From: a virus
Length of the DNA stretch: 64,000 bases
Virus record (IMG/VR): IMGVR_UViG_3300045988_159685
Strand: one strand, 5' to 3'
The notes under the pieces were generated by a model that saw only the letters and a program-made list of their open reading frames with translations, ran no database searches and was not told the origin of the DNA. Below are positions 1-64,000 of this stretch, in pieces. How positions within the stretch are numbered: the first letter of the stretch is position 1; the number at the start of each line of letters is the position of its first letter. Position numbers and translations under genes: made by a program.

Positions 1-503
1 CCATTACAAATCAAATACTCACTAAACCTAGGATCTATGTCATAATTATTCAATGTAGTTCTGTCACACTTTTTAAAATATGTTCCTTCCACATCAAACT
101 CTGAATTGGCTCTATCTGTATAACCATATGTATCAAATCCAATACATAATACACTTATATCATTGGTATACCAATTACCTCGATATAAAAGTAAATCGTT
201 TACAACACATAAGCAATGCTCGTTAGTAACTCCATAAGGAGCTCCCGATTTTCCAATAATAACGTCACCAATTTTAAATGGAAATTTATCGCCATCATCG
301 CAGTCACAGGACTCAAATATATCGACCCATCTATCAGCCAAATAACCATAACAAGTGCCAAATACATCATAACAAAACTGTTCTTTCAATCTTTTATATT
401 TCAAAACATCGTCAAAATCTATTATATATTTACGATGCTCAAAATGATCAATATGCTGGTCGTAGAACTCGCAAAGCAAATCTTTATGTCTTCTAAGTTT
501 CAT
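1..503 (-). CDS. hypothetical protein (3' end beyond window); N-terminus MKLRRHKDLLCEF relates it to the small paralog family
   Basis: Hand translation of the minus strand from ATG at 501-503 gives 167 sense codons open to nt 1. It is absent from the ORF track because it runs off the edge. It contains a KIGDVIIGKSG hairpin-like motif and overlaps the upstream gene by 11 nt. Confidence 0.5.
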   Translation of the reverse strand, partial: MKLRRHKDLLCEFYDQHIDHFEHRKYIIDFDDVLKYKRLKEQFCYDVFGTCYGYLADRWVDIFESCDCDDGDKFPFKIGDVIIGKSGAPYGVTNEHCLCVVNDLLLYRGNWYTNDISVLCIGFDTYGYTDRANSEFDVEGTYFKKCDRTTLNNYDIDPRFSEYLICN

Positions 504-828
504 CCACATTGTCAATACCTCTTAACTTACTCGGTTCTTCAAACAAATCTTTATGCCATCTTTTATCTGTAATCAAGCGTTTTGAACATTGGTTTTCTGC
601 GGAAAGCTTCCAATAACCAGAAAACGTACTATCATGTATTTTCACAATTTTACCACATAAAATATCCATGTCTCCACCTAAAATGCCATAGTCATTCAGA
701 TTACGTATATAATCATCTGTATTTCCGTATTCATAGTCATCGTCATATATGTCTGAGTCAAAACTATATTCACAACATAAATCCTTAAATCTCCTAATGC
801 GAACTTTGTCACCACTATTTAATATCAT
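493..828 (-). CDS. small paralog family member (GDKVRIRRxKDLxCEY family), function unknown
   Basis: 111-aa ORF with RBS-like AGGTGA upstream of the ATG. The N-terminus MILNSGDKVRIRRFKDLCCEY matches six other ORFs in the arm. Confidence 0.65.
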   Translation of the reverse strand: MILNSGDKVRIRRFKDLCCEYSFDSDIYDDDYEYGNTDDYIRNLNDYGILGGDMDILCGKIVKIHDSTFSGYWKLSAENQCSKRLITDKRWHKDLFEEPSKLRGIDNVDET

Positions 829-836
829 GATATCAC

Positions 837-2423
837 CTACTCATTCTCTGTAAGATATTCAGATTTATTAATATTTGAACTCCAAATAACTATTTCTTGA
901 TTTTCAGCAGTGTTGCCTGTTAATGAATTTGTAGAGGTTAGCCATTCCCCATTAAATAGGCTTTTCACGCCAGCTCCAATCTTAATCAAAGACAGGTTTG
1001 ATCCATACCTGTTGCAAGCATTGCGGAAGTTCATATAATCAGGAAAATTAAGATAATGCTCGCCGCTTATTACAAGACCTGACTCTTTTTTAACTGGCGT
1101 ATCTGAAATATCTATACCAACTTCAGAAAGTATCGAATTGAAACTTGCATTTACCGATTCATCTGTATAAATATTGCATGCAGGATACATTCTTGACTGA
1201 ACATATTCTGTATGATCCTTATTTATCATAAATAACTGCCTAAATATTTTATCGTTCTTATAGTAATCATTGTCAGAACAATTTTTATCAAGCCCATATG
1301 TAATAACGGTTACATCATCATTTGCATATGATAAACATCCAGCGTGCCAACCACCACGATTTTTAAAACTGTGACACGATGACCAACTGTTGCCATGTGA
1401 CATTGTAACAAAATCACATATATTTAGTGATACTACAAATTTAACCTGTAGAGGCCTTAAAGCCATGGCATCAAAACATTTTGCCGAGGCTTTGTTATAC
1501 TCCGTCCTATCGGCTAATTTGAATTTTTTCATAATTGCATTTATATTTCTACTAGCCTTTGCATTGACATTCATATCATCGTCATTTAAGCCGATTCTAT
1601 TTAAGTATTCTTTTATATTTCTATATGAGGATTCAACAAAACGAATACAATTGTCAACCGATTTGTAACTATACGAACTTGAAACTATAGCTGCTATGTA
1701 ATCATATACTGACAAGGTTTGACGTGAAAATACAGGTGATTCCGCAGACATTGTTTGGAATAATTCGCGAGCCGCAAACGCAACTACGTTATTATCTACA
1801 TTACGATTGATTGGCAAGTCAATGGCAATACATTTTTCTTTATCATTCCACTGCGGATGTTCTCTAAACAATGCAATTAAATCCTTTTTGGCTTCATACC
1901 AAGTTTTAAATTCGTTATAAATGTATTTATCTTTTGCCTGAGGATAATAGGTCTTTATTAATTTGTAGAAACAATCATAATTATACTTAAGATTGGAGTC
2001 CATCCAATCGGCGTTTTCTTCAATTGGTTCTTCAACAAATTTATAAGCTTTAAATGAGAGACTGCCATCAGAATAAATATACGGACGCCTTTTAAGTACA
2101 CCGTCCTGATAATATGAAAAAGTCTTTCTGCCAGATCCATATACAACAACTTTTTTATTTGTTCTACTAAGAATAACTGCGTCACCTGGAAGAAGTAACC
2201 TTGTATGCTGACCAGTAATGAAAACATATTTGTCCCCTAATATCTCATGCCCAAATACTTCTGCATCATACCATCGTCGAGCTACTATTTGTTTAGTTGC
2301 ATCAATGATAAGTGGTTTTTTAAAGTTTCCAATAAGTTTTGATTCACCAACTGTTACATATTCATCATTTTCATTTTTTTCAATATCATAGCCATAAACA
2401 CGTCCACAAAGTCTTATATACAT
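837..2423 (-). CDS. large Cys/His-motif protein, paralog A (function unknown)
   Basis: 528-aa ORF with RBS AAAGGAAG. It shares the blocks REHPQWNDKEKC / RKHPNWDEKNLC and SLNICDFVTMSHGNSWSSCH..WHAGCLSY / SVNPCDFLKMSYGEGWDSCH..YHAGTQSY with 5011-6897. Confidence 0.7.
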   Translation of the reverse strand: MYIRLCGRVYGYDIEKNENDEYVTVGESKLIGNFKKPLIIDATKQIVARRWYDAEVFGHEILGDKYVFITGQHTRLLLPGDAVILSRTNKKVVVYGSGRKTFSYYQDGVLKRRPYIYSDGSLSFKAYKFVEEPIEENADWMDSNLKYNYDCFYKLIKTYYPQAKDKYIYNEFKTWYEAKKDLIALFREHPQWNDKEKCIAIDLPINRNVDNNVVAFAARELFQTMSAESPVFSRQTLSVYDYIAAIVSSSYSYKSVDNCIRFVESSYRNIKEYLNRIGLNDDDMNVNAKASRNINAIMKKFKLADRTEYNKASAKCFDAMALRPLQVKFVVSLNICDFVTMSHGNSWSSCHSFKNRGGWHAGCLSYANDDVTVITYGLDKNCSDNDYYKNDKIFRQLFMINKDHTEYVQSRMYPACNIYTDESVNASFNSILSEVGIDISDTPVKKESGLVISGEHYLNFPDYMNFRNACNRYGSNLSLIKIGAGVKSLFNGEWLTSTNSLTGNTAENQEIVIWSSNINKSEYLTENE

Positions 2424-2478
2424 TTTTTATACTTCCTTTCGGTATTATTTACCGCATAGCATATACGGCATTGGCGGA

Positions 2479-2802
2479 TTAAACCGCCCTGCTCGCCTTG
2501 ATTTTATCATTGGCAATTTTAAATATTTTGAGGTAATATTCCAACCTTGCTTTTTTAATTTCATTATCGCCACACCATCGCATCTGCTTTTCAAGCTCAA
2601 TTATTAATTGAGGTATCGTGTAATTATCTTTTATAGTATTACAGTCGTGGCAGCATACAACTAAATTACTGACCTCGTCTTTACCACCTTTTGATACAGG
2701 TATGATATGGTCAAGCGTTTTATCTGATTTGATATACTTCCCACAATAAAAGCAGAAATCAGAATCTACCTCTTTGCGTACTTGTTCTGTGTAGTTTCGC
2801 AT
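2479..2802 (-). CDS. HNH endonuclease (small, free-standing)
   Basis: CFYCG..LDHIIPVSKGG..SNLVVCCHDCNTIK gives a CxxC / H-N-H / CxxC pattern. The start is placed at ATG 2802, directly after the terminator hairpin. In-frame ATGs at 2844, 2877 and 2904 are alternatives. No clear RBS. Confidence 0.7.
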   Translation of the reverse strand: MRNYTEQVRKEVDSDFCFYCGKYIKSDKTLDHIIPVSKGGKDEVSNLVVCCHDCNTIKDNYTIPQLIIELEKQMRWCGDNEIKKARLEYYLKIFKIANDKIKASRAV

Positions 2803-2807
2803 ATAAT

Positions 2808-2838
2808 AAAAAAAAAGAGGGCGACTAACGCCGCCCTC
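2808..2838 (-). terminator. rho-independent terminator after 2849-3565
   Basis: The minus strand reads GAGGGCG-GCGTTAGT-CGCCCTC followed by T9. Confidence 0.6.
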
Positions 2839-2848
2839 GTACATGTTG

Positions 2849-3565
2849 TTATCTAATGCCTCTGCTGTCGATTTCATGATTGATGAATTTCTGCAAATCA
2901 TCATATGTCATAGCGGCAATAGTATCATCGAGACCATACTCATCGTCACATGTTGACACTGGGTAAATCTTGTTTGCCTCGCAGATCATCTGATCAACAT
3001 TGCAATAATCGTCGCCATACTTTGTAGGATTGTCAACCGCAGTTCTATAAACCTCTACAATATCATAGTCGCTATTTGACACATGCTCCAGGGTGTCATT
3101 GTCAAACTTGGAAAGCCATGTAAAGCTGTTATTAGCTGTATGATATCTAACAATATCGCCGAACTCTGCGCCCTTAAATACTGTAGACCTCTTGCCGTTT
3201 CTATGAACAAGCATATCACCTGTTTTAAGGGAGTCGATTGTTATATCGTCGCCGTTAGCCTCGGCTGTAGCTCTGTCGTAAACAACTGTGCCGTACTCCA
3301 GCATCTTAAGTGGATTAAAAACAAGGTCGCCAATCTTATTGCTTGCAACGCCTATAGCACGATAAACCTTAACAATTGTCAGTCCATCTGCTCTCTTGTT
3401 TGTCATATCTGAATTGTAGTTTACGCCGAGTCTTGAGAATGAATTAAACTCAGTATGGAAGCGAAGCACATCTTCTCTAGCTGTGCCCTTCATAACTGTT
3501 GCCATCTTACCGTTTGCACATATAACGAGGTCGCCTGTCTTAAGATTAGAAATTGTAAATGTCAT
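2849..3565 (-). CDS. tandem-repeat protein (two ~115-aa repeats, each starting LKTGD(L/M)V..NGK), function unknown
   Basis: RBS AAGGAGA lies 7 nt before ATG 3565, so the ORF-track start 3649 is rejected. Internal duplication: ISNLKTGDLVICANGKMATVMKG..RFHTEFNSFSRL..IVKVYR versus IDSLKTGDMLVHRNGKRSTVFKG..RYHTANNSFTWL..IVEVYR. Confidence 0.65.
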   Translation of the reverse strand: MTFTISNLKTGDLVICANGKMATVMKGTAREDVLRFHTEFNSFSRLGVNYNSDMTNKRADGLTIVKVYRAIGVASNKIGDLVFNPLKMLEYGTVVYDRATAEANGDDITIDSLKTGDMLVHRNGKRSTVFKGAEFGDIVRYHTANNSFTWLSKFDNDTLEHVSNSDYDIVEVYRTAVDNPTKYGDDYCNVDQMICEANKIYPVSTCDDEYGLDDTIAAMTYDDLQKFINHEIDSRGIR

Positions 3566-3689
3566 AAAAATATCTCCTTTTAAATGTTTTAATATTAGTG
3601 TCATTTGAATTGATATGTAGCGCTTTTTATTCTGGTGGACTACGACCATGAATAATCATGTTTATCACCCCCTCCGTTCGTCGTTAGAC

Positions 3690-5009
3690 TTATTTACATA
3701 TCGCAACAGAAATTTCACTTTCTGGTTTGAAAGTTTCACAATCTGTCTCGTCGTTTGCTTCTCCCGGATACATTGCGTCGAGGAGTATCATCATAAAATC
3801 ATCACTAAGATTTGTGCAATATGTCATATCATAAATTGACAAATTCATTATATAGTCATTTATTTTTTCTATATTTTCATAAAACGCCCAAGGCATTTCC
3901 ATTGAATCCTCTTCGCGATAACTTATTAGATCGCCTTTATCATCAACCAGTTTATACTGTTCTTGTAAAGGATAATATAGAGCTGTATCTTCATCAAGGC
4001 CATATATTGTGCCGTCTTTATCAATCACATATTCATCCAGTGATTCAGTTGGCTTACTATCTGGCTCATTAAAGTTCTTTAAATAAACCTTGCTGTTTGG
4101 CACGCAAAGTTTCTTGTGAAAAATGCTACTATAAAGATCTAAGCCTAGCTGCGGTTCTTCGTCATAGAAATCGCTGACTGAATTTTTTGCTTTGCCGCCG
4201 CCATAATAATCCTCAATTTTAAACTGTCCATCTTTGTCATCGCTTTTTTGTTTTTTAATGTCATTACTGGCACTATAAAAATCATAGCCGTAATATCGCC
4301 CATAAAGGCCTGAATAATCATACTTGATTTTAACCTTTTCAATGTATTCATATCTTGGCGTTTCAGTATTGATGAGCACCATTGCACGCTTGATATTATT
4401 CTCAACATCTTCAAGGTTAATATATTCGTGCTGGGTATGAGGTGAATAGTACCCACTCGACAGATTAACGGCTGCAACCTTTAAATGCGGCGCAACGTGG
4501 CTTATATCACTACAACTACCCCATGCACTTTTGAAACCAACATCTGGATTTGTAATAAATTTTTCAAATTCATCATTATCACAATCGTAAAACACGGCGT
4601 CGTTTCCACTTTTTCTGTCAAACTCGATAATATAATTGAGTTTTTCTGGTACATATGAGGATTTGCAAAATTTTCTGGCTCCAACGCAACCAATTTCTTC
4701 ATCCTCGGTGAAGATTACTGAGCAATGAACGTCTTTGACAATTTGTAATATCATATAGATACCACAACGGTCATCACCTCCGATACCCTGTGGTGACATT
4801 ATATACTTGCCGTCTTCGGAAACGCACACAATCGTACAGTTATCATGATGTACGGTATCCATATGTGCCATTAGTAATACTGGATGCGTACCCTCTGCAT
4901 ATATGTAGCCGTCTTCATTTACAGGCGAATAACCTAAATTTTGAAGTTCTACAAAAAGCCTTTCTTTAAGCTTATCCTGTGGTAGTTTGCAAATCTCAAT
5001 AATATTCAT
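3690..5009 (-). CDS. M20 (peptidase T-like) dinuclear metallopeptidase domain fused to a ~220-aa C-terminal region of unknown function
   Basis: Motifs MAHMDTV, GIGGDDRCG, FTEDEEIGCVGA and SSGYYSPHTQHE resemble the PepT/M20 metal ligand blocks (H-D-E-E/D-H). RBS AGAGGTGG. Confidence 0.6.
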   Translation of the reverse strand: MNIIEICKLPQDKLKERLFVELQNLGYSPVNEDGYIYAEGTHPVLLMAHMDTVHHDNCTIVCVSEDGKYIMSPQGIGGDDRCGIYMILQIVKDVHCSVIFTEDEEIGCVGARKFCKSSYVPEKLNYIIEFDRKSGNDAVFYDCDNDEFEKFITNPDVGFKSAWGSCSDISHVAPHLKVAAVNLSSGYYSPHTQHEYINLEDVENNIKRAMVLINTETPRYEYIEKVKIKYDYSGLYGRYYGYDFYSASNDIKKQKSDDKDGQFKIEDYYGGGKAKNSVSDFYDEEPQLGLDLYSSIFHKKLCVPNSKVYLKNFNEPDSKPTESLDEYVIDKDGTIYGLDEDTALYYPLQEQYKLVDDKGDLISYREEDSMEMPWAFYENIEKINDYIMNLSIYDMTYCTNLSDDFMMILLDAMYPGEANDETDCETFKPESEISVAICK

Positions 5010-5010
5010 A

Positions 5011-6897
5011 TTAGTCCACCTCTTTTATTCCATCAATATCAACTATACATACATACTTGTCGTCAACATTAAGTGCACATAACGTATGTTCAGCACCATC
5101 GTACATCCACTTAAAAGTTTTTATTATTGTTCCAAAAATATTAAGATCATAGTAGCATTCACAAGCTTTTCTATCAAAAAGCTGTAATGTTGGAAACATC
5201 TCTTTTGCACTAAGAAAACGTATAAAAATTAAACCCTTTTTTGAAACAAAAACTTTTTTGCCAGCAATAAGTTTCTTTTCACGGCAATCTTTACACAATC
5301 CGTCAACTAACGAATTGTTACCATAAAACGCTTGATGACAACAATTACATTTATGAACACGATGCGGGGCATATAAAACATCATGTTCTTCGTCGTAACC
5401 CGCATAATTATCTACTTCTCTTACATAAAAATACTCATTGGTAATATCGTCAATAAAAAATGCCTCCTGTGTGCTCCAATCTTCCCCCTCATCACAATCG
5501 TCGCATATCATATTTCCTGAATTGCAAAGTTCATCGCCGCATTTCAAACACCAAGAACTATGCCCAATTGTAATATCATCGCCATCCCATATACTATCAA
5601 AAGCGTACAGATTAGTATTGTATTGCTCATAATTATAGTCTGGATAATGCAATGAGTTTTCCGCCGCGCAGATATGACTATGATCCACTTTTCTATACTC
5701 GTTTTTTATACCAAGACAATTGGATATTGCTTGCGAAACAAAATATGTATAAGTTGCGTCGCGCTGAGGTAACTTATAATTTGGATAGTTACGAGATTGC
5801 AATAGAAGCCCGTTCTGAAAACAATAAATCTGTCTTGTCAGCTTGTTGTTTTCCCATGGCTCGCCTACATATTGGTTTGACAAAGTATAAAAAATCATGC
5901 TCGAAGAATCCATTATATAAGACTGCGTTCCTGCATGATAACAACCGTGGTGCCCTACATGGTGACATGAATCCCATCCCTCACCATATGACATTTTTAG
6001 GAAGTCGCATGGATTTACTGAGAGTATTGCCACCTGCGTGTTTTTTAATGGGTTTACGGCATCGGCAATCACCGCAAAATCGTGATTGTAGTTTGGGTAT
6101 TTATCAAGTCCCATATCTACAAAAATCTTGTTAAGTTCACGAGAATACTTGGCCCCAACGGTCATATGTACGCCAACCGCCTCATACCTTTCTTTTATCT
6201 CCTTAGTAACAAACTGCTGTGGTTGGGTACACTGCACACCATCCCACATTATGTCTAATTGTTTGTCTGTCAGATACATACCGTTTTCACGGCAATTATG
6301 GTAAAATTCTTTACAAGCTTTAAGAAAGTCGTTACCGTCCTTTACACGAGTTTCTTCTACCTCACCTTTAATGCAAAGATTTTTTTCATCCCAATTAGGA
6401 TGTTTCCTCAATATAGAAAGCAGTTCTGCTTTGTTTGTAAAGAATTCATTAACGATATCGACAATAACGTCTTTATTATACTCGTAGCTTGCATCGTCAA
6501 GAATACTGCACATATTATTTACAATATCCATGCGTTCACAAGAACCCTGTGGTTCTTTTTCATGAGGCTTCATTGGAGCAAAAAACGTAAGCTCATCAGC
6601 TTCAGGTGAAATATAATGATATAAAGCCGATTCACCATTATTTTTTTCATATGTAAATGTTGCCGTAGAATCAATAACGTGTTTGGCTATTTTACATACC
6701 TTAACTTTTCTGCCGTTCTTACGCAGAACGATAGTGTCACCAATCTCAAAGAGGTTTTCACTAAGTTCACTGCGGTTATAGATTTCTCCCGACATCATAT
6801 AAACTTCGTCGCCTGCTATCTTCCTTATTCTGCCGATATACTCTCCACAACGAACAAGCTCAAATCTTCTTAATGTTTTAAATTTTTCTTCCGTCAT
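5011..6897 (-). CDS. large Cys/His-motif protein, paralog B, with Cys-rich (CxxC-rich) C-terminal extension
   Basis: 628-aa ORF with RBS AAGGAG. Conserved blocks shared with 837-2423. The C-terminus carries CLKCGDELCNSGNMICDDCDEG and CNCCHQ..CKDC clusters. Confidence 0.7.
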   Translation of the reverse strand: MTEEKFKTLRRFELVRCGEYIGRIRKIAGDEVYMMSGEIYNRSELSENLFEIGDTIVLRKNGRKVKVCKIAKHVIDSTATFTYEKNNGESALYHYISPEADELTFFAPMKPHEKEPQGSCERMDIVNNMCSILDDASYEYNKDVIVDIVNEFFTNKAELLSILRKHPNWDEKNLCIKGEVEETRVKDGNDFLKACKEFYHNCRENGMYLTDKQLDIMWDGVQCTQPQQFVTKEIKERYEAVGVHMTVGAKYSRELNKIFVDMGLDKYPNYNHDFAVIADAVNPLKNTQVAILSVNPCDFLKMSYGEGWDSCHHVGHHGCYHAGTQSYIMDSSSMIFYTLSNQYVGEPWENNKLTRQIYCFQNGLLLQSRNYPNYKLPQRDATYTYFVSQAISNCLGIKNEYRKVDHSHICAAENSLHYPDYNYEQYNTNLYAFDSIWDGDDITIGHSSWCLKCGDELCNSGNMICDDCDEGEDWSTQEAFFIDDITNEYFYVREVDNYAGYDEEHDVLYAPHRVHKCNCCHQAFYGNNSLVDGLCKDCREKKLIAGKKVFVSKKGLIFIRFLSAKEMFPTLQLFDRKACECYYDLNIFGTIIKTFKWMYDGAEHTLCALNVDDKYVCIVDIDGIKEVD

Positions 6898-6915
6898 TTT
6901 AAGACACTCCTTTTT

Positions 6916-7146
6916 TTATTTACCCATTAGAGGCATTACAAATTTAATAAATGTTATAGGATTAACATTTTGTCTTTCACATTCAGATATGATATCTTCC
7001 ATGTGCGTTGTTTTTGGTCTACATTTCGCTATTCGTTTCATAATGTAACGAAAAAGCAAATAGGTATGCGGGCTATTAATTTCCTTTATTTTTTCAAGCA
7101 AATCCAGGTATCGCTTAAAAAAGAAAACACTTTTTTCCAACCTCAT
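6916..7146 (-). CDS. hypothetical protein (76 aa)
   Basis: ORF with strong RBS AGGAGGTG. Confidence 0.5.
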   Translation of the reverse strand: MRLEKSVFFFKRYLDLLEKIKEINSPHTYLLFRYIMKRIAKCRPKTTHMEDIISECERQNVNPITFIKFVMPLMGK

Positions 7147-7164
7147 ATATTCACCTCCTAAAAA

Positions 7165-7425
7165 TTAAAGCGCTCTGCCGTCAAGGGATTCAAGCATGTA
7201 TAAATCAAAGACATAGTCATAATTAATGCCGAGTAAGTATCCATCATAACCATCAAAATCGTCTTCAAAAGCATCTATCGTGGTTTCTTCGCCACAAAAA
7301 TTATACATGTAACCAGCAAATGTATGTCCTACCTCAATTGCCCCATTTTTATCGTGTGGTTCTACAAACTCACACAATAAATCTTTGCACCGCCTAATCC
7401 GAACCCTATCTCCAATTTTAGTCAT
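7165..7425 (-). CDS. small paralog family member
   Basis: MTKIGDRVRIRRCKDLLCEF..FCGEE..LYMLESLDGRAL; RBS AGGAGA. Confidence 0.7.
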   Translation of the reverse strand: MTKIGDRVRIRRCKDLLCEFVEPHDKNGAIEVGHTFAGYMYNFCGEETTIDAFEDDFDGYDGYLLGINYDYVFDLYMLESLDGRAL

Positions 7426-7440
7426 ATCATCATCTCCTAT

Positions 7441-7737
7441 TTAATTTTCAGCAATAAGGCTACCGTCAAGGCGTTCTAACATATATGCGTTAAAATTGAA
7501 ACTGCACGCTTCATCTATACGAAAAATGTCATAACTTCCATCTATCAGAAACAGATTAATTATTTTGTGTTCCTCTCCACAGTATTTGCACATGGCGTCA
7601 ACAAAAGAACTATCCTTCTCAATTAAGATACCCCAATTACCAAACATTTCAACGCCGTCATACATTTCGATGTCTATATATTCACAGGCTAAATCTTTTA
7701 GTCGTCTAACCCTGATTTTGTCTCCAACTTGCAACAT
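7441..7737 (-). CDS. small paralog family member
   Basis: MLQVGDKIRVRRLKDLACEY..YCGEE..AYMLERLDGSLIAEN; RBS AGGAGG. Confidence 0.7.
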   Translation of the reverse strand: MLQVGDKIRVRRLKDLACEYIDIEMYDGVEMFGNWGILIEKDSSFVDAMCKYCGEEHKIINLFLIDGSYDIFRIDEACSFNFNAYMLERLDGSLIAEN

Positions 7738-7752
7738 ATCACCGCCTCCTAT

Positions 7753-8052
7753 TTAATTTTCAGCAATAAGACTGCCATCGAGATGTTCTAACATATACGC
7801 GTTCAAATTGAAAGGACATTTATACGCAGAAAAAACGGCACAACCTCTATATGGAGAATGGCGCGAATTTATTACGAGCTCCTGCCCACAAAAGACACAC
7901 ATGCTATCAATAAAAAAGCTTCCTTTGTCAATCAGAGCTATACATTCGCTACCAGTTCCGGATCCGATTAGTTTATACCTTTCAATATTCATGTGTTCAC
8001 AGGCTAAATCTTTTAGTCTTCTAACTCGAACTTTGTCACCCACCTGTATCAA
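7753..8052 (-). CDS. small paralog family member (TTG start)
   Basis: RBS AGGAGGTGG lies inside the ORF-track N-terminus and is followed 7 nt later by TTG at 8052. The product (M)IQVGDKVRVRRLKDLACEH..FCGQE..AYMLEHLDGSLIAEN is closely related to 7441-7737. Confidence 0.65.
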   Translation of the reverse strand: MIQVGDKVRVRRLKDLACEHMNIERYKLIGSGTGSECIALIDKGSFFIDSMCVFCGQELVINSRHSPYRGCAVFSAYKCPFNLNAYMLEHLDGSLIAEN

Positions 8053-8084
8053 AACAGTACCACCTCCTATCAAATAAATAATTG

Positions 8085-8558
8085 TTAAAGATTAAAGTTA
8101 AACTTAATCATTTTATCATTAAACCAATTACATAATTTTATATATTTAGTTATGTCATAAAGCATAATCTGATTATATTCACAATTATAATGGTCAATAA
8201 AATCAGGAATATATCTTAGCCTAAAATCATCTGGGGTAATTTGATATAAGCCTCTGCCATAAAAATCATTGCCCTTTATCTTATACCCACAAAGCATACT
8301 TATAAAAGAGTAAGTATCTTCATTATTAATCCATACGACCTTTTCTGTTGAAAGCCTATCTTTTATAGTGTGAAGTGCAAGTGTTTTATGCCAAGTCAAA
8401 ACGGCTCCTACATTAACTGTATTATCTGTTATTGTAGGAGTGAATATAAGGAATTCTCTACAAGCGGGGTTTGTTTTATATTCTTCTTGTATAGCTCTTT
8501 CACGATTGGTATATGTAGTTCCGTTTGTAATTGTATAGGCATGGGTTTCTTTTAGCAT
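8085..8558 (-). CDS. hypothetical protein (157 aa)
   Basis: ATG at 8558 is preceded by AGGGAGG. The ORF-track start at 8567 is a TTG inside the RBS spacing. Confidence 0.55.
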   Translation of the reverse strand: MLKETHAYTITNGTTYTNRERAIQEEYKTNPACREFLIFTPTITDNTVNVGAVLTWHKTLALHTIKDRLSTEKVVWINNEDTYSFISMLCGYKIKGNDFYGRGLYQITPDDFRLRYIPDFIDHYNCEYNQIMLYDITKYIKLCNWFNDKMIKFNFNL

Positions 8559-8588
8559 ATAATACAACCTCCCTTATAGTTTTATCAT

Positions 8589-8912
8589 CTACACCCATAA
8601 TTGATTATCCAACTCTTCCAAATCTTCTTCAGTATATTCTCTAACGTTTTTTCCACATCTTTCAAACATATATTCTGCAAAGGCAAAAGGCAATTCTCGA
8701 CCACAATTAGTTTCAAGCCTATAAATATTATGATTGCAGAAGTAAAAATCCTTTATAAAGAATTCTTTTCCGCAATATGGAATCATGCTTTTGATGAAAT
8801 GAATATATCCGAAAATCAATGCGTTACCACAATACTGTGGAGACGGAGTTTCAAACTCGCACCGCATATCCTTAAGAGATCTTATTCGCACTTTGTCGCC
8901 TATCTGATACAT
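8589..8912 (-). CDS. small paralog family member
   Basis: MYQIGDKVRIRSLKDMRCEF..YCGKE..EYMFERCG; RBS AGAGGTGA. The 5' end lies in a 45-bp perfect repeat. Confidence 0.7.
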   Translation of the reverse strand: MYQIGDKVRIRSLKDMRCEFETPSPQYCGNALIFGYIHFIKSMIPYCGKEFFIKDFYFCNHNIYRLETNCGRELPFAFAEYMFERCGKNVREYTEEDLEELDNQLWV

Positions 8913-8932
8913 TAAAAATCACCTCTTTTCAA
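8888..8932. repeat. 45-bp perfect direct repeat, copy 1
   Basis: gcactttgtcgcctatctgatacattaaaaatcacctcttttcaa is identical at 9158-9202 (period 270 nt). It spans the first codons, RBS and upstream stop of adjacent paralogs. Confidence 0.9.
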
Positions 8933-9182
8933 ACATATATTCCTCAAAAGTAGATAAAAGAGGGGCTCTATTTATGGTTTCAAGTAGATAACATTTACGC
9001 CCATCCACATATCTTAGTTGACGAATATGATATTGCTGCCCACAAAAAATAACCATGTACTTTAAAAAACCTGTCCCTTTTCTTATTAATAAATTCCCAA
9101 CATAGTACGGCGGCATCGTTTCATATTCACACAGCATATCTTTTAAACGCCTCATTTGCACTTTGTCGCCTATCTGATACAT
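8919..9182 (-). CDS. small paralog family member
   Basis: MYQIGDKVQMRRLKDMLCEY..FCGQQ..EYMFEKR; same RBS as 8589-8912. Confidence 0.7.
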   Translation of the reverse strand: MYQIGDKVQMRRLKDMLCEYETMPPYYVGNLLIRKGTGFLKYMVIFCGQQYHIRQLRYVDGRKCYLLETINRAPLLSTFEEYMFEKR

Positions 9183-9202
9183 TAAAAATCACCTCTTTTC
9201 AA
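9158..9202. repeat. 45-bp perfect direct repeat, copy 2
   Basis: Identical to 8888-8932. Confidence 0.9.
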
Positions 9203-9772
9203 TAGGTCATTTACGATGTCCTTAAAGAGTTTGCGTAATTTCGGGTTATTTTCTATAACCTCATGTTTTGAGGTTACATTTGCCCTCTTCATACGATTAC
9301 TCCATACGATGCCATATCTTGCAGACATTTCACCATAAATACGCCGCAATGTGGCATTATACCCCAGAGAGTTATCGTCACGCCTTTGCGCAAGAGGAGC
9401 CGCCACCATTGAACAAGTGACATCGATTAGTTCTACCGGTGTAAGATCTAATTTTCTTACATTCATATTATCCATAATGTGGTATGTAAATGTTGTTCTT
9501 TCAACAATTCTGAATTTTAAAAAGTCAAGAAAATCTTTGCCATCACAATGTCTTGTTTCGTATTTGCGACTAAAGCCCCATACACGGCAAAACTCATTAA
9601 TAGTTTCATTGATAAGTTGTTCTGTTTTTCTACGTGCTGTCGTTTCTTTCCCAAATGTTTTTATTAAAAAATGGTTATATACATTAGTAAGCAAAACGCT
9701 TTTCCATTCATCCGCGCCGAGCACTCTCCCAAGAATTTGTTCGTCGCGTGTAGCCCTTTCAATCTTTTTCAT
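9182..9772 (-). CDS. hypothetical protein (196 aa)
   Basis: ORF with RBS-like GAAGGGA. The stop overlaps the start of the downstream paralog. Confidence 0.55.
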   Translation of the reverse strand: MKKIERATRDEQILGRVLGADEWKSVLLTNVYNHFLIKTFGKETTARRKTEQLINETINEFCRVWGFSRKYETRHCDGKDFLDFLKFRIVERTTFTYHIMDNMNVRKLDLTPVELIDVTCSMVAAPLAQRRDDNSLGYNATLRRIYGEMSARYGIVWSNRMKRANVTSKHEVIENNPKLRKLFKDIVNDLLKRGDF

Positions 9773-9847
9773 GTAAATCTATCCCTTCTTTTTTTATTAT
9801 GTAGTTATATGAAACTACATATCAGTAATACTATTGGTTGCATTATT

Positions 9848-9922
9848 TGGTGACTCGTGCAGGAATTGCACCTACGATTCCATCCTGAGAAGATAGCGTC
9901 TTAACTACTTGACCAACGAGCC
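9848..9922 (-). tRNA. tRNA-Glu-like, anticodon CUC (copy A), non-canonical T-loop
   Basis: Hand fold of GGCTCGT..ACGAGTC-A-CCA. Anticodon stem CTATC/GATGG, loop TTCTCAG, T-stem GTAGG/CCTGC. The T-loop is TGCAATT rather than TTCRANN. The body resembles Bacillus-type tRNA-Glu (GG.C.GTTGGTCAAG.GGTTAAGAC). Confidence 0.55.
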
Positions 9923-10005
9923 ATAAGCCCATAAGGGCTTTTTAATACTATGGGATTATTGGAGGTGAAGAACCATAGTATGTATCAGGAATTACCCTCG
10001 CGCTG

Positions 10006-10081
10006 TGGCTGGAGTGGCTGGACTCGAACCAGCGGAATGACGGAGTCAAAGTCCGTTGCCTTACCTCTTGGCTACACTCCA
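10006..10081 (-). tRNA. tRNA-Gln (anticodon UUG)
   Basis: TGGAGTG..CACTCCA-G-CCA. Anticodon stem ACGGA/TCCGT, loop CTTTGAC, T-arm GCTGG-TTCGAGT-CCAGC. The layout parallels E. coli tRNA-Gln. Confidence 0.8.
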
Positions 10082-10107
10082 ATATAGCCCGTAAAAGCGG
10101 GCATTTT

Positions 10108-10380
10108 TTACAACTTTTTACCATCAAGGGTTTCGAACATATATTCCGTCCAAGCCCAACACGTGATTTCATTCAACGTATATTCGCCTGTATCTCCATA
10201 TCCTCTATCCTGAATCTCCGTTATACTGTGAATTTCTCCACAATATATATACATTGATGGGTTAAAACTTAAATATGAATTTTTGGGGCGTAATGGTTCA
10301 TCTTCTTGATTGTTGTAACTATATTCGCAAAGCAGGTCTTTTTTACGCCTTATTCTGACTTCATTGCCGATTTTTAGCAT
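10108..10380 (-). CDS. small paralog family member
   Basis: ATG 10380 is preceded by GGAGGTG. MLKIGNEVRIRRKKDLLCEY..YCGEI..EYMFETLDGKKL. Confidence 0.7.
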   Translation of the reverse strand: MLKIGNEVRIRRKKDLLCEYSYNNQEDEPLRPKNSYLSFNPSMYIYCGEIHSITEIQDRGYGDTGEYTLNEITCWAWTEYMFETLDGKKL

Positions 10381-10912
10381 TATGCACACCTCCAATTTTG
10401 TATGGAATCTGAGTTACTCCAAGTTTTTTTGCGGCAATGTATCTGGCATAGCCGTCTTTCAAAATTTTGTTGCCCTTAGCATCAAGCTTTATAGTTATGG
10501 GGTTATCGAAAATTCCATAATATTTATAGAAACAGATAGCCCTGTCCACCTTTTCTTTCTTTGGCGGATGATTCATAAAGTCTCTGGGTATGTACACTTT
10601 ATCTACATCTATGAGCTTTTTGAAGTTGCTCATAAAAGCGGGGCGACTAATGTTTACAACTATCGCATTTATAGTTGCTACGCCATCACGCTTGGAGATT
10701 TCGTAATCTCTTCGACCTGTAATCAAAGAATATGTATCACGGGAATTTCGCCGCACAATTACAACGAGGTTGTCTTTTGTGCCGAGTTTTTCAGTGTCGA
10801 TACTCTTCTTGTGTACACTATCTGTCAGCATGATGTTCCTAACTGGTATAGGAATCGCCTGCGCCGCCATTCTTGACCTGAAATTTTTTATATTGTTAAA
10901 ACAGTACGCCAT
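10361..10912 (-). CDS. ParB/sulfiredoxin-like domain protein (two ParB-N-like halves)
   Basis: VVIVRRNSRDTYSLITGRRDYEISKRDGVATINAIVV resembles the ParB N-terminal pattern (IxVR..x..Y.(I/L)I.G.RR..A....G...I.A.V). A second half reads KILKDGYARYIAAKKLGVTQIPYKI. RBS AGGAGG. Confidence 0.5.
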   Translation of the reverse strand: MAYCFNNIKNFRSRMAAQAIPIPVRNIMLTDSVHKKSIDTEKLGTKDNLVVIVRRNSRDTYSLITGRRDYEISKRDGVATINAIVVNISRPAFMSNFKKLIDVDKVYIPRDFMNHPPKKEKVDRAICFYKYYGIFDNPITIKLDAKGNKILKDGYARYIAAKKLGVTQIPYKIGGVHNAKNRQ

Positions 10913-10941
10913 AATTTCTACCTCCTATTTTTTATAATGGC

Positions 10942-11017
10942 TGGTGTGCCATTCGGGATTTGAACCCGAGACCTTTCGATTAAAAGTCGAATGCTCTACC
11001 AATTGAGCTAATGGCAC
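10942..11017 (-). tRNA. tRNA-Lys (anticodon UUU), copy 1
   Basis: GTGCCAT..ATGGCAC-A-CCA. Anticodon stem TTCGA/TCGAA, loop CTTTTAA, T-arm TCGGG-TTCAAAT-CCCGA. Confidence 0.85.
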
Positions 11018-11149
11018 ATAGACCGCCGTGGCGGTCAGCATTGTAACCCATGGTTACACAGATTACAATTTAATTACAAAGTGGTGACATAATTCAATCG
11101 ACCGTGTTACTTAAATGTAACTCGCAAGCTTTTTAGCTTGCATTTGAAT

Positions 11150-11190
11150 AAAAAAAATAACGACGGATTAACCAAAGTTGACCCGTCGTT
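11150..11190 (-). terminator. rho-independent terminator (minus strand)
   Basis: The minus strand reads AACGACGG-16 nt loop-CCGTCGTT, then A and T8. Confidence 0.5.
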
Positions 11191-11291
11191 AAATATATAA
11201 AATGGACACTTTTCAGCCTTGTGGATAACCTACGGTCAAGTTATGACGCACCTTAACCAAACTCAAGGGTTTTGTAAAATCTTAATTGTTG

Positions 11292-11370
11292 TGCTTTAAG
11301 ATTTAAGCTTTAGACGATTATAAGCTTTGAACTTTCGTAATTAAATTTTCAGCTTTATGCCTTAAGCTTT
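11292..11370. repeat. five iterated (A/T)AGCTTT(A/G) motifs
   Basis: GCTTT cores start at 11293, 11307, 11324, 11352 and 11366. A related hairpin gcaagct-ttt-agcttgc lies at 11124-11140. Confidence 0.5.
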
Positions 11371-11377
11371 ATCTTAT

Positions 11378-11419
11378 TACTCGTACAGGAATTGAACCTG
11401 TAATGCAACCAGTCGAGCA
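11378..11419 (-). pseudogene. tRNA-like remnant (acceptor + T-arm minihelix, no anticodon arm, no CCA)
   Basis: The minus strand reads TGCTCGA-CTGGTTGCATT-ACAGG-TTCAATT-CCTGT-ACGAGTA. It resembles the 5' and 3' ends of the Glu-like tRNAs. Confidence 0.35.
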
Positions 11420-11581
11420 ACAAAACATTCCCACAAAAAAGGAATATCATATATCTTCGTATAGACTACGATAGCTATTACTTATATTTGAGGCCAGATT
11501 TTTATTATTTTACTTTGTGAATATAGCCTAAAACACAAAGGTCATAAAATTAAAGGTTTTCAAAAAGCACCCATTTTTTGC

Positions 11582-12223
11582 TTAGTACGAAATTTCGATT
11601 TCGGTTATAGCGTTCGATACGCTGATAGCCGAGTCAAAATCAATCTTAAACTTGTCTATACGATCGACAAGGTCAGAAATGATTTCGGCAGTGTCAAAAC
11701 CCTCGATAATTTCAAAAGTGTTCGCCTTTATGAAATTGGTTTTCGCCTCCTCTATTTCCTTTGTAACAGCTTTACCGTCTTTTGAACCAAACATTCCAAG
11801 TACATACTCATCGGCACGCCCCTGTAATGTTTCGCCGTTCTCATAATTACATCTGTCCTGTGCAGCTTTAAGCTGTTTAGACATATGCTTCAAAAGATCT
11901 TCCTCAAATTCAATGCCGTGATTCTTATACTCTATAGCCTCGGCAATAGTCAGTTTCATACCCTGTATTGTGACTTCGGTCTCGGCATTTGAAAGCGTAA
12001 CGGCACGCTTAATTGCCTTACGCCTTTTTATAAGGTCGGCTATTTTGTCATAGCTCGCCTTGAAGCCATTCTTAGCTTCTTCAATAGAGACGCCATTTAT
12101 CTTTGTGTTGCTATGTTTGTTCTCAACCACAAATTTTGCATCTTTGATAAGGGCGGGTATCCTCTTATCGAGAATCTTAAGCTCACAAAGTGCCTGATGA
12201 ATCGTCATTTTTTCGTTAGTCAT
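11582..12223 (-). CDS. hypothetical protein (213 aa, helical/coiled-coil-like)
   Basis: ORF with RBS AAGGAG. Confidence 0.6.
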   Translation of the reverse strand: MTNEKMTIHQALCELKILDKRIPALIKDAKFVVENKHSNTKINGVSIEEAKNGFKASYDKIADLIKRRKAIKRAVTLSNAETEVTIQGMKLTIAEAIEYKNHGIEFEEDLLKHMSKQLKAAQDRCNYENGETLQGRADEYVLGMFGSKDGKAVTKEIEEAKTNFIKANTFEIIEGFDTAEIISDLVDRIDKFKIDFDSAISVSNAITEIEISY

Positions 12224-12277
12224 TTCAAAAACTCCTTTGAATTTTAAAATTTACAGACCTGATTATGCCTGTATTGA

Positions 12278-12337
12278 TGGTGGCTCACACAGGATTTACA
12301 CCTGTACTCTCACTGGGGATAAGAGTCTATTTGAGCC
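12278..12337 (-). pseudogene. 60-nt truncated tRNA-like element (no D-arm), CCA-ended
   Basis: The minus strand reads GGCTCAA-ATAG-ACTCT-(11-nt loop)-AGAGT-ACAGG-TGTAAAT-CCTGT-GTGAGCC-A-CCA. Confidence 0.35.
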
Positions 12338-12390
12338 ATAGCGATGCAAAGCATCGCACTCAGAAAAAGAAGGGAATGCCCAAAACGGGC

Positions 12391-12466
12391 TGGTGACTCA
12401 CGCAGGATTTGAACCATGCAATTCCGCCCTGAGAAGGCGGCGTCTTAACCGTTTGACCAGTGAGCC
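12391..12466 (-). tRNA. tRNA-Glu-like, anticodon CUC (copy B), bulged T-stem
   Basis: GGCTCAC..GTGAGTC-A-CCA. Anticodon stem CCGCC/GGCGG, loop TTCTCAG. The T-arm GCA(T)GG-TTCAAAT-CCTGC needs one bulged nucleotide. Confidence 0.55.
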
Positions 12467-12490
12467 ATAAGGCGGAGAACTCCGCCTATA

Positions 12491-13435
12491 TTACTTTTCT
12501 TTAAAGGTTGGCGAACAGCTCTCAAAGAATTCTTTTACGTTGACATTGTATTTCTCAAGAATCGCAACGATAACTTTTTGTACCTTGTCCCATTCGTCAT
12601 CTTTGATATACTGAATATACGGTGTCTTGCGATTGCCACGCTTTTTGAGGTCAATCCCGTAGCGATAACTAAGCTGCTTATATAGCATACTGAAAGCCAC
12701 GCCGAAACTGATATGCAAAGTCGAAGCAAACTTACGCATAACTCTGTTGAACATTTTGCGGTCTGAAATATGTAAGACCTCGGCTGTTAAAAGCTTGTTT
12801 GACGTTTCAATTCTGTCGATATGACGCCGCTGAAACGCCGTGTAAGCCTGGGCGGCTGTCGCAAATTCCATGATATCACCCGTGGCAAAAGCCTTGCCGA
12901 TTGCCGCTTGGAGCTTTTCTTCGTCGTCGATATCTTGCGTGAGAAGTTCGGGCTTTTCCTCGGCGGTGTGTTCGACAATGTTTAGGAGCTGTGTCCTGAC
13001 CTCTTGGGCTATCTTGCTATCACGAAGAAGCATGCCTATTCTGAGGATGGCACGCTTTGAGAAACACTTGATGCCTCGGTTTGGGATTTCAAGGTGGGTA
13101 TTATCGTCGATTTGGATAACAAGTTTGCCGTTTTGTTGCTCAAAATTCTTAAAGGTACAACTTGTACCTTTAAGAATTTCTTTAAAGATTGTAGGCGTTT
13201 TAGTTGCAACGCCATCACCCTCAATCTCAGTGCGGTTTCGCTGACAACAACGCTTTATAGTATCAATATCAACCTCATAATAATCCGCCACCTGCCTAAT
13301 AGTCATACAGTTCATCTCAGGTATCAAAAGCAGCTTCTTAACCTTATCAAGAACCTCAGTTCTGGCAATAAGCTCGTTTCTGAGGTCATGGTTGTCTACC
13401 ATGCTTTCGCTCGTGATGATTTTACTTTCTGGCAT
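12491..13435 (-). CDS. HTH DNA-binding regulator (antirepressor/Rha-like layout)
   Basis: MTIRQVADYYEVDIDTIKRCCQRN looks like a helix-turn-helix. The central KRAILRIGMLLRDSKIAQEVRTQLLN segment resembles those of Firmicutes phage antirepressor-type proteins. RBS GAGGAGGTG. Palindromic operator-like repeats lie upstream. Confidence 0.5.
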   Translation of the reverse strand: MPESKIITSESMVDNHDLRNELIARTEVLDKVKKLLLIPEMNCMTIRQVADYYEVDIDTIKRCCQRNRTEIEGDGVATKTPTIFKEILKGTSCTFKNFEQQNGKLVIQIDDNTHLEIPNRGIKCFSKRAILRIGMLLRDSKIAQEVRTQLLNIVEHTAEEKPELLTQDIDDEEKLQAAIGKAFATGDIMEFATAAQAYTAFQRRHIDRIETSNKLLTAEVLHISDRKMFNRVMRKFASTLHISFGVAFSMLYKQLSYRYGIDLKKRGNRKTPYIQYIKDDEWDKVQKVIVAILEKYNVNVKEFFESCSPTFKEK

Positions 13436-13496
13436 AATTTCACCTCCTCTTGTAAAACAAATTGAACATCTTGCTTAGTTAGTAACCTAAATTCTT

Positions 13497-13629
13497 AACG
13501 GAACAAGTTGTTCCTTTAAGAAATATCCATCTTTAATGGGATAAGTTGTTCCTTTAAAAGCACTTGAATAGAGTTTAGACTTTTTTGCTATAATGCCATT
13601 TGAACTAACGGAACATCTTGTTCCTTTAG
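13497..13629 (-). promoter_or_regulatory. three operator-like repeats, TAACGGAACA(A/T)(G/C)TTGTTCCTTTA
   Basis: Palindrome GGAACAAGTTGTTCC at 13500-13514 and GGAACATCTTGTTCC at 13610-13624. A half-degenerate copy AAGTTGTTCCTTTAA lies at 13543-13557 and a partial copy at 13463-13476. Confidence 0.55.
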
Positions 13630-13660
13630 TAATTTTTAAAGATATTAAACTTACCTCTGC

Positions 13661-13834
13661 CTAACATTTAAGACTTATAATAACCGCAATCACCGTTATA
13701 ATCAGATTAAGCAGTGCGCCGATCCACAGTGGTGATACCACCCAAAGCCAACTCCAGCATATAACTTTAGTCAGTTTCAGTATGATAAATACGATAGTAA
13801 GCAGTCCGCAAAAACCAATTCCGCCGCTCTTCAT
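13661..13834 (-). CDS. small membrane protein (57 aa, two hydrophobic segments)
   Basis: Below the ORF-track cutoff. Hand translation gives MKSGGIGFCGLLTIVFIILKLTKVICWSWLWVVSPLWIGALLNLIITVIAVIISLKC. Strong RBS AAGGGAGGG. Confidence 0.5.
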   Translation of the reverse strand: MKSGGIGFCGLLTIVFIILKLTKVICWSWLWVVSPLWIGALLNLIITVIAVIISLKC

Positions 13835-13836
13835 AA

Positions 13837-14070
13837 TTATTCTCCCTCCCTTACAATATGAAATTTATCCACGCCGTAAATAACGCCAAGTGAGCGCCCA
13901 TTGTCAAAATTGCAATGAATCGTACCAGCGTCATCGACATGATCAACCGTTCCAAGCGTATTCGGCTCAACTGGGTATGGATCATCAACCATTTTCTCAA
14001 GGCATATTCTTGTACCCTCGGGGAAAACTCTTTTGAGCCAAGATATCCTCTTGTCATTGTATAAACTCAT
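13837..14070 (-). CDS. DUF4314-like protein
   Basis: FPEGTRICLEKMVDDPYPVEPNTLGTVDHVDDAGTIHCNFDNGRSLGVIYGVDKF matches my recollection of the DUF4314 signature (DDPY..P.GT.GTV..VDD.G.IH..WDNGRSL). ATGA start/stop overlap with the upstream gene. Confidence 0.55.
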   Translation of the reverse strand: MSLYNDKRISWLKRVFPEGTRICLEKMVDDPYPVEPNTLGTVDHVDDAGTIHCNFDNGRSLGVIYGVDKFHIVREGE

Positions 14071-14408
14071 ACCTTGCCTCTTTCAAACTCAATAACACCG
14101 CCATCGGCATCAACGACAACTGGGCGAATTGATAGGATATTTCTTGTGAATAAAAACGCACAGGCTAATGGCACGGCAATAACCGCACTCTCGGGCATAG
14201 CTATAGCCATAACGCCCATAGCAAAGCCGAGAACTTTCTGCATAATCCACAACACTTTGGCTGCTTTTCTTTCAAGTCTGCGGCTTTTATAGCTTTCTAT
14301 GCGCTTTTTAAGCTCTCTTTCTTCTTTGTCACGTTCTTCTGCGTGTTTCATAGATCTGATTAACTTTGTCAGGTCGTATGTATTATGTACGTTTTCAAAA
14401 GCGTCCAT
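14067..14408 (-). CDS. membrane protein (113 aa)
   Basis: RBS GGAGGTG. Charged N-terminal helix followed by two hydrophobic segments (VLGFAMGVMAIAM.., VIAVPLACAFLF). Confidence 0.55.
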   Translation of the reverse strand: MDAFENVHNTYDLTKLIRSMKHAEERDKEERELKKRIESYKSRRLERKAAKVLWIMQKVLGFAMGVMAIAMPESAVIAVPLACAFLFTRNILSIRPVVVDADGGVIEFERGKV

Positions 14409-14481
14409 AAAAACACCTCCATTTTAAAATAATAATAATGATTTTCTGATTACGCCTGAAAATCACCATAAAATCTGGCGT

Positions 14482-14557
14482 TGGTGCGACTTATGGGGCT
14501 TGAACCCATGACCTCCGCATTAAAAGTGCGTTGCTCTACTAACTGAGCTAAAGCCGC
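14482..14557 (-). tRNA. tRNA-Lys (anticodon UUU), copy 2
   Basis: GCGGCTT..AAGTCGC-A-CCA. Anticodon loop CTTTTAA with stem ACGCA/TGCGG (one A-G mismatch). T-arm ATGGG-TTCAAGC-CCCAT. Confidence 0.75.
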
Positions 14558-14650
14558 AAGCGCAGGCATCACACTACATTCCCATATGGTGGGATAAGCA
14601 CTGTACCTGCTATGCCAATTTTCTTTTTGTGTAGCATTGGCAAACTACAC

Positions 14651-14737
14651 TGGTGCCGCTGACGAGACTTGAACTCGTAAGGATTTTACTCCGAGGGTTT
14701 TTAAGACCCTTGTGTATGCCTATTCCACCACAGCGGC
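14651..14737 (-). tRNA. tRNA-Leu (anticodon UAA), type II with long variable arm
   Basis: GCCGCTG..CAGCGGC-A-CCA. Anticodon stem AGGGT/ACCCT, loop CTTAAAA, variable arm CGGAGTAAAATCCTT, T-arm ACGAG-TTCAAGT-CTCGT. Confidence 0.85.
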
Positions 14738-14847
14738 TTGTCTTGCCCACAACCCACAGAAGGCAAGTAATGTACGGCTCATCCGTACTTCCCTACGTAT
14801 TCAGCGACTGATGCCACCGATGCGCGTCTAAGGACTGCGACGTCCTT

Positions 14848-14922
14848 TGGTGACTCGTGCAGGATTCAAACCTACGACTCCGCTCTGAGAAAGCGGTATC
14901 TTAATCACTTGACCAACGAGCC
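14848..14922 (-). tRNA. tRNA-Glu-like, anticodon CUC (copy C), T-loop TTTGAAT
   Basis: GGCTCGT..ACGAGTC-A-CCA. Anticodon stem CCGCT/AGCGG, loop TTCTCAG. T at the position-56 equivalent instead of C. Confidence 0.55.
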
Positions 14923-15220
14923 ATAAGGCGGCTTTTGACCGCCTACTGAATAAAAAGAAAGGAATTTTAAATCAATGCTAATATCTAACTTATGTAACCC
15001 TCTACACGAGGGCTGGCACAATAAGCATAATTCACCACCTCCGTTCCTACTCATACCAGCCGAGCCCAATATTTCAATATCACCTAAGCCTTGCAATAAA
15101 CCGCAGTAATAGACTTTTAGCGGGTTATGCCGTACTTAGACGCCGCAAATTATTTAACGTGGCTTGCGGTTACCACTTACTCAAATGAGCATATCAACTA
15201 CCTCTTTTCAAAAAAACTTG

Positions 15221-15697
15221 TTAGGTCTCTTTATTAATTTGTGATTCTACAACGAAATACTCTCTTGCGTCTTCGTAGTTCTTGGCCATTTTTATAATTT
15301 CATCGTCTCGCTTCTGAAGTAACGCTCTTCTTTTTTCAGCAAGTTCTTTGTCATTGTAGTAACCAAGAAGGGAATATTCCCCATACTTGCCAAGAGAGAA
15401 CAGCACATAGGCTGTCGTGGCGCTATCATCTACTTCGATTTCGTCAAAGTGGATGGCTGTGTTTTCATAGTCATCACTGTCAAACAGGTCATTTTCGATA
15501 ATCCAATTATTGGTTTTTTCGATACTTTCGACCTGCTCTCTTGCCACCTTGATAGCTACTTCTTTTGAAGTATATATGCCAATCAAGGCATATTCGGGGT
15601 ATAAATGCCATGAAGAATCAACCTTCATAACAACATATAACTTTTGACTTTCTTGGTTGCTTTCGCAAGAAGTTTCGATTGTAAATTTTGTCAACAT
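15221..15697 (-). CDS. hypothetical protein (158 aa, weak internal duplication)
   Basis: RBS GAGGAGG. Segments YALIGIYTSKEVAIKVA and YSLLGYYNDKELAEKRR suggest two repeats. Confidence 0.55.
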   Translation of the reverse strand: MLTKFTIETSCESNQESQKLYVVMKVDSSWHLYPEYALIGIYTSKEVAIKVAREQVESIEKTNNWIIENDLFDSDDYENTAIHFDEIEVDDSATTAYVLFSLGKYGEYSLLGYYNDKELAEKRRALLQKRDDEIIKMAKNYEDAREYFVVESQINKET

Positions 15698-15724
15698 AAA
15701 ATTACCTCCTCATTTTTCATAAAA

Positions 15725-15826
15725 TTAAAGTATAATACCATACTTACGGCAATATTCGACGGCTTCGCCTTTTGTGACAACTCCGTCATGCAATGCCTTC
15801 AATATGGCAATAGCAAGCTTATTCAT
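15725..15826 (-). CDS. small ORF (33 aa)
   Basis: MNKLAIAILKALHDGVVTKGEAVEYCRKYGIIL, with strong RBS AAGGAGG 7 nt upstream. Below the ORF-track cutoff. Confidence 0.35.
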   Translation of the reverse strand: MNKLAIAILKALHDGVVTKGEAVEYCRKYGIIL

Positions 15827-15838
15827 AAAACTACCTCC

Positions 15839-16234
15839 TTACCTGTACCTAGAAAAGTGCATTGATATACACTGGACAGCAAACTTTTCCGCCGCTGATT
15901 TACCGCCATGGCGTGGAACCTCGGCAAGTATTGACCGAGGACCCTGCTTGCCTACTTTTGGCGGATATTCTGCGGAAATATGCCTTTTTGCACACTCTTG
16001 TGCTATTTCAGAAGAATCTGGCTCAAATTTATCTTTGAACCATATTTTTGTATCGTCGTAATATGTATAAAAAATTACGACTCTATCTTTGTGTTTTTGC
16101 CCATGATAGACAAAATAAACGGGGCGTTTTACCCCGTCAATAATGAGTTGCCCTTGCCCATAAGCACCGCCCTTTAGGACGTGAAAACCATGAAATTTTA
16201 GCGGTTTTTGTGCTATATTTAGTGAAAATCTCAC
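15839..16234 (-). CDS. hypothetical protein (131 aa, GTG start)
   Basis: AGGGAGG lies 7 nt before GTG 16234. The ORF-track start 16279 has no RBS. Confidence 0.5.
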   Translation of the reverse strand: MRFSLNIAQKPLKFHGFHVLKGGAYGQGQLIIDGVKRPVYFVYHGQKHKDRVVIFYTYYDDTKIWFKDKFEPDSSEIAQECAKRHISAEYPPKVGKQGPRSILAEVPRHGGKSAAEKFAVQCISMHFSRYR

Positions 16235-16366
16235 CGTAAAACCTCCCTTTTCTGATTTTAAAGACAGATTGACCCTCAAGGGCTTTTACTAAGTGACGCC
16301 TTTTAGGTCGTTTTGAGTAAAAAGAAATTCCGCAAGGGTCAAAAAAATCCGCCTTAAAATTTGCAC

Positions 16367-16397
16367 AAAAAAAAGAGCGACAGAATAACTGTCACTC
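16367..16397 (-). terminator. rho-independent terminator after 16448-17197
   Basis: The minus strand reads GAGTGACAG-TTATT-CTGTCGCTC (9 bp, one G-U pair) followed by T8. Confidence 0.65.
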
Positions 16398-16447
16398 AAT
16401 GTGCGTTGGTGAGGGGCTTTTACAGATACCCCTCAGAACTGTTTAAA

Positions 16448-17197
16448 CTAAGCCTTTACTGGCTCAGCTTTTGTTGCTTCTGGCTCGGCTTTTGCCGTCT
16501 TTTTAGCTGTCTTTTTGGCCGGCTTTTTGGCTGGCTCGGCTGGCTTATCAGCCTGTGAGTCTGCAAGTTTCTTATATGTTTCAGTGGCGTCATCAAGAAC
16601 CGCCTGTTTGATGGAGTTTTTGGCATAACCGAGAGCACACTCTGTCTTGCTCTCACCAAAATTCAACTCCTTAAAGCAGAAGTTAATAAACTGATATACG
16701 CTTACAGGCTTGACAGTCCAGCCCTCAGCAATAGCCTCTCTGTTGGATCTGGCGTATTTAAAGCAGTGTGCCTCTAATGTATCTATATCTGTAGACTTGC
16801 AGTTGACTTTTACACCGAGCCATGTTTTGAGGGCTTTAAGCTCATCAAAACACTCAGACTTTGAGTCTGTCATAGCCTTAATATCGTCAGCATCTCCAGA
16901 CTCCGCAGCACGGCGCTTGCAAAGTCCATAGATGGCAAGTCGTGTCTGTAGAGCTTTGAACGGTTTAAGCCAGCCCTTAAAAGTATCACTGTCGATGTCA
17001 GGTGAAAAAAGCGACTTTGAAAATGATATAGCAAAACCAAAGCCCTCAAGTACAGAGTACATTGTGCGTATAGACTTAATATTAAGCCTCTTAATGTAGC
17101 TCTTGATGTTGTCGATCTGCTCACTTGTTGTTGCTATGACCTCTACACCGTCGCCTGTTTTTGACTCCACGAGTCTGTAATTTTCCAAAATGTTCAT
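16448..17197 (-). CDS. hypothetical protein with Lys/Ala/Pro-rich histone-H1-like C-terminal tail
   Basis: ATG 17197 is preceded by GGAGGG. The C-terminus reads ADKPAEPAKKPAKKTAKKTAKAEPEATKAEPVKA. Confidence 0.6.
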   Translation of the reverse strand: MNILENYRLVESKTGDGVEVIATTSEQIDNIKSYIKRLNIKSIRTMYSVLEGFGFAISFSKSLFSPDIDSDTFKGWLKPFKALQTRLAIYGLCKRRAAESGDADDIKAMTDSKSECFDELKALKTWLGVKVNCKSTDIDTLEAHCFKYARSNREAIAEGWTVKPVSVYQFINFCFKELNFGESKTECALGYAKNSIKQAVLDDATETYKKLADSQADKPAEPAKKPAKKTAKKTAKAEPEATKAEPVKA

Positions 17198-17227
17198 AAT
17201 AGAACCCTCCAATAAAATTTAATTTTT

Positions 17228-17290
17228 GAGCTTTAAAGCCCTATTCAAGCCCACGAGCGACTACTCATGAGCTTTATATAAAGCTTTAAA
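17228..17290. repeat. three AGCTTTA motifs upstream of the first minus-strand operon
   Basis: AGCTTTA at 17229, 17270 and 17282. Same core as the 11292-11370 iterons. Confidence 0.4.
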
Positions 17291-17396
17291 CCGCCTTGCT
17301 TAATTCAAGACAGCTCAAAGAATTAGCCTACTTTTTTTGTGATTGAATTGTACGGCAAGCTTGCGTACTGCAAAGGCATACAGTTACCTTTACTCC

Positions 17397-17420
17397 ACGG
17401 GGCATCACGCCCGTTTTTTT
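17397..17420 (+). terminator. terminator-like hairpin + T7 on plus strand in ORF-free region
   Basis: ACGGG-GCATCACG-CCCGT followed by TTTTTTT. No annotated plus-strand gene lies upstream. Confidence 0.4.
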
Positions 17421-18365
17421 GCTCAGTCGGCTCTTGCTATTCCAACACCCTAGGGGATGCGACTTTACTGCGCTGTCGTCAGGGTATAGCTCGCCCGTAA
17501 AAATACAGGGTCATCGCCGATACTCGCTGAAATTTCAAGCAAGGTCTGAGCTAATTCAATCTATGCTACACTTTTAACCATGAACGGCTCAGCGGTCTGT
17601 TCTCACAGCTCACGGCTCTATCATCTCTGATAGGCATATGTGAGTGCTTTACTGCTCGAATGATATAGTTATAGTTTTTTCAAGATACTGGAGTTTAAAG
17701 AGTTCACGCTCTATGCTACTACATATCACAGGGCTTGATATTTGCTGTGGGTCACTGTATTGTGTAACCCCTTGCCCTGTTGACAATGATAGTATAAGCT
17801 ATATTGAATTAAAAGTCAATAGCTTTTTTGAAAATATTTAAAATGCAAAAATGACTTTTTATTATAAAAAGGAAGCAAGGACTAAATGCAAGCTATTTCG
17901 ATAAGCTTGCATGAGGGGGTTAATAAAAAATATTTTTGTGCCCAGAACGCCGAAGAATCAAAGAGTAACACCATCTTTCACATCCGCCCTATTTTCGCAA
18001 TCTTTTCTTCCGCTCCCCTCCCCTTTTTCATCCACGCATCGTCACTTTTGCAAAAAATGCGATTCTTTGTAATGCAAGCTTTTAGGCTTATGAACGCAAG
18101 GTTTTTTGGTGACGCCCCCGAAAGAAAGCTTGTATTTCGCACATTTGTAAACTTTTTGTGAACGCATTTCTCAAAGGCATAAGCATTTAACGCCGACTTA
18201 ATCCGCCGCCAGAAAGCGACACGCAACCGTGGCGCCGTTTCAGCCCCAACGATCAATCTGAGTCCCATCCTGCAATCGTGCGCTCAGCACGCTTCGTACT
18301 TGCGCTTAATAGATTTATGCCTTAAATATAATTGTCAAAAAACGCATAGATATTTTCTAAAAAGC

Positions 18366-18394
18366 TTGACATTTAGCCAAAAATGGTGTATAAT
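18366..18394 (+). promoter_or_regulatory. consensus sigma70/sigmaA-type promoter
   Basis: TTGACA (18366-18371), 17-nt spacer, TATAAT (18389-18394). It lies 52 nt upstream of the recombinase ATG. Confidence 0.7.
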
Positions 18395-18446
18395 ATGTAT
18401 ATAAGGATAAGGGTGATAAACCCCGTAGATAAAAGGAGATAGACAT

Positions 18447-19235
18447 ATGAGACATTACAAAATCAAGCACGCCCAGCAGGTATTCAGTGGTTCGACCGCC
18501 CCAAAACTTAAGTGCAACGTTATCGACATTGGCGACGCTGTAAAACCAAAGCGACCCGAAATTGAGAAGCGTCCACGCAACAATTCACCGTACACCTCAC
18601 ATGGCAAACCCAAGGCAACCCCTGGCGATCCAATTCGAGACATGGCGGATATTCAAAAGGCAAAAGAGTTCTTGCTCAACAACGGTAAGACTAGACGCAT
18701 CAGACTTCGTAACTACATGTTCTTCACCCTTGGCATTTCAACGGGACTCCGTGGTGGCGACTTAGTTAAAATCAAGATTGGCGATGTGATTACTGAGGGC
18801 GGTAGATTTAAAAGCTATATCAGCTTGTTCGAGGAAAAGACCTCTAAACACAACAATCCAAAGCTTAATTCATCATGCCGTGAAGCAATCAAGACATATC
18901 TCGACTACATCGGCGACTACTCCCTTGAAGACTATCTGTTCAAATCCGAGAAAGGCGGTTGTCTTGACCAATCACAAATCTATAGAATCATTCATTCGCT
19001 TCAAACCGACCTTGGGCTACCATACCACTTGAGCGCACATAGCCTCAGAAAGACCTTTGGCTACTGGACAATAAAGATGCACCCCGACGATTCAAGAGCT
19101 CTTGTGACACTCCAGAGAATGTTAAATCACGATTCACCCGAGACTACACTGATTTACTGCGGAATAACTCAAGACGACAAAGACGCATTCTACGATGACA
19201 TGGATACACTGTTCGATGAGGCTACAACCATATAA
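18447..19235 (+). CDS. short tyrosine recombinase (catalytic domain only, no SAM-like N-domain)
   Basis: GLRGGDLVKIKIGDV (Arg I), HSLRKTF (HxxR), LNHDSPETTLIY (H..Y). RBS AAAGGAGA. Confidence 0.8.
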   Translation: MRHYKIKHAQQVFSGSTAPKLKCNVIDIGDAVKPKRPEIEKRPRNNSPYTSHGKPKATPGDPIRDMADIQKAKEFLLNNGKTRRIRLRNYMFFTLGISTGLRGGDLVKIKIGDVITEGGRFKSYISLFEEKTSKHNNPKLNSSCREAIKTYLDYIGDYSLEDYLFKSEKGGCLDQSQIYRIIHSLQTDLGLPYHLSAHSLRKTFGYWTIKMHPDDSRALVTLQRMLNHDSPETTLIYCGITQDDKDAFYDDMDTLFDEATTI

Positions 19236-19537
19236 CTTCTCGCTACAGGTCTAAGACGTTTATACGAAAGCCGACATAAGCCGGCATAAGCAACTTGACA
19301 AATCACAGTACGCTGTGCATAAAATGGGCACAAATCTCAAGCCTTGCCAAATCAAGGTTCAATGCAGTTCTAGCCGACAGTAATTAAGCAAAGAAAATCC
19401 TGCCGCATTGAATTGGCAACAAACTTGAGTGCGTTTGTCCGAAGTGACAGGTCACTGGAGATTAAACTCTGTCACTGGTCTTGTGAATGCAGGTACATCC
19501 ATAGGTGAAAATTTGCAAGCCCCGATTTATTTGGCAT

Positions 19538-19619
19538 AAGAAAAAAAGAAAAGAAAGAAGCAAAGAAAAGAAATAAAAGAATTATTATATATTATAATAT
19601 ATATATATATATATATTAA
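19538..19619. repeat. ~45-nt polypurine tract followed by (TA)n-rich tract
   Basis: aagaaaaaaagaaaagaaagaagcaaagaaaagaaataaaagaa, then ttattatatattataatatatatatatatatatatta. Confidence 0.8.
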
Positions 19620-19655
19620 TTCTTAAATCACTAGATTTATCTAGTGATTTAAGAA
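19620..19655. repeat. perfect 17-bp inverted repeat with 2-nt spacer
   Basis: ttcttaaatcactagat-tt-atctagtgatttaagaa. Confidence 0.9.
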
Positions 19656-19713
19656 GAGACAATAATCTAGTATTATAACTATTCTTGAATAATAAATATA
19701 AGATTATTGTCTC
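19656..19713. repeat. 13-bp inverted repeat flanking a 32-nt AT-rich spacer
   Basis: gagacaataatct ... agattattgtctc, followed by a second polypurine stretch (19714-19755). Confidence 0.85.
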
Positions 19714-19806
19714 TAAAAGAAAGAATAAATAAGAAAGAAAAGAATTGAATCAATGCCAATATCTTTCAAACCCATTTGACGGTTAAGACCAATAAAGGAG
19801 AAAGAT

Positions 19807-22530
19807 ATGGCATTAAACAAATTATACTATGTGTACGGACTTGATACTGCGTGCCTTTATACACCAGAGGAAAGTGCTATTGAACAAAAAATTATCAAGG
19901 CACGTTGCCTTCGAGCTACGCTCAAAGACAGAATTGCCAAACAAAAGATAACCCCTTGTCTTTGTAAAGGTAAAAAAACTATAGCAAACAAAGACAACAA
20001 AGCCCCATACGTTGGAAAACATCAGAAGCGTCTGCGTTTTCTCAACGATTACATAGCCAGTCATAAAGCATTACTTAAGCAGGAGCTTGCCAAAAATGTA
20101 TCACTCACACGAACCGTGATACCTGACAAGCTCAATATACGTCGCCAGATTTCAATATTTGGCTCTTCCCTTACAAGATATTTCAACCTAAAGGAAAGAG
20201 AGCTTAATGAAGAAATCGTGATTGTAAAAGTTTACTTCTTCGATGTCGCCAAGAGCATTGTGAAGAACGGCTTTTACATGAATGGTCACAAATACGTTTT
20301 CTTCTCAAGTAGTGCGGGGCAAATCAGAACCAAAAAGCTCGTGGCCGTTCGTGAAGATTTACTCAACAAGTATTGGAACGCATTGACGGCAGGCTTGACA
20401 ATTGAAAAGATTAATGAGCAAGGCGGCATGAATGTAAATAAATTTCTTGCCTACCTTGCTCTTTGTAATTCAGCTACTGATTTATGGTGTGACTTCAACA
20501 TTGACGAGTGTATTGTAGTTGACGACTTTGAAACGCTTGTGCATGGTACGGTTGACTTTATAGACGATAAGACCTATAGGATTGAAAGACAAGAAATGAA
20601 TATACCGATCACGCACACCGATGGCTGTGGAATGATACTTCCAGAACTGAGTACAAAAAATTTCATGACAAGATTGCCATGGGTCAAAGGTCTGCTAGCA
20701 AGTTTTGACTTTGTGAAGTTTATCAAGGATAATAATTGCGACCCCGTGATTACTGACGTCTACGGCGATAAGCATAATATCCTTGAGGAAAATATCAAAA
20801 TCATATTTACCAAGAGTCAGTTCAAAATGTGGAAATATTATTCAAACTGGGGTGAATATAAAAACAACTTCAAGAAATATGGAAGCACCGCAGGCAAGTG
20901 TAACATAGAAGAAGGATATATCCCATATGCAACGATCAACTACCAAATGATACAGACACTAATTGATACCACTGACAATGAGATAGCCGCACTTGCTCGT
21001 AAGAGCATGAACGATATTCGCAATCTCGCAACCGATAAAGCAACAATGCTCAAGGTTTTCGGAGCTACAAGCTACAACAAAAATATGAACGGCTTTCAAA
21101 AATGTCTTAAGTTATATCCCGAGCTTTTATCAGACCCATATTCTCGTGCCGCCCTTAAAGACATCAAACATAGCCTTGAGACAGATCAGTGGGCGGCCAA
21201 ATTCAAAACAAGCGGTAAATACACGTTTGTTGTTCCAGACCTTTATGCGTTCTGTGAATATTTATTCTTACATATATCAAATCCTAAAGGACTTTTAAGC
21301 AACGGTGAAGTAAGTTGCAAACTGTTCAAAGATAATATTGAGCTTGATTGTTTACGTTCGCCGCACCTCTACATCGAACATGCCATAAGAACAAATCGTC
21401 ATGTTGACAGTTGGTTTAATACAGATGCAATCTATACAAGTTGTGCCGACTGTATATCGAAAGTTTTGCAGTTCGACAACGACGGTGATAAACTATTGGT
21501 GATTCCAGATGAAACACTAATAAACCTTGCTAAACGAAACTTGCAAAAGTATGACATAGTACCGCTCTTCTATAACATGGCTAAGGCGGGGGCAAAAGAA
21601 CTTACTCCCGATAGCCTGTATGATGGATTAATATGTGCCTACACTGGTGGCAATATTGGCGAAATAAGCAACGCCATTACCAAGGTTTGGAATAGCGGAG
21701 TAATCGACCAAGAAAAAATCAATGTTGTTAAATGGCTTTGTATGGAAAATAACTTCGTCATAGACTACGCCAAGACCTTGTATAAACCCGTTCGTCCTGA
21801 TTGGGTAAACGAAATTATTTCTAAGCACGTCAAGAGCAGAGTTCCACATTTCTTTCAATATGCTAAAGGCAAAGAAACCAATCAAGTAGAAGAAAGAGGT
21901 TTAAACACGGTTGACAGAATTAAGTCGTTGACCCCTATACAAAAGCTTAACTTTAATTTTAAGAACGACAATGTTGGAAAGTTTGATTATAGATTTCTGC
22001 TAAAAAACAAAGAAATTGAAGTCGATGAGAATGTGCTTCAACGCTTTAGGGATATATCAAGCAATCTAAGGTTTTGTGACTCAGATGGAACGGCACTTAA
22101 CTACCAAGCCGTATACGATCAAGCGAAAGAAGAAATGCTTATGCTCGGTCATAACATTGACGATGTTGTAGATATGCTTGTAGAGGATTTATTTCACAGT
22201 AGACGTGTTGAAAAGAAAAAAGCATTTTGGGAAATGTTTGGCGAAGTTGTGTACGAACATTTGTCGAACAATTTATCACAAAATTATATCCAGTGTGCTC
22301 ACTGTCAGAAAAGATTTTATCGTGAAAACTCGAAACAAATTTACTGCAACAAATGTCAAAACAAGAAGTCCATCAAAGCAAATACCAAGATTCTTCAATG
22401 TGCAGGTTGCGGCAAAACCATAACAGTAAGTACAAGATGTCATCGTGAAGCCTACTGCCCTGAGTGTAAAATTCATGCAAGAAATGCGGCAAGACTGAGG
22501 GCGTATTATAAAAATAAGCATCTTGTGTAG
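19807..22530 (+). CDS. YonO/RdRP-like single-subunit two-barrel RNA polymerase (putative) with C-terminal Zn-ribbons
   Basis: 907 aa, RBS AAAGGAGA. FFSSSAGQIRTKK (aa 165-177) resembles the cellular-RdRP/YonO F.FS.SQLR block. CLRSPHLYIEHA followed ~40 aa later by QFDNDGDKL (D557-D561, nt 21475-21489) parallels beta-prime RAPTLHRLGIQAF..NADFDGDQM. The C-terminus carries CAHC..CNKC and CAGC..CPEC. Confidence 0.6.
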   Translation: MALNKLYYVYGLDTACLYTPEESAIEQKIIKARCLRATLKDRIAKQKITPCLCKGKKTIANKDNKAPYVGKHQKRLRFLNDYIASHKALLKQELAKNVSLTRTVIPDKLNIRRQISIFGSSLTRYFNLKERELNEEIVIVKVYFFDVAKSIVKNGFYMNGHKYVFFSSSAGQIRTKKLVAVREDLLNKYWNALTAGLTIEKINEQGGMNVNKFLAYLALCNSATDLWCDFNIDECIVVDDFETLVHGTVDFIDDKTYRIERQEMNIPITHTDGCGMILPELSTKNFMTRLPWVKGLLASFDFVKFIKDNNCDPVITDVYGDKHNILEENIKIIFTKSQFKMWKYYSNWGEYKNNFKKYGSTAGKCNIEEGYIPYATINYQMIQTLIDTTDNEIAALARKSMNDIRNLATDKATMLKVFGATSYNKNMNGFQKCLKLYPELLSDPYSRAALKDIKHSLETDQWAAKFKTSGKYTFVVPDLYAFCEYLFLHISNPKGLLSNGEVSCKLFKDNIELDCLRSPHLYIEHAIRTNRHVDSWFNTDAIYTSCADCISKVLQFDNDGDKLLVIPDETLINLAKRNLQKYDIVPLFYNMAKAGAKELTPDSLYDGLICAYTGGNIGEISNAITKVWNSGVIDQEKINVVKWLCMENNFVIDYAKTLYKPVRPDWVNEIISKHVKSRVPHFFQYAKGKETNQVEERGLNTVDRIKSLTPIQKLNFNFKNDNVGKFDYRFLLKNKEIEVDENVLQRFRDISSNLRFCDSDGTALNYQAVYDQAKEEMLMLGHNIDDVVDMLVEDLFHSRRVEKKKAFWEMFGEVVYEHLSNNLSQNYIQCAHCQKRFYRENSKQIYCNKCQNKKSIKANTKILQCAGCGKTITVSTRCHREAYCPECKIHARNAARLRAYYKNKHLV

Positions 22531-22550
22531 TACAACAAAACTAAAACGAA

Positions 22551-22593
22551 ATCCCCGTAAACGACGTATCTACGTTGTTTGCGGGATTTTTTT
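22551..22593 (+). terminator. rho-independent terminator after the RNAP-like gene
   Basis: 15-bp stem CCCGTAAACGACGTA / TACGTTGTTTGCGGG followed by T7. Confidence 0.7.
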
Positions 22594-22745
22594 GTATATA
22601 AATTTCAAAAAATTACACCCCTTATGGAGAGGAAAAGTCAATATACAAAGAACGGGCTGTCCTACGCTAGCGTTATAATCTTATCAAGTGCGCAGTTATA
22701 AGTTAGGATATATCTCCAAAAATATAGAACAAAAGGATTAGATAA

Positions 22746-22919
22746 ATGATTGAAATTAACAAGTGGGAAGAAAAACAATTAAGAAAGACCATACCGAACC
22801 TGTGCGTTGCAAGAACTGGTAAAAGTAAAAAAGCAAAGCGTGGTAAAATATATGCTGAGCCTACACGCAAGGTGTTATCTACGCTAAAACGGATTCGTGA
22901 AGTTGACTACATCAACTAA
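22746..22919 (+). CDS. small basic protein (57 aa)
   Basis: Hand-translated as MIEINKWEEKQLRKTIPNLCVARTGKSKKAKRGKIYAEPTRKVLSTLKRIREVDYIN. RBS-like AAAGGA. Below the ORF-track cutoff. Confidence 0.4.
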   Translation: MIEINKWEEKQLRKTIPNLCVARTGKSKKAKRGKIYAEPTRKVLSTLKRIREVDYIN

Positions 22920-22936
22920 GGGCAAATGGTGGATAT

Positions 22937-24124
22937 ATGAGTTATAAATATCAACGTTATGAAAATGAAAGCCCCGAAGAATTGATATTCAGGATCTGTA
23001 GTCACAAAAATGAAATTGGTACATGGAGCGACGTAGGTAGGGTGTTGAACGAATTACTTGGTGAAAACTATACCGAGTCTGCTTACCGCAAAAAATATCA
23101 GAGCTTTGAAAAAATGTTCTCAGGCAATCAGAAACTGTTTTCTGATAATGAAGAAGTCTTATCGGAAATATCAGAGCAAAGACGTGAGCTTGAAAAAGAA
23201 AAGATTAAATTCCGTGATGAAAGAAACGCTTGGAACAAACAGAACCGCATTGCGGCAAGAACTGAACAAAAATTAGATTATCTTGAAGAACAGCTTGTCT
23301 CCATGGGTAAAGTGAATTTTAGCAATCATACCACACCTGTAACAGTTAGAGGTAATTCAGATTTGCTTATTACAATTAGTGATATTCACTATGGACTTAA
23401 TTACAACAATTACTTTGGGACGTATAATTCTGACATATGCAAAAACTATCTTGCTAAATATCTCGAAAAGATTATAAGCATTGGATCACGTCATAAGGCA
23501 AGAAATATTCACGTCGTAATGTTAGGCGATATAATTTCTGGCTCAATACATAAGTCGATTCAAATTGCTAACCGCGAAAATGTCATAGAGCAGATTAAAG
23601 GCGTGTCTGAGTTATTGAGTTCATTCGTATATGAACTGTCGAATCATTTTGCAAAAGTCACAGTCACAAGCGTATCAGGAAATCATTCGCGTCTTGACAA
23701 AAAAGATGAAGCACTTCATGACGAAAGACTCGACGACATCGTTTCGTTCATAATGGAAAAGTCATTAAGCAATGTTGACAATATCAGTTTTCAAACTTAC
23801 TACAATTTTGATACAAGCATAGCAAGTATTAAGATATGCGGCAAATTGTATTTCCTTGTACACGGTGACTATGATACACCAAATGAGACAGGCGTAATGC
23901 GCCTATGTAGTATGGTTGGAAACATCCCGTATGCAATAATCATGGGTCATAGACATTCGGCGGCGTACAATGAAATCAACGGGATTGTTATTGTGCAAAG
24001 CGGTTGTTTGTGCGGAAGTGGCGATGACTATACGATACAAAAGCGTCTTAGTGGTTTGCCGAGTCAGACAATTTGTGTATGCTCCGAACATGGCATAGAT
24101 TGTATGTACCCAGTGAAATTTTAG
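22937..24124 (+). CDS. calcineurin-like metallophosphoesterase (SbcD/Mre11-like core) with coiled-coil N-terminal region
   Basis: Motifs ISDIHYG (DxH), MLGDIISG (GD), SGNHSR (GNH), LVHGD and IIMGHRHS (GHxH), in canonical order. Confidence 0.75.
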   Translation: MSYKYQRYENESPEELIFRICSHKNEIGTWSDVGRVLNELLGENYTESAYRKKYQSFEKMFSGNQKLFSDNEEVLSEISEQRRELEKEKIKFRDERNAWNKQNRIAARTEQKLDYLEEQLVSMGKVNFSNHTTPVTVRGNSDLLITISDIHYGLNYNNYFGTYNSDICKNYLAKYLEKIISIGSRHKARNIHVVMLGDIISGSIHKSIQIANRENVIEQIKGVSELLSSFVYELSNHFAKVTVTSVSGNHSRLDKKDEALHDERLDDIVSFIMEKSLSNVDNISFQTYYNFDTSIASIKICGKLYFLVHGDYDTPNETGVMRLCSMVGNIPYAIIMGHRHSAAYNEINGIVIVQSGCLCGSGDDYTIQKRLSGLPSQTICVCSEHGIDCMYPVKF

Positions 24125-24274
24125 CACACTCAATAATCTGTATGGGCAATCAAAAAAATAAATATTCATTGAAGACTTATAATCTTCATGATTACACCAG
24201 GAACCCAACACGCCTCCTAGCAGTGCGTACCACGTTGGGTCTTTAAATTAATTTAGAATGTGAGGAAAAATAAA

Positions 24275-24553
24275 ATGGTAAAGAAAGATATTATAACAGC
24301 CGTATCAAAGAGAACTGGCTTTACAAGAGAAAATTCTGAGGCTGCTATTAATGCAGCAATTGCGGCAATCGTTGACGCTATCAAATCAAATGAGGAAGTA
24401 AGAATTATGGAGCTTGGAAAACTTGAGCCAGTTGTTAGAGCGGCACGCAATAGACATAATCCAAAGACTGGTGAGAAGATATTTGCTCCAGCCTACAAGA
24501 GTTACAGATTCAAGATGAATTCTGTGCTCAAGGATTTTGTCAGAAACAACTAA
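24275..24553 (+). CDS. hup: HU/IHF-family DNA-binding protein
   Basis: MVKKDIITAVSKRTGFT..AAINAAI..VRIMELGKLEPVVRAARNRHNPKTGEKIFAPAYKSYRFKMNSVLKD aligns by eye along the whole length of bacterial HU. ATG 24275 follows GAGGAAAA. Confidence 0.85.
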   Translation: MVKKDIITAVSKRTGFTRENSEAAINAAIAAIVDAIKSNEEVRIMELGKLEPVVRAARNRHNPKTGEKIFAPAYKSYRFKMNSVLKDFVRNN

Positions 24554-24601
24554 TTATAGCATATTCAAATCTCCTTTTCAGTGTCTTAATATTGACAGAT
24601 A

Positions 24602-24624
24602 GAGGACGGCAATAGTCGTCCTTT
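24602..24624 (+). terminator. weak terminator-like hairpin after HU gene
   Basis: AGGACG-8 nt loop-CGTCCT followed by TTT. Confidence 0.35.
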
Positions 24625-24628
24625 ACAT

Positions 24629-24704
24629 TGCGGAGTAGAGAAAAGGTATCTCGCTTGTTTCATAGGCAAGAGATTATTGGTTCGAGTCCAATCTCACGCA
24701 ACCA
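24629..24704 (+). tRNA. tRNA-Met/Ile2-like (anticodon CAU) with a bulged A in the acceptor stem
   Basis: Hand fold: TGCGGAG-TA-GAGA-AAAGGTA-TCTC-G-CTTGT-TTCATAG-GCAAG-AGATT-ATTGG-TTCGAGT-CCAAT-CTC(A)CGCA-A-CCA. All arms are canonical except the extra A on the 3' acceptor strand. Confidence 0.5.
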
Positions 24705-24774
24705 ATTGGGGTACGGTTTATGAGGTTTTGTAGACCCATAAAAACAAAACCTAAAATGAAAGAAAGGAGACGCT

Positions 24775-25791
24775 ATGTCAAAGGTATCAAAACTTCCGCC
24801 TGTTACGCAGGAAGAGTGGAACAAAGTAAACGACTTTAACAAATTTATATTTGAAGATTTTATAACGAACAGCACAGAGCTATCGCCTAAAACAAAAATT
24901 GCTTATGAGTCAAATTTAAAAATTTGGTTTATTTGGGTCAAAGATAATCTTAATAACAAATCTCAGATCGACATTAAACCTTTAGACTTTAAGCGTTTTC
25001 AAAACTGGATGGTCAACCGTGGTTGTTCAAGTGCAGATTGTGCAAACAAAAGAGCGGCAATTAGCTCGCTTAATAATTACATAGATGTTTACTATAGGGA
25101 CGATTATCCACAATTTCGCAATTTTATTAATAAGAGTATAGCACGACCGCCAAAGGCTTTTGTAAATGAGAAGCAACCACTGACGAAAGAGGAATTTGCA
25201 AATCTTATTTCTGTTCTCGAAAAACGTGGTGATTGGCAAAAGGTTGCCTATCTTAAATTTACATTAGATACAGGATGTCGCCGTGCTGAGAGCATACAAG
25301 TGAAAAAGGATTTTGTAAACATCAAGCCGACCATAAAACACAAAACCCATATTGACGAAAATGGTAACGAAGTAACAAAAGAGATTAAGTATTATGTTAC
25401 CCCTACTATTCGTTGTAAAGGAAAGGGTACGGTTGGTAAAGAAAGAAAGTTTAAATTCTCACAGGATACAATGGATGCATTTAAGAAGTGGATTGAAGTT
25501 AGAGGTGAAGACGATTGCCCAGACATGTTTATTTCTAAATATGCCGGAAAAGTAAAAGGCATAGCAGAGAACACGTTAAACAATTGGGCTACTCATGTAT
25601 TTACACCTATCGTCGGCAGACGCTTTCATCCGCATCTTCTAAGAGAGTCTAAGGCAACTCAGCTTGCAGTCGAAGAAGGAAAAGACATTTCTGTAATCCA
25701 AAGTCTATTAGGCCACGAGTCATCAGAAACTACACAAATTTATATAATCCGTGACGAAACCGATGACCTCGACGAGTTGTTTGAAGAGTAG
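24775..25791 (+). CDS. tyrosine recombinase/integrase (XerC/D-like, with SAM-like N-domain)
   Basis: TGCRRAESIQV (Arg I), HPHLLRES (HxxR), LGHESSETTQIY (H..Y). RBS AAAGGAGA. Confidence 0.8.
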   Translation: MSKVSKLPPVTQEEWNKVNDFNKFIFEDFITNSTELSPKTKIAYESNLKIWFIWVKDNLNNKSQIDIKPLDFKRFQNWMVNRGCSSADCANKRAAISSLNNYIDVYYRDDYPQFRNFINKSIARPPKAFVNEKQPLTKEEFANLISVLEKRGDWQKVAYLKFTLDTGCRRAESIQVKKDFVNIKPTIKHKTHIDENGNEVTKEIKYYVTPTIRCKGKGTVGKERKFKFSQDTMDAFKKWIEVRGEDDCPDMFISKYAGKVKGIAENTLNNWATHVFTPIVGRRFHPHLLRESKATQLAVEEGKDISVIQSLLGHESSETTQIYIIRDETDDLDELFEE

Positions 25792-25799
25792 GTGACGGT

Positions 25800-26855
25800 A
25801 TGGGAAGACAAAAACAATCGTTATCTAAGAGACCGTCAGTTGCTACAAAAGAAAGCAAAAAAGAGCCTAAGACTAAAAGTATAGTCGAAGAACGTGAAAA
25901 AGTAATGACTCCTGAAAAGAAAGAGTACCGATATACATGTCTTTCTTGTCATTGCAGTGCAAACAATCCTGTAAACTTTCCTATTTCATACAGTGTTATA
26001 TATGCTGGCAACGATCACCGCCTGCCATATTGTCGTGATTGTTTAAACGCTATGTGGGCCATTGTCGCAAAAGATTATTCAGATTATCAGGACATTTACC
26101 GCAGGATTTGTATGTACTTCGATATCTATTATAATGCAGAAGTAGCCGAGATAGCTTATAAAGAATCTGAGAGTGAAAAACGTGTTTCAAGATATATCAC
26201 AAAAATAAATCGTTATCCATATAGCAACAAAACTTACCAAGATACAATTAAAGAAGATATGTCTAAAAGGCATACAGAAAATTTCGATGGATTGTATGAA
26301 CCAATAGAGAAAACTGTTCCTCATGAAATCATTGACTTTTGGGGAGCTGGATTGGAAAGTGCTTCTGATTATCAAGAACTACAGGCTTCTTATGAAAAGT
26401 GGAATTCAGAGGTCGAGTGTTCAAAGCCTTCGCAAAGAATTTTAATTAAACGAATTTGTTTCAATGAGCTTAAAACTCATAAAGCAATGATTGCGGGAGA
26501 CGACACTACTAAGCTTACCGACGAACTCAACAAATTACTTGATAGTGCAAAGCTACAGCCAAAACAGGTTAAAGATGTTTCAATAGCCGACGAGAATACA
26601 TTTGGAACACTTATAAAGAAATGGGAAGATGAAGAACCAGTTCCAGAACCGCTCCCTGAGTTTAAGGATGTTGACGGTATTATAAAATATATTAGCGTTT
26701 GGTTCTACGGGCATCTTGCAAAAATGTTTGGCAAAAGAAACAAATGGGGAAAACTTTACAACGACGAAGTTTCAAAATATACAGTTACTCCACCTGAGTA
26801 TAATTCCGAAGATGATGACATAGACTTTGAGTCAATCTTTGGTGCAGATGAGTAG
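25800..26855 (+). CDS. putative terminase small subunit / packaging accessory protein with Zn-ribbon
   Basis: Assigned by its position immediately upstream of terL. Basic N-terminus, CLSCHC..CRDC cluster, acidic C-terminus. Confidence 0.35.
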   Translation: MGRQKQSLSKRPSVATKESKKEPKTKSIVEEREKVMTPEKKEYRYTCLSCHCSANNPVNFPISYSVIYAGNDHRLPYCRDCLNAMWAIVAKDYSDYQDIYRRICMYFDIYYNAEVAEIAYKESESEKRVSRYITKINRYPYSNKTYQDTIKEDMSKRHTENFDGLYEPIEKTVPHEIIDFWGAGLESASDYQELQASYEKWNSEVECSKPSQRILIKRICFNELKTHKAMIAGDDTTKLTDELNKLLDSAKLQPKQVKDVSIADENTFGTLIKKWEDEEPVPEPLPEFKDVDGIIKYISVWFYGHLAKMFGKRNKWGKLYNDEVSKYTVTPPEYNSEDDDIDFESIFGADE

Positions 26856-26865
26856 GTGATACTTT

Positions 26866-28635
26866 ATGATGGTTGATAAAGTATACACTCAGGATAAAAC
26901 TATGCAGACGGTAATTGAACGTGCCGCTTATTATAGGGCAAACCCACATAGGTTTGTCAAAGATTATTTGGGCATTGATTTACGATTGTTCCAAATGATT
27001 TTAATAGTCATGATGAACTTTAATACAAATTTTATGTATCTTGCCAGTAGAGGTCAAGGCAAAACCTTTCTATGCGCTATATTTTGTTGCGTTAGATGTA
27101 TCTTGTACCCTGGCACCAGAATTTGTATTGCTTCTTCTAAACGTGCACAAGCGTGTGAAGTATTGGAAAAAATTATGACGATATTCTATCCTAATTCCGC
27201 TAATTTGCGAAACGAGATAGAAGTTTATAAAAATAACAACACTGAGAATTATATAAAATTCCATAACACCTCAATGATAAAGGTTGTTACCGCAAGTGAC
27301 AGTGCTCGTTCCAATCGAGCTAACATCCTTATAATTGACGAGTTTAGAATGGTAGACCAAACTATCATTGCAACTGTACTGAAGAAATTCTTGACCGCTG
27401 AACGTGAGCCCGGATTTCTTAATAAGGATAAATATAAAAAGCTCAGAAGCACCGATATCGCTCAATATAATAAGTACAAAGAGCGTAATAAAGAAATGTA
27501 TTTATCCTCGGCGTATTATAAAAAACATTGGTCATGGGAAAAGACTAAGACATATTGTGCGGCAATGTTGGACGATAAGCGCAGCTATTTCTTATGTGGA
27601 CTCCCCTACCAACTATCAATTAAAGAGGGTATATTAAATGCGGAACAAGTAGCCGACGAAATGTCTGAGGCAGATTTCTCACAGATAATTTGGGACATGG
27701 AAAGTGGATGTTTGTGGCATGGTGAAAGTGACGACGCATTATTTAGCTATTCAAGTTTGATAGATGCCAGGGCTATAAAGACTGCTTTTTATCCACATTC
27801 GGTAACAGACTATTACCCAGCTTTGAAGAACCCAACAAAGAAAAATGGTGAGATTAGAGTTCTTGCTGTGGACATCGCCGTTATGGCGTCGAAGAAAAAT
27901 AAGAACGATGCAACAGCTATTCATATATTGCAATTACTTCCAACTAGCAATAGCCAGTATATTAGAAATTTAGTATATTCCGAAAACTTTGAAGGCGGTC
28001 ACTCTGAAACACAAGCAATTACAATAAGGCGCCTATTTGAAGATTTGGAATGTGACTACATTGTTATAGATACGAACGGCGTTGGTAATGGCGTATATGA
28101 TGAGTTGGTCAAAGATTTGGTCGATCCTGTTACGGGTGAACTATATCCTGCCTTTACTTGTATGAATGACGAAGCAATGGCGGAAAAATATAAGGGTTCT
28201 TCACGCAACCCAAGAAAAGTTATCTATAGTATTAAGGCAAGCGCAAAGTTCAACAGTGATTGTGCATACCTGCTTAAAGATAATTTAATGCGTGGAAAGA
28301 CAAGACTGTTAATTAACGAAAAGGATGCCGACGATATTTTAAAGCAATCCAAAACATTTAGGGGTTTGGACGAAGAAATAAAAGCGAACATCCTTATGCC
28401 ATATATACAAACTGCCCTGCTGGTTAATGAACTGGTCAATCTGAAATATGAAACAAACGGCAGTTTGATTAAGATTATGGAACGTGGAAACGAAAGAAAA
28501 GACCGATATTCTGCGCTAGCTTATGGTAATTATTTTGCCACCGAGTTAGAGAGGACTATCGTAAAACACAAAAAAGCAAAGCTAAACGACAATTTCATTT
28601 TTGAATTTAGAGCGCCGTCTTTGCGTACAAGTTAG
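26866..28635 (+). CDS. terL: terminase large subunit
   Basis: Walker A ASRGQGKT, Walker B ANILIIDEF, and C-terminal RNaseH-like nuclease Asp blocks (LAVDIAVM, IVIDTNGVGNGVYDE). Confidence 0.8.
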   Translation: MMVDKVYTQDKTMQTVIERAAYYRANPHRFVKDYLGIDLRLFQMILIVMMNFNTNFMYLASRGQGKTFLCAIFCCVRCILYPGTRICIASSKRAQACEVLEKIMTIFYPNSANLRNEIEVYKNNNTENYIKFHNTSMIKVVTASDSARSNRANILIIDEFRMVDQTIIATVLKKFLTAEREPGFLNKDKYKKLRSTDIAQYNKYKERNKEMYLSSAYYKKHWSWEKTKTYCAAMLDDKRSYFLCGLPYQLSIKEGILNAEQVADEMSEADFSQIIWDMESGCLWHGESDDALFSYSSLIDARAIKTAFYPHSVTDYYPALKNPTKKNGEIRVLAVDIAVMASKKNKNDATAIHILQLLPTSNSQYIRNLVYSENFEGGHSETQAITIRRLFEDLECDYIVIDTNGVGNGVYDELVKDLVDPVTGELYPAFTCMNDEAMAEKYKGSSRNPRKVIYSIKASAKFNSDCAYLLKDNLMRGKTRLLINEKDADDILKQSKTFRGLDEEIKANILMPYIQTALLVNELVNLKYETNGSLIKIMERGNERKDRYSALAYGNYFATELERTIVKHKKAKLNDNFIFEFRAPSLRTS

Positions 28636-28645
28636 GGGTGAATAA

Positions 28646-30121
28646 ATGTCAAATACAGAAAAGAAAGAAATTATGGTCTGGGATAAAAGTATGGGTAACT
28701 TTGCACGTCTTGGTGAAGTACCAATTAGAAACTTGAATCAAGATTACTATATTAATCGATCTTCTATTCATTATACCAAATACAAAAAAGAAGATGTGGT
28801 CAAATGGTTTACCGATCCTGAAGCAAACGAAAAGAATTTGAGAAATGCTTCTATCTACCTTTACGAAGTAAGCCCACATTATCGGAGACTAATTAACTAT
28901 TTTGCCAAGCTTCATACAATGGCATATATTATTGAACCTTATAAACTTGACCAAAGTAAAAAAATAGATACGGCTAAATTAAAAGAAACATATATAAAGA
29001 TTTGCAACTACATTGATAAAATGAATTTAAAACACGAGGCCGTTAAAATATTAACAACGTGTTTTAGAGAAGACGTATTCTATGGCTATGTTTACGAAAC
29101 GACCGACTCATACTATATAAGAAAAATGCCGCCTGACTATTGTAAAATTAATCGAATAGAGGACGGATGTTTTTTATATCAATTTGACTTCTCTTATTTT
29201 ACAAGTCATAAAGAGGACTTGGAATCGTTTGGCGAAGAGTTTATTGAAAAGTACGAGCTGTATAAAACACATCGCTCAATGCGTTGGCAAAGTTTGAGTA
29301 GCAAACGCACTTTTTGTTTAAAGGTGAATGAGGATATTAATTTCCCAATGCCACCTTTTATTGGTGTATTTGCGGGTATATTTGATATTGATGATTATAA
29401 AGGATTGCAAAAGGCTAGAACTGAAATAGGAAACTACAAAATCTTATCATTAAAAATTCCAATGGAAGACGGCGATTATAAGATGGAGCAGGAAGACGCC
29501 CTTATGTACTATAACAATTTGTTAAAGGTATTACCTGAAAACATCGGCGCATTTCTAACCCCTATGGACGTTGAAGACCATGACTTTCAGAAATCAGGCA
29601 ATGTTGATATAGACAATGTTGGCGACGCAACTAAAACCTTTTGGAATGATGCTGGCGTATGTTCATTGATTTTCGGTGGTGACAAACAAACCTCCGCAAC
29701 ACTTTCGGTTTCTATTAAGTCAGACGAACAAATGGTTTTTGCTCTAATGAACCAGTTTGGACGTAATATAAATCGACTACTTAAACAGATAGACGGCAGA
29801 TACAAATTTAAGATTCAATTTCTGGATGTAACTTATTATAATCAGCAGGAAACATATAAGTCATATCTCAATGCCGCCCAAGCAAGTTTACCAACAACAA
29901 CTATGGCGTGTGCGGCGTTAGGAGTTGCGCCAATTGATATGATGAATATGAATTTTCTTGAGGATGATATACTACATATCAAGGAAAAATTTGAACCTCT
30001 TAAAACTTCATATACACAATCTAGTGGAGAGGCTGGTGCGCCAACTCAGGAAGAAAAAGGCGAGCAGTTATCTGACGCTGGTGAAAATACGCGAGACCAT
30101 AATTCCAATCAAGAATACTAG
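28646..30121 (+). CDS. putative portal protein
   Basis: 491-aa ORF directly after terL, with an acidic C-terminal tail. Assigned on size and synteny only. Confidence 0.5.
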   Translation: MSNTEKKEIMVWDKSMGNFARLGEVPIRNLNQDYYINRSSIHYTKYKKEDVVKWFTDPEANEKNLRNASIYLYEVSPHYRRLINYFAKLHTMAYIIEPYKLDQSKKIDTAKLKETYIKICNYIDKMNLKHEAVKILTTCFREDVFYGYVYETTDSYYIRKMPPDYCKINRIEDGCFLYQFDFSYFTSHKEDLESFGEEFIEKYELYKTHRSMRWQSLSSKRTFCLKVNEDINFPMPPFIGVFAGIFDIDDYKGLQKARTEIGNYKILSLKIPMEDGDYKMEQEDALMYYNNLLKVLPENIGAFLTPMDVEDHDFQKSGNVDIDNVGDATKTFWNDAGVCSLIFGGDKQTSATLSVSIKSDEQMVFALMNQFGRNINRLLKQIDGRYKFKIQFLDVTYYNQQETYKSYLNAAQASLPTTTMACAALGVAPIDMMNMNFLEDDILHIKEKFEPLKTSYTQSSGEAGAPTQEEKGEQLSDAGENTRDHNSNQEY

Positions 30122-30130
30122 GTGAAGCTT

Positions 30131-30310
30131 ATGAAGTTTATATATACAAAAGATATTGATATAAAAAACAAACTTGTTGCTAAAGGTTTTAGGCTATTGC
30201 AGACCTTTGACAACAAGATTTTTGTTTTTGAAAACAATTGTAGTTCTACCTTTACAAAAGACGAGCTTACAAAGATTGTTTATAGTAACACTTTTTGTAT
30301 GAGGGGGTGA
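30131..30310 (+). CDS. hypothetical protein (59 aa)
   Basis: ATG 30131 is preceded by AGGTGA. Confidence 0.4.
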   Translation: MKFIYTKDIDIKNKLVAKGFRLLQTFDNKIFVFENNCSSTFTKDELTKIVYSNTFCMRG

Positions 30311-30315
30311 ACAAA

Positions 30316-31836
30316 ATGAAGAAACAAAATTTGCCTATAAATTACTCCATAGATAAGGATTTTAAATCGGACAAGTTTATCAAACTGCGTATGCGGATTT
30401 GTCACGATGGAATAAATTATAACAATTCTAAATTTACCATTGAAAATCTTGAGGAGAAAAAAGATAGTTTAGCTAATTCACCAATACTTGCGTATATGTA
30501 CTTTGATGAAAATGGTGATCCGCAATTTGGAGAACACAATTTTGAAATTGAAAAAGACAAAGTACACGACGGTGAAGCTAAAATTATATATACCGAAACG
30601 CCAGTTGGTGTTATTCCAGAGACAAATAATTTTGAAGTTGTCAATGAGGATGGCATCAACTATATTTATGCTGACGGATATATATGGAAGAAATATTCCA
30701 ATTATTGCGAAGATATTCTCAATCGTTATGATGAAATAAGAATCTCGATGGAAGTGAATATTTTAGCTTATTCCTATAACACCACAGATAATGTATACGA
30801 TATTACAGATTTCAACTATGCGGCAGTAACGCTGTTGAATGAAGGTATTGATACAGGTATGAAAAATGCGAGAGCGACAATTGAAACTTTCTCACAATCT
30901 GTGGAATCCGAAAAAGATTTGTCCTTTATGATGCAAGAATTAAATAAAGACCTTGCGGATAATAAAGAAGATTTTACGAAAGGAGATGTGAAACAGATGG
31001 ATAAGGAACTTATAGAAAACATTCTCAAAGAATATAAAATGAAAATCGACGATATTTCTTTTGACATCACAGATGACATGACTGAGGAAACATTTAGATC
31101 TCAGCTTGAAACAATGCAGGCTAATTCTAAAGGAGCCGAAGACGAGGCTAAGCCTGATGATGAGTTTAAGGCTTCTAAAATCGAAGCTCCCGTTACAATG
31201 TTTGCAACCGTAAATCAGAAGCGAGAGATGATAAAAAATGCAATTCCAAAAGACAGCAGTGAATATGACGAAGATAAAAATCTCGTTAAGTCGGTAGATT
31301 ATTGGCTTGAAGACTTTGATGACAATTATGTTTATATTTCAATTTATTCATATGAACGCGGTAATGGCTCTTCTTCAAAGATGGGACGCTTTGCGTATTC
31401 CATTGACGAGACTGGGGTTGTAACAATTGACAGTAATTATGTAGAGGTGTTCAGAAGTTGGGTCACAGCAGAAGAAATGGCTGCGCTTGACGCACTTAAA
31501 GAAGAAAATAGTAAGCTCAAGTCAGAGGTAGACGAGCTGAATGAATACAAAGAAACTGTCGAAAAAGAAAAGGTTGAAACAGCGGCTTCAGAAATATTTA
31601 ATGATTTTGAGAATGAGTTATCTGGCGTTGACGAGTTTTCTCTTCTTAAATCCGAGCATGACGGCATGACTGCTGAGCAAATATCTGCACAGTGTTACAT
31701 GCTTCTGGGCAAGAAAAACAAGAAGTCAACCAAAGCAACTAAGGAAAGCAAGACTGTTACATTTAGTTTAAATGGTAAAACAGAGTCTGTGGACGAGCCT
31801 TGGTACAAAGAATTATACGATAAGTATGGAAAATAA
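30316..31836 (+). CDS. putative scaffolding (possibly protease-scaffold fusion) protein
   Basis: ATG 30316 follows GAGGGGG. Globular N-terminal ~190 aa, then a long acidic coiled-coil region. Located between portal and capsid genes. Confidence 0.35.
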   Translation: MKKQNLPINYSIDKDFKSDKFIKLRMRICHDGINYNNSKFTIENLEEKKDSLANSPILAYMYFDENGDPQFGEHNFEIEKDKVHDGEAKIIYTETPVGVIPETNNFEVVNEDGINYIYADGYIWKKYSNYCEDILNRYDEIRISMEVNILAYSYNTTDNVYDITDFNYAAVTLLNEGIDTGMKNARATIETFSQSVESEKDLSFMMQELNKDLADNKEDFTKGDVKQMDKELIENILKEYKMKIDDISFDITDDMTEETFRSQLETMQANSKGAEDEAKPDDEFKASKIEAPVTMFATVNQKREMIKNAIPKDSSEYDEDKNLVKSVDYWLEDFDDNYVYISIYSYERGNGSSSKMGRFAYSIDETGVVTIDSNYVEVFRSWVTAEEMAALDALKEENSKLKSEVDELNEYKETVEKEKVETAASEIFNDFENELSGVDEFSLLKSEHDGMTAEQISAQCYMLLGKKNKKSTKATKESKTVTFSLNGKTESVDEPWYKELYDKYGK

Positions 31837-31858
31837 TTAAGGAAAGAGGTAATAAAAC

Positions 31859-32353
31859 ATGGCAACAAGACATGCTATTGTTAGAACTGATAATCTGTCA
31901 GGCACTACAGATGGTTCTAAGCTGATTTCAGCTAAGTTTTACAGCGGCTCCGATCCGGCTGCTATTGACAACGGAAATGTTGTATCTATTTCAGACGAGC
32001 TTATAAACAGAGAAACATATAAGGTAACTGCACCTACAGCGGCAGACACAAGAGCAACAATTGGTCTGGTGGCTTCTGTAGAGATTATGTATGACGAGCA
32101 GAGATATCACAACCTTGAGGATTTTACAAATGAGGCCGACTCACTGATTAGAGTGTATGCTCTTGAAACAGGAGACGAGTTCTCTGTAACTAAGGAGGCA
32201 CTTGACGGCACAGTTGCTAAAGATAAGTACGTCAAGCTGACAGCGGACTCAACAAAGCTTACTGCAACTGACACTGCTACAGGCGCCATTGGTAAGATAG
32301 TTGCCGTCGAGATTGTAAACCCTGATACATACTACGTTATCAAGGTTAAGTAA
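31859..32353 (+). CDS. head-associated protein (decoration/auxiliary capsid protein candidate)
   Basis: Strong RBS. GC-richer, highly expressed-looking codon usage shared with the adjacent capsid gene. Confidence 0.35.
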   Translation: MATRHAIVRTDNLSGTTDGSKLISAKFYSGSDPAAIDNGNVVSISDELINRETYKVTAPTAADTRATIGLVASVEIMYDEQRYHNLEDFTNEADSLIRVYALETGDEFSVTKEALDGTVAKDKYVKLTADSTKLTATDTATGAIGKIVAVEIVNPDTYYVIKVK

Positions 32354-32376
32354 TTATAGGGAAAGGAGATACTATA

Positions 32377-33372
32377 ATGGATACAAATGAGAAAATTGTT
32401 TCCCTTGCTGTAAATCTGTACAAGGGTAATCCTGTTGGCGAGTTTTCACAGAGCGATTCAATGGAGACACTGAGAAAAGCACTGGTTGCCGCTAACAATG
32501 GTTCTACAAAGATTTCATATAAAGATATAAGAGATGGCAAATGCAACGGTGTATTCGCTATTGTTGAGGAGGTTATTCAGAGAACCGTAGTTGACGGTAT
32601 TCAGGGTGACGAATTCTTCATGAATATGGTTGACTATAGAAACGTAAAGCTCGGTGACGAGAATGACTTCTACGTTCCATCAAAGGCGCTCTTTGTTGTT
32701 TCTGAAGTTGCAAACGGTGTTCAGTCACTCAGACGTCAGAGACTTAATGGTGGTGAACATGTAACAGTTAAGACTTCTCTTAAAGCTGTTAAGATTTATG
32801 AGGAGCTCAATAGAGTTCTTCCAGGTCGTGTAGACTTTAATACTTTTATCGACAGAGTGAGCGAATCTTACAAACAGCAGATGAGAGCCGATATCTATAA
32901 TGCTTGGTGTACATATGTTGGCAATGGTTCAACCTATTTCCCTGTAGCTGGCACATATAGCGAAGATGGTCTGCTTGAGATGGTAAACCATGTAGAGGCG
33001 GCAACTGGCAAGTCTGCAACAATCATTGGTACAAAGGCAGCACTCAGAAAGATAAAGATAGACACAGTATCTGACGAGGCTAAGTCTGATATGTACAACA
33101 TTGGTTACTACGGTAAGTTTAATGGTACAAACTGCGTTAAGGTAAATCAGATACATAAGCCAGGTACAACTGATTTCCTGCTTGACGATAAGAAGCTTTA
33201 TGTTATTGCAACAGATGACAAGCCTATTAAGGTCGTTACTGAGGGCGAGCCAACAATTATTCTTGGCAATCCTGCCGATAATGCCGATCTTACACAGGAG
33301 TTCTTCTATGGCGAGAGCTACGGCGTTGGTATTGTAATGGCGGATCAGTTCGGCGTTTACTCAATGTCATAA
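32377..33372 (+). CDS. putative major capsid protein
   Basis: 331 aa with strong RBS AAAGGAGA. Distinct codon usage. Followed by a strong terminator. Synteny is consistent. Confidence 0.55.
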   Translation: MDTNEKIVSLAVNLYKGNPVGEFSQSDSMETLRKALVAANNGSTKISYKDIRDGKCNGVFAIVEEVIQRTVVDGIQGDEFFMNMVDYRNVKLGDENDFYVPSKALFVVSEVANGVQSLRRQRLNGGEHVTVKTSLKAVKIYEELNRVLPGRVDFNTFIDRVSESYKQQMRADIYNAWCTYVGNGSTYFPVAGTYSEDGLLEMVNHVEAATGKSATIIGTKAALRKIKIDTVSDEAKSDMYNIGYYGKFNGTNCVKVNQIHKPGTTDFLLDDKKLYVIATDDKPIKVVTEGEPTIILGNPADNADLTQEFFYGESYGVGIVMADQFGVYSMS

Positions 33373-33386
33373 TAAAAATATTAATA

Positions 33387-33418
33387 TGCAGAGAGTTCAA
33401 TGCTCTCTGCATTTTTTT
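33387..33418 (+). terminator. rho-independent terminator after capsid gene
   Basis: TGCAGAGAG-loop-CTCTCTGCA followed by T7. Confidence 0.75.
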
Positions 33419-33435
33419 GAATGAAAGGAATAAAT

Positions 33436-33987
33436 ATGAGTACAACAAAAAGCACAATATCTAAAGGGGTAGCCACATCAAATACAACCAAGGGTGCAAC
33501 CACTAAAAAAGCTTCTACTTCTGAAAATAAGAAGATAGAGCACAAGCAATTACCGCTTGATACAATGGTAGCATGCACAAATATGACCAGTGGCAAGCTA
33601 ATTTATATAAGCTCAAGACAAATGGGTTTCACTATTGAGTGGGAGCATGAAGGAGATGTGGAATACATTGAACTTGGTGAACTTGTAACTATGCGCAATT
33701 CTCAGCGAGCATTTTTTGAAAAGAATTGGATTGCAATTGAAGACCCTGAAGTTAAAAAGTTCTTACGAGTAAATGCCTACTATGATGGTATTCCGTCAAT
33801 GGACGATTATGAAGACCTATTCAATAAGCCCGATTCTGAGATATTGAAAATCTTAAAAGGTGTTCCAGATGGATTTAAAGAAATCTTAGCAAATAAGGCT
33901 AGCAAAATGATAAGTGATGGCACAATAGATTCTCGTAAAACAATTGCATTACTAAAAAGCGAACTTAACTTGGATATTGAAGAGTAA
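33436..33987 (+). CDS. hypothetical virion-module protein
   Basis: ORF in the head-to-tail interval. The start is uncertain (33421 or 33436). Confidence 0.5.
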   Translation: MSTTKSTISKGVATSNTTKGATTKKASTSENKKIEHKQLPLDTMVACTNMTSGKLIYISSRQMGFTIEWEHEGDVEYIELGELVTMRNSQRAFFEKNWIAIEDPEVKKFLRVNAYYDGIPSMDDYEDLFNKPDSEILKILKGVPDGFKEILANKASKMISDGTIDSRKTIALLKSELNLDIEE

Positions 33988-33996
33988 TGGAGGTGT

Positions 33997-34443
33997 ATGA
34001 TATTGGCTACACCTTATAGTGAAATAACCGACAGCTTTGTTGGTATTGTAACAGAGTACAAGTTTTTTAATATCTTAAAGGAAGACCGTGACGAATGGCT
34101 TACTGATATAATGGATAGAGCTTGTGCAAGATTTAGAAAATCATGTCGCAAAAATCTTGACGACCGAAACGAAGAATTGCGTCAATTTAATGCCACGCTT
34201 GATGCAGATGAGATTGACATTATTCATCAGTTAATGATTGCCGAATGGTTAAGACCTCAATTATTCTCCTGCGAAAATCTCGAGAACAAATTGAACACTA
34301 AAGATTACTCGGAGTATTCACCAGCAAATTTGTTAAAAGAAATTCGTTCTACCCATGAGTATGCGGTTGATGAAGCAAAAAACATGATAAAAAATTATAC
34401 TTTTTCATTCCGTGATTTGGGGGATAAAATAGATGGCAAATAA
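33997..34443 (+). CDS. hypothetical head-tail connector-region protein
   Basis: GGAGGTG lies upstream. Position supports the call. Confidence 0.5.
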   Translation: MILATPYSEITDSFVGIVTEYKFFNILKEDRDEWLTDIMDRACARFRKSCRKNLDDRNEELRQFNATLDADEIDIIHQLMIAEWLRPQLFSCENLENKLNTKDYSEYSPANLLKEIRSTHEYAVDEAKNMIKNYTFSFRDLGDKIDGK

Positions 34444-34723
34444 TAATTTATATATTAACTATTTGAATTCTTTAATCTCCAAGGTATATAAAATTCTTCC
34501 GATGAAAGAAGAACAAAATACTACAACGGAAGTGTACATATCAAGTTTGATTTTCGAGCTACATGGCTTTGAAAATTTACTGAACGAATACCACAACGAT
34601 GCGAGAATACTTACAATTATATGTGTACTTGAGTCTCTTAAAGAACCTAACATTTCGCATGAGGTTTACAAAAGTGAAGTCTTTAAATGTATTAGCCTGA
34701 TTGAACAAATTCTACGGGGGTGA
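34433..34723 (+). CDS. hypothetical head-tail connector-region protein
   Basis: Overlaps its neighbours by 11 nt and 4 nt, suggesting translational coupling. Confidence 0.5.
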   Translation: MANNNLYINYLNSLISKVYKILPMKEEQNTTTEVYISSLIFELHGFENLLNEYHNDARILTIICVLESLKEPNISHEVYKSEVFKCISLIEQILRG

Positions 34724-35724
34724 GAGCAATCAATAAATTTGACTTGTATAACAGGGTAACTTTATCTGATGGTGCAACCCCAAAAGAGAGAATGATTAAT
34801 CATTGCAAAAATAATATCATTTATAAATCACGGCGTAGTCCTTCACGCAAAAGTGTTCTTATTGACAGTGAGCAAAAAGATGTTGTAATAGTATCAGGAA
34901 GCAATAACCATGTAAAAACGATTTGTGCTTTGCCAAACGACATTATCTATGATGGGCAAATTGTTGAATGGGAAAAATCACATTGGTTAATCTCCAATGT
35001 TGATATTGAATCTTCGGTTTATTATAAAGGAGTCATACACCAATGCAATATTAATTTACGTTGGCAAAACAAGGATGGCGAAATTATAAGTCGATGGTGC
35101 TATGCTGAAACGAATACCGCAGACGGTATCAAAGAGGGTAATACGTTAAATTTAACCGACGGCAATTTAACCTTGCATTTACCCCTAGACAATGAAACAC
35201 GTCAACTTCGTTTAGATAGGCGCTTTTTATTAGATATAGAAAAAGACAATCCGACGGCATACAAACTTATTAATCGTAATGTTGTAAGCGGAATATATGA
35301 TGAAAATCATGAACATGGTGTGTATATCATAACACTACAAAAGTCCGAACGATCGCACGATCGTGATAACTACGAATTGATGATTGCGGATTACTTTAAG
35401 CCTACCAAAGATAAGTCGGTTGGAATAAACTGCGCAATTAAATTTGATGGCTCCCCTACCATTAAGGCAGGCGGGTACTATAAAAGTTTTAATGCTGTAT
35501 TCTATGATAAGGATGGTTCTGAAATATCGCAAGAAGCGATATGGAATGTAGCCGTTATTGACGAACATAAGAAATATTTTTCTATCGTTAATGAGGGTTC
35601 TACAATAAAAATCAAAGCCGACAACAATGAGGGTATCATTGGCTCAAAGATTAAAATTGAACTATGTAACTCGGCTCAAAATTGTTCTGCCGAACTTTAT
35701 GTAAAGGTGGTGGCAATTTTATGA
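34720..35724 (+). CDS. hypothetical structural protein (334 aa)
   Basis: GTGA start/stop overlap. The start is uncertain. Confidence 0.5.
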   Translation: MRAINKFDLYNRVTLSDGATPKERMINHCKNNIIYKSRRSPSRKSVLIDSEQKDVVIVSGSNNHVKTICALPNDIIYDGQIVEWEKSHWLISNVDIESSVYYKGVIHQCNINLRWQNKDGEIISRWCYAETNTADGIKEGNTLNLTDGNLTLHLPLDNETRQLRLDRRFLLDIEKDNPTAYKLINRNVVSGIYDENHEHGVYIITLQKSERSHDRDNYELMIADYFKPTKDKSVGINCAIKFDGSPTIKAGGYYKSFNAVFYDKDGSEISQEAIWNVAVIDEHKKYFSIVNEGSTIKIKADNNEGIIGSKIKIELCNSAQNCSAELYVKVVAIL

Positions 35725-36194
35725 CACCGTCTGGACAAATAAAAAAATACAAACAGCAATTAATATCATTGTTTGTGAATAATGAAAAAATCGTAAAGCT
35801 TATCAATGAAAAAGATATATCTAATCCTGAAGATTTGATATACCACAATTTCTTTAATTTTATCCGAGTGCCAGAAACTATTGATGAGGAACGTAATTAT
35901 ATTTGCGTTAAAATAGATGTGCCCGAAGTCTATACTTCAAGTCTGTTTTTTAAGCAAATCATAATAACAATCTATGTTGTTTCACATCAAAAGCAAATGG
36001 TTACGGAATTTGGTGGGGCACGTCCTGACTTAATTGCGGAACAAATTGAAGAAATTCTAATTGATTATAAGGGTATCGGCAAGAAGAAGCTTGTAGAAAT
36101 TTCAAATGTAGAAAAAGATTTGGGCGATAGACACAGATGTCGTATCTTAAAATTCAAAGCCGAAGATATGTCAAAAAGTAGGTGTGCTATGTAA
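35721..36194 (+). CDS. hypothetical structural protein
   Basis: ATGA overlap at 35721, preceded by AAGGTGGTGG. Confidence 0.5.
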   Translation: MTPSGQIKKYKQQLISLFVNNEKIVKLINEKDISNPEDLIYHNFFNFIRVPETIDEERNYICVKIDVPEVYTSSLFFKQIIITIYVVSHQKQMVTEFGGARPDLIAEQIEEILIDYKGIGKKKLVEISNVEKDLGDRHRCRILKFKAEDMSKSRCAM

Positions 36195-36994
36195 TGGCAA
36201 ATCAAAGTCTGCTTGATCTTAAAACTTTTAAAATACGAGATTGGATTTCTATAAAAATTCCAACTCTCGGCGAGTATCGAAAATTGAAAAACATTTCTGA
36301 ACTCGTCAATATGTTTACGACAACTCCATCGGCACACATGATTGAACTTGATGATATTGGTATCGACTTCACTCAAATCAGTGATTACGAATTTTTCTTG
36401 AAATTGTTCGATACCGCATTTGTGAAGCCTCAAGTATTAATGACCTGCGATATGTCAGATGATGATAAAATTAACCTTTTATCAACACTGCAAATTATCG
36501 ACTCAAATGAACTTTTTGACTGTGTAGATTTTAATTCTTGTTACATAGACAATGAAAATGGCTTAAAAACTATCAAGGATATCGAGGGTAATCAAATTAT
36601 TGACGAATTTATTTATATGCAGATATCCAATGCTTTATGCGAAATATTCAACGTAAAAAAATATAAGCGTAAGCCGGGTAACAATACTGCAAAAGAATAT
36701 ATTCTTGAACGTGAACGTGAAAAAGCAGAAATAGCAAAACGCCGTAACAAACAGCTCCAAATGTCCGACGACATCTTAGACGGCGAAATTGTTGCATTGG
36801 TATGTCACCCAGGTTTCCCTTACGACTTTGATAGTATTAACAATATTTCTATTTACAACTTTTATGCCTGTGTTAAACAGGTTATAAAGAAAGACCAATA
36901 CGATAAGTTGGTCACTGGGGCTTATTCAGGTTTTGGTACAGTTAAACTTGATAAACTTCCAGAAGATAAATTAAATTGGTTATCGTGGAGATAG
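36194..36994 (+). CDS. hypothetical structural protein (266 aa)
   Basis: TAATG overlap with the upstream ORF. Confidence 0.5.
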   Translation: MANQSLLDLKTFKIRDWISIKIPTLGEYRKLKNISELVNMFTTTPSAHMIELDDIGIDFTQISDYEFFLKLFDTAFVKPQVLMTCDMSDDDKINLLSTLQIIDSNELFDCVDFNSCYIDNENGLKTIKDIEGNQIIDEFIYMQISNALCEIFNVKKYKRKPGNNTAKEYILEREREKAEIAKRRNKQLQMSDDILDGEIVALVCHPGFPYDFDSINNISIYNFYACVKQVIKKDQYDKLVTGAYSGFGTVKLDKLPEDKLNWLSWR

Positions 36995-37027
36995 GCTCAA
37001 CCGCAAGGTTTGAGTCTTTTTTATTTT
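36994..37027 (+). terminator. rho-independent terminator
   Basis: GGCTCAA-loop-TTGAGTC followed by TTTTTTATTTTT. Confidence 0.55.
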
Positions 37028-37042
37028 TAAGGAGGAAAAACT

Positions 37043-37855
37043 ATGGCTATTCAGATTAATGGTTTTACCATTACTTCCCTTGAGAAGATACATGGCTATG
37101 ACAGAGTATCTGGCGTTTGTGAGTTTCTGCTTGACGAGCTTAAGTCTGCTAAGATCGCAAATACTGAGGATACAACAGATATCACAGGTAAGGGTGATAG
37201 AGTTCTTAAGCAGATTAAGAAGAATAAGTCCACAACTGTAAGTGGTGAGTCTGCACTGATTTCAGGCGGTCTGCTTGCGGCTCAGACAGGTTCTTATGAA
37301 GAGGTTGGCGATGTTAATATTAGATTCCCTGATGTTATCAAGGTTGAAGACACAACTTCCTGTAAGACAAAGTTTACGGCTCTTGGCGCAGTCGGTGCGG
37401 AGATTATTGACCTCAGAGTTATGGCTCCAAACGGTGCGCTTCTGCCTATCCATTATACACAGTCAACTGGTGAGGCTGACGCTACACACTTTAAGTATGA
37501 AGCAGCTACAAAGACGCTCACACTTCCTACTGATACAACAAACATTTCAGTTGGAACTTCAATCGTAGTTTTCTATGATTTCAAGACAACAGGTTCTAGG
37601 GTTATCAATAAGTCCGACGTATTTGGTAAGACACTTTATGTTGCAGTAGATTGTCTTGCTACCGACGTTTGTGACAACGAGTACAAGTGTCAGTTCATCA
37701 TTCCAAGAGCACAGTTCTCTGGTACGTTTGATATTGACATGGGCGGTGACCAGACAATTCAGGCTTTTGAGGCCACAACACTTGTTGATACTTGCCAGGG
37801 TACTGCAAACGGCGAACTCTTTGAGTTCATTGTATATCAGGATCCAGAGGATTAA
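37043..37855 (+). CDS. putative major tail (tube) protein
   Basis: Strong RBS AAGGAGG. High-expression codon usage similar to the capsid gene. Located upstream of the tape-measure gene. Confidence 0.5.
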   Translation: MAIQINGFTITSLEKIHGYDRVSGVCEFLLDELKSAKIANTEDTTDITGKGDRVLKQIKKNKSTTVSGESALISGGLLAAQTGSYEEVGDVNIRFPDVIKVEDTTSCKTKFTALGAVGAEIIDLRVMAPNGALLPIHYTQSTGEADATHFKYEAATKTLTLPTDTTNISVGTSIVVFYDFKTTGSRVINKSDVFGKTLYVAVDCLATDVCDNEYKCQFIIPRAQFSGTFDIDMGGDQTIQAFEATTLVDTCQGTANGELFEFIVYQDPED

Positions 37856-37872
37856 GGTAAGGTGTAGAGCAA

Positions 37873-38199
37873 TTGCCTAAGACCAAATACCTTAATGAAT
37901 GTAGGTTGTGTGGAACGCACTACCCTGCCTGTAGCTATTGCGATAGCACCAAAGAATCAAATAGTTGGCGCAAGGTCGCTTGTTGCTGGGGACATTATCT
38001 TGCGCTTCAACCGATGATTAAATACGACCAAAAGTCGTTATCAAAAGAAGAGGCGAAAGAGGAAATAAACAGTGTTATTAACCTTTATGGTAAATTTGAA
38101 GTATCAAGCACCATGAAGAAATTGTATGACGACATCATGTGTGATGAAGCAAAGCCTGCAATAAAGAAAAAGCAGAAAATAATAAATGCAAATAAATAA
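37873..38199 (+). CDS. Cys-rich small protein (TTG start), paralog of 38250-38624
   Basis: CRLCG..ACSYCDSTKESNSWRKVACCWGHY. RBS AAGGTG 8 nt upstream of the TTG. Confidence 0.45.
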   Translation: MPKTKYLNECRLCGTHYPACSYCDSTKESNSWRKVACCWGHYLALQPMIKYDQKSLSKEEAKEEINSVINLYGKFEVSSTMKKLYDDIMCDEAKPAIKKKQKIINANK

Positions 38200-38205
38200 C
38201 GTATC

Positions 38206-38237
38206 GGGCTTGTAACAAGCAAGCCCTTTACTTTATT
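38206..38237 (+). terminator. terminator-like hairpin
   Basis: GGGCTTG-TAACAAG-CAAGCCC followed by TTTACTTTATT. Confidence 0.45.
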
Positions 38238-38249
38238 GAGGATAAAAGG

Positions 38250-38624
38250 ATGAAAGCTAATCATATTTGCAAATATAGCAAATGTAATTTGGGCAACAAT
38301 GGACAACCAAAACAATATTATGCCTGTGACTATTGCGATCGAATTAATTCTTGGAAATCCATAGCGTGTTGTAAAGAACACTTTGATTTATATATAGAGG
38401 AAGAACTCGAGCGTAAATCTATGCTGAATAAAATCAATATGTTGCCAAAGCGTATCGACATGAGTGATGACGAAATAAAGGAGCTTTATAATATTCCAGC
38501 CGACGTTGTACTTGAAAAGACCAACCAAGAACTTCAATATTATAAAGACAAATATGGCATTGACAATATTAACGAGGTTGTTGACAAAATAAACGACGAA
38601 TTAAATAAGGAGGGTAGGTTATAA
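38250..38624 (+). CDS. Cys-rich small protein, paralog of 37873-38199
   Basis: CKYSKC..ACDYCDRINSWKSIACCKEHF. Shares the AC.YCD..(N)SW(R/K)..ACC..H block. Confidence 0.55.
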   Translation: MKANHICKYSKCNLGNNGQPKQYYACDYCDRINSWKSIACCKEHFDLYIEEELERKSMLNKINMLPKRIDMSDDEIKELYNIPADVVLEKTNQELQYYKDKYGIDNINEVVDKINDELNKEGRL

Positions 38625-38646
38625 AAAATAGCCTACCTATTTTTTT
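38612..38646 (+). terminator. terminator-like hairpin overlapping the stop codon
   Basis: GGTAGG..CCTACC followed by TATTTTTTT. Confidence 0.45.
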
Positions 38647-38691
38647 CAATACGAAATTATATTTTCTATGTTTGTAATGTGAGGTGAAATT

Positions 38692-39327
38692 ATGCCAAGA
38701 TTAAAAAGCTTATCAAAAGAACAAGCAAAACAAATTGCTAATATCAACAAAGCAATAGCCGAAAAGGTTGGGGCCGCTTTGTCGAAAACAATGCAGGGCG
38801 AATTTCAAGAAAAGGCTAAAAAAATCATGCACGATAAAGTCGTTGAAGATGTGTACTCGTACACCCCAGTAGTATATAAACGCCGTGGTACAAATGGTGG
38901 TATGGCCGACGAAGATAATATTCAGGTGCTTTCCAACGAAGTTACAGTAGCACCACGCAAGAGTAGTAACAGAATATGGGCTGAAGATGCAAAAGGAACT
39001 GAGACCAGAGTTTATGGTAAAAATGGCTACTTTGTCAAACAACGAGGCAACTATATAAATATGGATTACAGAATTTCGGGTAACTTTTCTTTTGCAAATA
39101 TCACTCCGCCAAATGATAGTGTATTCGGAACTCCCATTGATTATAGTTCTGATCCAACAATTTTATCGGCTTGGATTGACCAAAATGCTGTTCCAGATCT
39201 AAATGATATGTCTCGAAAATTTAATGGACATCCAAAGCATTTTATAAAAGATACTTACGATGAATTTTATGTTAGCGGGCTTGCCAAAGATATTATAATA
39301 AAAGGCTTAAAAAAAGAGTTTAAATAA
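38692..39327 (+). CDS. hypothetical tail-module protein (211 aa)
   Basis: RBS GAGGTGA. Located immediately upstream of the tape-measure gene. Confidence 0.5.
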   Translation: MPRLKSLSKEQAKQIANINKAIAEKVGAALSKTMQGEFQEKAKKIMHDKVVEDVYSYTPVVYKRRGTNGGMADEDNIQVLSNEVTVAPRKSSNRIWAEDAKGTETRVYGKNGYFVKQRGNYINMDYRISGNFSFANITPPNDSVFGTPIDYSSDPTILSAWIDQNAVPDLNDMSRKFNGHPKHFIKDTYDEFYVSGLAKDIIIKGLKKEFK

Positions 39328-39343
39328 GGACGGTGAATGAATA

Positions 39344-42300
39344 ATGGCAGGATATATAGGCGACGTAAATATTAGGGTCAATGCCGACCTTAATACTAAG
39401 GATATGGAAAGGGTCTTGAAAGATTTCACCCCTACCATTGAAATAGAGCCCAAGGCAGATAAGTTAAAGAAATCACTTGAAAATGAATTAACCAAAGCTT
39501 TTGCAAAAGTTAAAGACCTAAAAGACGAATTTGATAATTCTACTTTTAAAGCAGACAAAACCAATTACAACTTTTCGCAGTTCTTTGATACCTTTAATAG
39601 CAGTCAAATTTATGGTAAGGGTAACAAAGATAAAATACAGAACAGGCTTAACTACTATATAAAGAAAGCAAATGAAATGCACGATGTTGCTCAAAGGCTT
39701 TCTAATAGCAAACTCGAGTTTGACACCTCTTTATCGTCACTTGGTTTAAGTTATAGTGACATTGGGCTATCTGAAGATCAACAGCAGTGGTTAAAATCCG
39801 TTGAAAAATCTTACGAGACTGCGGCACAAAAAGCGCATAAAGTAATAAATGGAGTTATATCTCGATATAACAAAGAACATCCTGATGATAGCTTGCAGAT
39901 AAATCCATTAAATGCGAACTTCGGCGATGTATCAAAACTATATACAACAAGTTTACAAACGTCTATAAAAACAGCATTTAAAAGAATTAATGCTACGGGA
40001 TTAGATCCAAGTAAACTTAGTACAAAAGATATAGACTTACAAACCAAGAGACTATCTGATGTTATTCCGCTAATGCAGACACTTAACAAATTCTCCAAAA
40101 AAGATATGGTTAAGTATAGATTTGATGGGGATACAGATAAAAGTGTTGTTACCATTGCCCGTGTAAAAGAACTATTAAAAGACTTTGAGTATTATTGGAA
40201 AGAAGCAACGGTTTCTCAAAAAGAGCAAGTCAAAGATAAACAGTTAAGCAAATCTGAAGAAAAAGAAGTTTCTAATGAGGTTTATGTTGAACAGCTTGAA
40301 AAGCGTGTATCTGAATTAAAGCAGGAAAACTTAAAGCTTGAAAATGACAAAAAGAGGTTTGCGGCAAAAAAAGAAGATACTGGTGGCAAATCATCTGATG
40401 ATAATAAAAGCCTCAAATTAGAAAATGAAAAATTAAAAAAAGAAAATTCTGAATTGTCTGAGTTTATGGCTAACATACAAGATAAACAACAAGACCCAGG
40501 TGATGATTCTGGCAACGGCAGTCCCTCAGAGGGTGGCGAAGTTAGCGAGGGAGGCGTATCACTTTCAAGGTTTGAGGCAATCAAAGGGCTGCTCAAATCC
40601 CGTGACATTTCTTTAAACAACAAAAAGAAACAAGTTGAAGTTTTAAACAAGAAAATTAAAGAGCTTGAAAAAAAAGCCAAGTCTAGCGGCAAAGCTACGC
40701 TAAAAGATAGCGACGGCAACACTGGTATATCTGGAGTTGATGGCGAAAATTCTGGCGATAAAACAGACGAGGAAAGCACAAAACTAAAAGCCAATCTCGA
40801 GGCTCTTAAGAGACAATATGAAAAGTCAAAATCAGATTATGAGAACAACAAAAAGCTTTCCGAAGAGCTTAAAGGCTTAATTGATAAAGCCGAACAATCA
40901 CAACAAGGTGGCTCGGGCAATATCTCAAAAGAAGCCTTAGAACAGTTCAAGACTGAGATTGAAAAAGTATGTTCTTCAATTAAAATAGGCGAATTCGATT
41001 ACGCTGAAGCTTTAGAAAAACTTAGGCAAGCATTAAAAAATGAAGCAGTAGATATTAATGTCGGCAACTTGAAAACTGCAAGTAAACCAACAGCCGATTC
41101 TGCTTCAAGCCCGCAAAAGAGAGTTACAAGAAAACCGTCGGCTAAAAGCGATAAATCAGATAATACCACTGAGGATGACCAATATTGGAAAGAAAAGTTT
41201 AAAGCCAATATTGAAGAACGCACAAGTGAACAATCTCCACAGGAACTGAAAGACTACTTCAAGGCCGTGTCTCAAATATCACAAGAAATTGATAAGTCGA
41301 TGAAGTCAATCAATAGCACAGCTGATAGCTTGATAAAAAAATCTGGTACAAAATCACAGCAATCACAAAGTAAGAACTTGGGTTTATCTAGTGAATATTC
41401 GGCAATACAATCTCAGGCGGCTAGCATTCAAGAGCAGATTGAAAGTATAAAGCAAGAACTGTTAAATCCTGATGCTGACACTAACTCAATAACATTCTTC
41501 AAAAATATAGACGAACAAGTTAAAGAGCTTTATGCAGACTTAGAAGTTATTCAAGATCAATATAATGATACTACTAAGAAATTCGACGAATTAAATAATG
41601 CTTATAAAACCGATACAGCGGCACAACGAATTAAGAAGAAAGCTTCTACGTTATTGAATCAATATGTATCGTTTAAAGATATAAATAGTAACGCCTTCAA
41701 ACAGAATGATGCTTTGTCAGCACAATGGGACGAATGGTATAACAAGCTTAAAAATCCAGATTTGCTTGATGCGAAAGAAATTGATAAAGCCGATGCAAAG
41801 CTCAAGGAAATGCGTGCTACCGTAAAAGATCTAGGAATTGGTGGTAAAACAGCTGGCGAATTGATTTCTAATATGTTCAAAAAGTACGGCGGCTGGGCAA
41901 TCGTTACTAGGTCAATGGTATATGTAAAATCTGTACTGAGAGATATATACCAAGCAACCAAAGATGTAGATACCTCAATGGTCAATCTTAAAAAGGTTAG
42001 TAACGAAACGGCGGCATCATATGATGCGTTTCTAACAAATGCGGCAAAAAAGTCAAAAGAACTTGGTGTTTCAATAAGTGACTTGGTGGATTCGACTTCT
42101 GAGTTCTCAAGACTCGGCTATAACCTCAAAGACGCAACCAAGCTCGGCGAACTTGCAACAATGTATTCCAATGTTGCCGAAGATTTAAGTGTAACCGACG
42201 CCGCCTCTTCAATCATTTCGACAATGAAGGCGTATGATATTGCCGCAGACGATGCACAAGAAATCGTAGATAAGTTTAACTATGTAGGCAACAACTTTGC

Positions 42301-43084
42301 CATTTCTTCCACTGGACTTGGTGACAGCTTACAACGTTCTGCTTCTGCTTTGGTTGCCGCAGGAAACAGCCTTGACGAAACCATCGCACTTACAACGGCG
42401 GGCAATGCTATTGTTCAAGACCCTGAAAAAATGGGCACTGTTCTTAAGACGGCTTCGGCTAGATTAAGAGGAGCAACAGCCGAACTTGAGGAAATGGGCG
42501 AAGAAACAGACGATGTAGCAAACGGCACAGCAAAGCTACGTCAGGAGATACTTGCTCTTTCTGGCGTTGACATCATGAAGAATGATAATACCTTTAAAGG
42601 CACATATCAAATTCTTGACGAGATATCGAAAGTATATGGCAGCCTTTCAGACGTAAATCAGGCGGCACTGCTTGAACAAATTGGTGGCAAAAACGGCATT
42701 AACGTAATCGCCGCAGTATTATCCAATTTTGACGAAGCAAGAGAAGTCATGAGTACCATTGGTGGTTCCAAGGGTTCGGCTTCTGAAGAAATGGAAAAAT
42801 CACTTGACTCTATAACAGGTAAGCTTGGAAAACTTAGTGCTATATTCCAAGATATATCCACAAAGGCGTTAGAGTCAGACACAGTTAAATCGTTCTTAGA
42901 TATTCTTATCGGTATAGGTAATGCAATATCTAAGCTTATACCTAGCCTTAATACTGTGCTTAAAATTGGCGGAGCAATTGGTGCGGGAGCATTAGGTGCA
43001 AAAGGTATTAATATAGGTGCGGGTGAACCCATAAAACACAGGGTTCCACTGAGTATGCCCGCAAGCATAATGGTAATACCATAA
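39344..43084 (+). CDS. tail tape measure protein, part 1 (coiled-coil + TP901-type core + hydrophobic Gly/Ala tail)
   Basis: 1246 aa with very long K/E-rich coiled coil. The core region KKVSNETAASYDAF..SEFSRLGYNLKDAT..MYSNVAEDL..SSTGLGDSLQRSASALVAAGNS..TTAGNAIVQDPEKMGTVLKTASARLRG is typical of TP901-family TMPs. Confidence 0.8.
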   Translation: MAGYIGDVNIRVNADLNTKDMERVLKDFTPTIEIEPKADKLKKSLENELTKAFAKVKDLKDEFDNSTFKADKTNYNFSQFFDTFNSSQIYGKGNKDKIQNRLNYYIKKANEMHDVAQRLSNSKLEFDTSLSSLGLSYSDIGLSEDQQQWLKSVEKSYETAAQKAHKVINGVISRYNKEHPDDSLQINPLNANFGDVSKLYTTSLQTSIKTAFKRINATGLDPSKLSTKDIDLQTKRLSDVIPLMQTLNKFSKKDMVKYRFDGDTDKSVVTIARVKELLKDFEYYWKEATVSQKEQVKDKQLSKSEEKEVSNEVYVEQLEKRVSELKQENLKLENDKKRFAAKKEDTGGKSSDDNKSLKLENEKLKKENSELSEFMANIQDKQQDPGDDSGNGSPSEGGEVSEGGVSLSRFEAIKGLLKSRDISLNNKKKQVEVLNKKIKELEKKAKSSGKATLKDSDGNTGISGVDGENSGDKTDEESTKLKANLEALKRQYEKSKSDYENNKKLSEELKGLIDKAEQSQQGGSGNISKEALEQFKTEIEKVCSSIKIGEFDYAEALEKLRQALKNEAVDINVGNLKTASKPTADSASSPQKRVTRKPSAKSDKSDNTTEDDQYWKEKFKANIEERTSEQSPQELKDYFKAVSQISQEIDKSMKSINSTADSLIKKSGTKSQQSQSKNLGLSSEYSAIQSQAASIQEQIESIKQELLNPDADTNSITFFKNIDEQVKELYADLEVIQDQYNDTTKKFDELNNAYKTDTAAQRIKKKASTLLNQYVSFKDINSNAFKQNDALSAQWDEWYNKLKNPDLLDAKEIDKADAKLKEMRATVKDLGIGGKTAGELISNMFKKYGGWAIVTRSMVYVKSVLRDIYQATKDVDTSMVNLKKVSNETAASYDAFLTNAAKKSKELGVSISDLVDSTSEFSRLGYNLKDATKLGELATMYSNVAEDLSVTDAASSIISTMKAYDIAADDAQEIVDKFNYVGNNFAISSTGLGDSLQRSASALVAAGNSLDETIALTTAGNAIVQDPEKMGTVLKTASARLRGATAELEEMGEETDDVANGTAKLRQEILALSGVDIMKNDNTFKGTYQILDEISKVYGSLSDVNQAALLEQIGGKNGINVIAAVLSNFDEAREVMSTIGGSKGSASEEMEKSLDSITGKLGKLSAIFQDISTKALESDTVKSFLDILIGIGNAISKLIPSLNTVLKIGGAIGAGALGAKGINIGAGEPIKHRVPLSMPASIMVIP

Positions 43085-43380
43085 TCGAGGTATTATTATT
43101 ATGACAGGCAAAAAAGTATAAATTGACTACTTAGTAGTAACGGGTTTGATAATTCCCGTTCGGGGATGGTAATATTCAATTCTATCACACTTTTTTGAAT
43201 ATGAGAGTATCCGCATCCAAACCGATCGGCGTAAGTTTGTCGCATAATACATAATCGGCTTAACGATCGGCAGGTTCAGAGACTATAATTGCTTATTGGT
43301 GTTCTGCGATAGTGAACACTGGTTATTGGATAGTCCACGGTGTAGTTGTCGGATAGACGGCAATAAAAATTATAAAACTG

Positions 43381-43409
43381 TTGACTTCTGTAATATTATG
43401 TGATATAAT
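43381..43409 (+). promoter_or_regulatory. consensus sigma70-type promoter of the plus-strand moron unit
   Basis: TTGACT, 17-nt spacer, TATAAT, with upstream TGTGA. Confidence 0.65.
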
Positions 43410-43439
43410 GGAATAAAAATATTATAGGAGTTGTTAATT

Positions 43440-43625
43440 ATGTCTAAAGAAAATAACAAAGAAAATCAAAATAAGAATATCAACGAGAGCGTTTCACATG
43501 AACCAATAGTGGAAATCAATGTTAGAAGGAATTATTCGTATGTTCCAATCGACAGCGATATTAGCGAAAGACCACCTATTCCTACTGTTGATATTGATAA
43601 GAATAAAAAGGAGAATGACGGTTGA
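43440..43625 (+). CDS. small acidic/Asn-rich protein (61 aa)
   Basis: ATG 43440 follows TAGGAG. The stop overlaps the TTG start of the next ORF (TTGA). Confidence 0.45.
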   Translation: MSKENNKENQNKNINESVSHEPIVEINVRRNYSYVPIDSDISERPPIPTVDIDKNKKENDG

Positions 43626-44287
43626 CCGAAATTATTTCATACTTACCAAATATAATTATTTATCTAGTCTTGGGCTTTGTTTTTATTAAAGTCTTTAGAT
43701 TTGTTTATATAGAAGAAAGCCCAAATGATAGTCAACATATACTTACCGAATCTCTCATATATGGTTTTATTCTCCAAAATATCTACTCGGCTTTTCCAAT
43801 TAGTATTAACACTTATATTGACATAATAGGAATGGTTTTGTCTACAGTAATAATAGCATATTTTCTTGCTAAATTTATATATAGTAAACTATTTAGCAAA
43901 ATACTTGCTAAATTAAAAATACAACAAACGCCGATTAAAGATTTTTGGATTGATATAACACATTCAAAAGAGCGAACATATATAACCGTTTATGATAAAG
44001 AGTTCGATCGAGTTATAAATGGAAGATTTGCTAGAGCTGAAACATTTAATAAAAGACCACTCATACAGCTATCGGAATATATTATAAAAAATACACGGGG
44101 CGATATAATATTCGATATGTCTCTTAACACTGCCGACACTATTGTTATTGATACGTCTAAATACCCCGAAATCATGTTATCACATCCACAACCAAAAGAT
44201 AAAAAGAAATCTGAAGAATCACAGTCTAAACACAACCCAATAAAGTCAATATTAAACAAAATAAAAACTAAATTTCATCATGACTGA
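43622..44287 (+). CDS. membrane protein (3 N-terminal TM segments + ~120-aa soluble C-domain), function unknown
   Basis: TTG start coupled to the upstream stop. Hydrophobic segments IIIYLVLGFVFIKVF, LIYGFILQNIYSAF and IIGMVLSTVIIAYFLA. Confidence 0.55.
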   Translation: MTEIISYLPNIIIYLVLGFVFIKVFRFVYIEESPNDSQHILTESLIYGFILQNIYSAFPISINTYIDIIGMVLSTVIIAYFLAKFIYSKLFSKILAKLKIQQTPIKDFWIDITHSKERTYITVYDKEFDRVINGRFARAETFNKRPLIQLSEYIIKNTRGDIIFDMSLNTADTIVIDTSKYPEIMLSHPQPKDKKKSEESQSKHNPIKSILNKIKTKFHHD

Positions 44288-44315
44288 AAAAGCTCCGAGT
44301 TTCCTCGGAGCTTTT
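44287..44315. terminator. bidirectional rho-independent terminator between convergent moron units
   Basis: AAAAA-AGCTCCGAG-TTTC-CTCGGAGCT-TTTT. 9-bp perfect stem with A-run and T-run flanks. Confidence 0.75.
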
Positions 44316-44316
44316 G

Positions 44317-44922
44317 TTATAGAAAGAGTTTTATTTTCCAAATGGATATATCGTTTAATCGTTTATATCCGTCGTCTTTTAATTGCTTGTTAAGGGCAAG
44401 CTTTACATATGGCATATCTTCGGATTCGCATATATGTGATGCAATCGTATAATCAATATCTTTATCTACGGCTTCGTCATTGTATGAGCAATCAAATTCT
44501 GCTATATTAATTTGATGCTTTAACAAATCACAATGAGACAGTTTGTCCAAAGTGCCGTAATAACTACATCTTATATTGGGGTCGATCTCCTCTTCGTCAA
44601 TGTCCTTACTATTAAGCGTTCGGGCATTTACCGTAAGATACTTTCCAACTCGCAGGTTGATATCAACATTGATACGCTTTTCTCCATCGTCGAATGTAAT
44701 ATCTTTTCTAAATGCACTAACATTTGAAATGTCCACTTCTTTGTCGAGGTCTTTTTCAATCTTCTGAATAAGAAGTAATACAAATCGTTCATCATCACTT
44801 AGAATTACCTTCTTAAGTTGAGGCTTAAAAAATACTAACGAAGTAATCGAAGCTATGATAAGACAAAATATTATAATGAGCACAATAAACAATTTTTTAT
44901 GTTTTAAAAACAATCTTTTCAT
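44317..44922 (-). CDS. signal-anchored (N-terminal TM) protein, paralog of 44943-45512
   Basis: ATG 44922 follows AGGTGAGG. N-terminus MKRLFLKHKKLFIVLIIIFCLIIASITSLVFF. C-terminus DISIWKIKLFL. Confidence 0.6.
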   Translation of the reverse strand: MKRLFLKHKKLFIVLIIIFCLIIASITSLVFFKPQLKKVILSDDERFVLLLIQKIEKDLDKEVDISNVSAFRKDITFDDGEKRINVDINLRVGKYLTVNARTLNSKDIDEEEIDPNIRCSYYGTLDKLSHCDLLKHQINIAEFDCSYNDEAVDKDIDYTIASHICESEDMPYVKLALNKQLKDDGYKRLNDISIWKIKLFL

Positions 44923-44942
44923 TTTTACCTCACCTATCAGCA

Positions 44943-45512
44943 TCAGGAAAATAACTTAATTTTCCAAAGGGAGAAATCTGTTATTTCCTCGCAATCATCA
45001 TCAAGACGACGTTTGACACCACTTTTTACATGTTCATCAATATTGTCAACTTGGGCATAGCCGACTTCATCACCATTTATATCTTTCTTATTTGGTAAAT
45101 CGTACTGCTCTATGATATCTTGAGAACCCCAATAAAAATGACCAACATAAAGAGAAAAACTACCATTATAAATATCTTCTATGGCCTGTGATTCAGAAAT
45201 ACTTACATGTCGTATGAAAGAAATTTCTAATCCGTCATCTGTAATGATATACAAATATGTTCGAGAGTTCAACCAGTCATCATTTGATTTTTCTGATTTT
45301 GTTTCAAGACATTTAATATCTTGAATAGATATATCTTTATCAGTTTCTTCCTTAACTGTGGCTACACAGTTGATTATAAACTTTTCATTATCATTCAAGA
45401 TATAACTTGCTATTTGTTTTTTAAACACCATAAAAGTAATAATCAGTAAAATTATTAGACCTACTATTAATAACAAAACAACTTTTATCTTTCGTAACTT
45501 TGCGTTCTTCAT
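44943..45512 (-). CDS. signal-anchored (N-terminal TM) protein, paralog of 44317-44922
   Basis: N-terminus MKNAKLRKIKVVLLLIVGLIILLIITFMVF. C-terminus DFSLWKIKLFS. Confidence 0.6.
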   Translation of the reverse strand: MKNAKLRKIKVVLLLIVGLIILLIITFMVFKKQIASYILNDNEKFIINCVATVKEETDKDISIQDIKCLETKSEKSNDDWLNSRTYLYIITDDGLEISFIRHVSISESQAIEDIYNGSFSLYVGHFYWGSQDIIEQYDLPNKKDINGDEVGYAQVDNIDEHVKSGVKRRLDDDCEEITDFSLWKIKLFS

Positions 45513-45545
45513 AAGTATTGCCCCTATCTGTTTTTTTATATTAAG

Positions 45546-45574
45546 ATTATATCACAGATTTTACCACTTGTCAA
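45546..45574 (-). promoter_or_regulatory. consensus sigma70-type promoter of the minus-strand moron unit
   Basis: The minus strand reads TTGACA, 17-nt spacer, TATAAT, with the same TGTGATATAAT as the 43381 promoter. Confidence 0.7.
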
Positions 45575-45653
45575 TAGATTTACACCGATACTCAAAAAAA
45601 TAAAGTCTATTCCAAGTGATATTAAGGATAATCTTTCTGGGTTAAAATCACAA

Positions 45654-48600
45654 TTGTCGCTGTTTACCACAGAAGAAGCTGAACAGCAATTGAACGATTT
45701 TATTGATAAAGTCAAAGTTGGCGGCATGAGTGTCAAAGATTATTTCAATAATCCCGTCAATAGTGGAAAAACAATTTTAAAGGGTTATGTGCGTGAAGTA
45801 GATGAAGCCTCTATGAGTGTAGAAGGTTTCACTCGTTACGGAAAAGAACTGACGAGTCAATTTGATAAAATGAATACCAAGGGTGGCATTGCCTCACTCA
45901 TTTTTAAAGACATAGGTTCTATGGCTCTCAAAGCCTTACCAACATTAATCGTTACTGGTATTGGGGTTGCCATTGATTATTTTGTCAATAAAGCCGAACG
46001 AGCAAAAGAAAAAGCCGATGAACTTAGTGAAGAATTAAATAATTCATTAAGTAGCTACAATGACAGTTTGTCACAGGTATCTGGGTATGAAAAGGAATTT
46101 AACAAGCTTGCTAAAGGTGTTGATAACTTTGGAAATAATCTTTCATTGACCAATGACGAATATGACCGTTACAAAGACCTGTCAAACGACATCGCAAAAA
46201 TCAATCCTAGTTTAATAAAAGGATACGACGACGAAGGCAATGCTATCATAAACAAAAATAACGCCATAAGAGATACTATCAGCTTATTAAAAGAACAGCG
46301 AAAATTAGATATACTAAAAATGTTATCAGAAGATAACATAGAGGCTGTATCTGACGGATTAGATGCTAAGATTTCTGATACAAGAAAAGAAATGAACAGT
46401 CTGGCAACAAGATTTATTAAATATCCAGATAACATAAAAAGTGCAATTGAGAATTTCGACACAATAGCTGATGGTTTAGGTGACAATTTTTCTAACGAAT
46501 ATAGTGAGATATTAGGAGCCTTTGACAATTACAACAAAGTCGGCGACAAATATAAATTTAAAACCTACTATGAAAATCAAGATGAAGTTCATAACCTTGT
46601 ACAAAAACTACTTAGCTACAAAACTGATAATGAAAGCTTGTCAAAATCACTTGAACAGTATCAAAAAGAGTTGTCAGATTCTTACGACCAATTGCAAAAA
46701 GCATTAAACAACACAGATAATGTCAACCTCTACAAGCAAATTGACAGTGAAATGCAAAGTTATACAAAAACGTATGATACATATTTGCAGGCATATCTTA
46801 CTACTTTGGACGGATATGATGAACTTACAAGTGGCGAGCAGAACATTCTTTCCTCGTTAGTGTCAAACTTTGAATTAGATGTAGAAAGTAATACCAAAGA
46901 CTTTGACGAGCAATATGCCGACGAAGTGCAAAAGATCAATTCATTCTATGCTAATTTGAAAAATGGAGTAGATAATCATGGCGTACCGCTTTCTGTTTCT
47001 TTGGATATACTAACAAATTTGGATACAACACAAACCGTTTCAGAATATGAAAAGCAAATGGAAACTGCACTAAAAAATATTGCTAATTCCGACTTTGCAA
47101 AAAACCAAGGTCTTTCAATCGACGATATCAAAGTCATGCTTGGTTTCTCATTTGAGACAAACGATAACGAGATAGAGGATGGGCTTACAAACAAGATTGA
47201 GAATATTGCCACTCGTGTTGTGAATCGGATACCGTCGTTGGCTGGCAACCAAAATGGTCAAGCAATTATTGAAGGCTTGCTTAAAAATCTTACCCCAGAT
47301 AACATTGACACTTTAATGGATACCAGCCTTGACAAAATAAATTCATGGCAAGATGTTCTCGATCTCTTAAATGCAAAAACCACATTTAGCCTTGCTGACT
47401 ACTCCGAGGATGTTGACAACGTTCAAAGCAAAATTGCCGCACTTGCTTCTGCGTATAAGGAAATTCAAGACGGCACTTTTGAAGTTGGTAGTAGTGGATG
47501 GGAACTCGTTAAAAGTTATGGGGAATTTCTTCCATACCTTGACGACACAAATGGCGGCTTTGAAGAACTCGGTAAGAAAATCAAAGAAGCAATGGGTATT
47601 GCTCCAAACGACCTGATTAAGCAACTTTCTCAACTTAAAGGTTTGAGTGACGCCGATCAAAAATCTGTAAATAATCTTATCAAAGTCCTCTATAAAATGA
47701 AAGATGTTAGCCTTTCAAATCTTACTTCAGACGGATTACTGACCGCCGAGAAGAATCAAGTACAAGCAATAATTGATAAGATAAATGATAAGAAAGACAA
47801 AGAACAGGAATACCTCGATACGCTTCAAGAAGAGGAAGATACTTTAAATGATATCATTGACAAATATCAGACCGCTGGTGATACTGCTATTGATTATATT
47901 GAAAAAGAAATCAGTAGTCTTGAGGATTCTCGTGACGATGTAGAGTCATATTACGACGACCTTATTGATAAACTCAAAGAGGAAAATGACGAACGTGATA
48001 GAGCCATTGAGTTGCAGGAAAAGCAAGACGCTGTAGCTAATGCAAAAAAGAAAAAGGTTGCTATCTATAGCGAAGCAAGTAGCTGGCATTTAGAAACCAA
48101 CTCCGACGAGGTTGAAAAGGCACAACAGGAACTTGATTCACTACAAAACGAAATAGCTATTGACAATCTTGAAAAAGAGAAAGAGGCTGCTATGCAACCT
48201 TATACCGATCAAATTGAGGCATTTGAAAAGTATAAGCAAGCATGGAGCGATGCTATGAGTGCCTATACAAACAACCAGAATGAAATGATTGCGCAACAAA
48301 TTTTAGGTATAGATTGGCAGGGTAAACTTCACAATCAGGATATCGGTATTCTTAACAAATATCAAACTGATTATAGCGGTTATCAAACTAAACTCAAAGA
48401 TAATGTTCAAAAAGAGAAAGAGATTATTCAAAACCGCATTGACCAATATGCAAAAGAAGCAGATGAGTGGGAGAAGTATCTCAAACAATTTGATACATTC
48501 GTTTCCGATTTATCTGACCAAGACGTTAAATACTTTGAAGAACTTAAACTCAAAACACTTAATGAAAAGAGTACATACCAAGAGCGACTTGATGCTTTGC

Positions 48601-49232
48601 GTGAATTTAAAGCCGATTATATTCAGCTATCAGATGACCTGGCACAATATGAGGGCACCTCTATAAAGAAAGCTTTGTCTGGTAGCGGCGTATATGCTGT
48701 CGAAAAAGATAACGCAATTCTTGGTGCATACACCACCAAAAAGGAAGCCGACAAAGCCATGTATAAGTTTGCGGGGCAAATGATAAGTGAAAAGGTTTCA
48801 ATGCTCGGTGGCTTGAGTAATATCAGTGTAACCAAGCTTGCGGAACTACAAAAGGAGATACGCTCAAAATTCAAGGTAAAGCAGTATGCGACGGGTGGAG
48901 TTAATAGCTACACGGGAACGGCTATGCTACACGGAACACCATATAAGTCTGAGGTAATCTTTAATTCTTCAGACGCCAAGAAACTCTATGACATTGTACA
49001 CAATACTCGCAATGTTGCAAGCGTTGTTGGTAAGACTATAGGTGACAATCTTGTAAGTGGTACGCAGGCGGCTGGATCAATGTTCACAACAAATGATACC
49101 ACTAATGGTGATACCACAATTACATTTAGAATTGGCGAAATTCATACTACCGACGGCACAACATTCTTACAGCAAATGAATGACTATTTGAAGCAAGCAG
49201 ACCGTGACCGCATGATAGGTAGAAACAGATAA
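45654..49232 (+). CDS. tape-measure-like protein, part 2 (hydrophobic N-region, long coiled-coil, TMP-type C-terminus)
   Basis: 1192-aa ORF ending in KQYATGGVNSYTGTAMLHGTPYKSEVIFNS, which resembles TMP C-terminal blocks. No RBS at the 5' end. The frame is open from 45498, the first canonical start is TTG 45654 and the first ATG is 45726. Confidence 0.6.
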   Translation: MSLFTTEEAEQQLNDFIDKVKVGGMSVKDYFNNPVNSGKTILKGYVREVDEASMSVEGFTRYGKELTSQFDKMNTKGGIASLIFKDIGSMALKALPTLIVTGIGVAIDYFVNKAERAKEKADELSEELNNSLSSYNDSLSQVSGYEKEFNKLAKGVDNFGNNLSLTNDEYDRYKDLSNDIAKINPSLIKGYDDEGNAIINKNNAIRDTISLLKEQRKLDILKMLSEDNIEAVSDGLDAKISDTRKEMNSLATRFIKYPDNIKSAIENFDTIADGLGDNFSNEYSEILGAFDNYNKVGDKYKFKTYYENQDEVHNLVQKLLSYKTDNESLSKSLEQYQKELSDSYDQLQKALNNTDNVNLYKQIDSEMQSYTKTYDTYLQAYLTTLDGYDELTSGEQNILSSLVSNFELDVESNTKDFDEQYADEVQKINSFYANLKNGVDNHGVPLSVSLDILTNLDTTQTVSEYEKQMETALKNIANSDFAKNQGLSIDDIKVMLGFSFETNDNEIEDGLTNKIENIATRVVNRIPSLAGNQNGQAIIEGLLKNLTPDNIDTLMDTSLDKINSWQDVLDLLNAKTTFSLADYSEDVDNVQSKIAALASAYKEIQDGTFEVGSSGWELVKSYGEFLPYLDDTNGGFEELGKKIKEAMGIAPNDLIKQLSQLKGLSDADQKSVNNLIKVLYKMKDVSLSNLTSDGLLTAEKNQVQAIIDKINDKKDKEQEYLDTLQEEEDTLNDIIDKYQTAGDTAIDYIEKEISSLEDSRDDVESYYDDLIDKLKEENDERDRAIELQEKQDAVANAKKKKVAIYSEASSWHLETNSDEVEKAQQELDSLQNEIAIDNLEKEKEAAMQPYTDQIEAFEKYKQAWSDAMSAYTNNQNEMIAQQILGIDWQGKLHNQDIGILNKYQTDYSGYQTKLKDNVQKEKEIIQNRIDQYAKEADEWEKYLKQFDTFVSDLSDQDVKYFEELKLKTLNEKSTYQERLDALREFKADYIQLSDDLAQYEGTSIKKALSGSGVYAVEKDNAILGAYTTKKEADKAMYKFAGQMISEKVSMLGGLSNISVTKLAELQKEIRSKFKVKQYATGGVNSYTGTAMLHGTPYKSEVIFNSSDAKKLYDIVHNTRNVASVVGKTIGDNLVSGTQAAGSMFTTNDTTNGDTTITFRIGEIHTTDGTTFLQQMNDYLKQADRDRMIGRNR

Positions 49233-49240
49233 TACAAAAC

Positions 49241-49269
49241 GAGCCGTCAGACCTTGGCGGCTCTTATTT
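49241..49269 (+). terminator. terminator-like hairpin
   Basis: GAGCCGTCA-GACCT-TGGCGGCTC followed by TTATTTATT. Confidence 0.5.
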
Positions 49270-49291
49270 ATTATAAAGGGTGGTGAAATGA

Positions 49292-51232
49292 ATGATAATG
49301 ACACCTACACTGGTTTTTCCAGATGACGAGGTCGTAAAAATAGATAAACACAAGGGCGAGGGCGGTGAATATGACCGTGCGCCACGTTTTAGCTACCAGT
49401 TTAATTGCACGGCGGGTTCTGCAATGCGTTGGGCGTTGTGTACCTATACAAACATAAGAACTGGGGAACAGAACTATTCTTATTTTCCTAAAGGCGGCGA
49501 TATCAATACATTTTACAATGGTGATAAAGTTGATGTAAATGAGTTGGTTTTTAATGACATAGCAAAGAATGGTCACGATTATATGTATCAGTATACGCTG
49601 TTTCAAACAGACCCAACGACTATTGCCGACGACACACAGTATGGTGACGGTGTTGGATTGTATGATATGTACTTCTGCCGTGGTAAAATCCAATCTTCGG
49701 GTACTACATCAAGTTTTATGATTAACAAGGAAATTGCAAATCTCAAGAGCGCGTACTATTATGAGCGTTCCGACGGCTCAGTGTATTTAGTCGGCGGCGC
49801 CTATATCGAGATTGGAGAAGAAAGACGACTGATAGAAACCTACGATTATAAAACTGGTAACGTAAGATTAAAGTCTGGTTTTACAACAGCCCCCGCAAGA
49901 GGAACTGTGTTTAGGATTTTTACAAATTACTTTATGGATAAGCCGCATTATGTTAAATGCCGTGAAGATCCACAGTGCGATTTTACTGTATCAATCTCTT
50001 CTAAAACAGCAAATCCAATTGAGTGTAAGACAAGTTATATACATCCAAACCATGTCGGGCTAAAGTATTACAAGTATTACCTTTATCAACTTATGGGAAC
50101 GACTGGCGCTATTCATGACGGCAAAATTCTTGAAACGTCGACATACAACTATGTAACTATCGAGCCAGGTATTGCTGATAAAATAGAGGGTAAATATATA
50201 ATGATTGAAAGCTCGCCCTCGGAAAACATGGGGCATGTTTACAATGGAACAAGCGCATTAATCGTATCATACGATATTGATACAGGTGTGGCTAGTCTTA
50301 ATTATTCGGCTCGTGATTTGATAAAAGGTTCACGATATACTATTTACAATGGCAATGAACGACTTATCGACGAGAGCGACGAGATATATGATTTTGAACT
50401 CAAATACTCATTTTATGCAAATTGCTTTGGAAGTTCTTTTAGGGCTGTAAGTGAAATCATGACTCTCGATGATAAAATGTACAGATATACTCAACAGAAA
50501 GACTTCCCTGCTGAAAGTATAGACGGGATCGTTTCAGAATTTGATTTTAAAATCTTTGATAATCACACAGCTATGCTGACGTGGAAAACTTCAAAATCAC
50601 TCGGAGTGGCAAAAATCTTTAGACAAAATGTCAACGATGACGAATATGTTTTCATTGGAACTGCTACTGGCAATTCATTTTTTGATGTAACAGTGGGCAA
50701 TCAGCAATCATATATTTATTATATTTGTTATGCAAACTATGAGGCATATATTACGCCAGAGGTGTCTACTGATTGGATTGGATGGTCGATTTACTCGCTA
50801 AAGACCGCTGGTGATTGTTATAATAAAAAGCTCTATTCAATTAATGAAACTTGGCATTTTATTGCGGGCATTAACAACAATGATATAATATCAAATATTG
50901 GACTTACTGTTCATACGGGCACGGGCGTAAAACCTAAGACTACACGAACTGTAACAAACTATGAAAGCGGCGAATTTACGGCAAATCACTTAACATTGGC
51001 ATGCCCCGAGGACGAAATAGTTGATACAATTGATAGCGTTAAATCTTGGACAAAATTCATTACAGGTAAAAATGATTTCATGCTAAAGTCCGATAAGGGT
51101 GATGTATGGATTGTGAATATTTCAGACAATCCGTCGAGATCGTATGATGAAAGCTCGGTGTATGACTTAACTACAATTAAATATAATTGGGTTGAAGTTG
51201 AAGATATAAATGACGTTATAATAACAAGATAA
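49292..51232 (+). CDS. putative distal tail protein (Dit-like, extended)
   Basis: 646 aa immediately after the TMP region. RBS GGGTGGTG. Assigned on synteny only. Confidence 0.4.
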   Translation: MIMTPTLVFPDDEVVKIDKHKGEGGEYDRAPRFSYQFNCTAGSAMRWALCTYTNIRTGEQNYSYFPKGGDINTFYNGDKVDVNELVFNDIAKNGHDYMYQYTLFQTDPTTIADDTQYGDGVGLYDMYFCRGKIQSSGTTSSFMINKEIANLKSAYYYERSDGSVYLVGGAYIEIGEERRLIETYDYKTGNVRLKSGFTTAPARGTVFRIFTNYFMDKPHYVKCREDPQCDFTVSISSKTANPIECKTSYIHPNHVGLKYYKYYLYQLMGTTGAIHDGKILETSTYNYVTIEPGIADKIEGKYIMIESSPSENMGHVYNGTSALIVSYDIDTGVASLNYSARDLIKGSRYTIYNGNERLIDESDEIYDFELKYSFYANCFGSSFRAVSEIMTLDDKMYRYTQQKDFPAESIDGIVSEFDFKIFDNHTAMLTWKTSKSLGVAKIFRQNVNDDEYVFIGTATGNSFFDVTVGNQQSYIYYICYANYEAYITPEVSTDWIGWSIYSLKTAGDCYNKKLYSINETWHFIAGINNNDIISNIGLTVHTGTGVKPKTTRTVTNYESGEFTANHLTLACPEDEIVDTIDSVKSWTKFITGKNDFMLKSDKGDVWIVNISDNPSRSYDESSVYDLTTIKYNWVEVEDINDVIITR

Positions 51233-51245
51233 GGAGGTTGATACG

Positions 51246-54200
51246 ATGGATTACTATAATAAAATAGATGAAGCGTATTTGACCGAATTACAGAATCCAA
51301 TGCGTAAATTAAAATTCAAGGTAGAAATTCTATCACACTATGAGGGTGCGATTGGACAAATTACAAACGACCTTTCCTCTGCCGAGGTTGGTTCAATATC
51401 AATTAATAAGGAGCAAGGCTGTCGCAGGTCTTGCTCTTTTACTATCATAGACCGCGATGAGAAGTATTTACCCCAGGTAGACAGTTGGTTTTGGTACAAT
51501 AGAAAGTTTAAACTTTTTATAGGCGTAGTTGTTTCAAATGATATATATTGGTTTCCACAAGGCGTATTCATTACAAAATCGGCAACAGCGCATGGCAAAG
51601 CATTAGCAATCGAAGGTATTGATAAATATGGTTTTCTAAATGGCGAATTAAATGCAAGAATGTGTTTAGTAGAATATCAAGCTAGTGTTACAAATTCTAA
51701 AAAAGGAACAAAAATTGCCGACCTTATTCGAGATACTTTGATGTTAGATTTAGGCAATAACATTCCGCTTGACCCCGTTGAACCTTTAATTGATCCAATC
51801 TTTTATGATGCAGAATTATATGACGATATCGTGGTTGACGAGGGCGGGTACCTTGGTGAAATATTCGATAAGTTAGCCGAAATGTATGGTGCTAATATCT
51901 ATTACGATGTCAACGGCAGGCTTAGAATGGAAAGGGTATTTAACTATAATCTTCCCTCTTGGTATAGGCATCTATCGCCACAAAGTAATCTGGGTGAAGT
52001 CGATATAGCTGAAACCGACATTGATGTTCAATATAATTATGACGGTGTAAACATTGTGACAGTTACTACGGATAACACTAACGGCGAGATATATTCCTAT
52101 ACAGCAAAAAATGAAAACCCACAGTCCCCAGTTTGTATAACCTCGGTAGGATATAAGGGATTGGACGGCGGTACTTATTATATAAGTCTTGGCGATACAA
52201 CGCTGGATAGTGGTGAAGAAAAATGTAGAATGCAAGCGGAGTATATACTGTTACAGAATACCTGTATGGGAACTTCGGTAAGTTTTAATTATCCAAGTCT
52301 CCCCCACCTTGACGTTGACAACACAATTGAACTTACAAACGAATATTACAAATTTAAAAAGCAACTTTTTCTTATTCAATCATTAACCATTCCTCTTAGC
52401 AATGGAGAGATGACTATTGAAGCCACTAATCTGCAATGGTTACCATTTGATACGGACTGTATTTCGATTTACTGTGAAACTTTAAGCGATACAGTGGCAA
52501 TATCTTATAACACGAATGGTGGCAAGGACAAAGATGGCAATACTATCACTTATAAAAGTATTAACCAAGCTCCTAATAAACAAATCGTTTTACAAGGTGG
52601 GGATATGTATAACGAGAATAAATTGTTCGCATGGACGGATAGTCAAGGCAATAAATACAATTATGGCGACGTGTATACTATACCAAATAACAACACAACA
52701 TTGACAGCTCAATGGATAGCAGGAAATGAAGTTACAGTTACCAATACATTGCCGACAGATAGTACGGTAGAATTTCAATCTATGTCACCGTCACGTTGTT
52801 TAATACGTTATGACGACAATGAAGTAGTTAGGCGTAATACAAACGCAATTTCAACATTTAAAAAGAATTATTCTTTGGGTACGCACGATACAACCATCGT
52901 GTCTGAGAGTGATGATTTAACCAACTTTGATAATGCTTTTGATAAAGGAACAACTACAAAGATAGATTGTTCCAAAGTAAAAGCTACCTACCTCACTTCA
53001 CCTATGGGAAACGGATTTGAGAATATAACAGACTTTGTTTTCCCTGCTAATCTTGCGAACATTTCGACCAGTGAGGGTGTGTTGTCAGGCTGTAAAAAAC
53101 TTGCCAATATTGCATTTCCTACAGTATATTGTGATATTTCAAGCCCCGAATCGTTTCTTGCTAATAGTACATTCGTCAATGGTTTGGAACTACCTTACAC
53201 CTTGAATTTCGTACCAATGGTTTCAGTTGATGGGCAAACAGGTATCGAAGAAATAAAGCGAAATGAGATACTAAAAGGAAGTCATGTTATTGGAAACTTA
53301 ACTATCAAAGCGGCAACTACGAATAAATGTGTAGTGTATGTAAATAAAGAAACAACAAGTTTAGTCATTTATCCTGCGACAGTGCAGGGAAGATTTTATC
53401 TTATGGGCAAAGGTATTGACGGAGATTTATCTGGACTTCAAAGTATACAAATTGGGCGATCTACTAACATTAACGATACCGATGGTTTCGCAAGTAATAC
53501 ATCGGCAAACATAAATCTGAGTTTGGACTTTCAATCGGGTAATTGTACTACCAAAATACCTAAAAACGCTTTTAATGGCTATAGTGGTAATACGATTAAT
53601 GTTGTAATTTATGGTAATGTGACCGACAGCAATGGTATTACGCTTGAAAGCGGATCGTTCTGCAATATGCCTAATATGACAAAATTACCAATGACAAATA
53701 GTGCGAGCTTAAAAGTTGTACCTGAGAACTGCATGAATAACTTATCTTCTTTAATATCGGCGGCTACAGGTTATGTAGTTGACGTTGAGGGTTGTAATAA
53801 TATGTCCAACCTGACAACTTTAAGAATTGAAAGTTCTTGTGAGAAGGTAAATGGGTTTAATAATTGCCCAAAGCTTAAAAGTTTGTCATTTATGAGTGAC
53901 GGAAAGGTAACTGAGATAGGTGGACTTAATGGTAATGCGATAACAACGTTTTATATTCCTAATACTGCCATCTCTGTGTCCGGTGTAAATAATTGTCCGT
54001 CACTGACAACCGTTTCTATAGGTAAGTCATTGGAGAGTTTTACAGGCTTTAATAATTGTCCTCTGTTAAACACCTTTAATGTTAATAGTGCCAATACTCA
54101 TTTTCGGGTAGTCAATAATTGTTTATATCAAGATAATAAGTTTTGCCGTGCTCCTGCATCCTCGTGGTACGGCAGTAATGTTGTTGTGGCAAATGGAACT

Positions 54201-54578
54201 ACAGAAATAATGAGCAACGCATTTCAACAGAGTTCTATGACAAGTATTTCGTTTCCCGAAAGTTTGTTTACGATTAATCAAAATGCCATTAAGAGCACAA
54301 GTATAGATCAAGTTATTTTTCATAGCGAATATGATGAAAGTTTAGGAAAATATACCGATACGTCTATAAATGATTTAAGTGCATTTGACAATGTAACTGT
54401 TGGTATAATGTTTGGTTATGGCAACGGAATAACAGATGTAACAGATAGTAGGTGTTTACCTATTGTTAAATATTGCATAGAGCATAATATCAAATTTGTT
54501 GATATGAACGAAACAAATACTAACGCTCGTGGAGCTATTGGAATAAGCGGTAATGCAGAATTGGACGGTGATAATTAA
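51246..54578 (+). CDS. putative tail-associated protein (Tal-like N-terminus) with C-terminal BspA-type leucine-rich repeats
   Basis: 1110 aa. The C-terminal ~550 aa contain repeated F..C..L..I.(F/I)P..(V/L)..I units (e.g. GCKKLANIAFPTVY, IMSNAFQQSSMTSISFPESLFTINQNAI, NNCPKLKSLSF, NNCPSLTTVSI, NNCPLLNTFNV). Confidence 0.5.
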   Translation: MDYYNKIDEAYLTELQNPMRKLKFKVEILSHYEGAIGQITNDLSSAEVGSISINKEQGCRRSCSFTIIDRDEKYLPQVDSWFWYNRKFKLFIGVVVSNDIYWFPQGVFITKSATAHGKALAIEGIDKYGFLNGELNARMCLVEYQASVTNSKKGTKIADLIRDTLMLDLGNNIPLDPVEPLIDPIFYDAELYDDIVVDEGGYLGEIFDKLAEMYGANIYYDVNGRLRMERVFNYNLPSWYRHLSPQSNLGEVDIAETDIDVQYNYDGVNIVTVTTDNTNGEIYSYTAKNENPQSPVCITSVGYKGLDGGTYYISLGDTTLDSGEEKCRMQAEYILLQNTCMGTSVSFNYPSLPHLDVDNTIELTNEYYKFKKQLFLIQSLTIPLSNGEMTIEATNLQWLPFDTDCISIYCETLSDTVAISYNTNGGKDKDGNTITYKSINQAPNKQIVLQGGDMYNENKLFAWTDSQGNKYNYGDVYTIPNNNTTLTAQWIAGNEVTVTNTLPTDSTVEFQSMSPSRCLIRYDDNEVVRRNTNAISTFKKNYSLGTHDTTIVSESDDLTNFDNAFDKGTTTKIDCSKVKATYLTSPMGNGFENITDFVFPANLANISTSEGVLSGCKKLANIAFPTVYCDISSPESFLANSTFVNGLELPYTLNFVPMVSVDGQTGIEEIKRNEILKGSHVIGNLTIKAATTNKCVVYVNKETTSLVIYPATVQGRFYLMGKGIDGDLSGLQSIQIGRSTNINDTDGFASNTSANINLSLDFQSGNCTTKIPKNAFNGYSGNTINVVIYGNVTDSNGITLESGSFCNMPNMTKLPMTNSASLKVVPENCMNNLSSLISAATGYVVDVEGCNNMSNLTTLRIESSCEKVNGFNNCPKLKSLSFMSDGKVTEIGGLNGNAITTFYIPNTAISVSGVNNCPSLTTVSIGKSLESFTGFNNCPLLNTFNVNSANTHFRVVNNCLYQDNKFCRAPASSWYGSNVVVANGTTEIMSNAFQQSSMTSISFPESLFTINQNAIKSTSIDQVIFHSEYDESLGKYTDTSINDLSAFDNVTVGIMFGYGNGITDVTDSRCLPIVKYCIEHNIKFVDMNETNTNARGAIGISGNAELDGDN

Positions 54579-55288
54579 TGATAAATACTTATACTTGTGC
54601 GCCAAATCAAACTTCATCAGAAACCGTGTTTTCAGACCTTAAAACATTTTTTGAAGACAAATGGACATGGAGTAAAATTGAAACAAATTATCCTGATAGT
54701 GAGTCCACCGATTATAACACTTTGACATTTTGGATTGATGATACAACGTACTTTAGAATAATGTTTGACCCTGCAAAGTCGCGCTACTGGGTTGGATGTG
54801 GTGAATATGACTCTACTAAAACGTCGCCATATGCTGATTATGTCAGCTTCGCCTATAACAAGTTTGATAGTGTCATGTTGTATACTACAAGTCGGGGAAT
54901 GTTGATTTTGTTTAAAAGTGGAGATAATGACTATGTATTAGGTGGGGCTATTGCAAAAATGAGAAAACTATCTGACAATACAGAAATTACAGGTTTCTTT
55001 ACCCCTACTTCAAATTCAGGACATCAAGGAAGTAAAATGGCAAGCTTATATAATATGTTTAGTCAAAGTTTGCACAATGGCGGTACGAACCTTGTACCAC
55101 AAGTTGATTTTAATATACCATTGAATAGCACAGTTGAGGGGCAATACGCTGCTAAAACTGACGGAATATTCTATGTTTATATGGGACAAGACAGTGTGTT
55201 TCCTGCTGACGGAACTGTTGTAAAATTCACAATGAATGGCGTTAATTATGTGGGTAACTGCAAAATGGTTTTAGCTGATTATTCGTAA
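54578..55288 (+). CDS. hypothetical tail-tip protein; distant paralog of 61192-61881
   Basis: ATGA-type coupling with the upstream gene. TLTFWIDDTTYFRIMFDPAKSRYWVGCG versus ATFQLWVTDELFLRGQFADTNRNWGWCD. Confidence 0.5.
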   Translation: MINTYTCAPNQTSSETVFSDLKTFFEDKWTWSKIETNYPDSESTDYNTLTFWIDDTTYFRIMFDPAKSRYWVGCGEYDSTKTSPYADYVSFAYNKFDSVMLYTTSRGMLILFKSGDNDYVLGGAIAKMRKLSDNTEITGFFTPTSNSGHQGSKMASLYNMFSQSLHNGGTNLVPQVDFNIPLNSTVEGQYAAKTDGIFYVYMGQDSVFPADGTVVKFTMNGVNYVGNCKMVLADYS

Positions 55289-55302
55289 AGGCGGTGTACA
55301 GA

Positions 55303-56823
55303 ATGTCTAAAATGAATAAGCTGATTAAGGAAAGTCAAGATAATAAAAAAACACTTGGTTATACCTATGGAACAGTTAAAAGCTACGACTCTACAAATTG
55401 TACAGCCATTGTTTCGCTATTAGAGTATAATGGTGCTGAAAAATCTTTTCTGAATAAATCAGGTGAGATTTTAAGCATGGGAGACAGTGTGTGGATCTAT
55501 TTCCGTGGTGGTGGTATAAACGCTGGCTACATTGCTATTAGGAATGGCAAACCTATACCTCTAGGAAGTCAAAATTCTAGCGTAGGACGATTTGTTGAAT
55601 ACGTTGATAGTGGTGGTAGTAGACACATCTCAGAAAAGTTTAATTATTATGGCAGTTCTTATTTTTATACTATAGCCCCTGATGGAACAGAACAGATTAC
55701 TATTTATCTTGAAAATATTGCCCATGGCGATTACAACCATCTTGAAGGTCAAGCAAACCATTGTTACGAATATAGTTATGACAGCAATAATTATATTGAT
55801 TTTTCAGAAATGAAAACTAACAGTATGTTACATATGTTACCCTATGCTCGTGGAAATAGCAGTTTAAATTCCTTAACAGGCTTTAATAATACTAGCGTTG
55901 GTGGATTTTCTAATCACGTCAGTGGTATGTGGAATACGTCTGAATATAGTGTGGCGGTTGAGTGTAGCGGTGCAAAAAATACTGTTTTCAATTCTCGTGA
56001 TACATATGTTAATGGTATGAATAATATGCTAGAGGGTGTAGCTGATAGTATTGTAGTTGGTACATTGAATACTGTTAAGGGTGATAAAACTAAAGACCAA
56101 ATGGCAAAATGTAATGCCGTGTTTGGATATGATAACGAAATTATAAATTATGATGATTGTTTCGTTGCAGGTTCACATAATCGTGCCACAGCGGATAACC
56201 AAACTGTTATAGGTGTCAATGCAAGACAAACTTATAAAAGCTCGGAAAACGCTGATATACTATTTAATATAGGAAATGGTTCTGCACTTGAAAATTCTGC
56301 AATGCAAGTAGATTTTTCTGGCAATGTTTATGCTGGCGGTGCGTACAAAACTATTGGTGCTGACTATGCCGAATATTTTGAATGGCTTGACGGAAATGTT
56401 GATAATCAAGATAGGATCGGATTATTCGTTACGCTTGACGGTGATAAAATCAAGCTTGCAAATAAAGACGATTATATCCTTGGTGTTATATCAGCCAACC
56501 CATCTATTGTTGGTAACTCTGCTGAATTAGATTGGCATGATAAATATAAAACAGATGTTTATGGACGGTTGATTTATGATGAGTCACACAATCCTATAGT
56601 CAGTGAAAACTATAACGATACGCTTGAATATGTTCCTCGTGGGGCTCGAAAAGAGTATAGCAAAGTTGGCTTGTTAGGACAGTTAGTAGTTCAAGATGAT
56701 GGAACGTGCGAGGTCAACGGATATTGTACGGCTAGTGTGAATGGCGTGGCAACCAAGTCAGATAGTGGTTATAGGGTTATCAAACGTATTGATGAAACAC
56801 ATATAAAAATAATACTTAAATAG
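55303..56823 (+). CDS. tail fibre/spike protein with Peptidase_G2-type intramolecular chaperone C-domain
   Basis: GADYAEYFEWLDGNVDNQDRIGLFVTLDGDKIKLAN..DYILGVISANPSIVGNS matches my recollection of the phi29 gp12-type IMC autocleavage domain. ATG 55303. Confidence 0.45.
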   Translation: MSKMNKLIKESQDNKKTLGYTYGTVKSYDSTNCTAIVSLLEYNGAEKSFLNKSGEILSMGDSVWIYFRGGGINAGYIAIRNGKPIPLGSQNSSVGRFVEYVDSGGSRHISEKFNYYGSSYFYTIAPDGTEQITIYLENIAHGDYNHLEGQANHCYEYSYDSNNYIDFSEMKTNSMLHMLPYARGNSSLNSLTGFNNTSVGGFSNHVSGMWNTSEYSVAVECSGAKNTVFNSRDTYVNGMNNMLEGVADSIVVGTLNTVKGDKTKDQMAKCNAVFGYDNEIINYDDCFVAGSHNRATADNQTVIGVNARQTYKSSENADILFNIGNGSALENSAMQVDFSGNVYAGGAYKTIGADYAEYFEWLDGNVDNQDRIGLFVTLDGDKIKLANKDDYILGVISANPSIVGNSAELDWHDKYKTDVYGRLIYDESHNPIVSENYNDTLEYVPRGARKEYSKVGLLGQLVVQDDGTCEVNGYCTASVNGVATKSDSGYRVIKRIDETHIKIILK

Positions 56824-56824
56824 A

Positions 56825-56850
56825 AAGAGGGCTAACAACCCTCTTTTATT
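56825..56850 (+). terminator. rho-independent terminator
   Basis: AAGAGGG-CTAACAA-CCCTCTT followed by TTATTATT. Confidence 0.5.
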
Positions 56851-56865
56851 ATTGGAGGAAAAGTT

Positions 56866-57216
56866 ATGAAAGAGATCATTACTCAGATGATTACAGAGTA
56901 TTTGCCTGTAATTTTAACAGCGGTTATGACGGCTATTGTCGGTTTTGTAAAATCGAAGTATACAAAAATCGCAAATGACAGCATTAAGAAAGATGTGGCG
57001 GCTACAACGGTTAAGTACATAGAACAGATTTATAAAGACGTTCACGGCACAGAAAAGCTTGAAAAAGCTAAAGAAACCATGCTTGCCCTGCTTGAAGAAA
57101 AGGGCATTAAGATTTCCGATGTAGAGCTTGTTATCTTGCTTGAAAGTGCTGTTAAGGATATGAATTATAAATCACTCACAGATTTTATTGACGAGGTTAA
57201 GAATGGCGGTGAGTAA
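56866..57216 (+). CDS. holin (LL-H-like, single N-terminal TM)
   Basis: N-terminal TM segment YLPVILTAVMTAIVGFV. C-terminal ..VELVILLESAVKDMN is typical of the LL-H holin family. Located directly upstream of the endolysin. Confidence 0.55.
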   Translation: MKEIITQMITEYLPVILTAVMTAIVGFVKSKYTKIANDSIKKDVAATTVKYIEQIYKDVHGTEKLEKAKETMLALLEEKGIKISDVELVILLESAVKDMNYKSLTDFIDEVKNGGE

Positions 57217-57630
57217 ATGAACACAGTTAAGGAAATTGCTACCTACTGTGGAAGTGTTACAACCATTTTGGCACTGATAACAATTATTGTTAAACCAATC
57301 AGGAATAGATTTGTAGGGTGGATTTCAAAAACAAGTGATAAAGATAATCTAAATAAAAAAATAGATAAGCTAACAGTATTAGTGGAAAGACAGGTAGAAC
57401 AGAATCAAAGCATGGAAGCTGAGTTGCAAAAACAAAGTTTGGCTTTGCAAGCCACGCTGAGAAATTCTATTTTAGCGATTTATAATTCAAGAATGAAAGA
57501 AAATAGTATTTCACTGTACGAAAAAGAAAATCTCGCAAGACTATACGAAAGCTATTCGTCTATTGGTGGCAATAGTTTTGTACATAACTGTGTGGACGAA
57601 TTGAACAAACTGCCCGTAAAAGAAGATTAA
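57217..57630 (+). CDS. membrane-anchored coiled-coil protein (lysis-cassette accessory candidate)
   Basis: N-terminal TM segment VTTILALITIIV followed by coiled coil. Located between holin and endolysin. Confidence 0.35.
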   Translation: MNTVKEIATYCGSVTTILALITIIVKPIRNRFVGWISKTSDKDNLNKKIDKLTVLVERQVEQNQSMEAELQKQSLALQATLRNSILAIYNSRMKENSISLYEKENLARLYESYSSIGGNSFVHNCVDELNKLPVKED

Positions 57631-57649
57631 TTGGAAAGGAAGTATACAT

Positions 57650-58540
57650 ATGGCAACAACAATAAAAGGTATAGATGTTTCTCATTGGCAGGGTGCTAAT
57701 GTAGATTTTAACAAAGTAAAAAAGGCAGGATATGACTTTGTTATGATAAACGCGGGCTACGGCAAATATATCGGTCAGAAAGACGAATGTTTTGAAACCA
57801 ATTACAAAAAGGCAAAATCAGCAGGGCTTAAAGTTGGTGCTTATTGGTATTCATATGCTCTAACATCAGCAGATGCCGAATTAGAAGCCAAGGTGTTTCT
57901 TGAGGCGATCAAGGGTAAAACTTTTGAAATGCCTATTGCTTTTGATATAGAAGATAGTACACAGTGCGATTTATCGGCTTCTACTATAGGTAGTATAATT
58001 AATGCTTTTTGCGGTTATTGTGAAAAGAAAAATTATTATGTAATGCTTTATAGTTATGCTGCTTTTCTTAACAGTAAAGTTCCTAGTGATTGTAAAAACA
58101 AATATTGTGTATGGCTTGCTGAATTTGACAAGTCAAAGCCTTCATACGGTGGTAGCTATGGTATGTGGCAGTACACAAGTAAAGGCTCGGTTTCAGGTGT
58201 AAATGGAAACTGCGATTGCAATTATGCCTATAAAGATTTTACCGCAATTATAAAGAAAAAGGGTCTTAATGGTTTTAAAAAGCAAAAAAACAATGAACTT
58301 TCGATACTTGAAAAGTCTGGCTATAAAAAGGGTGATAAGACCAGTGGTGTTCTTGCTCTGAAAGAAATGCTCATCATAGCTAAGACAAGAAAACTTCACA
58401 ACGTCACACTTGACGAGAACGGTATTTTTGGTGACGGCACTGAAAAGGCTGTTAATGCTTTGCTGAAAAAGTGGGGCTATAAGCAGACTAGCATTGCAGG
58501 TGAGAAGTTTATCAAGAAGCTTGCAAGTGCTATTAAGTAA
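57650..58540 (+). CDS. endolysin: GH25 muramidase + C-terminal peptidoglycan-binding domain
   Basis: IKGIDVSHWQG..FNKVKKAGYDFVMINAGYG..AGLKVGAYWYSYA..PIAFDIE is the GH25 signature. The C-terminal GIFGDGTEKAVNALLKKWGY is PG_binding_1-like. Confidence 0.85.
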   Translation: MATTIKGIDVSHWQGANVDFNKVKKAGYDFVMINAGYGKYIGQKDECFETNYKKAKSAGLKVGAYWYSYALTSADAELEAKVFLEAIKGKTFEMPIAFDIEDSTQCDLSASTIGSIINAFCGYCEKKNYYVMLYSYAAFLNSKVPSDCKNKYCVWLAEFDKSKPSYGGSYGMWQYTSKGSVSGVNGNCDCNYAYKDFTAIIKKKGLNGFKKQKNNELSILEKSGYKKGDKTSGVLALKEMLIIAKTRKLHNVTLDENGIFGDGTEKAVNALLKKWGYKQTSIAGEKFIKKLASAIK

Positions 58541-58561
58541 TACTAATTGTTTTTGTTTTTA

Positions 58562-58599
58562 AAGGGCGAGGTAACACAGCTTCGCCCTTGTTATATTTT
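58562..58599 (+). terminator. terminator after lysis cassette
   Basis: AAGGGCGAG-10 nt loop-TTCGCCCTT followed by GTTATATTTT. Confidence 0.5.
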
Positions 58600-58623
58600 A
58601 TTTATACGAAAGGAAGATGAACT

Positions 58624-58923
58624 ATGGCGTATTGTGCTACAAACGGAAACCTGTATGAAAACGGAAAAGCTTTTGAGCTGAAAGTTGGCATTGGTGCTGA
58701 TTTTAAAGTACAGGCTTCGGGAACTGGCAGTTTTCAGGTTGTAGGAAAACTGACTCAGAATGGTGCAGAGGAAGTGCTTATGATGGTTGATTTAAGTGAC
58801 TTCTCAACAGTTGATACGATTACAACGGAAAATGTTTATGCAGGAGATGTTAGTGGTTACTATAGTGTGACCGTTAAAAACGTCAAGGGTGTAAACAAAA
58901 TTTGGGGAACTATAACATATTAA
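58624..58923 (+). CDS. hypothetical protein (99 aa)
   Basis: RBS AAAGGAAG. Confidence 0.5.
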   Translation: MAYCATNGNLYENGKAFELKVGIGADFKVQASGTGSFQVVGKLTQNGAEEVLMMVDLSDFSTVDTITTENVYAGDVSGYYSVTVKNVKGVNKIWGTITY

Positions 58924-58935
58924 GGAGGTGGATTT

Positions 58936-60504
58936 ATGGCTACAGATATTATTGCTAGAGGTATGGCGGCTAATGCCAAAAAGTCTGTCACTGAATTAGG
59001 CGATAAGGTTGAAAGCGAAAAGTGGATTGGCACAAAAGCCGAGTGGGAAGCCGTTGATAAATCCACTATAAAAGACGGAATAATCGTATATATCACTGAT
59101 GATGAAACGGTGATTTTATACGATAAAGCGGAAATGGAAAAGATAGCCGCACAGGTCGCCACAGACCGCAAAGCCGCAGAAACAGCCGCACAGACAGCAC
59201 AGTCGGTGGCTGACAGTCTGCCAGAGGACTACACAACCGCTGTCGAAAAGATAGCTGAAAACACGGCTGAAATTTCTGCTGTGAAGCTGACGGACAAAGA
59301 ACTGAAAAGGCGTGTGGACGCACTGTATTCCATTGGTCAGGGTATCACACACCAGTTTGAAACAGACAGCGAAACGGCATACGTTAAGACAGTGCCGACA
59401 GGCGGTAAGCTGATGTCAATTAAGTCTGTGGGCGGTAGGTCTATCACATTTAATCAAATGTATAAAAATTTTGACTATGTTAGCGGAGGCACACTTAACT
59501 GCAAACCGATTTTTAAATCGCATAAATACTTACTTCGAGTAGACTATAGCGTTTCAGAAAATACAAAGGTATATCTATATTTCAGAGATGCTAAATATAC
59601 GGCAGAGACTAATAGGCAGATAACTAAGGACGTAGCTGCTGGTAGTGGAAAAATATCATGGATTACAAGCCCGTTAGGTGAGCATAGCAATGGCGGTGAT
59701 TTTGGAGTATTTCGCATGGTGACTGATTCTGATGGTAGCCAGAAATTAGATACATCGCCATTCAGTAATCATGAGATTTTCGATTTAACCACCATGTTCG
59801 ATTCAGGCAACGAGCCTGTAAGCGTAGAAGAATTTGAGAAAATATTCCCTGCTGATTATTATCCGTATAATGCTGGGGAGATTGTCAGCGCTGGGGTGAC
59901 AGAGGTCGCTGTGGGTGATACCGCCTTCCCAATCCCCGAAGCTATCAAGGCACTGCCTGGCTACGGTTGGTCGGCAGGAACGGCACGAAACTATGTGGAC
60001 TATGAAAATAAACGATACGTTCAGTGCGTGAACAGCGTTGATTTAGGAACATTGGAGTGGTTATATCGACCCGAACAGCAACGATTCTATGCGATTGCTG
60101 ATAGTATAACAGGAAAATTTTCTGAATCGTTCGGAATCGTTCCAAATATAGTTGTCGCAAAATATGACATAGTTTGTTTCAATGATATAACGACTAAAAC
60201 CGATAACATGAAGGCTTCTGCGGTAAAAACAGCAAATGATTATATAACTATACGGAACACCGCCTACACCGACGCTACCGCATTCAAACAGGCAATGCAG
60301 GGCGTAATCCTGTACTACGAATTAGCAACGCCAATCGTAACCGACATTTCATCGTTAATACCAGATGACTTCCTGCGAAATATTGAGGTTGAGGCAAAGG
60401 GTAGCGTGACGTTCAAAAACAGCAATGGTGACGATTATAGAATACCCGTTCCGTCAGAAGAAGAGTATATCGTGAAGCTGAGTGAAGTGGGAGGTACAAC
60501 ATGA
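58936..60504 (+). CDS. putative tail fibre / receptor-binding protein (mosaic)
   Basis: RBS AAGGAGGTG. Followed by XkdW/XkdX-like small genes, as in PBSX xkdV-W-X. A sharp rise in GC begins at about nt 59130. Confidence 0.45.
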   Translation: MATDIIARGMAANAKKSVTELGDKVESEKWIGTKAEWEAVDKSTIKDGIIVYITDDETVILYDKAEMEKIAAQVATDRKAAETAAQTAQSVADSLPEDYTTAVEKIAENTAEISAVKLTDKELKRRVDALYSIGQGITHQFETDSETAYVKTVPTGGKLMSIKSVGGRSITFNQMYKNFDYVSGGTLNCKPIFKSHKYLLRVDYSVSENTKVYLYFRDAKYTAETNRQITKDVAAGSGKISWITSPLGEHSNGGDFGVFRMVTDSDGSQKLDTSPFSNHEIFDLTTMFDSGNEPVSVEEFEKIFPADYYPYNAGEIVSAGVTEVAVGDTAFPIPEAIKALPGYGWSAGTARNYVDYENKRYVQCVNSVDLGTLEWLYRPEQQRFYAIADSITGKFSESFGIVPNIVVAKYDIVCFNDITTKTDNMKASAVKTANDYITIRNTAYTDATAFKQAMQGVILYYELATPIVTDISSLIPDDFLRNIEVEAKGSVTFKNSNGDDYRIPVPSEEEYIVKLSEVGGTT

Positions 60505-60659
60505 CAGAATTGCAAGAAGAAATGCTGAAAGCCGCAGGGCTGACGGAAGACAATTTTCGCAAGCCCAAAGTCACCGAGATAGACAGAATAAAGGCAAACG
60601 TCGATTTTTTGGCTATGTTGAACGGTGTTGAGTTGAATGAGGTGAGCGGCGATGAGTAA
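60501..60659 (+). CDS. small protein (52 aa) in XkdW position
   Basis: Hand-translated as MTELQEEMLKAAGLTEDNFRKPKVTEIDRIKANVDFLAMLNGVELNEVSGDE. ATGA overlap with the fibre gene. Confidence 0.45.
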   Translation: MTELQEEMLKAAGLTEDNFRKPKVTEIDRIKANVDFLAMLNGVELNEVSGDE

Positions 60660-60804
60660 GAACTACGTCAAGGTCAAGAGATACTATGACAGCCGTTTGT
60701 GGTCGGTTGCTATGGTATACACCGCCGTTGGCAAGTGGATCACGGCGGAGGAGTATGAGAAAATTACGGGGACGAAGTATGAAAATTCTCAAAAGAACAA
60801 GTAA
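60652..60804 (+). CDS. xkdX: XkdX-family protein
   Basis: Hand-translated as MSKNYVKVKRYYDSRLWSVAMVYTAVGKWITAEEYEKITGTKYENSQKNK. Matches the XkdX pattern (VK.YYD..LW......AV.KGWIT.EEY..ITG). Confidence 0.65.
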   Translation: MSKNYVKVKRYYDSRLWSVAMVYTAVGKWITAEEYEKITGTKYENSQKNK

Positions 60805-60931
60805 ATAAAATCCCCATTTGATTAAAAAATACAGGCTTGGAAAGTGCGTAGATGCGTGGTTTGCGGGCCTTGTGTTTTATAAAATTATAAAAAAATTAAA
60901 AATAGACAAAAAAACAAGGAGATGAGATACA

Positions 60932-61195
60932 ATGAGTGTAAATACATTTGACAAGAACAATGGTGACCTTACACCTTTATCTAAATTGTATCAAATAGAA
61001 TCGGGTGACGAGGTCGGCAAATTATTTGAAGAAATGACCTCACTCAAAACACAGGTAGAAAGCAATACCGAGAAAATTAGTGAATTAGAAAACAGCAAAT
61101 CGGTTATGCCGAATGGAACGGCATTTACGATAACCTATGGCGCAATAAGTTCTTCAATCACAGGAAAAGCTACGATAGAGGAGGAGCAAACATGA
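60932..61195 (+). CDS. fibre-module protein; N-terminus paralogous to 61901-62950
   Basis: MSVNTFDKNNGDLTPL.. versus MSVNKFTKPTNQLTPL... The first 13 nt are identical (atgagtgtaaata). RBS AAGGAGA. Confidence 0.5.
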   Translation: MSVNTFDKNNGDLTPLSKLYQIESGDEVGKLFEEMTSLKTQVESNTEKISELENSKSVMPNGTAFTITYGAISSSITGKATIEEEQT

Positions 61196-61881
61196 AAATA
61201 TATGAGGGAACAGACGGACTAAGAGGATTAGTCAAGAAGCTTATCGAGGTCTATGATTTTAAGAAAGTTGTGTTCGAGGGCGATAATGCGAGTATTGATA
61301 CACAAAATGCCACCTTTCAGCTTTGGGTAACAGATGAGCTGTTTTTAAGAGGGCAATTTGCGGACACAAATAGAAACTGGGGCTGGTGTGACCTGAGAAC
61401 CATAGCATTAACTTGCCCTTGTGTGGGTATTGCAAATACAAGTCCAGATGCTAGACGCTGGGTTATTTATAAGCAAAGTGATTTAGTAGCTATTGGAATA
61501 GACAGTAATACCGCTAGTCGCCCTGGTATAAATATAATAATTGGTGAAGTAACTAACTATGAAACAGGAGAAACCGAAATAGGAATGACCACAAGTTGTG
61601 CTGATAATAATACTCAATTATACACAGTATTCACTAATGGAACATCTATAAAATCTACACCTAATAGATATTTTTGTCAGCAGAAATCAGTAACATCATT
61701 CGCTCCTGTAGTTTCTACTGAGTTAAATAAAGGTTTTACTAATGTATATCACATAGTTTCGCACACACAAGGTATAACAGATGCCTATACTAATACAGAC
61801 TATACTGTACCCACACAAATAATTTTACTTAATGGAAAGAAATATCTTTTAAGTAGATTTGCATTTGAGATAAAGGAGTAA
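61192..61881 (+). CDS. hypothetical fibre-module protein; distant paralog of 54578-55288
   Basis: ATGA overlap with the upstream ORF. Confidence 0.5.
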   Translation: MKIYEGTDGLRGLVKKLIEVYDFKKVVFEGDNASIDTQNATFQLWVTDELFLRGQFADTNRNWGWCDLRTIALTCPCVGIANTSPDARRWVIYKQSDLVAIGIDSNTASRPGINIIIGEVTNYETGETEIGMTTSCADNNTQLYTVFTNGTSIKSTPNRYFCQQKSVTSFAPVVSTELNKGFTNVYHIVSHTQGITDAYTNTDYTVPTQIILLNGKKYLLSRFAFEIKE

Positions 61882-61900
61882 GATATGAAGGCGATGAAAT

Positions 61901-62950
61901 ATGAGTGTAAATAAATTTACAAAACCAACCAATCAACTAACTCCATTAGCAAATATGGTTGAATGTATCACTGACGAGGCTACAAACCTAACAAATCGTA
62001 TTGAGTCCTTAGAAAAACAATCTTCTGATTTAAACACTCAAGTTGGCACAAATACACAAAAAGTAAGTACGATGCAACGTGATATATTAAGAAAAATAAA
62101 TCAAGTCTGTCTCAATAAGACCGAAGATGGAGACAATGCCATTTGGACAAAATACAACAAGGGCGATGTTGTTGATTGGGTTAAGACAAGAATGGTAAAT
62201 AATCAGAAAATAGACAGGTTTTATATAGAGGGTACAATAGAAAATGTTCCATGTTATAAAAATGGAGTGGAAACAACAAAAACCGTAAGTTACAAAACGA
62301 CATTCATTTGTGTTGGTGTTGACTTTGTTGAACCTTCAGATGAAACTAAGCGTACATATACATTCCTAGCCACAGGGTCTCCAATAGGTGAAAACATTAT
62401 TGATCCTGCTACTAACCTTAATGATGTACCTGCATACTCAAAAACATTTTTACAAACAAAGGTAATGCCCGTATATGAAGAACACTTTAAGAACATTTTT
62501 AAGTATCATGTTGCAACATTATCTGAACCATTGCCATACGAAATTGACACTAGAATACAAAGTTTTTCCTCTACCAATCAAGGTGGTAGGAGTAAAGCAA
62601 ACTACGGAAATGCCCCTGTAACATTCAGTATGCGTTTGCCAAGTGAGATTGAACTTTTTGGGCATAGAATAATTTCAGGTGTTTTTGATAACACTGGTAT
62701 GGACGTACAATTTCCATATTTCGCATTAAATTCTCCGCATTATAGCCTTTATATGAATAAGGATAGTGCAGAAAATAAGGGTATCTACCTTTCATCGGAT
62801 ATGTGGTTAGCTTCGTATGACTATAATAATTATTATAGTTGTTATACACTGCCAGAGTTTTCCGGTAGAGGAACAGGCAAAGTTGTTACAAGCAGACCTT
62901 GCAATGTAGAATTTGGGATATATCCATTAATTACTTTGACTTCACAATAA
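61901..62950 (+). CDS. putative alternative fibre-tip / receptor-binding protein
   Basis: 349 aa. N-terminal coiled-coil segment shared with 60932-61195. Followed by a strong terminator. Confidence 0.45.
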   Translation: MSVNKFTKPTNQLTPLANMVECITDEATNLTNRIESLEKQSSDLNTQVGTNTQKVSTMQRDILRKINQVCLNKTEDGDNAIWTKYNKGDVVDWVKTRMVNNQKIDRFYIEGTIENVPCYKNGVETTKTVSYKTTFICVGVDFVEPSDETKRTYTFLATGSPIGENIIDPATNLNDVPAYSKTFLQTKVMPVYEEHFKNIFKYHVATLSEPLPYEIDTRIQSFSSTNQGGRSKANYGNAPVTFSMRLPSEIELFGHRIISGVFDNTGMDVQFPYFALNSPHYSLYMNKDSAENKGIYLSSDMWLASYDYNNYYSCYTLPEFSGRGTGKVVTSRPCNVEFGIYPLITLTSQ

Positions 62951-62966
62951 GGTGAATATAAAAATT

Positions 62967-63003
62967 TAGGGTACTAGAAATTAATCTAGTACCCTATTTT
63001 TTT
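62967..63003 (+). terminator. rho-independent terminator closing the late arm
   Basis: 12-bp perfect stem TAGGGTACTAGA / TCTAGTACCCTA followed by T7. Confidence 0.8.
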
Positions 63004-63007
63004 ACGC

Positions 63008-63036
63008 TTGACGAAATATAAATAATTAGATATAAT
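63008..63036 (+). promoter_or_regulatory. consensus sigma70-type promoter
   Basis: TTGACG, 17-nt spacer, TATAAT. Confidence 0.65.
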
Positions 63037-63068
63037 AATATTACCTGAAGCGAAAGGCGGTCAATTTT

Positions 63069-63485
63069 ATGGTAAATTATTCTGAGTTCATAGAAATAGT
63101 ATGTAGTAATTTGAAAATTACTAAACCGATAGTTGAAGAAGTATTGTTTTTGCATACACCTACACAACTAGCAGAGTATGTTCCTGCGGATAATGTACTT
63201 AAATATCGTATGGGCAAAATACCACTTGACATAATGTTTGCAATCGCCCATGAGTTGAGGCACAAATGGCAGGCTGAAAATTGTCCTGAGATTTTTCAGA
63301 ATTATGTAAATTCCACTGAAATTGGCACAGAACAGTACAATTTACAAAATGCTGAAATAGATGCTAATGCGTATGCTATGGTTGTCATGGAAAGTGGATT
63401 TGGCGTAACTCCACAATTTAAAGGGTTAAGTGAAAAGATTAAAAAGAAAATATTGTCAAGGGCTAACGAGATAACAAAAGAATAG
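63069..63485 (+). CDS. small HExxH zinc-metallopeptidase-like protein (ImmA/IrrE-like candidate)
   Basis: AIAHELRHKWQ (HExxH) with a downstream AEIDANAYA. Confidence 0.45.
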   Translation: MVNYSEFIEIVCSNLKITKPIVEEVLFLHTPTQLAEYVPADNVLKYRMGKIPLDIMFAIAHELRHKWQAENCPEIFQNYVNSTEIGTEQYNLQNAEIDANAYAMVVMESGFGVTPQFKGLSEKIKKKILSRANEITKE

Positions 63486-63785
63486 ATTTCTATGAAATAA
63501 AGATTTTATTAGAAAATTATAAGAGAAAGTCTTATAAAATAGTTATATGCAAATGTAATAAAGACAATAAGTTAAATTTGTGCAATAATACAAAACGTTT
63601 CCTAATGTCTTGATGAATATACTACTTTATATAGTACCGAAATCGACCTCAAAAATGTCGAAAATAATTTGTTGCGTATATAAAGATATTAACAAGTCAT
63701 CAATATATTTAAACCCATTTTCTTACATGGACTGACCTCTTACTAATAAAACGCTGATATAAAAAATGTCCTCGCGACAAAAATG

Positions 63786-63805
63786 GTTGTCCACATTTTG
63801 TCCAC
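63786..63805 (+). promoter_or_regulatory. two DnaA-box-like direct repeats
   Basis: TTGTCCACA (63786-63794) and TTGTCCACG (63797-63805), 11 bp apart. One mismatch to TTATCCACA. Confidence 0.3.
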
Positions 63806-63823
63806 GGAATTTGCAAATACGAC

Positions 63824-63853
63824 TGGATATAATAAAATACAATTAGATACAAT
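63824..63853. repeat. 30-bp imperfect direct repeat, copy 1
   Basis: ggatataataaaatacaattagatacaata versus 63898-63927 ggatataattaaatatgattagatacgata (26/30 identical). Confidence 0.7.
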
Positions 63854-63897
63854 ATATGTAGACCAATCGCTTTAAACCGCATAGAATGGTGGTTTGT

Positions 63898-63927
63898 GGG
63901 ATATAATTAAATATGATTAGATACGAT
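63898..63927. repeat. 30-bp imperfect direct repeat, copy 2
   Basis: See 63824-63853. The copies are 74 bp apart and each contains TATAAT. Confidence 0.7.
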
Positions 63928-64000
63928 AAAATTCAAGCAATAGGCATGGGCAACAACCCAATGGTTGGTGCTACAGTTGCTTGCGCAGTTGCAGTTGAAG

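Follow-up and report, generated by a model that had tools for sequence, protein, structure and literature searches.

A seven-copy family of small SH3-like proteins with a constant frame and two variable loops in the accessory arm of a Ruminococcus phage

The leftward arm of the viral DNA analysed here (the window, 64,000 nucleotides of IMG/VR record IMGVR_UViG_3300045988_159685) carries a series of small, similar genes, which raised the question of how many of them form one family, what known domain they represent and what such a set could do for its phage. The source is a phage of gut Ruminococcus and is probably temperate. An earlier note had grouped eight minus-strand ORFs into one family, and all eight ORFs were indeed present where it had placed them. 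A profile HMM derived from seven window proteins and their distant relatives was searched against all 955 six-frame ORFs of the window. Seven minus-strand genes were recovered as a single family, with E-values of 5e-30 to 2e-20 (Table 1). No eighth match was found among these ORFs, and the next best E-value was 0.12, so a chance resemblance of the seven is excluded. The residues invariant in the seven-copy alignment were G6, R12, K15, D16, C19, E20, M, C-G and E. The starts of c99 and c90 were confirmed as previously proposed, as a GGAGG-type ribosome-binding site precedes both TTG 8052 and ATG 10380. The longer versions in the program-made ORF list lacked such a site, and the gene calls on related contigs had lengths equal to those obtained from these two codons.

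Table 1. Positions of the family copies, the partial ORF and the junction repeats in the window
Feature	Coordinates	Strand	Family HMM E-value	Shine-Dalgarno (SD) site	Remarks
c111, 111 aa	493..828	-	2.3e-20	SD-like GAGTAGGTG	most divergent copy; loop 1 long and acidic
c86, 86 aa	7165..7425	-	1e-26	TAGGAG	
c98, 98 aa	7441..7737	-	9e-28		tandem pair with c99
c99, 99 aa	7753..8052	-	9e-26	TAGGAGGTGG	TTG start at 8052
c107, 107 aa	8589..8912	-	1.3e-27	AGAGGTG	acidic C-terminal extension
c87, 87 aa	8919..9182	-	4e-26		tandem pair with c107
c90, 90 aa	10108..10380	-	4.7e-30	TGGAGGTG	start within 3' end of ParB_N-like gene 10361-10912
Partial ORF	1..509	-			doubtful degenerate relative retaining only RRHKDLLCEF
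Gene-junction direct repeats	7361..7813	.			7361-7501 vs 7673-7813, 76%
c107/c87 junction direct repeat	8815..9202	.			8815-8932 vs 9085-9202, 77%

The eight-member family thus held for seven copies and failed for the partial ORF. The true start of this ORF is the ATG at 509, and its full length in relatives is 186 aa; c111 overlaps the start of this downstream gene by 17 nt. Apart from the single stretch listed in Table 1, it shared nothing with the family (HMM E-value 0.74, hhalign probability 2.2%), and a different small domain makes up its C-terminal half. A weak, non-significant DNA alignment hints that the ORF may be derived from the family by degeneration, with the 3' end of 493-828 overprinting what was once its first strand. 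The related hairpin that had been proposed in the large paralogues (837-2423 and 5011-6897) and in 2849-3565 was not recovered, as there was no family HMM match in any of these genes, and the profile-profile comparison of the family with that of 2849-3565 gave a probability of 0.35%. The pattern [LIVM]xxGDx[VIL] occurred 0.3-0.66 times per 1000 aa in the window ORFs, unrelated proteins included. The GD-x-V hairpin of these genes is best regarded as a generic motif separate from the family module. About a dozen shuffled copies was consequently an overcount, and the number is seven rather than eight to twelve. A recent burst of duplication was not borne out either, as the paralogues are old, with amino-acid identities of 26-55%; the highest value belongs to the c98 and c99 pair (55%), and c87 and c107 share 48%.

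At a cut-off of E≤1e-3, the wider phage family comprised 6,450 cluster representatives, and the module, which had been described as belonging to no recognised family, proved to be catalogued. Among the 139 nearest relatives, themselves cluster representatives, 102 matched phrog_7488 (best E-value 7e-59) and 31 matched Pfam SH3_15 (PF18346, the Mind bomb SH3 repeat domain) at E≤1e-3, with a best value of 2.8e-11. In the window, the PHROG 7488 profile found c98 and c90 (2.2e-4 and 2.5e-4) and, weakly, c99 and c107 (0.09-0.096), with the matches covering profile positions ~3-69; it had no match for c111, c86 or c87. Distant homologues of the window copies matched the same profile at 1e-9 to 6e-13, so transitive profile evidence indicates the same domain. 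The window lineage differs from PHROG 7488 in that R-x-K-D-L-x-C-E-Y replaces the common W-D-D-M-x-K-E-F-G helix, and in an extra invariant Cys and an LDG tail. The seven copies would thus constitute a lineage-specific divergent branch of a phage-wide PHROG 7488 / SH3_15-like domain. Proteins of the wider family often contain 2-6 of these domains in tandem or combine the domain with others by fusion. The resulting assignment is not to a housekeeping family of established role, since PHROG 7488 has neither a known function nor a housekeeping role, and as no function is assigned to it, membership gives no mechanism.

The similarity to SH3_15 lies in the SH3-like barrel and in a (K)VGD+V+V first strand. 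Several relatives exceeded the 24-bit gathering score of that model (among them P0104, 36.4 bits; P0096, 32.1; P0119, 30.0; and an ORF of contig L028, 24.6). The model returned nothing at E≤1 for the seven window proteins, so the relation is transitive only. In eukaryotes, the REP domain of Mind bomb binds the tails of Notch ligands; binding of this type is not implied for the window copies. An AlphaFold2 model of c90 (pLDDT 89.2, pTM 0.81) was predicted to be an SH3-like barrel with a helix-loop-helix insertion, which occupies the place of the RT loop of classical SH3 domains. The earlier guess of an SH3-like fold was upheld by this model and by its fold neighbours in PDB and BFVD. The best PDB neighbours, non-significant at E≥0.8, were SH3-like barrels (nitrile hydratase beta C-terminal domain, PetP, PsaE, SH3 and KOW), and Mind bomb structures were absent among the 50 best. 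The BFVD neighbours had a probability of 1.0 and E-values of 7e-4 to 1e-2, several of them being auto-named Mind bomb SH3 repeat. A PDB sequence search with either family profile gave no match. No hydrophobic N-terminal or transmembrane segment was present in 135 of the 139 relatives, and the window copies are predicted to be stand-alone cytoplasmic single-domain proteins of 86-111 aa. The pI was 4.3-5.2 in five of the seven, and c87 was the sole basic copy (pI 9.2). For cytoplasmic and mostly acidic proteins, protein binding fits better than nucleic-acid binding.

The conserved frame comprises an N-terminal GDKVRIRRxKDLxCEY strand-helix, an F..M..YCG..I core and a YM(L/F)E-LDG end. The hypervariable middle of ~50 aa that had been described earlier was roughly right, except that it consists of two loops split by the conserved F..M..(F/Y)CG..I core. 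Both surface loops are almost free to vary among paralogues as well as among alleles, and the variation within orthologue groups falls on the same two loops. Shine-Dalgarno sites stand in front of all seven copies, and all ORFs are intact. The orthologue dN/dS of the family copies was 0.25-0.57 versus 0.1-0.25 in neighbour genes (2-3 times as high), with 0.25-0.45 for c111 (44 unique alleles, identity 70-98%), 0.49-0.57 for c86 and 0.40-0.56 for c107. Given these ratios and the SD sites, the copies look like working, selectively maintained genes. Whole-gene omega was below 1, the frame was constrained and the two loops were near neutral. Counting distinct codon variants, the frame had an N/S of 133:71 and the loops one of 101:25 (Fisher p=0.004); the frame positions were under purifying selection (omega about 0.4), and the loop ratio was close to the neutral 4:1. 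A loop excess was seen in c99 only (loops 12:0 versus frame 5:7, counts that are small and non-independent). The loops look neutral and not clearly positively selected, and their evolution is compatible with simple relaxed constraint. Loop 1 of c99 is also replaced wholesale in population alleles: P0008 showed 90-97% nucleotide identity except over ~55 nt of loop 1, which was 33-47% identical and carried a 6-nt indel. A DGR variable protein was considered for c99 and rejected, since its loop 1 alleles differ at all base types and include the 6-nt indel; no DGR template repeat was reported within 7100-10450 beyond the paralogue junctions.

Related Ruminococcus phages and prophages carried 5-7 copies at syntenic slots. 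The c98 slot was missing in contigs L007-L010 and L042-L044, and the c87 slot was present in L003, L005, L006 and L012 and missing in L001, L002, L004 and L007-L011. Frameshifted copies were found in L020, and frameshifted or truncated ones among the relatives L020 and L011. The gene-junction repeats listed first in Table 1 and a second such pair (7660-7750 versus 7975-8065, 75%) each include a 5' coding end, an SD site and the 3' terminus of the copy that precedes. These repeats would be substrates for unequal recombination. The 3' flank of P0008 is the same as that of c98, as expected if this copy was lost or gained at that junction. Recombination at the conserved gene junctions appears to have added and removed copies. 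Independent clustered expansions of the family were also present in the unrelated viral contigs L031 and L035. The description of a multiplied small beta-rich module with a constant frame and a variable interior, located in the leftward accessory arm, was in line with all of these data. We are highly confident of the identity, fold class and evolutionary history of the seven-copy family taken jointly.

The array occupies the accessory arm, and the structural and lysis genes occupy the other arm. In three phage lineages that have diverged from one another, Prs-like and NAMPT-like genes (plus NAD synthase and isochorismatase) lie less than 10 kb from the family. They form an NAD+ reconstitution cluster of NARP1-like type, and NARP1 has been established as a counter-defence system (10.1101/2024.02.11.579819; PMC12774641). 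The NAMPT genes of these lineages were 58-61% identical, and with three lineages only, the linkage may reflect inherited synteny instead of functional coupling. No NAD-cluster genes were found in the flanks of eight other viral loci with family members. Inhibition of an NADase defence by a phage protein of SH3-like build has a precedent in Nip (phi3T_120), which counters the NADase SpbK and binds a host immune protein (PMC11984713). The likeness, that of an SH3-like phage accessory protein in the context of NAD+-depletion defence, is an analogy only: Nip (279 aa) has two SH3-like domains and an HU-like dimerisation domain (PMC11984713), unlike the single domain of the window copies, and it scored -0.4 and 0.5 bits against the two family profiles in hmmsearch, indicating no homology. 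The PADLOC-DB defence models returned nothing for the 139 relatives but one marginal ZorA match (E-value 8e-4).

The best explanation as a whole, which we rate at somewhat under an even chance, is that the copies are a loop-diversified set of cytoplasmic SH3-like binding proteins for host interaction or counter-defence. Loop-focused variation, copy-number turnover and the recurrent NARP1-like linkage are consistent with counter-defence. This reading is weakened by the neutral-looking loops, by the lack of homology to any characterised anti-defence protein found and by fusion partners elsewhere that point to nucleotide metabolism, not obviously to defence. The binding or counter-defence function of the copies, taken by itself, is possible but doubtful. 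It is unlikely that the domain is an accessory of nucleotide or DNA metabolism, a targeting or regulatory unit through which phage enzymes of nucleotide metabolism or DNA modification would reach a shared partner (the replisome, DNA or an enzyme of a nucleotide pool), with the stand-alone copies modulating such enzymes of phage or host. In other phages, fusions join this domain to nucleotide-kinase PHROGs / DUF3310 (3 of the 139 relatives), DUF6378, dGTP_diPhyd_N, DUF1599, a GNAT acetyltransferase or a region resembling a C5 methylase, and NAD/nucleotide genes and an RNA ligase adjoin the family in the window lineage. However, the majority of relatives lack a recognisable partner domain, the copies in the window consist of one domain each and are acidic for the most part, and one metabolic role hardly explains seven divergent copies with free-running loops.

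Strict synteny in all related contigs would suit adaptors for the phage's own neighbours (the large paralogues, the M20/M28-like peptidase or the NAD enzymes), in which a constant face docks on a phage enzyme and the loops tune specificity or assembly. A shared docking surface is also suggested by the N-terminal 21 aa and the C-terminal YMLE-LDG, kept across all paralogues despite their divergence. We regard this as unlikely, as phages without these neighbours also hold distant family members, and the conserved termini may simply determine the fold or may owe their uniformity to gene conversion at the repeats of the gene junctions. That the copies are inert, fast-evolving duplicated ORFans hitch-hiking in a recombination-prone region appears quite improbable: single slots are dispensable, damaged copies occur in L020 and L011 and the loops evolve at about the neutral rate, but the frame is under purifying selection against a neutral ratio of ~4:1, all copies combine intact ORFs with strong SD sites, the fold motifs persist in paralogues as old as 26% identity and thousands of phage lineages maintain the family. 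The most improbable alternative, already disfavoured, is that of SH3b-type cell-wall-binding or lysis-accessory proteins. Besides the SH3-clan fold, it draws on the lysis modules of Drexlerviridae, in which stand-alone SH3 proteins (DUF7244) are encoded by small SH3-clan, variably present 'shell' genes, sometimes beside HNH genes (PMC13164509). DUF7244 is a different Pfam family with a proposed peptidoglycan or endolysin role in a lysis cassette, whereas the window copies are cytoplasmic and multi-copy, lack signal peptides and membrane segments as do 135 of the 139 relatives, and lie in the arm opposite the lysis genes; neither they nor their relatives matched the SH3b Pfam families searched (SH3_3/5/8).

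Old tandem duplications built the array, and junction recombination apparently still brings gain and loss of copies. On the favoured host-interaction or counter-defence reading, each copy would act by binding, as a small adaptor or a stoichiometric inhibitor. The constant frame would supply the fold and perhaps also a docking face shared by all copies, and the choice of target would lie with the variable loops. Host proteins, immune effectors included, would most probably be these targets. The set may thus represent a repertoire of individually dispensable host-interaction or counter-defence proteins, genetically linked to a NARP1-like NAD+ cluster.

The six-frame translation of the 64-kb window, 955 ORFs in all, was searched with a profile built from the seven copies of the small protein family and their distant relatives. 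Exactly seven copies were recovered (E 5e-30 to 2e-20) and the next-best ORF scored E 0.12, a gap that excludes chance as the source of the pattern. The earlier note had counted eight minus-strand members; all eight ORFs were found at their positions in a mechanical ORF list and by direct translation, and the grouping held for the seven that align over their full length, with G6, R12, K15, D16, C19, E20, M, C-G and E invariant, but not for the partial eighth. The proposed start codons were borne out, as each is preceded by a GGAGG-type ribosome-binding site, with strong Shine-Dalgarno sites upstream of 7/7 copies, and the protein lengths equal those of gene calls on related contigs. The expansion is real, and the copy number is seven rather than eight to twelve. 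In the numbering of c90 (the 90-aa copy), C19, the cysteine of K-D-L-x-C-E-Y, is invariant in 7/7 window copies and missing from the wider family, C47, the cysteine of Y-C-G, is invariant across the whole family, and a third cysteine precedes the last strands in 5/7 copies. The pI is 4.3-5.2 in five copies and 6.8 and 9.2 in the remaining two, and no export signals were found in relatives; the copies are cytoplasmic, mostly acidic proteins.

Coordinates of the family copies and of the other features discussed, in the window and on related sequences (L-numbers, related or family-bearing loci; numerals in copy names, length in aa)
Feature	Sequence	Coordinates	Strand	Details
Family copy c111	window	493-828	minus	full-length alignment
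Family copy c86	window	7165-7425	minus	full-length alignment
Family copy c98	window	7441-7737	minus	full-length alignment
Family copy c99	window	7753-8052	minus	full-length alignment
Family copy c107	window	8589-8912	minus	full-length alignment
Family copy c87	window	8919-9182	minus	full-length alignment
Family copy c90	window	10108-10380	minus	full-length alignment
Large paralogue	window	837-2423	minus	528 aa
Large paralogue	window	5011-6897	minus	628 aa
Longest HNH ORF	window	2479-2904	minus	141 aa
Terminator-like hairpin	window	2838-2817	minus	strong: 9 bp, 7 GC, T9
ORF with internal duplication	window	2849-3565	minus	238 aa
ORF between c107 and c99	window	8085-8567	minus	160 aa
Seven tRNA genes	window	9848-14922	minus	tRNA-Glu(CTC) x3, tRNA-Lys(TTT) x2, tRNA-Gln(TTG), tRNA-Leu(TAA)
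DUF4314 protein	window	approx. 13837-14070	minus	77 aa; precomputed Pfam, relatives
DUF4314 protein	L003	3673-3906		precomputed Pfam, relatives
Promoter-like site	window	17819-17791	minus	10/12 consensus match; faces leftward arm
Promoter-like site	window	18366-18394	plus	perfect sigma-70 consensus TTGACA-17-TATAAT; faces rightward arm
RRXRR-HNH endonuclease gene	L002	8385-9626		413 aa
RRXRR-HNH endonuclease gene	L007	1793-3034		413 aa
Split family copies	L020 (IMG/VR relative)	8103-8409, 9641-9971		each split into two overlapping ORFs by a frameshift
NARP1-like cluster	L007	11481-15184		gene content
NARP1-like cluster	L001	17925-20297		gene content
NARP1-like cluster	L039	2981-7062		gene content
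NARP1-like cluster	L035	16590-20196		gene content
SAP6 protein	L036	3001-3588		195 aa
SAP6 protein	JF731128.1	22072-22659		195 aa

The true start of the eighth ORF is the ATG at 509, and its full-length product has 186 aa in relatives. It resembles the family only through RRHKDLLCEF (HMM E 0.74, hhalign probability 2.2%). A weak alignment at the DNA level suggests that the first strand may have been overprinted by the 3' end of c111; the ORF may be a degenerate derivative of the family and is not counted as a member. A related GD-x-V hairpin in the two large paralogues and in the 238-aa ORF had also been taken for this module. The family HMM finds nothing there, the profile-profile comparison with the family of the 238-aa ORF gave a probability of 0.35%, and the motif [LIVM]xxGDx[VIL] turns up 0.3-0.66 times per 1000 aa across the ORFs of the window, unrelated proteins included. 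The claim was rejected at the sequence level, and any kinship is at most one of fold class. The large proteins are paralogous over a core of ~300 aa (E 9e-28) with the motif N-x-CDF-x-x-MS-x-G-x-x-W-x-SCH ... HAG-x-x-SY, and the larger carries a Cys-rich CxxC tail; they have no Pfam or PHROG match, and their family is rare, with only 13 homologues, all unnamed, in 5.8 billion proteins. The 238-aa protein contains the internal duplication LKTGD.V...NGK..TV.KG...R(F/Y)HT..NSF... and belongs to a rare unnamed family (29 matches). Its predicted structure (pLDDT 84) comprises two small beta-barrels of their own kind, followed by helices and an acidic tail, with no significant structural neighbour.

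No Pfam match was obtained for the window copies in a scan of the eight ORFs, and their PHROG matches were limited to weak, non-significant ones to phrog_7488. A word-indexed profile search yielded 94 relatives, all unnamed or 'hypothetical', of which the distant members match phrog_7488 (E 1e-9 to 6e-13) and SH3_15 below threshold. When 1.84 billion cluster representatives were searched exhaustively with the HMM, 6,450 passed E<=1e-3, of which 1,319 also passed E<=1e-10; in many of the 6,450, one polypeptide of 200-700 aa contains 2-6 tandem copies of the domain. Among the best 139 of the 6,450, phrog_7488 was matched by 102 (best 7e-59), Pfam SH3_15 ('Mind bomb SH3 repeat domain') by 31 (best 2.8e-11) and the nitrile hydratase beta SH3-like C-terminal domain by 13, and several relatives exceed the SH3_15 gathering score. 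The earlier note had recognised no named family; the module belongs with this catalogued PHROG 7488 / SH3_15-like domain. Membership is transitive, since the window copies themselves lie below the Pfam threshold. Judged from these profile matches, the window family appears to have diverged as a lineage-specific branch of this very large phage domain family; it works like SH3_15 / PHROG 7488 domains and is distantly related to them. The literature searched offered no described function for any member of this phage family and nothing relevant on SH3_15 or the 'Mind bomb SH3 repeat' in phages.

The SH3-like fold suggested beforehand was recovered by AlphaFold2 modelling of c90 (pLDDT 89.2, pTM 0.81) and fold search. 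The model runs from a strand (VRIR) and a helix (KDLLCEY) through a long loop and a short helix (F..M..YCG) to three strands and the YMFE turn. Its nearest PDB folds are all SH3-like barrels, none significant (no match at E<=1e-3), and its BFVD neighbours (probability 1.0) are uncharacterised phage proteins, several of which carry the automatic name Mind bomb SH3 repeat or nitrile hydratase beta. The copies are thus predicted to be SH3-like in fold class. PDB sequence searches with the family profiles returned noise only, with no solved structure related by sequence. The helix-loop-helix insert at positions 3-41 of the wide-family profile A4 gave a non-significant match to calmodulin EF-hand 4 (E 0.33); in most distant relatives it reads W-D-D-M-x-K-E-F-G-(V/L)-D-x-x-G-D-I-...-F-V-x-x-M, and the D-x-x-G-D-I loop is missing from the window lineage. 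A tblastn search of phages with the relative P0088 gave no match, and the domain was located in Enterococcus Saphexavirus and C. perfringens phages with a consensus-like 75-aa query based on the A3/A4 consensus. In the protein of Enterococcus phage SAP6, the SH3-like domain lies at the N-terminus. Several Saphexavirus GenBank records label this protein 'cytidine deaminase', an annotation that looks unfounded, as no Pfam domain of any kind matches it at E<=1e-3.

The paralogues are 26-55% identical in protein, and adjacent pairs are closest (c98/c99, 55%; c107/c87, 48%); the array arose by old tandem duplications. DNA conservation is highest at the gene junctions (5' coding end, Shine-Dalgarno site and preceding 3' end), which form direct repeats of 91-141 nt with 75-77% identity. 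The syntenic slots of related (pro)phage contigs hold 5-7 copies; some of these contigs have the c87 slot and others do not, several lineages lack the c98 slot, and copies are frameshifted on one contig and truncated on another. Where a lineage has only one gene in place of c99 and c98, that gene is followed by the 3' flank of c98, as expected from recombination between junction repeats. Individual copies are demonstrably dispensable. The 160-aa ORF between c107 and c99 is in many relatives absent or replaced by the RRXRR-HNH gene, a sign that the array is prone to insertions, with a hot spot at this site. Clusters of 5-6 stand-alone members were also found on two unrelated viral contigs (L031, 212 kb; L035, 104 kb), so expansion is recurrent in this family, as tandem genes and as tandem domains. 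The two split copies of L020 are either pseudogenes or assembly errors.

Orthologues of the window copies were compared across eleven related loci. The dN/dS values were 0.25-0.57 for the family versus 0.1-0.25 for neighbouring genes, and amino acid identities were 72-83% versus 89-100%; the copies are under purifying selection, yet they evolve two to three times faster than the surrounding genes. Each gene was divided, according to the predicted model, into a frame and two loops, for which the pooled omega was 0.39 and 0.62, respectively. Counting each distinct codon variant once, N/S was 133:71 for frame positions and 101:25 for loop positions (Fisher p=0.004, with related alleles), the latter being near the neutral expectation of 4:1. 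In the c99 slot alone, the counts were 12:0 in the loops versus 5:7 in the frame (p=0.005, with small counts and related alleles). The N/S counts show loop-specific freedom, short of proof of positive selection. Entropy over the 5-44 unique alleles per slot placed the variation in the same two loops, with GDKVRIRRxKDLxCE and YM(L/F)E.LDG invariant across the alleles. One allele, P0008, is 90-97% identical to c99 DNA outside ~55 nt of loop 1 and 33-47% identical within them, with a 6-nt indel; its loop 1 is a cassette-like replacement. Copying from the neighbouring c98 was ruled out (23-50% identity), as was DGR-type diversification, by the indel and the non-adenine changes.

In a public assembly index, 120 blocks contain the 98-aa protein unchanged and 569 contain a 111-aa orthologue; contigs with the locus range from <2 kb to 1.8 Mb, and human gut metagenomes are the source of most. 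This frequency and the contig sizes indicate that the phage is common and probably integrates. A Ruminococcus host is suggested by the source names of some of the 94 relatives (Ruminococcus bicirculans or Ruminococcus sp. genomes) and by the locus-bearing contigs of up to 1.8 Mb; two single-protein scans of GTDB representative genomes found nothing. The leftward arm (1 to ~17.2 kb) holds the family and tRNA, HNH, ParB_N-like and M20/M28-like peptidase genes, and the rightward arm holds exonuclease, terminase, portal, tape-measure and tail genes. The two promoter-like sites probably form the divergent control region of the arms. The tRNA genes are interspersed among the accessory genes, and tRNA-Gln was the sole match in a megablast of 1-11000 against phages. 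The longest HNH ORF overlaps the end of the 238-aa ORF and encloses the terminator-like hairpin; relatives call a 115-aa gene starting downstream of the terminator, so the mechanical start is probably wrong. The arm also encodes a protein of DUF4314, another small SH3-like phage/plasmid family, so several unrelated small beta-barrel proteins accumulate there.

On related contigs, just past the left edge of the window, genes for an isochorismatase, a PRPS-like protein, a NAMPT-like protein and an NAD synthase make up a NARP1-like NAD+ reconstitution cluster and are followed by an RNA ligase gene. NARP1 consists of the PRPS-like Adps and the NAMPT-like Namat and has been demonstrated to let phages counter NAD+-depleting immunity (10.1101/2024.02.11.579819; PMC12774641). 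In two more diverged lineages, L039/L040 and L035, the family lies <10 kb from homologous Prs-like and NAMPT-like genes (NAMPT 58-61% identical). No such genes were found in the flanks of eight other viral loci with family members. The association of the family with the NAD+ cluster is suggestive, and it could be inherited synteny.

Each copy would be a small binding module whose partner is set by the two variable loops, and the invariant N-terminal strand-helix and C-terminal YMLE-LDG would serve to hold the barrel together and perhaps, in addition, provide a shared docking face. Host proteins, immune effectors included, are the most likely targets of such putative binding, given the position in the accessory arm, the turnover of loops among alleles, the NARP1-like neighbourhood and the example of the SH3-like phage protein Nip, which binds the NADase SpbK and inhibits it (PMC11984713). 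Nip (phi3T_120) shares the SH3-like character of the window family, but sequence tests showed that the two are not homologous. A putative anti-defence role of the array is plausible; a PADLOC scan of 139 relatives found nothing. A role tied to nucleotide metabolism is suggested by fusions of the domain in other phages to nucleotide-kinase/DUF3310, MazG-like and GNAT domains, together with a weak (22.2-bit) C5 methylase-like match. The copies might alternatively be adaptors for neighbouring phage proteins. That they are inert ORFans is disfavoured by the selection data, and the genomic context and the missing export signals count against lysis-associated SH3b-like proteins.

We regard as rather unlikely, though worth stating, the fuller version of the anti-defence role, namely a scaffold-based, loop-diversified repertoire of inhibitors of host immune proteins, notably NAD+-consuming effectors, coupled to NAD+ reconstitution. 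Each copy would then neutralise a different host immune protein (TIR, SIR2 and similar), genetic coupling to the NARP1-like cluster would allow NAD+ depletion to be both blocked and repaired, and junction recombination and loop-cassette replacement would generate new specificities in the population. If so, the array would be a phage analogue of a 'monobody library'.

What is new here is a well-resolved lineage-specific sub-branch and its expansion, within a kind of system already known. The genes are maintained; their variation is confined to the loops, and copies are gained and lost. Should the copies be simple adaptors or dispensable, the array would be an ordinary paralogue expansion of an uncharacterised domain. 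PHROG 7488 / SH3_15-like proteins are abundant phage 'dark matter', with 6,450 representatives, often as tandem domains or genes. The locus offers a clean natural experiment on them, in that seven paralogues share a single scaffold, metagenomic alleles number in the hundreds, turnover of copies can be seen, variation is confined to the loops and a known counter-defence pathway is a recurrent neighbour. As candidates for anti-defence or host-factor screens in phages of gut Firmicutes, the seven copies form a well-defined set.

Follow-up and report, generated by a model that had tools for sequence, protein, structure and literature searches.

A large, unnamed protein family of phages and plasmids is encoded together with a divergent M20-type hydrolase that lacks the lid domain

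Two large proteins, here called paralogs A and B, are encoded near one end of a 64,000-nucleotide stretch of viral DNA (the window), and between them lie genes for a peptidase-like hydrolase, a tandem-repeat protein and an HNH protein. What kind of proteins are A and B, and do they act with these neighbours? An earlier note had proposed that the five genes form one enzyme set, and had been vaguely reminded of PcfJ-like plasmid proteins.

All five genes of the block (837-6897) are carried by the minus strand, as the list of open reading frames (ORFs) places them (Table 1), and the window's copy of the A/B family and its hydrolase sits within a non-structural minus-strand arm. A megablast search of the block against GenBank phages gave no match. 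In related phages the whole five-gene block is retained down to ~35-50% identity. The TAA stop codon of B is followed 1 nt later by the ATG of the hydrolase, and the ribosome-binding site of the hydrolase (AAAGAGGTGG) lies within the last codons of B. B and the hydrolase are the canonical, translationally coupled pair. A strong terminator with a 9-bp stem (7 GC pairs, T9; 2838-2817 on the minus strand) stands just past the stop codon of the repeat protein and closes the B-peptidase-repeat protein transcription unit. As had been claimed, it precedes the HNH gene, and from its position the HNH start is assigned to 2802 (107 aa) rather than to a 141-aa ORF that would run through the terminator; HNH homologs are 107-111 aa long. 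Paralog A has a ribosome-binding site of its own (GAAAGGAAG) and no peptidase gene of its own.

Table 1. Features of the block and of the proteins it encodes
Feature	Position	Strand	Description and basis
Paralog A	837-2423	minus	528 aa; ORF
Conserved core of A	1014-1928	minus	S-C-H motif at 1371-1379
HNH gene	2479-2802	minus	107 aa, starting at M35 of longer ORF
Intrinsic terminator	2807-2838	minus	GAGGGCGGC-GTTA-GTCGCCCTC then T9
Repeat protein	2849-3565	minus	two ~115-aa repeats, each starting LKTGD..NGK
Partner hydrolase (peptidase), whole gene	3690-5009	minus	439 aa; ORF
Hydrolase C-terminal half	3690-4319	minus	Tyr/Asp/Gly-rich low-complexity linker, then small domain
Hydrolase catalytic core, residues 1-230	4320-5009	minus	M20/PepT-like di-zinc domain without lid
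Paralog B	5011-6897	minus	628 aa; ORF, homologs, core model
Zinc-ribbon region of B, C450-C538	5284-5550	minus	several CxxC pairs
Conserved core domain of B, residues 135-432	5602-6495	minus	alpha/beta; S-C-H motif at 5962-5970

Paralogs A and B and their family

A and B are true paralogs, with ~300 aa aligned at 28% identity (E=9e-28). The alignment spans every motif previously quoted for them, including REHPQWNDKEKC / RKHPNWDEKNLC, SLNICDF...SCH...HAG..SY and RQ(L/I)(F/Y)...QSR.YP, and the strongly conserved polar block that they share does resemble an active or binding site, as had been suggested. B is composed of a phage-specific N-terminal extension (residues 1 to ~130), the core, and C-terminal zinc ribbons, to which its CxxC pairs (residues 450-538) belong. 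A keeps all the core invariants and has neither CxxC pairs nor zinc ribbons. The N-terminal extensions of A and B bear no relation to the repeat protein or to a neighbouring small-paralog family. In a phylogenetic tree, B clusters with its own orthologues (P0016/17/18) and A falls in a clade apart from B; A is a second, anciently diverged copy of the family, and B is the canonical member of the pair.

The family to which A and B belong is large (4,757 clusters at 50% identity), unnamed, and spread over phages and plasmids. No sequence match to the core was found in Pfam, NCBIfam, PHROG, PADLOC or the PDB, and literature searches on PcfJ, YodL/DUF4317, M28 with anti-defense, and AcrIIA9/PcfK returned no description of the family or of its pairing with a peptidase. 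A PDB search with the family profile retrieved only zinc-finger/LIM chains, all of them in the zinc-ribbon tail, which is typical of the family. Similarly, when 76 members were scanned one by one against Pfam at E<=1, matches to zinc fingers and zinc ribbons alone recurred; a SelO match in three of the 76 was judged to be noise.

Conservation was counted over 192 family members of less than 70% identity to one another. Residues D337, C350, G362 and Y413 are conserved in 100% of them, H351 in 96%, and S332, M341, S342, W347, S365, Y366, D369, R395 (99%) and P414 in at least 98%. Two residues that the earlier note had called invariant did not hold up, as the Cys of NxCDF is kept in just 44% of the members and the His of HAG in 10%. 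Furthermore, the His of SCH is altered in remote paralogs (SCM, TCY), and a Cys-His dyad is therefore not shared by the whole family. The near-invariant polar residues of the core are more in keeping with a putative active or ligand-binding site than with a scaffold.

The core of B was modelled with good confidence (pLDDT 90.5, pTM 0.82), and the model of A has a pLDDT of 75 overall, with the core mostly at 80-96. Because a fold search with the whole protein was swamped by small beta-barrel matches to the low-confidence N-terminus, the search was redone with a core-only model. With this model, Foldseek matched no solved fold in the PDB (best E=0.37, TM<=0.33). A GNAT or Fem-type transferase fold was considered and rejected, the matches being weak (4u9v, 9mto, 5zgn, 1xf8, 7z5y, 1tiq and 5hmn; E 0.4-4.3, probability <=0.28, TM <=0.33). 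An ADP-ribosyltransferase-like H-Y-E reading of SCH, SY and QSR was also set aside, as neither fold search turned up an ART structure. A resemblance to the 'PCH ... SY' motif of thymidylate synthases was likewise discarded, since the motif order differs and the core search returned no thymidylate-synthase fold. In BFVD, the sole significant matches to the model of A are A0A249XZU6, A0A249Y195 and A0A6J5QY37 (Foldseek E=8e-13 to 8e-9), uncharacterised phage proteins without names.

The partner hydrolase and its linkage to the family

The middle gene encodes, as the earlier note had read it, an M20/PepT-like core in residues ~1-230 and a C-terminal half for which no recognisable match was found. 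PHROG peptidase families match the protein at 1e-31 to 1e-32, and it falls below the Pfam cut-offs for M20 (23.9 bits, cut-off 24.6) and M28 (21.2 bits, cut-off 21.3) and far below the NCBIfam cut-off for PepT-like proteins (35 bits, cut-off 274). On these scores it is best regarded as a divergent M20 relative and not as a regular member of the family. Its residues ~1-230 align with the catalytic domain of PepT and the other M20B tripeptidases (3gb0, 3rza, 1fno) and of carboxypeptidase G2 (1cg2), of the MH clan. Specifically, the hydrolase profile matches PepT 3gb0 (3e-9) and 3rza (2e-8) in two blocks, one on either side of the lid; the alignment covers only residues 69-167 and 319-370 of PepT, and the ~150 residues between them have no counterpart. 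The jump from PepT 167 to 319 indicates that the lid/dimerisation domain is absent from the hydrolase. None of the di-zinc ligands or catalytic residues (H-x-D, bridging D, E-E, D, H) is missing: H49, D51, D79, D80, E104, E105, D131 and H191 do not vary across 59/59 homologs, nor in a 29-sequence alignment.

Compared with PepT and other M20 enzymes, the hydrolase lacks a lid of ~150 residues, its C-terminal extension is variable, and a protein of the A/B family always accompanies it, as a paired gene or in a fusion. In tblastn searches, residues 236-439 matched related phages only, at ~37% identity or more. Visual comparison suggests that a 'VID..G.(I/V)Y' element close to the C-terminus may recur in the plasmid-type partners P0027, P0028 and P0260.

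The linkage between family and peptidase that had been proposed from the window recurs in nearly all loci examined. Among 66 phage and metagenome loci, the family is present in 64 and the peptidase in 59, the next most frequent cluster being present in 21, and the peptidase comes directly after a family gene in every locus with enough downstream DNA. Roughly 54 of 77 non-redundant family ORFs are adjacent or fused to the peptidase, the gaps lying mostly between -47 and +27 nt; a further 14 are additional paralogs on the same strand, at most 4.2 kb away. In a single, widespread lineage, the two proteins are fused into one of 800 aa, residues 20-444 of which are B-like (4e-43) and residues 477-713 peptidase-like (51% identity, 1e-83), and at least 24 contigs, from different samples, carry this fusion. 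The hydrolase is the better conserved of the two proteins, with 55% identity between phage and plasmid versions against ~30% for the family protein. These comparisons support a conserved unit of family gene plus peptidase, the two genes probably being functionally linked.

The proposal that the five-gene block acts as one enzyme set was supported in part, in that the repeat protein and the HNH gene are lineage-specific add-ons outside the conserved unit. The repeat protein has homologs downstream of the peptidase in 15 loci (among them L001-3, L007, L023, L054 and L056), and its two internal ~115-aa repeats, noticed before, are 32% identical (E=6e-12). The searches of Pfam and PHROG assigned no family to it, and it most likely starts at 3565, not at 3649, because its homologs are 238-252 aa long. 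The HNH gene matches HNH_5 (1.7e-13, 50.7 bits, cut-off 27.5) and HNH (5e-11, 43 bits, cut-off 21.4) in Pfam (PF01844 / PF14279) as well as many PHROG HNH families, and this free-standing gene is probably a mobile, homing-type one.

A proposed two-subunit enzyme and the alternatives

The pair was found in phages of gut Bacillota, in plasmid-like elements and in lytic Enterococcus phages, and its genes lie among early or establishment genes in phages and plasmids alike. The plasmid-type loci also encode YodL, PcfK/AcrIIA9-family proteins, PcfJ, LigA and ParM. The family occurs in 0/400 other sampled Bacillota species genomes, which argues that selection acts at the level of the mobile element and leaves no host phenotype as a guide.

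We consider it probable, on balance, that A and B form with the lid-less M20 hydrolase a two-subunit enzyme that is used in element establishment, A most likely being an extra family copy that uses the same hydrolase. In such an enzyme, the family protein and the hydrolase would assemble into a physical, heteromeric complex. The family core would provide a pocket built of D337, the MS.G..W.SCH loop, G..SY..D, R395 and Q.R.YP, usually with a zinc-ribbon tail, and would stand in for the missing lid to select or present the substrate. It might also supply a second, Cys-based catalytic step through Cys350, and the di-zinc site would then cut an amide bond. The target would most likely be a host component met on entry, given that the pair is encoded among early or establishment genes; the role in counter-defence (or host takeover) is one that we infer from this gene neighbourhood.

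Coupling of a metallohydrolase to a targeting module, by fusion or adjacency, has a conceptual analogy in ArdC-type antirestriction proteins, which comprise a ssDNA-binding domain and a metalloprotease, and in polyvalent proteins. The protease of ArdC is a zincin, whereas the fold of the hydrolase here is of the M20 exopeptidase type (MH clan). The genes for polyvalent proteins of phages and conjugative elements are carried in regions for entry or establishment, alongside YodL-type genes (Iyer et al. 2017, PMC5512222); the terms PcfJ, M20, M28 and aminopeptidase do not occur in the text of that paper. AcrIIA9 is a PcfK domain (PMC6739104).

The pair might instead be a defence, exclusion or toxin-antitoxin-like module that shields the host cell or the element from competing phages and plasmids and does not attack host defences. 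One of the two proteins, either the zinc-ribbon protein or the peptidase, would then be the sensor or restraint and the other the effector. A tightly coupled two-gene operon on mobile elements with a patchy distribution would suit such a module, the plasmid loci also carry RelB/PIN and PemK toxin-antitoxin genes and a KAP NTPase, and several paralogs per hydrolase could be alternative sensors. However, PADLOC (PADLOC-DB 2.0) gave no credible match for A, B, the peptidase, the repeat protein or typical family members, and the neighbours are entry and establishment genes (primase/YodL, PcfK/AcrIIA9, LigA), not defence islands. Moreover, the pair is present in 140-kb Enterococcus phages of strictly lytic type, where defence cargo is uncommon, and a fused form would be unusual for toxin-antitoxin logic. 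We therefore regard this explanation as unlikely.

We are still more sceptical of a set for modifying nucleic acids or nucleotides, an idea in line with the earlier note, in which a Cys-dependent core would modify bases or nucleotides, the zinc ribbons would bind DNA or RNA, and the M20 protein, as a deacylase or amidohydrolase, would trim an adduct that contains an amino acid. The invariant Cys and the many conserved Arg, Lys, Ser and Tyr of the core, its Gly-rich loop ahead of a helix (G357...G362), the zinc-ribbon arrays, and the adjoining LigA of the plasmid loci are in keeping with such chemistry, and M20 enzymes such as DapE, ArgE and CPG2 often act on non-peptide amides. Against it, the core bears no likeness to a known nucleic-acid enzyme fold or family, kinases, hydroxymethylases and transferases do not recur nearby, and plasmids copied by host enzymes rarely hypermodify their DNA.

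Far less probable is that the two genes are co-transcribed cargo with independent functions, the hydrolase being a general aminopeptidase that serves the turnover of nutrients or peptides and the family protein an unrelated zinc-ribbon regulator: the M20 core alone could be active and the interaction of the pair is a prediction, but the two genes stay adjacent in phages and plasmids whose family proteins are only ~25-30% identical, start and stop codons are coupled, a fusion has been maintained, and the hydrolase is without the lid that M20 enzymes normally need for substrate binding.

The likeness of A and B to PcfJ (PF14284), a family of pCF10-type conjugative plasmids, fared no better. Both are functionally uncharacterised families that occur on mobile elements of Bacillota and in the same plasmid clusters, true PcfJ genes lying 2-4 kb upstream in plasmid loci, and in both a conserved Cys is flanked by motifs in loosely similar order. 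On visual inspection, the motifs of the PcfJ C-terminus (L.HHCVG.Y ... ILFLR ... FYTVEV ... VVQVRG..N) follow the order of the family core, and the best hhalign path gives the same register over 153 columns. However, PF14284 matched neither A, B nor any of 76 members scanned singly at E<=1, nor 10 further typical members at E<=0.1, while the true PcfJ proteins of the same loci, encoded by separate genes, score 1e-35 to 1e-41. The hhalign probability was 0.9% against two PcfJ sequences and 0.6% (P=0.1) against 45, which is no better than the controls: the real score (17.2) is below that of the reversed profile (18.9), and one of 39 shuffles beats it (maximum 20.1). No PcfJ structure appeared among the PDB fold matches to the family models. 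With no significant sequence or profile similarity in these controlled tests, membership of A and B in PcfJ is rejected, and even a divergent PcfJ-like origin is highly improbable.

For the two-subunit enzyme, a more specific version can be offered tentatively. The core may be a new catalytic fold docked on the lid-less M20 hydrolase, with which phages and plasmids of gut Bacillota could disable a host immune or housekeeping component at entry, perhaps through trimming or modification of the N-terminus of a protein, or of a signal that contains a peptide or an amino acid; additional paralogs, such as A here and the three copies of phage EF1, would direct one hydrolase to different substrates. 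If a composite enzyme exists, its family subunit would represent a new catalytic fold, and replacement of the lid by a separate partner protein would be a new route to M20 specificity. If the pair is a counter-defence or takeover effector, it would be a common one. Thousands of clusters without a name, a domain model or a structural relative, locked to an intact metallohydrolase, make a testable gap in how mobile elements establish themselves in gut Bacillota.

Enterococcus phages offer a culturable test system for the pair. Isolated lytic Enterococcus phages encode a 399-aa family protein, the peptidase and a 335-aa family protein in succession, plus a 623-aa copy, and in phage EF1 three family paralogs are arranged around one hydrolase. 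Two of the BFVD matches to the model of A equal EF1 family paralogs in length (335 and 623 aa), a link made by lengths alone.

A five-gene block in the non-structural arm of a tailed phage

The window is from a tailed phage, with genes for terminase, portal and tape measure on its plus strand. A block of five genes lies in the divergent arm on the minus strand, which is non-structural; all five are present as an earlier note on this DNA had described them. The large proteins at its two ends, A and B, are paralogs as proposed (BLASTP E=9e-28, 28% identity across ~300 residues), with every quoted motif inside the alignment; CxxC pairs are present at residues 450–538 of B and absent from A. The middle gene contains the expected M20, PepT-like core in its first ~230 residues, the repeat protein consists of two ~115-aa repeats (E=6e-12), and the HNH gene (Pfam HNH_5, 1.7e-13) does follow a strong terminator, which sits 3′ of the repeat-protein stop. 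Because of the position of this terminator, the HNH gene is taken to start at 2802, giving a length in line with its homologs. A single base separates the TAA stop of B from the ATG of the M20 gene (hereafter the hydrolase), whose ribosome-binding site lies within the last codons of B.

A family of small proteins (86–111 aa, pairwise E-values 1e-5 to 8e-29), with the N-terminus M..(I/V)GDKVR(I/V)RRLKDL.CE, is expanded around the block; no relationship to the N-termini of A and B or to the repeat protein was found. One gene of the non-structural arm matches PHROG 'tail fiber protein' (3e-50), an odd position for such a gene. Beside the packaging genes stand two genes resembling tyrosine integrases (PHROG integrase, 4e-41 and 1e-35); they may point to a temperate phage or may instead encode Xer-like resolvases.

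Coordinates of features in the window and in compared loci
Feature	Sequence	Coordinates	Strand	Length
Paralog A	window	837-2423	minus	528 aa
HNH gene	window	2479-2802	minus	107 aa
Terminator	window	2838-2817		
Repeat protein	window	2849-3565	minus	
Hydrolase	window	3690-5009	minus	439 aa
Linker of hydrolase (residues ~230-300)	window	4110-4320		
Paralog B	window	5011-6897	minus	628 aa
Small-protein family	window	493-828, 7165-7425, 7441-7737, 7753-8073, 8589-8912, 8919-9182	minus	
PHROG tail fiber match	window	11582-12223	minus	
Integrase-like genes	window	18447-19235, 24775-25791	plus	
Three paralogs and hydrolase	L110 (Enterococcus phage EF1, MF001358)	1558-7981		623, 399, 335 aa; 368 aa
Hydrolase with linker	L110	5843-6949		
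Two tandem pairs	L052	8001-14338		
PemK toxin	L001	15210-15626		
RelB/PIN	L004	13468-14195		
KAP NTPase	L067	13890-15758		
Intein-interrupted RNA ligase	L007	10629-12554		

A protein family with a conserved core

Neither A nor B matches any model in Pfam, PHROG, NCBIfam or PADLOC, or any PDB sequence. Word-based searches recovered just 11 clusters with A and 13 with B; when 1.84 billion representatives were searched exhaustively with a profile, 4,757 family clusters appeared at E≤1e-3, of which 1,076 reached E≤1e-30. A typical member has 450–550 aa, comprising a conserved domain (the core) and a tail of several zinc ribbons. Members are annotated as 'hypothetical protein' throughout, and none of the 86 scanned individually has a Pfam match within the core. 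In a core tree without support values, A and B each lie beside their own orthologues and do not form sister clades.

Residue conservation was computed over 192 members of <70% identity. D337, C350, G362 and Y413 are 100% conserved, S332, M341, S342, W347, S365, Y366, D369, R395 and P414 at least 98%, and H351 96%. Among the residues that the earlier note had called invariant, the Cys and, nearly so, the His of its SCH motif (C350 and H351) hold; conservation is lacking at the Cys of 'NxC' (44%) and at the His of 'HAG' (10%).

The AlphaFold models of A (mean pLDDT 75, core mostly 80–96) and of the B core alone (pLDDT 90.5, pTM 0.82) are confident predictions. Foldseek matched neither to a solved structure (best E 0.28 and 0.37), and the matches were unnamed phage proteins in BFVD only. 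Recurring weak Foldseek matches to GNAT folds were at noise level, and a GNAT fold for the core was rejected.

Linkage of the family to the hydrolase

All-against-all clustering of 66 loci, drawn from metagenome contigs and IMG/VR viral contigs, gave only two near-universal clusters, the family (64/66) and the hydrolase (59/66); the next reached 21/66. The suggested association with an M20 peptidase extends to every locus with sufficient downstream DNA, where tblastn places the peptidase core (39–73% identity) directly 3′ of the family gene. That order recurs at 39 loci identified in isolate genomes or MAGs (Oscillospiraceae, Gemmiger, Subdoligranulum, Lachnospiraceae, Erysipelotrichales and a single Paludibacteraceae MAG). 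Among 77 non-redundant family ORFs, ~54 are adjacent or fused to a peptidase, with gaps mostly of −47 to +27 nt, 14 are extra paralogs on the same strand within 4.2 kb of one, and the remainder are at contig ends or fragments. Between phage and plasmid-type loci the hydrolase is better conserved (55% identity, E=7e-91) than the family protein (~30%).

Furthermore, an 800-aa protein matches B over residues 20–444 (4e-43) and the peptidase over residues 477–713 (1e-83), and is by these alignments a natural fusion of the two. It is widespread (clusters on 78 and 292 contigs), and the contigs read that encode it number at least 24, drawn from different samples; one lineage holds all fusions. Elsewhere, one locus has two complete pairs in tandem, and six (L020, L024, L027, L033, L041 and L064) have two family copies and one hydrolase each.

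The order B–hydrolase–repeat protein–HNH–A, whose conservation was in question, is kept in related phages at 86–99%, ~50% and ~35–40% identity; three more distant phages (L023, L054 and L056) keep the first four genes, with a B-like protein, and lack A. Most loci retain the pair alone, and the repeat protein and HNH gene are therefore lineage-specific. In plasmid-type loci, among them the Vescimonas fastidiosa plasmid pMM35_02 (142 kb), the order is YodL, PcfK-like/AcrIIA9-family, PcfJ, LigA, family gene, hydrolase, with ParM close by; a PcfK domain is present in AcrIIA9 (PMC6739104). The isolated Enterococcus phages EF1, EF5, VRE9 and H1 (~140 kb) have one hydrolase with three family paralogs around it. 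In these paralogs the SCH motif varies with the Cys kept (in EF1, one copy reads SCM and another TCY), and the EF1 hydrolase is a lid-less M20 protein that carries a C-terminal CxxC pair of its own. A search of 400 other sampled Bacillota species genomes found no family member, consistent with patchy mobile-element cargo.

Genes for a PemK toxin, RelB/PIN and a KAP NTPase occur no more than a few kb from the pair in different elements, and in one related phage contig an intein interrupts an RNA-ligase gene (Pfam order RNA_ligase, Intein_splicing, RNA_ligase).

A candidate two-subunit enzyme

All 59 of 59 hydrolase copies keep H49-x-D51, D79/D80, E104-E105, D131 and H191. A profile built from 29 partners matches best the PepT-type M20 tripeptidases 3gb0 (3e-9) and 3rza (2e-8), followed by CPG2 and M42 TET. 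The PepT match falls in two blocks and skips PepT residues ~168–318, the lid/dimerisation domain, which has no counterpart in the hydrolase. In M20 enzymes such as PepV, DapE and CPG2, the lid assists substrate binding. Because the hydrolase lacks a lid and has an obligate partner, we infer that the family protein may take over the lid's substrate-binding role.

We favour, as the probable reading, an enzyme of two subunits: a lid-less di-zinc amidohydrolase, and the family protein, from which it would gain its specificity and perhaps also another activity, based on Cys. Additional paralogs, A among them, would all use the one hydrolase, and the pair would be deployed as the element establishes. 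A defence or TA-like module, which the carriage of the pair by phages and plasmids would suit and the lack of PADLOC matches speaks against, is unlikely. Slightly less likely still is the enzyme set for nucleic-acid modification entertained in the earlier note. That the two genes are unrelated and merely co-transcribed is very improbable beside the fusion and the near-universal pairing. Equally improbable is membership of the family in PcfJ, the earlier lead, which we rejected: Pfam PF14284 gives no match, hhalign probabilities are 0.9% for a pair of genuine PcfJ proteins encoded in the same loci and 0.6% for a 45-sequence PcfJ-domain alignment assembled from loci and genomes, and the best path reproduces a tempting motif register that a reversed profile outscores and shuffles score similarly; the true PcfJ genes are mere neighbours in plasmid-type loci. 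In the literature searched, we found no description of the family or of its pairing with the hydrolase.

A Tyr/Asp/Gly-rich low-complexity linker after the M20 core is common to phage-type hydrolases from two very distant phage lineages.

Follow-up and report, generated by a model that had tools for sequence, protein, structure and literature searches.

Three diverged tRNA-Glu(CUC) genes in an SPbeta-like prophage of Ruminococcus bicirculans: codon supply and possible counter-defence against Cas13d

Introduction

Why should an AT-rich phage carry three diverged genes for tRNA-Glu(CUC), along with two for tRNA-Lys(UUU) and one each for tRNA-Gln(UUG) and tRNA-Leu(UAA)? The original prediction regarded this repertoire as unusual, considered codon supply insufficient to account for it and proposed a countermeasure against anticodon nucleases. 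We analysed the genes in their sequence context (the window: the whole stretch of 64,000 nt), in related phages and with respect to the defences of the host.

Results

The window belongs to an SPbeta-like prophage, as marked by a YonO-type single-subunit RNA polymerase (19807..22530, plus strand), and the prophage junction identified the host as Ruminococcus bicirculans, a gut bacterium. The prophage spans at least 73 kb and has 37% GC, compared with 44% in the host. It shares with SPbeta-type prophages of Firmicutes the YonO RNA polymerase, YonB/D/G/J-like virion genes and an insertion that splits a host gene. Unlike SPbeta, it resides in a member of the gut Oscillospiraceae, and SPbeta isolates have ~125-134 kb. 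In the SPbeta-like relatives that were scanned, no tRNAs were detected in the equivalent region. About 10 independent related contigs keep the same tRNA set in the same order, while the intervening genes are shuffled.

ARAGORN recovered all seven minus-strand tRNA genes with the predicted specificities, and each of them also matched Rfam RF00005 (49-78 bits; gathering score: 29). CCA is encoded by all seven, a feature that had not been predicted. The genes are tRNA-Glu(CUC) copy A (9848-9922), tRNA-Gln(UUG) (10006-10081), tRNA-Lys(UUU) copy 1 (10942-11017), tRNA-Glu(CUC) copy B (12391-12466), tRNA-Lys(UUU) copy 2 (14482-14557), tRNA-Leu(UAA) (14651-14737) and tRNA-Glu(CUC) copy C (14848-14922). 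The canonical loop CUUUUAA of Lys copy 1 is also present in copy 2, which has A18, and the two anticodon stems differ, as predicted. Copy 1 has undergone a compensatory change from C4-G69 to U4-A69 in three relatives, and the stem of tRNA-Leu likewise shows compensatory changes. The latter gene has a long variable arm and lacks an intron here; in four relatives, it is interrupted at U34/A35 by an insert of ~625 nt carrying HNH. An eighth tRNA with the anticodon CAU (24630-24700, plus strand), absent from the original prediction, was detected by Rfam (48.8 bits) and not called by ARAGORN.

The anticodon loop UUCUCAG, with C34, is identical in all three Glu copies. The T-arm deviations were also found as predicted: the T-loop is UGCAAUU (G55) in copy A and UUUGAAU (U56) in copy C, and copy B (T-loop UUCAAAU, canonical G18G19) has a one-base bulge in the T-stem. 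Previously unnoticed were D-loop changes that match the odd T-loops. In copy A, A18 goes with G55, and in copy C, the tertiary pair G19-C56 is replaced by A19-U56.

The relatively low Rfam scores of the Glu copies (49-54 bits), their deviant T-loops, the bulged T-stem and the truncated relics nearby could indicate decaying pseudogenes or hitch-hiking duplicates without function. Across 11-15 orthologs, however, divergence was 0.41% for copy A (13 orthologs), 0.26% for copy B (15 orthologs) and 0.85% for copy C, where it was confined to position 26. By comparison, intergenic DNA diverged by 5.9%, first and second codon positions by 3.4-4.2% and third positions by 12.8%, so that the Glu(CUC) genes are the most conserved sequences of the region. 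The copies are old paralogs (75-81% identical, 19-25% divergent) that still have identical loops and CCA, with compensatory changes between their anticodon stems and in the tertiary pairs 19-56 and 18-55. Because of this conservation, their age and the compensating changes in stems and D- and T-loops, we conclude from the sequences that all three Glu(CUC) genes are functional. The conservation data effectively refute the pseudogene reading, which we regard as scarcely credible.

The U32/G38 loop of the phage Glu tRNAs was considered as an escape mutation and rejected. About 85 Lactobacillales species and some Lachnoclostridium have this loop in their chromosomal tRNA-Glu(CUC), and it therefore is a natural variant and no phage-specific escape change; an escape role is not demonstrable. 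The typical Clostridia Glu(CUC) loop, CUCUCAC, lacks the U32-U33 dinucleotide that the phage loops have.

Two truncated Glu-derived relics, both absent from the original prediction, lie between the tRNA genes. Relic 1 (12279..12342, minus strand), just downstream of Glu copy B, is a D-armless tRNA-like element with an acceptor stem, a 7-bp stem with the loop UCCCCAG, a T-arm and ACCA. Its fold scored z = -3.6 against shuffles, and its 16 orthologs diverge by 2.5%, mostly through structure-preserving changes. Relic 2 (11383..11432, minus strand) retains an acceptor and T-arm without CCA, and its fold was no better than shuffles. A GC hairpin, different in sequence each time, and TAT precede each Glu gene, relic 1, Gln and Lys copy 1.

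These hairpins, the preserved fold of relic 1 and the shuffling of genes between the tRNAs are consistent with a non-translational role, in which the Glu-type tRNAs and relic 1 would serve as RNA-processing punctuation, decoys or recombination anchors. An early polycistronic transcript would be punctuated by RNase P/Z sites, each following a protective hairpin, and the anchors would allow cassette exchange. However, a processing signal would require much less conservation and compensation than is seen in the anticodon loops and stems and the tertiary pairs, and cassette breakpoints lie mostly away from the tRNA edges. Moreover, any tRNA could punctuate, leaving the choice of Glu(CUC) unexplained. 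We consider such a role very improbable.

To what extent does codon supply explain the set? In a host sample of 20 genes, with L31 the sole truly highly expressed gene among them, TTA, CAA, AAA and GAG occurred at 2.0, 5.7, 39 and 30 per 1000 codons, versus 18.0, 17.9, 56 and 22 in the phage. The phage exceeded the host 7.4-fold for TTA (more than for any other codon), 3.0-fold for CAA and 1.4-fold for AAA. The Leu, Gln and Lys tRNAs therefore fit classical codon compensation, the hypothesis discussed in PMC10264068, and their supply role is demonstrated at the level of codon statistics. Unlike in that hypothesis, Glu(CUC) in three copies reads a codon that is rarer in the phage than in the host, and thus misfits codon supply. 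The claims of an unusual repertoire and of insufficient codon supply consequently hold for the Glu part and fail for Lys, Gln and Leu. As U-rich anticodons read A-rich codons, an AT-rich phage would choose Lys, Gln and Leu with or without a nuclease, and for these four of the seven genes the countermeasure reading is confounded by AT bias. GAA was favoured as expected (68% of phage Glu codons).

GAG is nevertheless abundant in three highly codon-biased virion genes. Two adjacent genes (31859..33372, plus strand), encoding a 164 aa protein and a 331-aa YonB-like structural/capsid protein (YonB Pfam match), use GAG in 23/30, AAG in 28/35 and CAG in 11/11 cases, and TTA in none. The third (37043..37855, plus strand; GAG 12/16, AAG 17/17, CAG 10/10) encodes a 270-aa product that we infer from gene position to be a tail protein. 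The three genes have a GAG share of 76%; host genes reach 43-47% (Fisher p = 3e-5, 9e-4), and the remaining phage genes 31%. The original prediction had named GAG-rich late genes as a possible codon-usage explanation; this pattern is found in the three major virion genes and not in the phage overall, which lies below the host in GAG.

Together with the enrichment of TTA, CAA and AAA, the GAG-rich virion genes support a purely translational supply without any defence role: all seven tRNAs would adapt the tRNA pool to the codons that the phage needs. Leu, Gln and Lys would serve the A-ending codons of bulk genes and the three Glu(CUC) copies the GAG-rich capsid and tail genes, in a host with few or no tRNA-Glu(CUC) genes relative to Lys(CUU) and Gln(CUG). 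The three copies would then reflect dosage, and their divergence would only prevent recombination between repeats. In agreement with this, host genes with extreme AAG/CAG bias (e.g. L31 and the GGGtGRT gene) use GAA about as often as GAG, which hints that GAG is poorly served in the host. A pattern search for tRNA-Glu(CUC) matched no Ruminococcus genome; the pattern demanded U32/G38, so a host Glu(CUC) with C32/C38 would have escaped it. Several findings speak against pure supply, besides the lower overall use of GAG. Codon counts of the virion genes imply that ACA, ATT, GTT, GGT and AAG rise above GAG in over-demand. Related gut phages commonly have equally GAG-rich capsid genes without tRNAs within 10 kb. 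Pure supply also leaves unexplained why Glu alone has a C34 tRNA and why the three Glu genes are the most conserved. We judge this explanation doubtful, while giving it considerable weight.

We found that R. bicirculans encodes Cas13d (NCBI name; NCBIfam equivalog, 1091 bits), with both HEPN motifs intact and 38% identity to RfxCas13d. Of 28 distinct spacers sampled from R. bicirculans arrays, four matched the phage clade (30/31, 28/30, 27/30 and 26/30), all antisense to transcripts of minus-strand ORFs. In a shuffle control on two of them (the 27/30 and the 26-28/30 spacers), the best shuffled match had 7 mismatches, and one matching spacer, when searched in 2.9 million viral contigs, gave a member of this phage clade as top match. 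The 30/31 match (spacer from L379) predicts a protospacer at 10723..10753 in the ParB_N-domain ORF 10361-10912, which sits between Lys copy 1 and Gln and hence inside the tRNA cluster. Another predicted protospacer (16027..16056; 26/30 here, 28/30 in the relative L081) lies within ORF 15839-16279, and two abutting ones (16667..16726; 27/30 and 26/30), matched by spacers of two different arrays (L375, L381), lie within ORF 16448-17212. At all these sites, the minus-strand transcript would be targeted.

Discussion

We propose that the seven phage tRNAs sustain phage translation in R. bicirculans in two layers, the second of which may include counter-defence against Cas13d. This proposal is tentative, and we rate its chance as somewhat below even. 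In the first layer, Leu(UAA), Gln(UUG) and the two Lys(UUU) would supply decoders for TTA, CAA and AAA. In the second, the three old, diverged Glu(CUC) genes would supply, at high dose, a Glu decoder with neither U34 nor an anticodon UU. This decoder would serve the capsid and tail genes, which are GAG-rich and highly expressed, and would remain active if host tRNA-Glu(UUC) became limiting or fell to a HEPN anticodon nuclease. The Cas13d of the host species, the arrays of which hold spacers against transcripts of the tRNA-bearing operon, would be the prime candidate for such a nuclease. Transcription of the tRNAs would occur together with the early genes of the minus strand; RNase P and 3' processing would free them, and synthetases of the host would charge them. 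That the copies have diverged may also guard the repeats from recombinational loss.

Published Cas13 specificities are consistent with this proposal. LshCas13a is reported to cleave Lys(UUU), Glu(UUC), Gln(UUG) and Thr(UGU) at the anticodon, the strongest effects being on Lys, Gln, Glu and Leu (PMC11042736), and RfxCas13d to cut inside anticodons, preferring U|U (bioRxiv 10.64898/2025.12.03.690598). The isotypes preferred or most affected (Lys-UUU, Glu-UUC, Gln-UUG and Leu) are those of the phage set. Unlike in the present setting, these studies applied Leptotrichia and R. flavefaciens enzymes to E. coli RNA; the published Cas13d, however, is also from Ruminococcus, and the host species here carries Cas13d with spacers against the phage. 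A UU touching positions 34-36 is present in the phage Lys, Gln and Leu loops and absent from the Glu loops.

Phage tRNAs have been found to counter nucleases in other systems. T5 tRNA-Lys neutralises PARIS, the nuclease of which is the Toprim protein AriB, and SP15/T5 tRNA-Tyr, when over-expressed, evades retron-Eco7 PtuAB (PMC11464382; PMC11555353). As with T5, a phage tRNA of the targeted isotype would restore translation. T5 resistance resides in the anticodon stem-loop, where substitutions prevent the AriB cut between positions 40 and 41 while the anticodon is unchanged (PMC11464382). Here, by contrast, escape would consist in the isoacceptor change from UUC to CUC, in three copies and with Cas13d as the candidate nuclease; Glu would thus act through an isoacceptor that is uncuttable at UU, a variation on the non-cleavable T5 tRNA-Lys. 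Lys, Gln and Leu would act by replenishment like tRNA-Tyr, multiple Lys and Glu copies possibly replacing the strong promoter used there, although isotype and nuclease differ (PMC11555353). Phage tRNAs with mutated anticodon loops have also been proposed to evade nucleases (PMC10264068). The phage Glu loop (U32, G38) similarly departs from the common Clostridia C32 and C38/A38; unlike those tRNAs, it is shared with the Lactobacillales and Lachnoclostridium chromosomes mentioned above.

Several observations weigh against the two-layer explanation. Glu(CUC) cannot read GAA, the major Glu codon of the phage. With their canonical, U-rich loops, the Lys, Gln and Leu tRNAs of the phage should be cut too, and AT bias alone predicts the Lys/Gln/Leu set. 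Since GAG-rich capsid genes are common in related gut phages without tRNAs nearby, it is probably the host that sets the GAG preference. In the virion genes, demand for AAG and CAG climbs as much as that for GAG, but tRNAs for Lys(CUU) and Gln(CUG) are missing from the phage. Over-expression of Lys, Gln, Glu and Leu tRNAs gave no relief of Cas13a-induced growth arrest in E. coli (PMC11042736), and the phage Glu loops hold U32-U33.

The tRNAs might instead counter another tRNA-targeting system, for which modified U34 (xm5s2U) of tRNA-Glu, Lys and Gln would be the recognition element; candidates are nucleases of the PrrC/RloC, PARIS or Schlafen type, toxin-antitoxin nucleases (e.g. MazF/VapC) and colicin-like ones. 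The C34 Glu copies would escape for want of the modified wobble base. The phage isotypes equal the xm5s2U34/cmnm5Um34 group of tRNAs, and the Glu paralogs look diversified, with differences in both the elbow and the anticodon stem. Just outside the window, the prophage carries a PemK/MazF toxin and, as counter-defence-like cargo, an NAD salvage cassette. However, the Lys loops lack escape changes, and a literature search turned up no tRNA-Glu-specific nuclease. PADLOC, applied to the large unknown proteins of the window and the prophage PemK protein, revealed no such tRNA nuclease; it gave one weak match to a candidate-system model (314-aa ORF 12491-13435) and none for PemK. We therefore consider a nuclease other than Cas13d unlikely.

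Our preferred explanation retains the predicted countermeasure in a narrower form: the host species encodes Cas13d and has spacers against the phage clade, the published cleavage preferences fit the tRNA set, and AT bias limits the argument for the Lys, Gln and Leu genes. What is new here is the Cas13d of R. bicirculans together with its spacers against this phage clade. The countermeasure idea, with Cas13d as the named candidate nuclease, is plausible, and since the host species has both the enzyme and the spacers, the idea that phage tRNAs may counter a tRNA-cutting defence is testable in this organism.

tRNA genes of the cluster

ARAGORN called exactly seven tRNA genes, all on the minus strand and at the coordinates that the original prediction had reached by hand folding: tRNA-Glu(CUC) A (9848-9922), tRNA-Gln(UUG) (10006-10081), tRNA-Lys(UUU) 1 (10942-11017), tRNA-Glu(CUC) B (12391-12466), tRNA-Lys(UUU) 2 (14482-14557), tRNA-Leu(UAA) (14651-14737) and tRNA-Glu(CUC) C (14848-14922). 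They scored 49.1-78.5 bits with the Rfam RF00005 covariance model (gathering threshold 29). CCA is encoded in all seven, and every anticodon loop (UUCUCAG in Glu, CUUUUAA in Lys, CUUUGAC and CUUAAAA in the other two) has seven bases with U33 and a purine at position 37.

As claimed, the loop UUCUCAG with anticodon CUC is present in all three Glu genes. The T-arm deviations ascribed to them were confirmed (T-loop UGCAAUU in A, a one-base T-stem bulge in B and T-loop UUUGAAU in C), as were the differing anticodon stems of the two Lys(UUU) genes. In Glu A and Glu C, the T-loop oddities are matched by D-loop changes: A18 in the D-loop stands with G55 in the T-loop of Glu A, and A19 with U56 in Glu C is a Watson-Crick replacement of G19-C56. 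The elbow pairs of Glu B (G18-U55, G19-C56) are canonical, and Lys2 has A18 with U55. All three Glu copies share a Firmicutes-type body (D-arm UGGUCAA....UUAAGA, a four-base variable loop, a G2-U71 wobble and A73). These are the features of the chromosomal tRNA-Glu(CUC) genes recovered by our scans, and we take the phage copies to resemble B. subtilis tRNA-Glu.

An eighth tRNA, with anticodon CAU in the loop UUCAUAG, lies on the plus strand at 24630-24700. It scored 48.8 bits with Rfam and was not called by ARAGORN; its acceptor stem has a one-base bulge and CCA is not encoded. It is kept in two of the retrieved relatives (L005 and L006), and a Met(CAU) gene is present close to the capsid region in some distant relatives.

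The cluster also contains two Glu-derived remnants on the minus strand. Relic 1 (12279-12342), 50 nt downstream of Glu B, is a D-armless tRNA-like element derived from a Glu-type tRNA, with a 7-bp acceptor stem, a 7-bp stem with loop UCCCCAG, a T-arm and ACCA; it is retained in 16 relatives, with mostly structure-preserving substitutions. Relic 2 (11383-11432) consists of the acceptor 3' strand and T-arm only, without CCA, and showed no significant fold, though it is identical in 11 relatives. GC-rich hairpins of differing sequence plus (T)TAT directly precede the 5' ends of each Glu gene, relic 1, Gln and Lys1 (minus strand; 14926-14944, 12470-12487, 10087-10102, ~9926-9940 and ~11021-11036). 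Two of them read as terminators on the opposite strand, and the hairpins may make upstream mRNAs more stable at their 3' ends once RNase P has cut. Searches of the genes adjoining the tRNAs with Pfam, PHROGs and PADLOC identified no RNA repair, tRNA modification or defence gene; the only matches were to ParB_N, DUF4314 and DUF7336 and, weakly, to an antirepressor and PDC-M59A.

An SPbeta-like prophage of Ruminococcus bicirculans

Genes for terminase, portal, tape measure and an exonuclease mark the window as DNA of a tailed phage. YonO is the single-subunit RNA polymerase of SPbeta-type prophages; a 907-aa window protein with a Pfam RdRP match is its homologue (44% identity to SPbeta yonO), and the virion genes gave Pfam matches to YonB/D/G/J. 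Exact copies of window proteins were found on a 365-kb human-gut metagenome contig, which past the window's right end carries housekeeping genes for L31, DnaG and RpoD. Because this flanking DnaG is identical to a protein named Ruminococcus bicirculans DNA primase (NCBI, UniRef), we assign the host to R. bicirculans. Empty sites in four other assemblies revealed that the prophage splits a 332-aa GGGtGRT-family (PF14057) gene, reminiscent of the splitting of spsM by SPbeta. Taken together, YonO, the Yon-type virion genes and chromosomal integration define the element as an SPbeta-like prophage. No close cultured phage was found for the window.

The right junction lies at the window end (~63500-64000), and integration leaves a 33-aa stub (host loci L278, 12013-12114, and L279, 1993-2991). 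Prophage DNA left of the window start (locus L275, 12613-21587) carries a cassette of nicotinamidase, PRPP-type transferase, NAMPT and NAD synthase, possibly for NAD+ replenishment against NAD-depleting defences, as well as an IS605-type TnpB and a PemK/MazF toxin. Within the window, two tyrosine-recombinase genes (18447-19235 and 24775-25791, plus strand) stand on either side of the yonO region. At 18366-18394 (plus strand) lies a perfect sigma-70 promoter (TTGACA-17-TATAAT), which faces a good minus-strand promoter (17819-17791), and this opposed pair probably marks a divergent control region.

Conservation of the tRNA genes

The seven tRNAs occur as an identical set in identical order in about ten independent viral contigs, and among relatives the intervening protein-coding cassettes show insertion, deletion or replacement. 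We considered whether the tRNAs are cassette recombination junctions and rejected this, the breakpoints lying mostly away from tRNA edges. Divergence between true orthologs was 0.41% for Glu A, 0.26% for Glu B and 0.85% for Glu C, the latter confined to unpaired position 26. It was 1.0% for Gln, 1.7% for Lys1, 2.9% for Lys2 and 4.8% for Leu, compared with 5.9% in intergenic DNA, 3.4-4.2% at codon positions 1+2 and 12.8% at position 3. Double compensatory stem changes were found in Lys1 and Leu among the relatives.

The Glu paralogs are mutually only 75-81% identical. Despite this divergence all retain the loop, CCA, the four-base variable loop, G2-U71 and A73, and the pairs in which their anticodon stems differ are compensatory (CUAUC/GAUGG, CCGCC/GGCGG and CCGCU/AGCGG). 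The possibility that the Glu-like genes are pseudogenes is rejected on the basis of this conservation (0.26-0.85% versus 5.9% intergenic divergence) and of the compensatory changes. On sequence grounds the three genes appear to be old functional duplicates.

In four relatives (L082, 4996-5620; L001, L080 and L090), an insert interrupts tRNA-Leu(UAA) precisely at the boundary of U34 and A35. This ~625-nt insert follows a 5' exon ending in U, itself ends in G and contains a 150-aa HNH-motif ORF; it resembles a mobile group I intron, and its site is the classic one in tRNA-Leu. It had no Rfam group I intron match at E <= 0.1, and the ORF insertion may break the Rfam model.

Codon supply

We compared codon usage in 67 window ORFs (18,682 codons) with that in 20 host genes from the empty-site locus, a small sample of 5,980 codons. 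TTA rose from 2.0 per 1000 in the host to 18.0 in the phage (7.4x, the highest phage/host ratio among all codons), CAA from 5.7 to 17.9 (3.0x) and AAA from 39.0 to 55.6 (1.4x). For glutamate, GAA was 39.6 in the host and 46.7 in the phage, and GAG was lower in the phage (22.4 versus 30.1). The cognate codons of Leu, Gln and Lys are thus commoner in the phage than in the host. With TTA, CAA and AAA enriched but GAG depleted, textbook codon compensation accounts for Leu(UAA), Gln(UUG) and Lys(UUU), but not for Glu(CUC). The original prediction that the set is hard to explain by codon supply therefore holds for the three Glu(CUC) genes but not for Lys, Gln and Leu. Its expectation that the AT-rich genome favours GAA was borne out, GAA making up 68% of phage Glu codons.

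GAG is commoner than in the host (46 per 1000) only in three major virion genes with host-like optimal codons, at 31859-32353, 32377-33372 (YonB-like structural) and 37043-37855. Together they use GAG for 35/46, AAG for 45/52 and CAG for 21/21 of the respective codons, AGA for 88%, and TTA not at all; the remaining phage genes have 31% GAG, 34% AAG and 37% CAG. The 76% GAG of the virion genes also exceeds the 43% of the host genes overall (p = 3e-5) and the 47% of their AAG-biased subset (p = 9e-4; Fisher). A demand of GAG-rich late genes for tRNA-Glu(CUC), foreseen as a way in which codon supply could explain the set, thus exists in these three genes but not in the remaining phage genes taken together.

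In many related gut phages the capsid orthologs are just as rich in GAG, with no tRNAs within 10 kb. Moreover, the demand for AAG and CAG in the virion genes is raised as much as that for GAG, and Lys(CUU) and Gln(CUG) are absent from the phage. Pure codon supply is in our judgement a somewhat unlikely explanation of the whole repertoire. A comparative test of capsid GAG preference against phage tRNA-Glu anticodon failed; the YonO- and capsid-based locus sets share no contig, and GAG-rich capsid genes are common anyway.

Host-like codon use was also seen in ORF 16448-17212 (GAG 17/20) and in a gene at 2849-3649 (minus strand; GAG 8/10, AAG 13/18), which lies in an otherwise AT-biased minus-strand arm and had no family match.

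Host Cas13d and its spacers

Cas13 enzymes have only recently been reported to act mainly as anticodon nucleases. Activated LshCas13a is reported to cut mainly U-rich anticodons, those of Lys(UUU), Glu(UUC), Gln(UUG) and Thr(UGU) being cut in all datasets; the tRNAs said to be most strongly affected are those for Lys, Gln, Glu and Leu, and their extra expression did not rescue E. coli from Cas13a (PMC11042736). RfxCas13d of Ruminococcus flavefaciens is reported to cut within anticodons, preferentially between two adjacent U residues, and to cut Lys(UUU) at U34-U35 and U35-U36 (2025 preprint, bioRxiv 10.64898/2025.12.03.690598). Cas13d is found mainly in Ruminococcus and Eubacterium (PMC5935466).

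Using the RfxCas13d sequence, checked full-length against PDB CasRx, as query, we recovered a 921-aa protein named R. bicirculans Cas13d by NCBI on 120 contigs. It scored 1091 bits on the NCBIfam Cas13d equivalog NF038189 and is intact, with both HEPN motifs (RxxxxH; IRQCVFH and YRNRIAH). The locus is chromosomal, and just upstream is a 36-nt-repeat array with spacers of 30-31 nt. In the commonest allele (host loci L363-L371) the array appears static because the identical six spacers recur in nine unrelated metagenomes; none of the six matches the phage. This array (9485-9920) has degenerate repeats and no cas1/cas2 nearby, and a 113/227-nt tandem repeat just upstream of it (8762-9355) encodes repeated 33-aa ORFs.

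With the arrays of other Cas13d alleles included, the sample came to 28 distinct spacers. Comparison of two of the spacer-bearing alleles with the named Cas13d gave 94% identity for both, and most loci have the same flanking gene. Four of the 28 spacers match the window phage clade with 1-4 mismatches. Their protospacers, all on the minus strand, are 10723-10753 (30/31, in a ParB-like ORF between tRNA-Lys1 and tRNA-Gln), 16027-16056 (26/30 in the window, 28/30 in phage relative L081), 16667-16696 (27/30) and the directly abutting 16697-16726 (26/30). Shuffled versions of the 16027 and 16667 spacers, the two tested, never gave fewer than 7 mismatches. With two positions left free, the 16027 spacer matched only clade member L081 in the whole viral collection; the 16667 spacer had no exact match anywhere in it. 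All four spacers have the sense of the plus strand, and each of their protospacers is located in an ORF of the minus strand. This would be the orientation needed by an RNA-targeting guide, given a 5'-repeat crRNA architecture and the repeat orientation that we presume from likeness to published Cas13d repeats. As judged from the arrays, these matches indicate that the host species deploys Cas13d against the lineage of the window phage.

The abutting protospacers stem from different arrays (host loci L375 and L381) and suggest a putative acquisition hot spot in ORF 16448-17212.

The Glu(CUC) anticodon under codon supply and proposed Cas13d cutting

A UU involving positions 34-36 is present in Glu(UUC), Lys(UUU), Gln(UUG) and Leu(UAA), in Leu at 33-34, and in none of the Glu(CUC) copies. 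By analogy with the report on RfxCas13d, and as to target tRNAs also with that on LshCas13a, R. bicirculans Cas13d would cut UU-containing anticodons, and we infer that the phage tRNAs mitigate this cutting. It is on the Glu(CUC) genes that the two hypotheses diverge: in an AT-rich phage, UUC is the anticodon expected from codon compensation, and CUC the one expected from UU-avoidance. The Glu anticodon present is CUC, in three copies and under the strongest constraint of the set.

We hypothesize that the phage would replenish the UU-containing Lys, Gln and Leu tRNAs and, for glutamate, switch to three copies of the UU-free CUC isoacceptor. Capsid and tail genes written in GAG would then allow virions to be made even after Cas13d had been triggered. 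Several points speak against a role in defence. The cutting should also affect the phage's own Lys, Gln and Leu tRNAs, and CUC is unable to read GAA, the codon at 68% of phage Glu positions. The phage Glu loop contains U32-U33, without counterpart in common Clostridia loops, tRNA over-expression was no help to E. coli, and AT bias alone predicts the same for four of the seven genes. We tentatively favour a combined explanation of codon supply and Cas13d counter-defence, to which we give slightly less than even odds, ahead of pure codon supply. The weight that remains after these two is shared by another nuclease, non-translational roles and pseudogenes; a literature search found no tRNA-Glu-specific phage-defence nuclease.

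We also asked whether U32/G38 in the Glu loop is a phage-specific escape mutation. One genome per bacterial species was scanned for UUCUCAG behind a Glu D-arm of the Firmicutes type. All 88 stretches recovered were chromosomal tRNA-Glu(CUC) genes, from Lactobacillales (~85 species) and three Lachnoclostridium-like genomes; this one-genome-per-species scan gave no Ruminococcus match and no copy of the window prophage. The Lachnoclostridium gene adjoins polC, ispG and alaS and is similar to the phage copies in its 5' half. On viral contigs, the other Glu(CUC) genes of the Firmicutes type carry C32/C38 or C32/A38 in the loop, and many are host genes at prophage ends. A phage-specific escape mutation is rejected, the same loop being chromosomal in Lactobacillales and Lachnoclostridium; U32/G38 is best read as a natural minority variant rather than one that originated in the phage. 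It may be no more than a mark of the donor lineage. The phage Lys loops are the canonical CUUUUAA.

UUCUCAG-loop genes of Leuconostoc, Weissella, Fructobacillus and Lacticaseibacillus (L098-L185) have an apparent acceptor-end wobble, G1-U72 or U1-G72 depending on register. They do not encode CCA and are often tandem duplicates (e.g. L106, 4898-5070, and L099, 4223-4659).

Relation to known systems

Whether phages carry tRNAs for codon supply or for surviving tRNA-cutting defences is openly debated. To our knowledge, proven cases of counter-defence are few and all concern coliphages facing PARIS, retrons or PrrC, and we know of no phage answer to Cas13 anticodon cutting. Among the nearest proven systems, the T5 tRNA-Lys directed against PARIS is a non-cleavable variant (PMC11464382), and the SP15/T5 tRNA-Tyr directed against retron-Eco7 works by dose (PMC11555353). 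The R. bicirculans phage would combine both modes with an isoacceptor switch, aimed at a CRISPR effector. That CRISPR-Cas13 collateral anticodon cleavage has shaped its tRNA repertoire, as the first natural case of this in a phage, is a claim that we regard as somewhat unlikely.

Host and phage make up a matched system that occurs in nature: the bacterium is prevalent in the human gut, its Cas13d is equipped with spacers that match the lineage of a resident prophage, and the tRNA set of the phage corresponds to the isotypes reported as Cas13 targets, with a single telling change of anticodon. The locus would also bear on how Cas13d (CasRx), a widely used tool, affects tRNA pools. It is notable mainly for making the question of Cas13 versus phage tRNAs testable in a natural host-phage pair.
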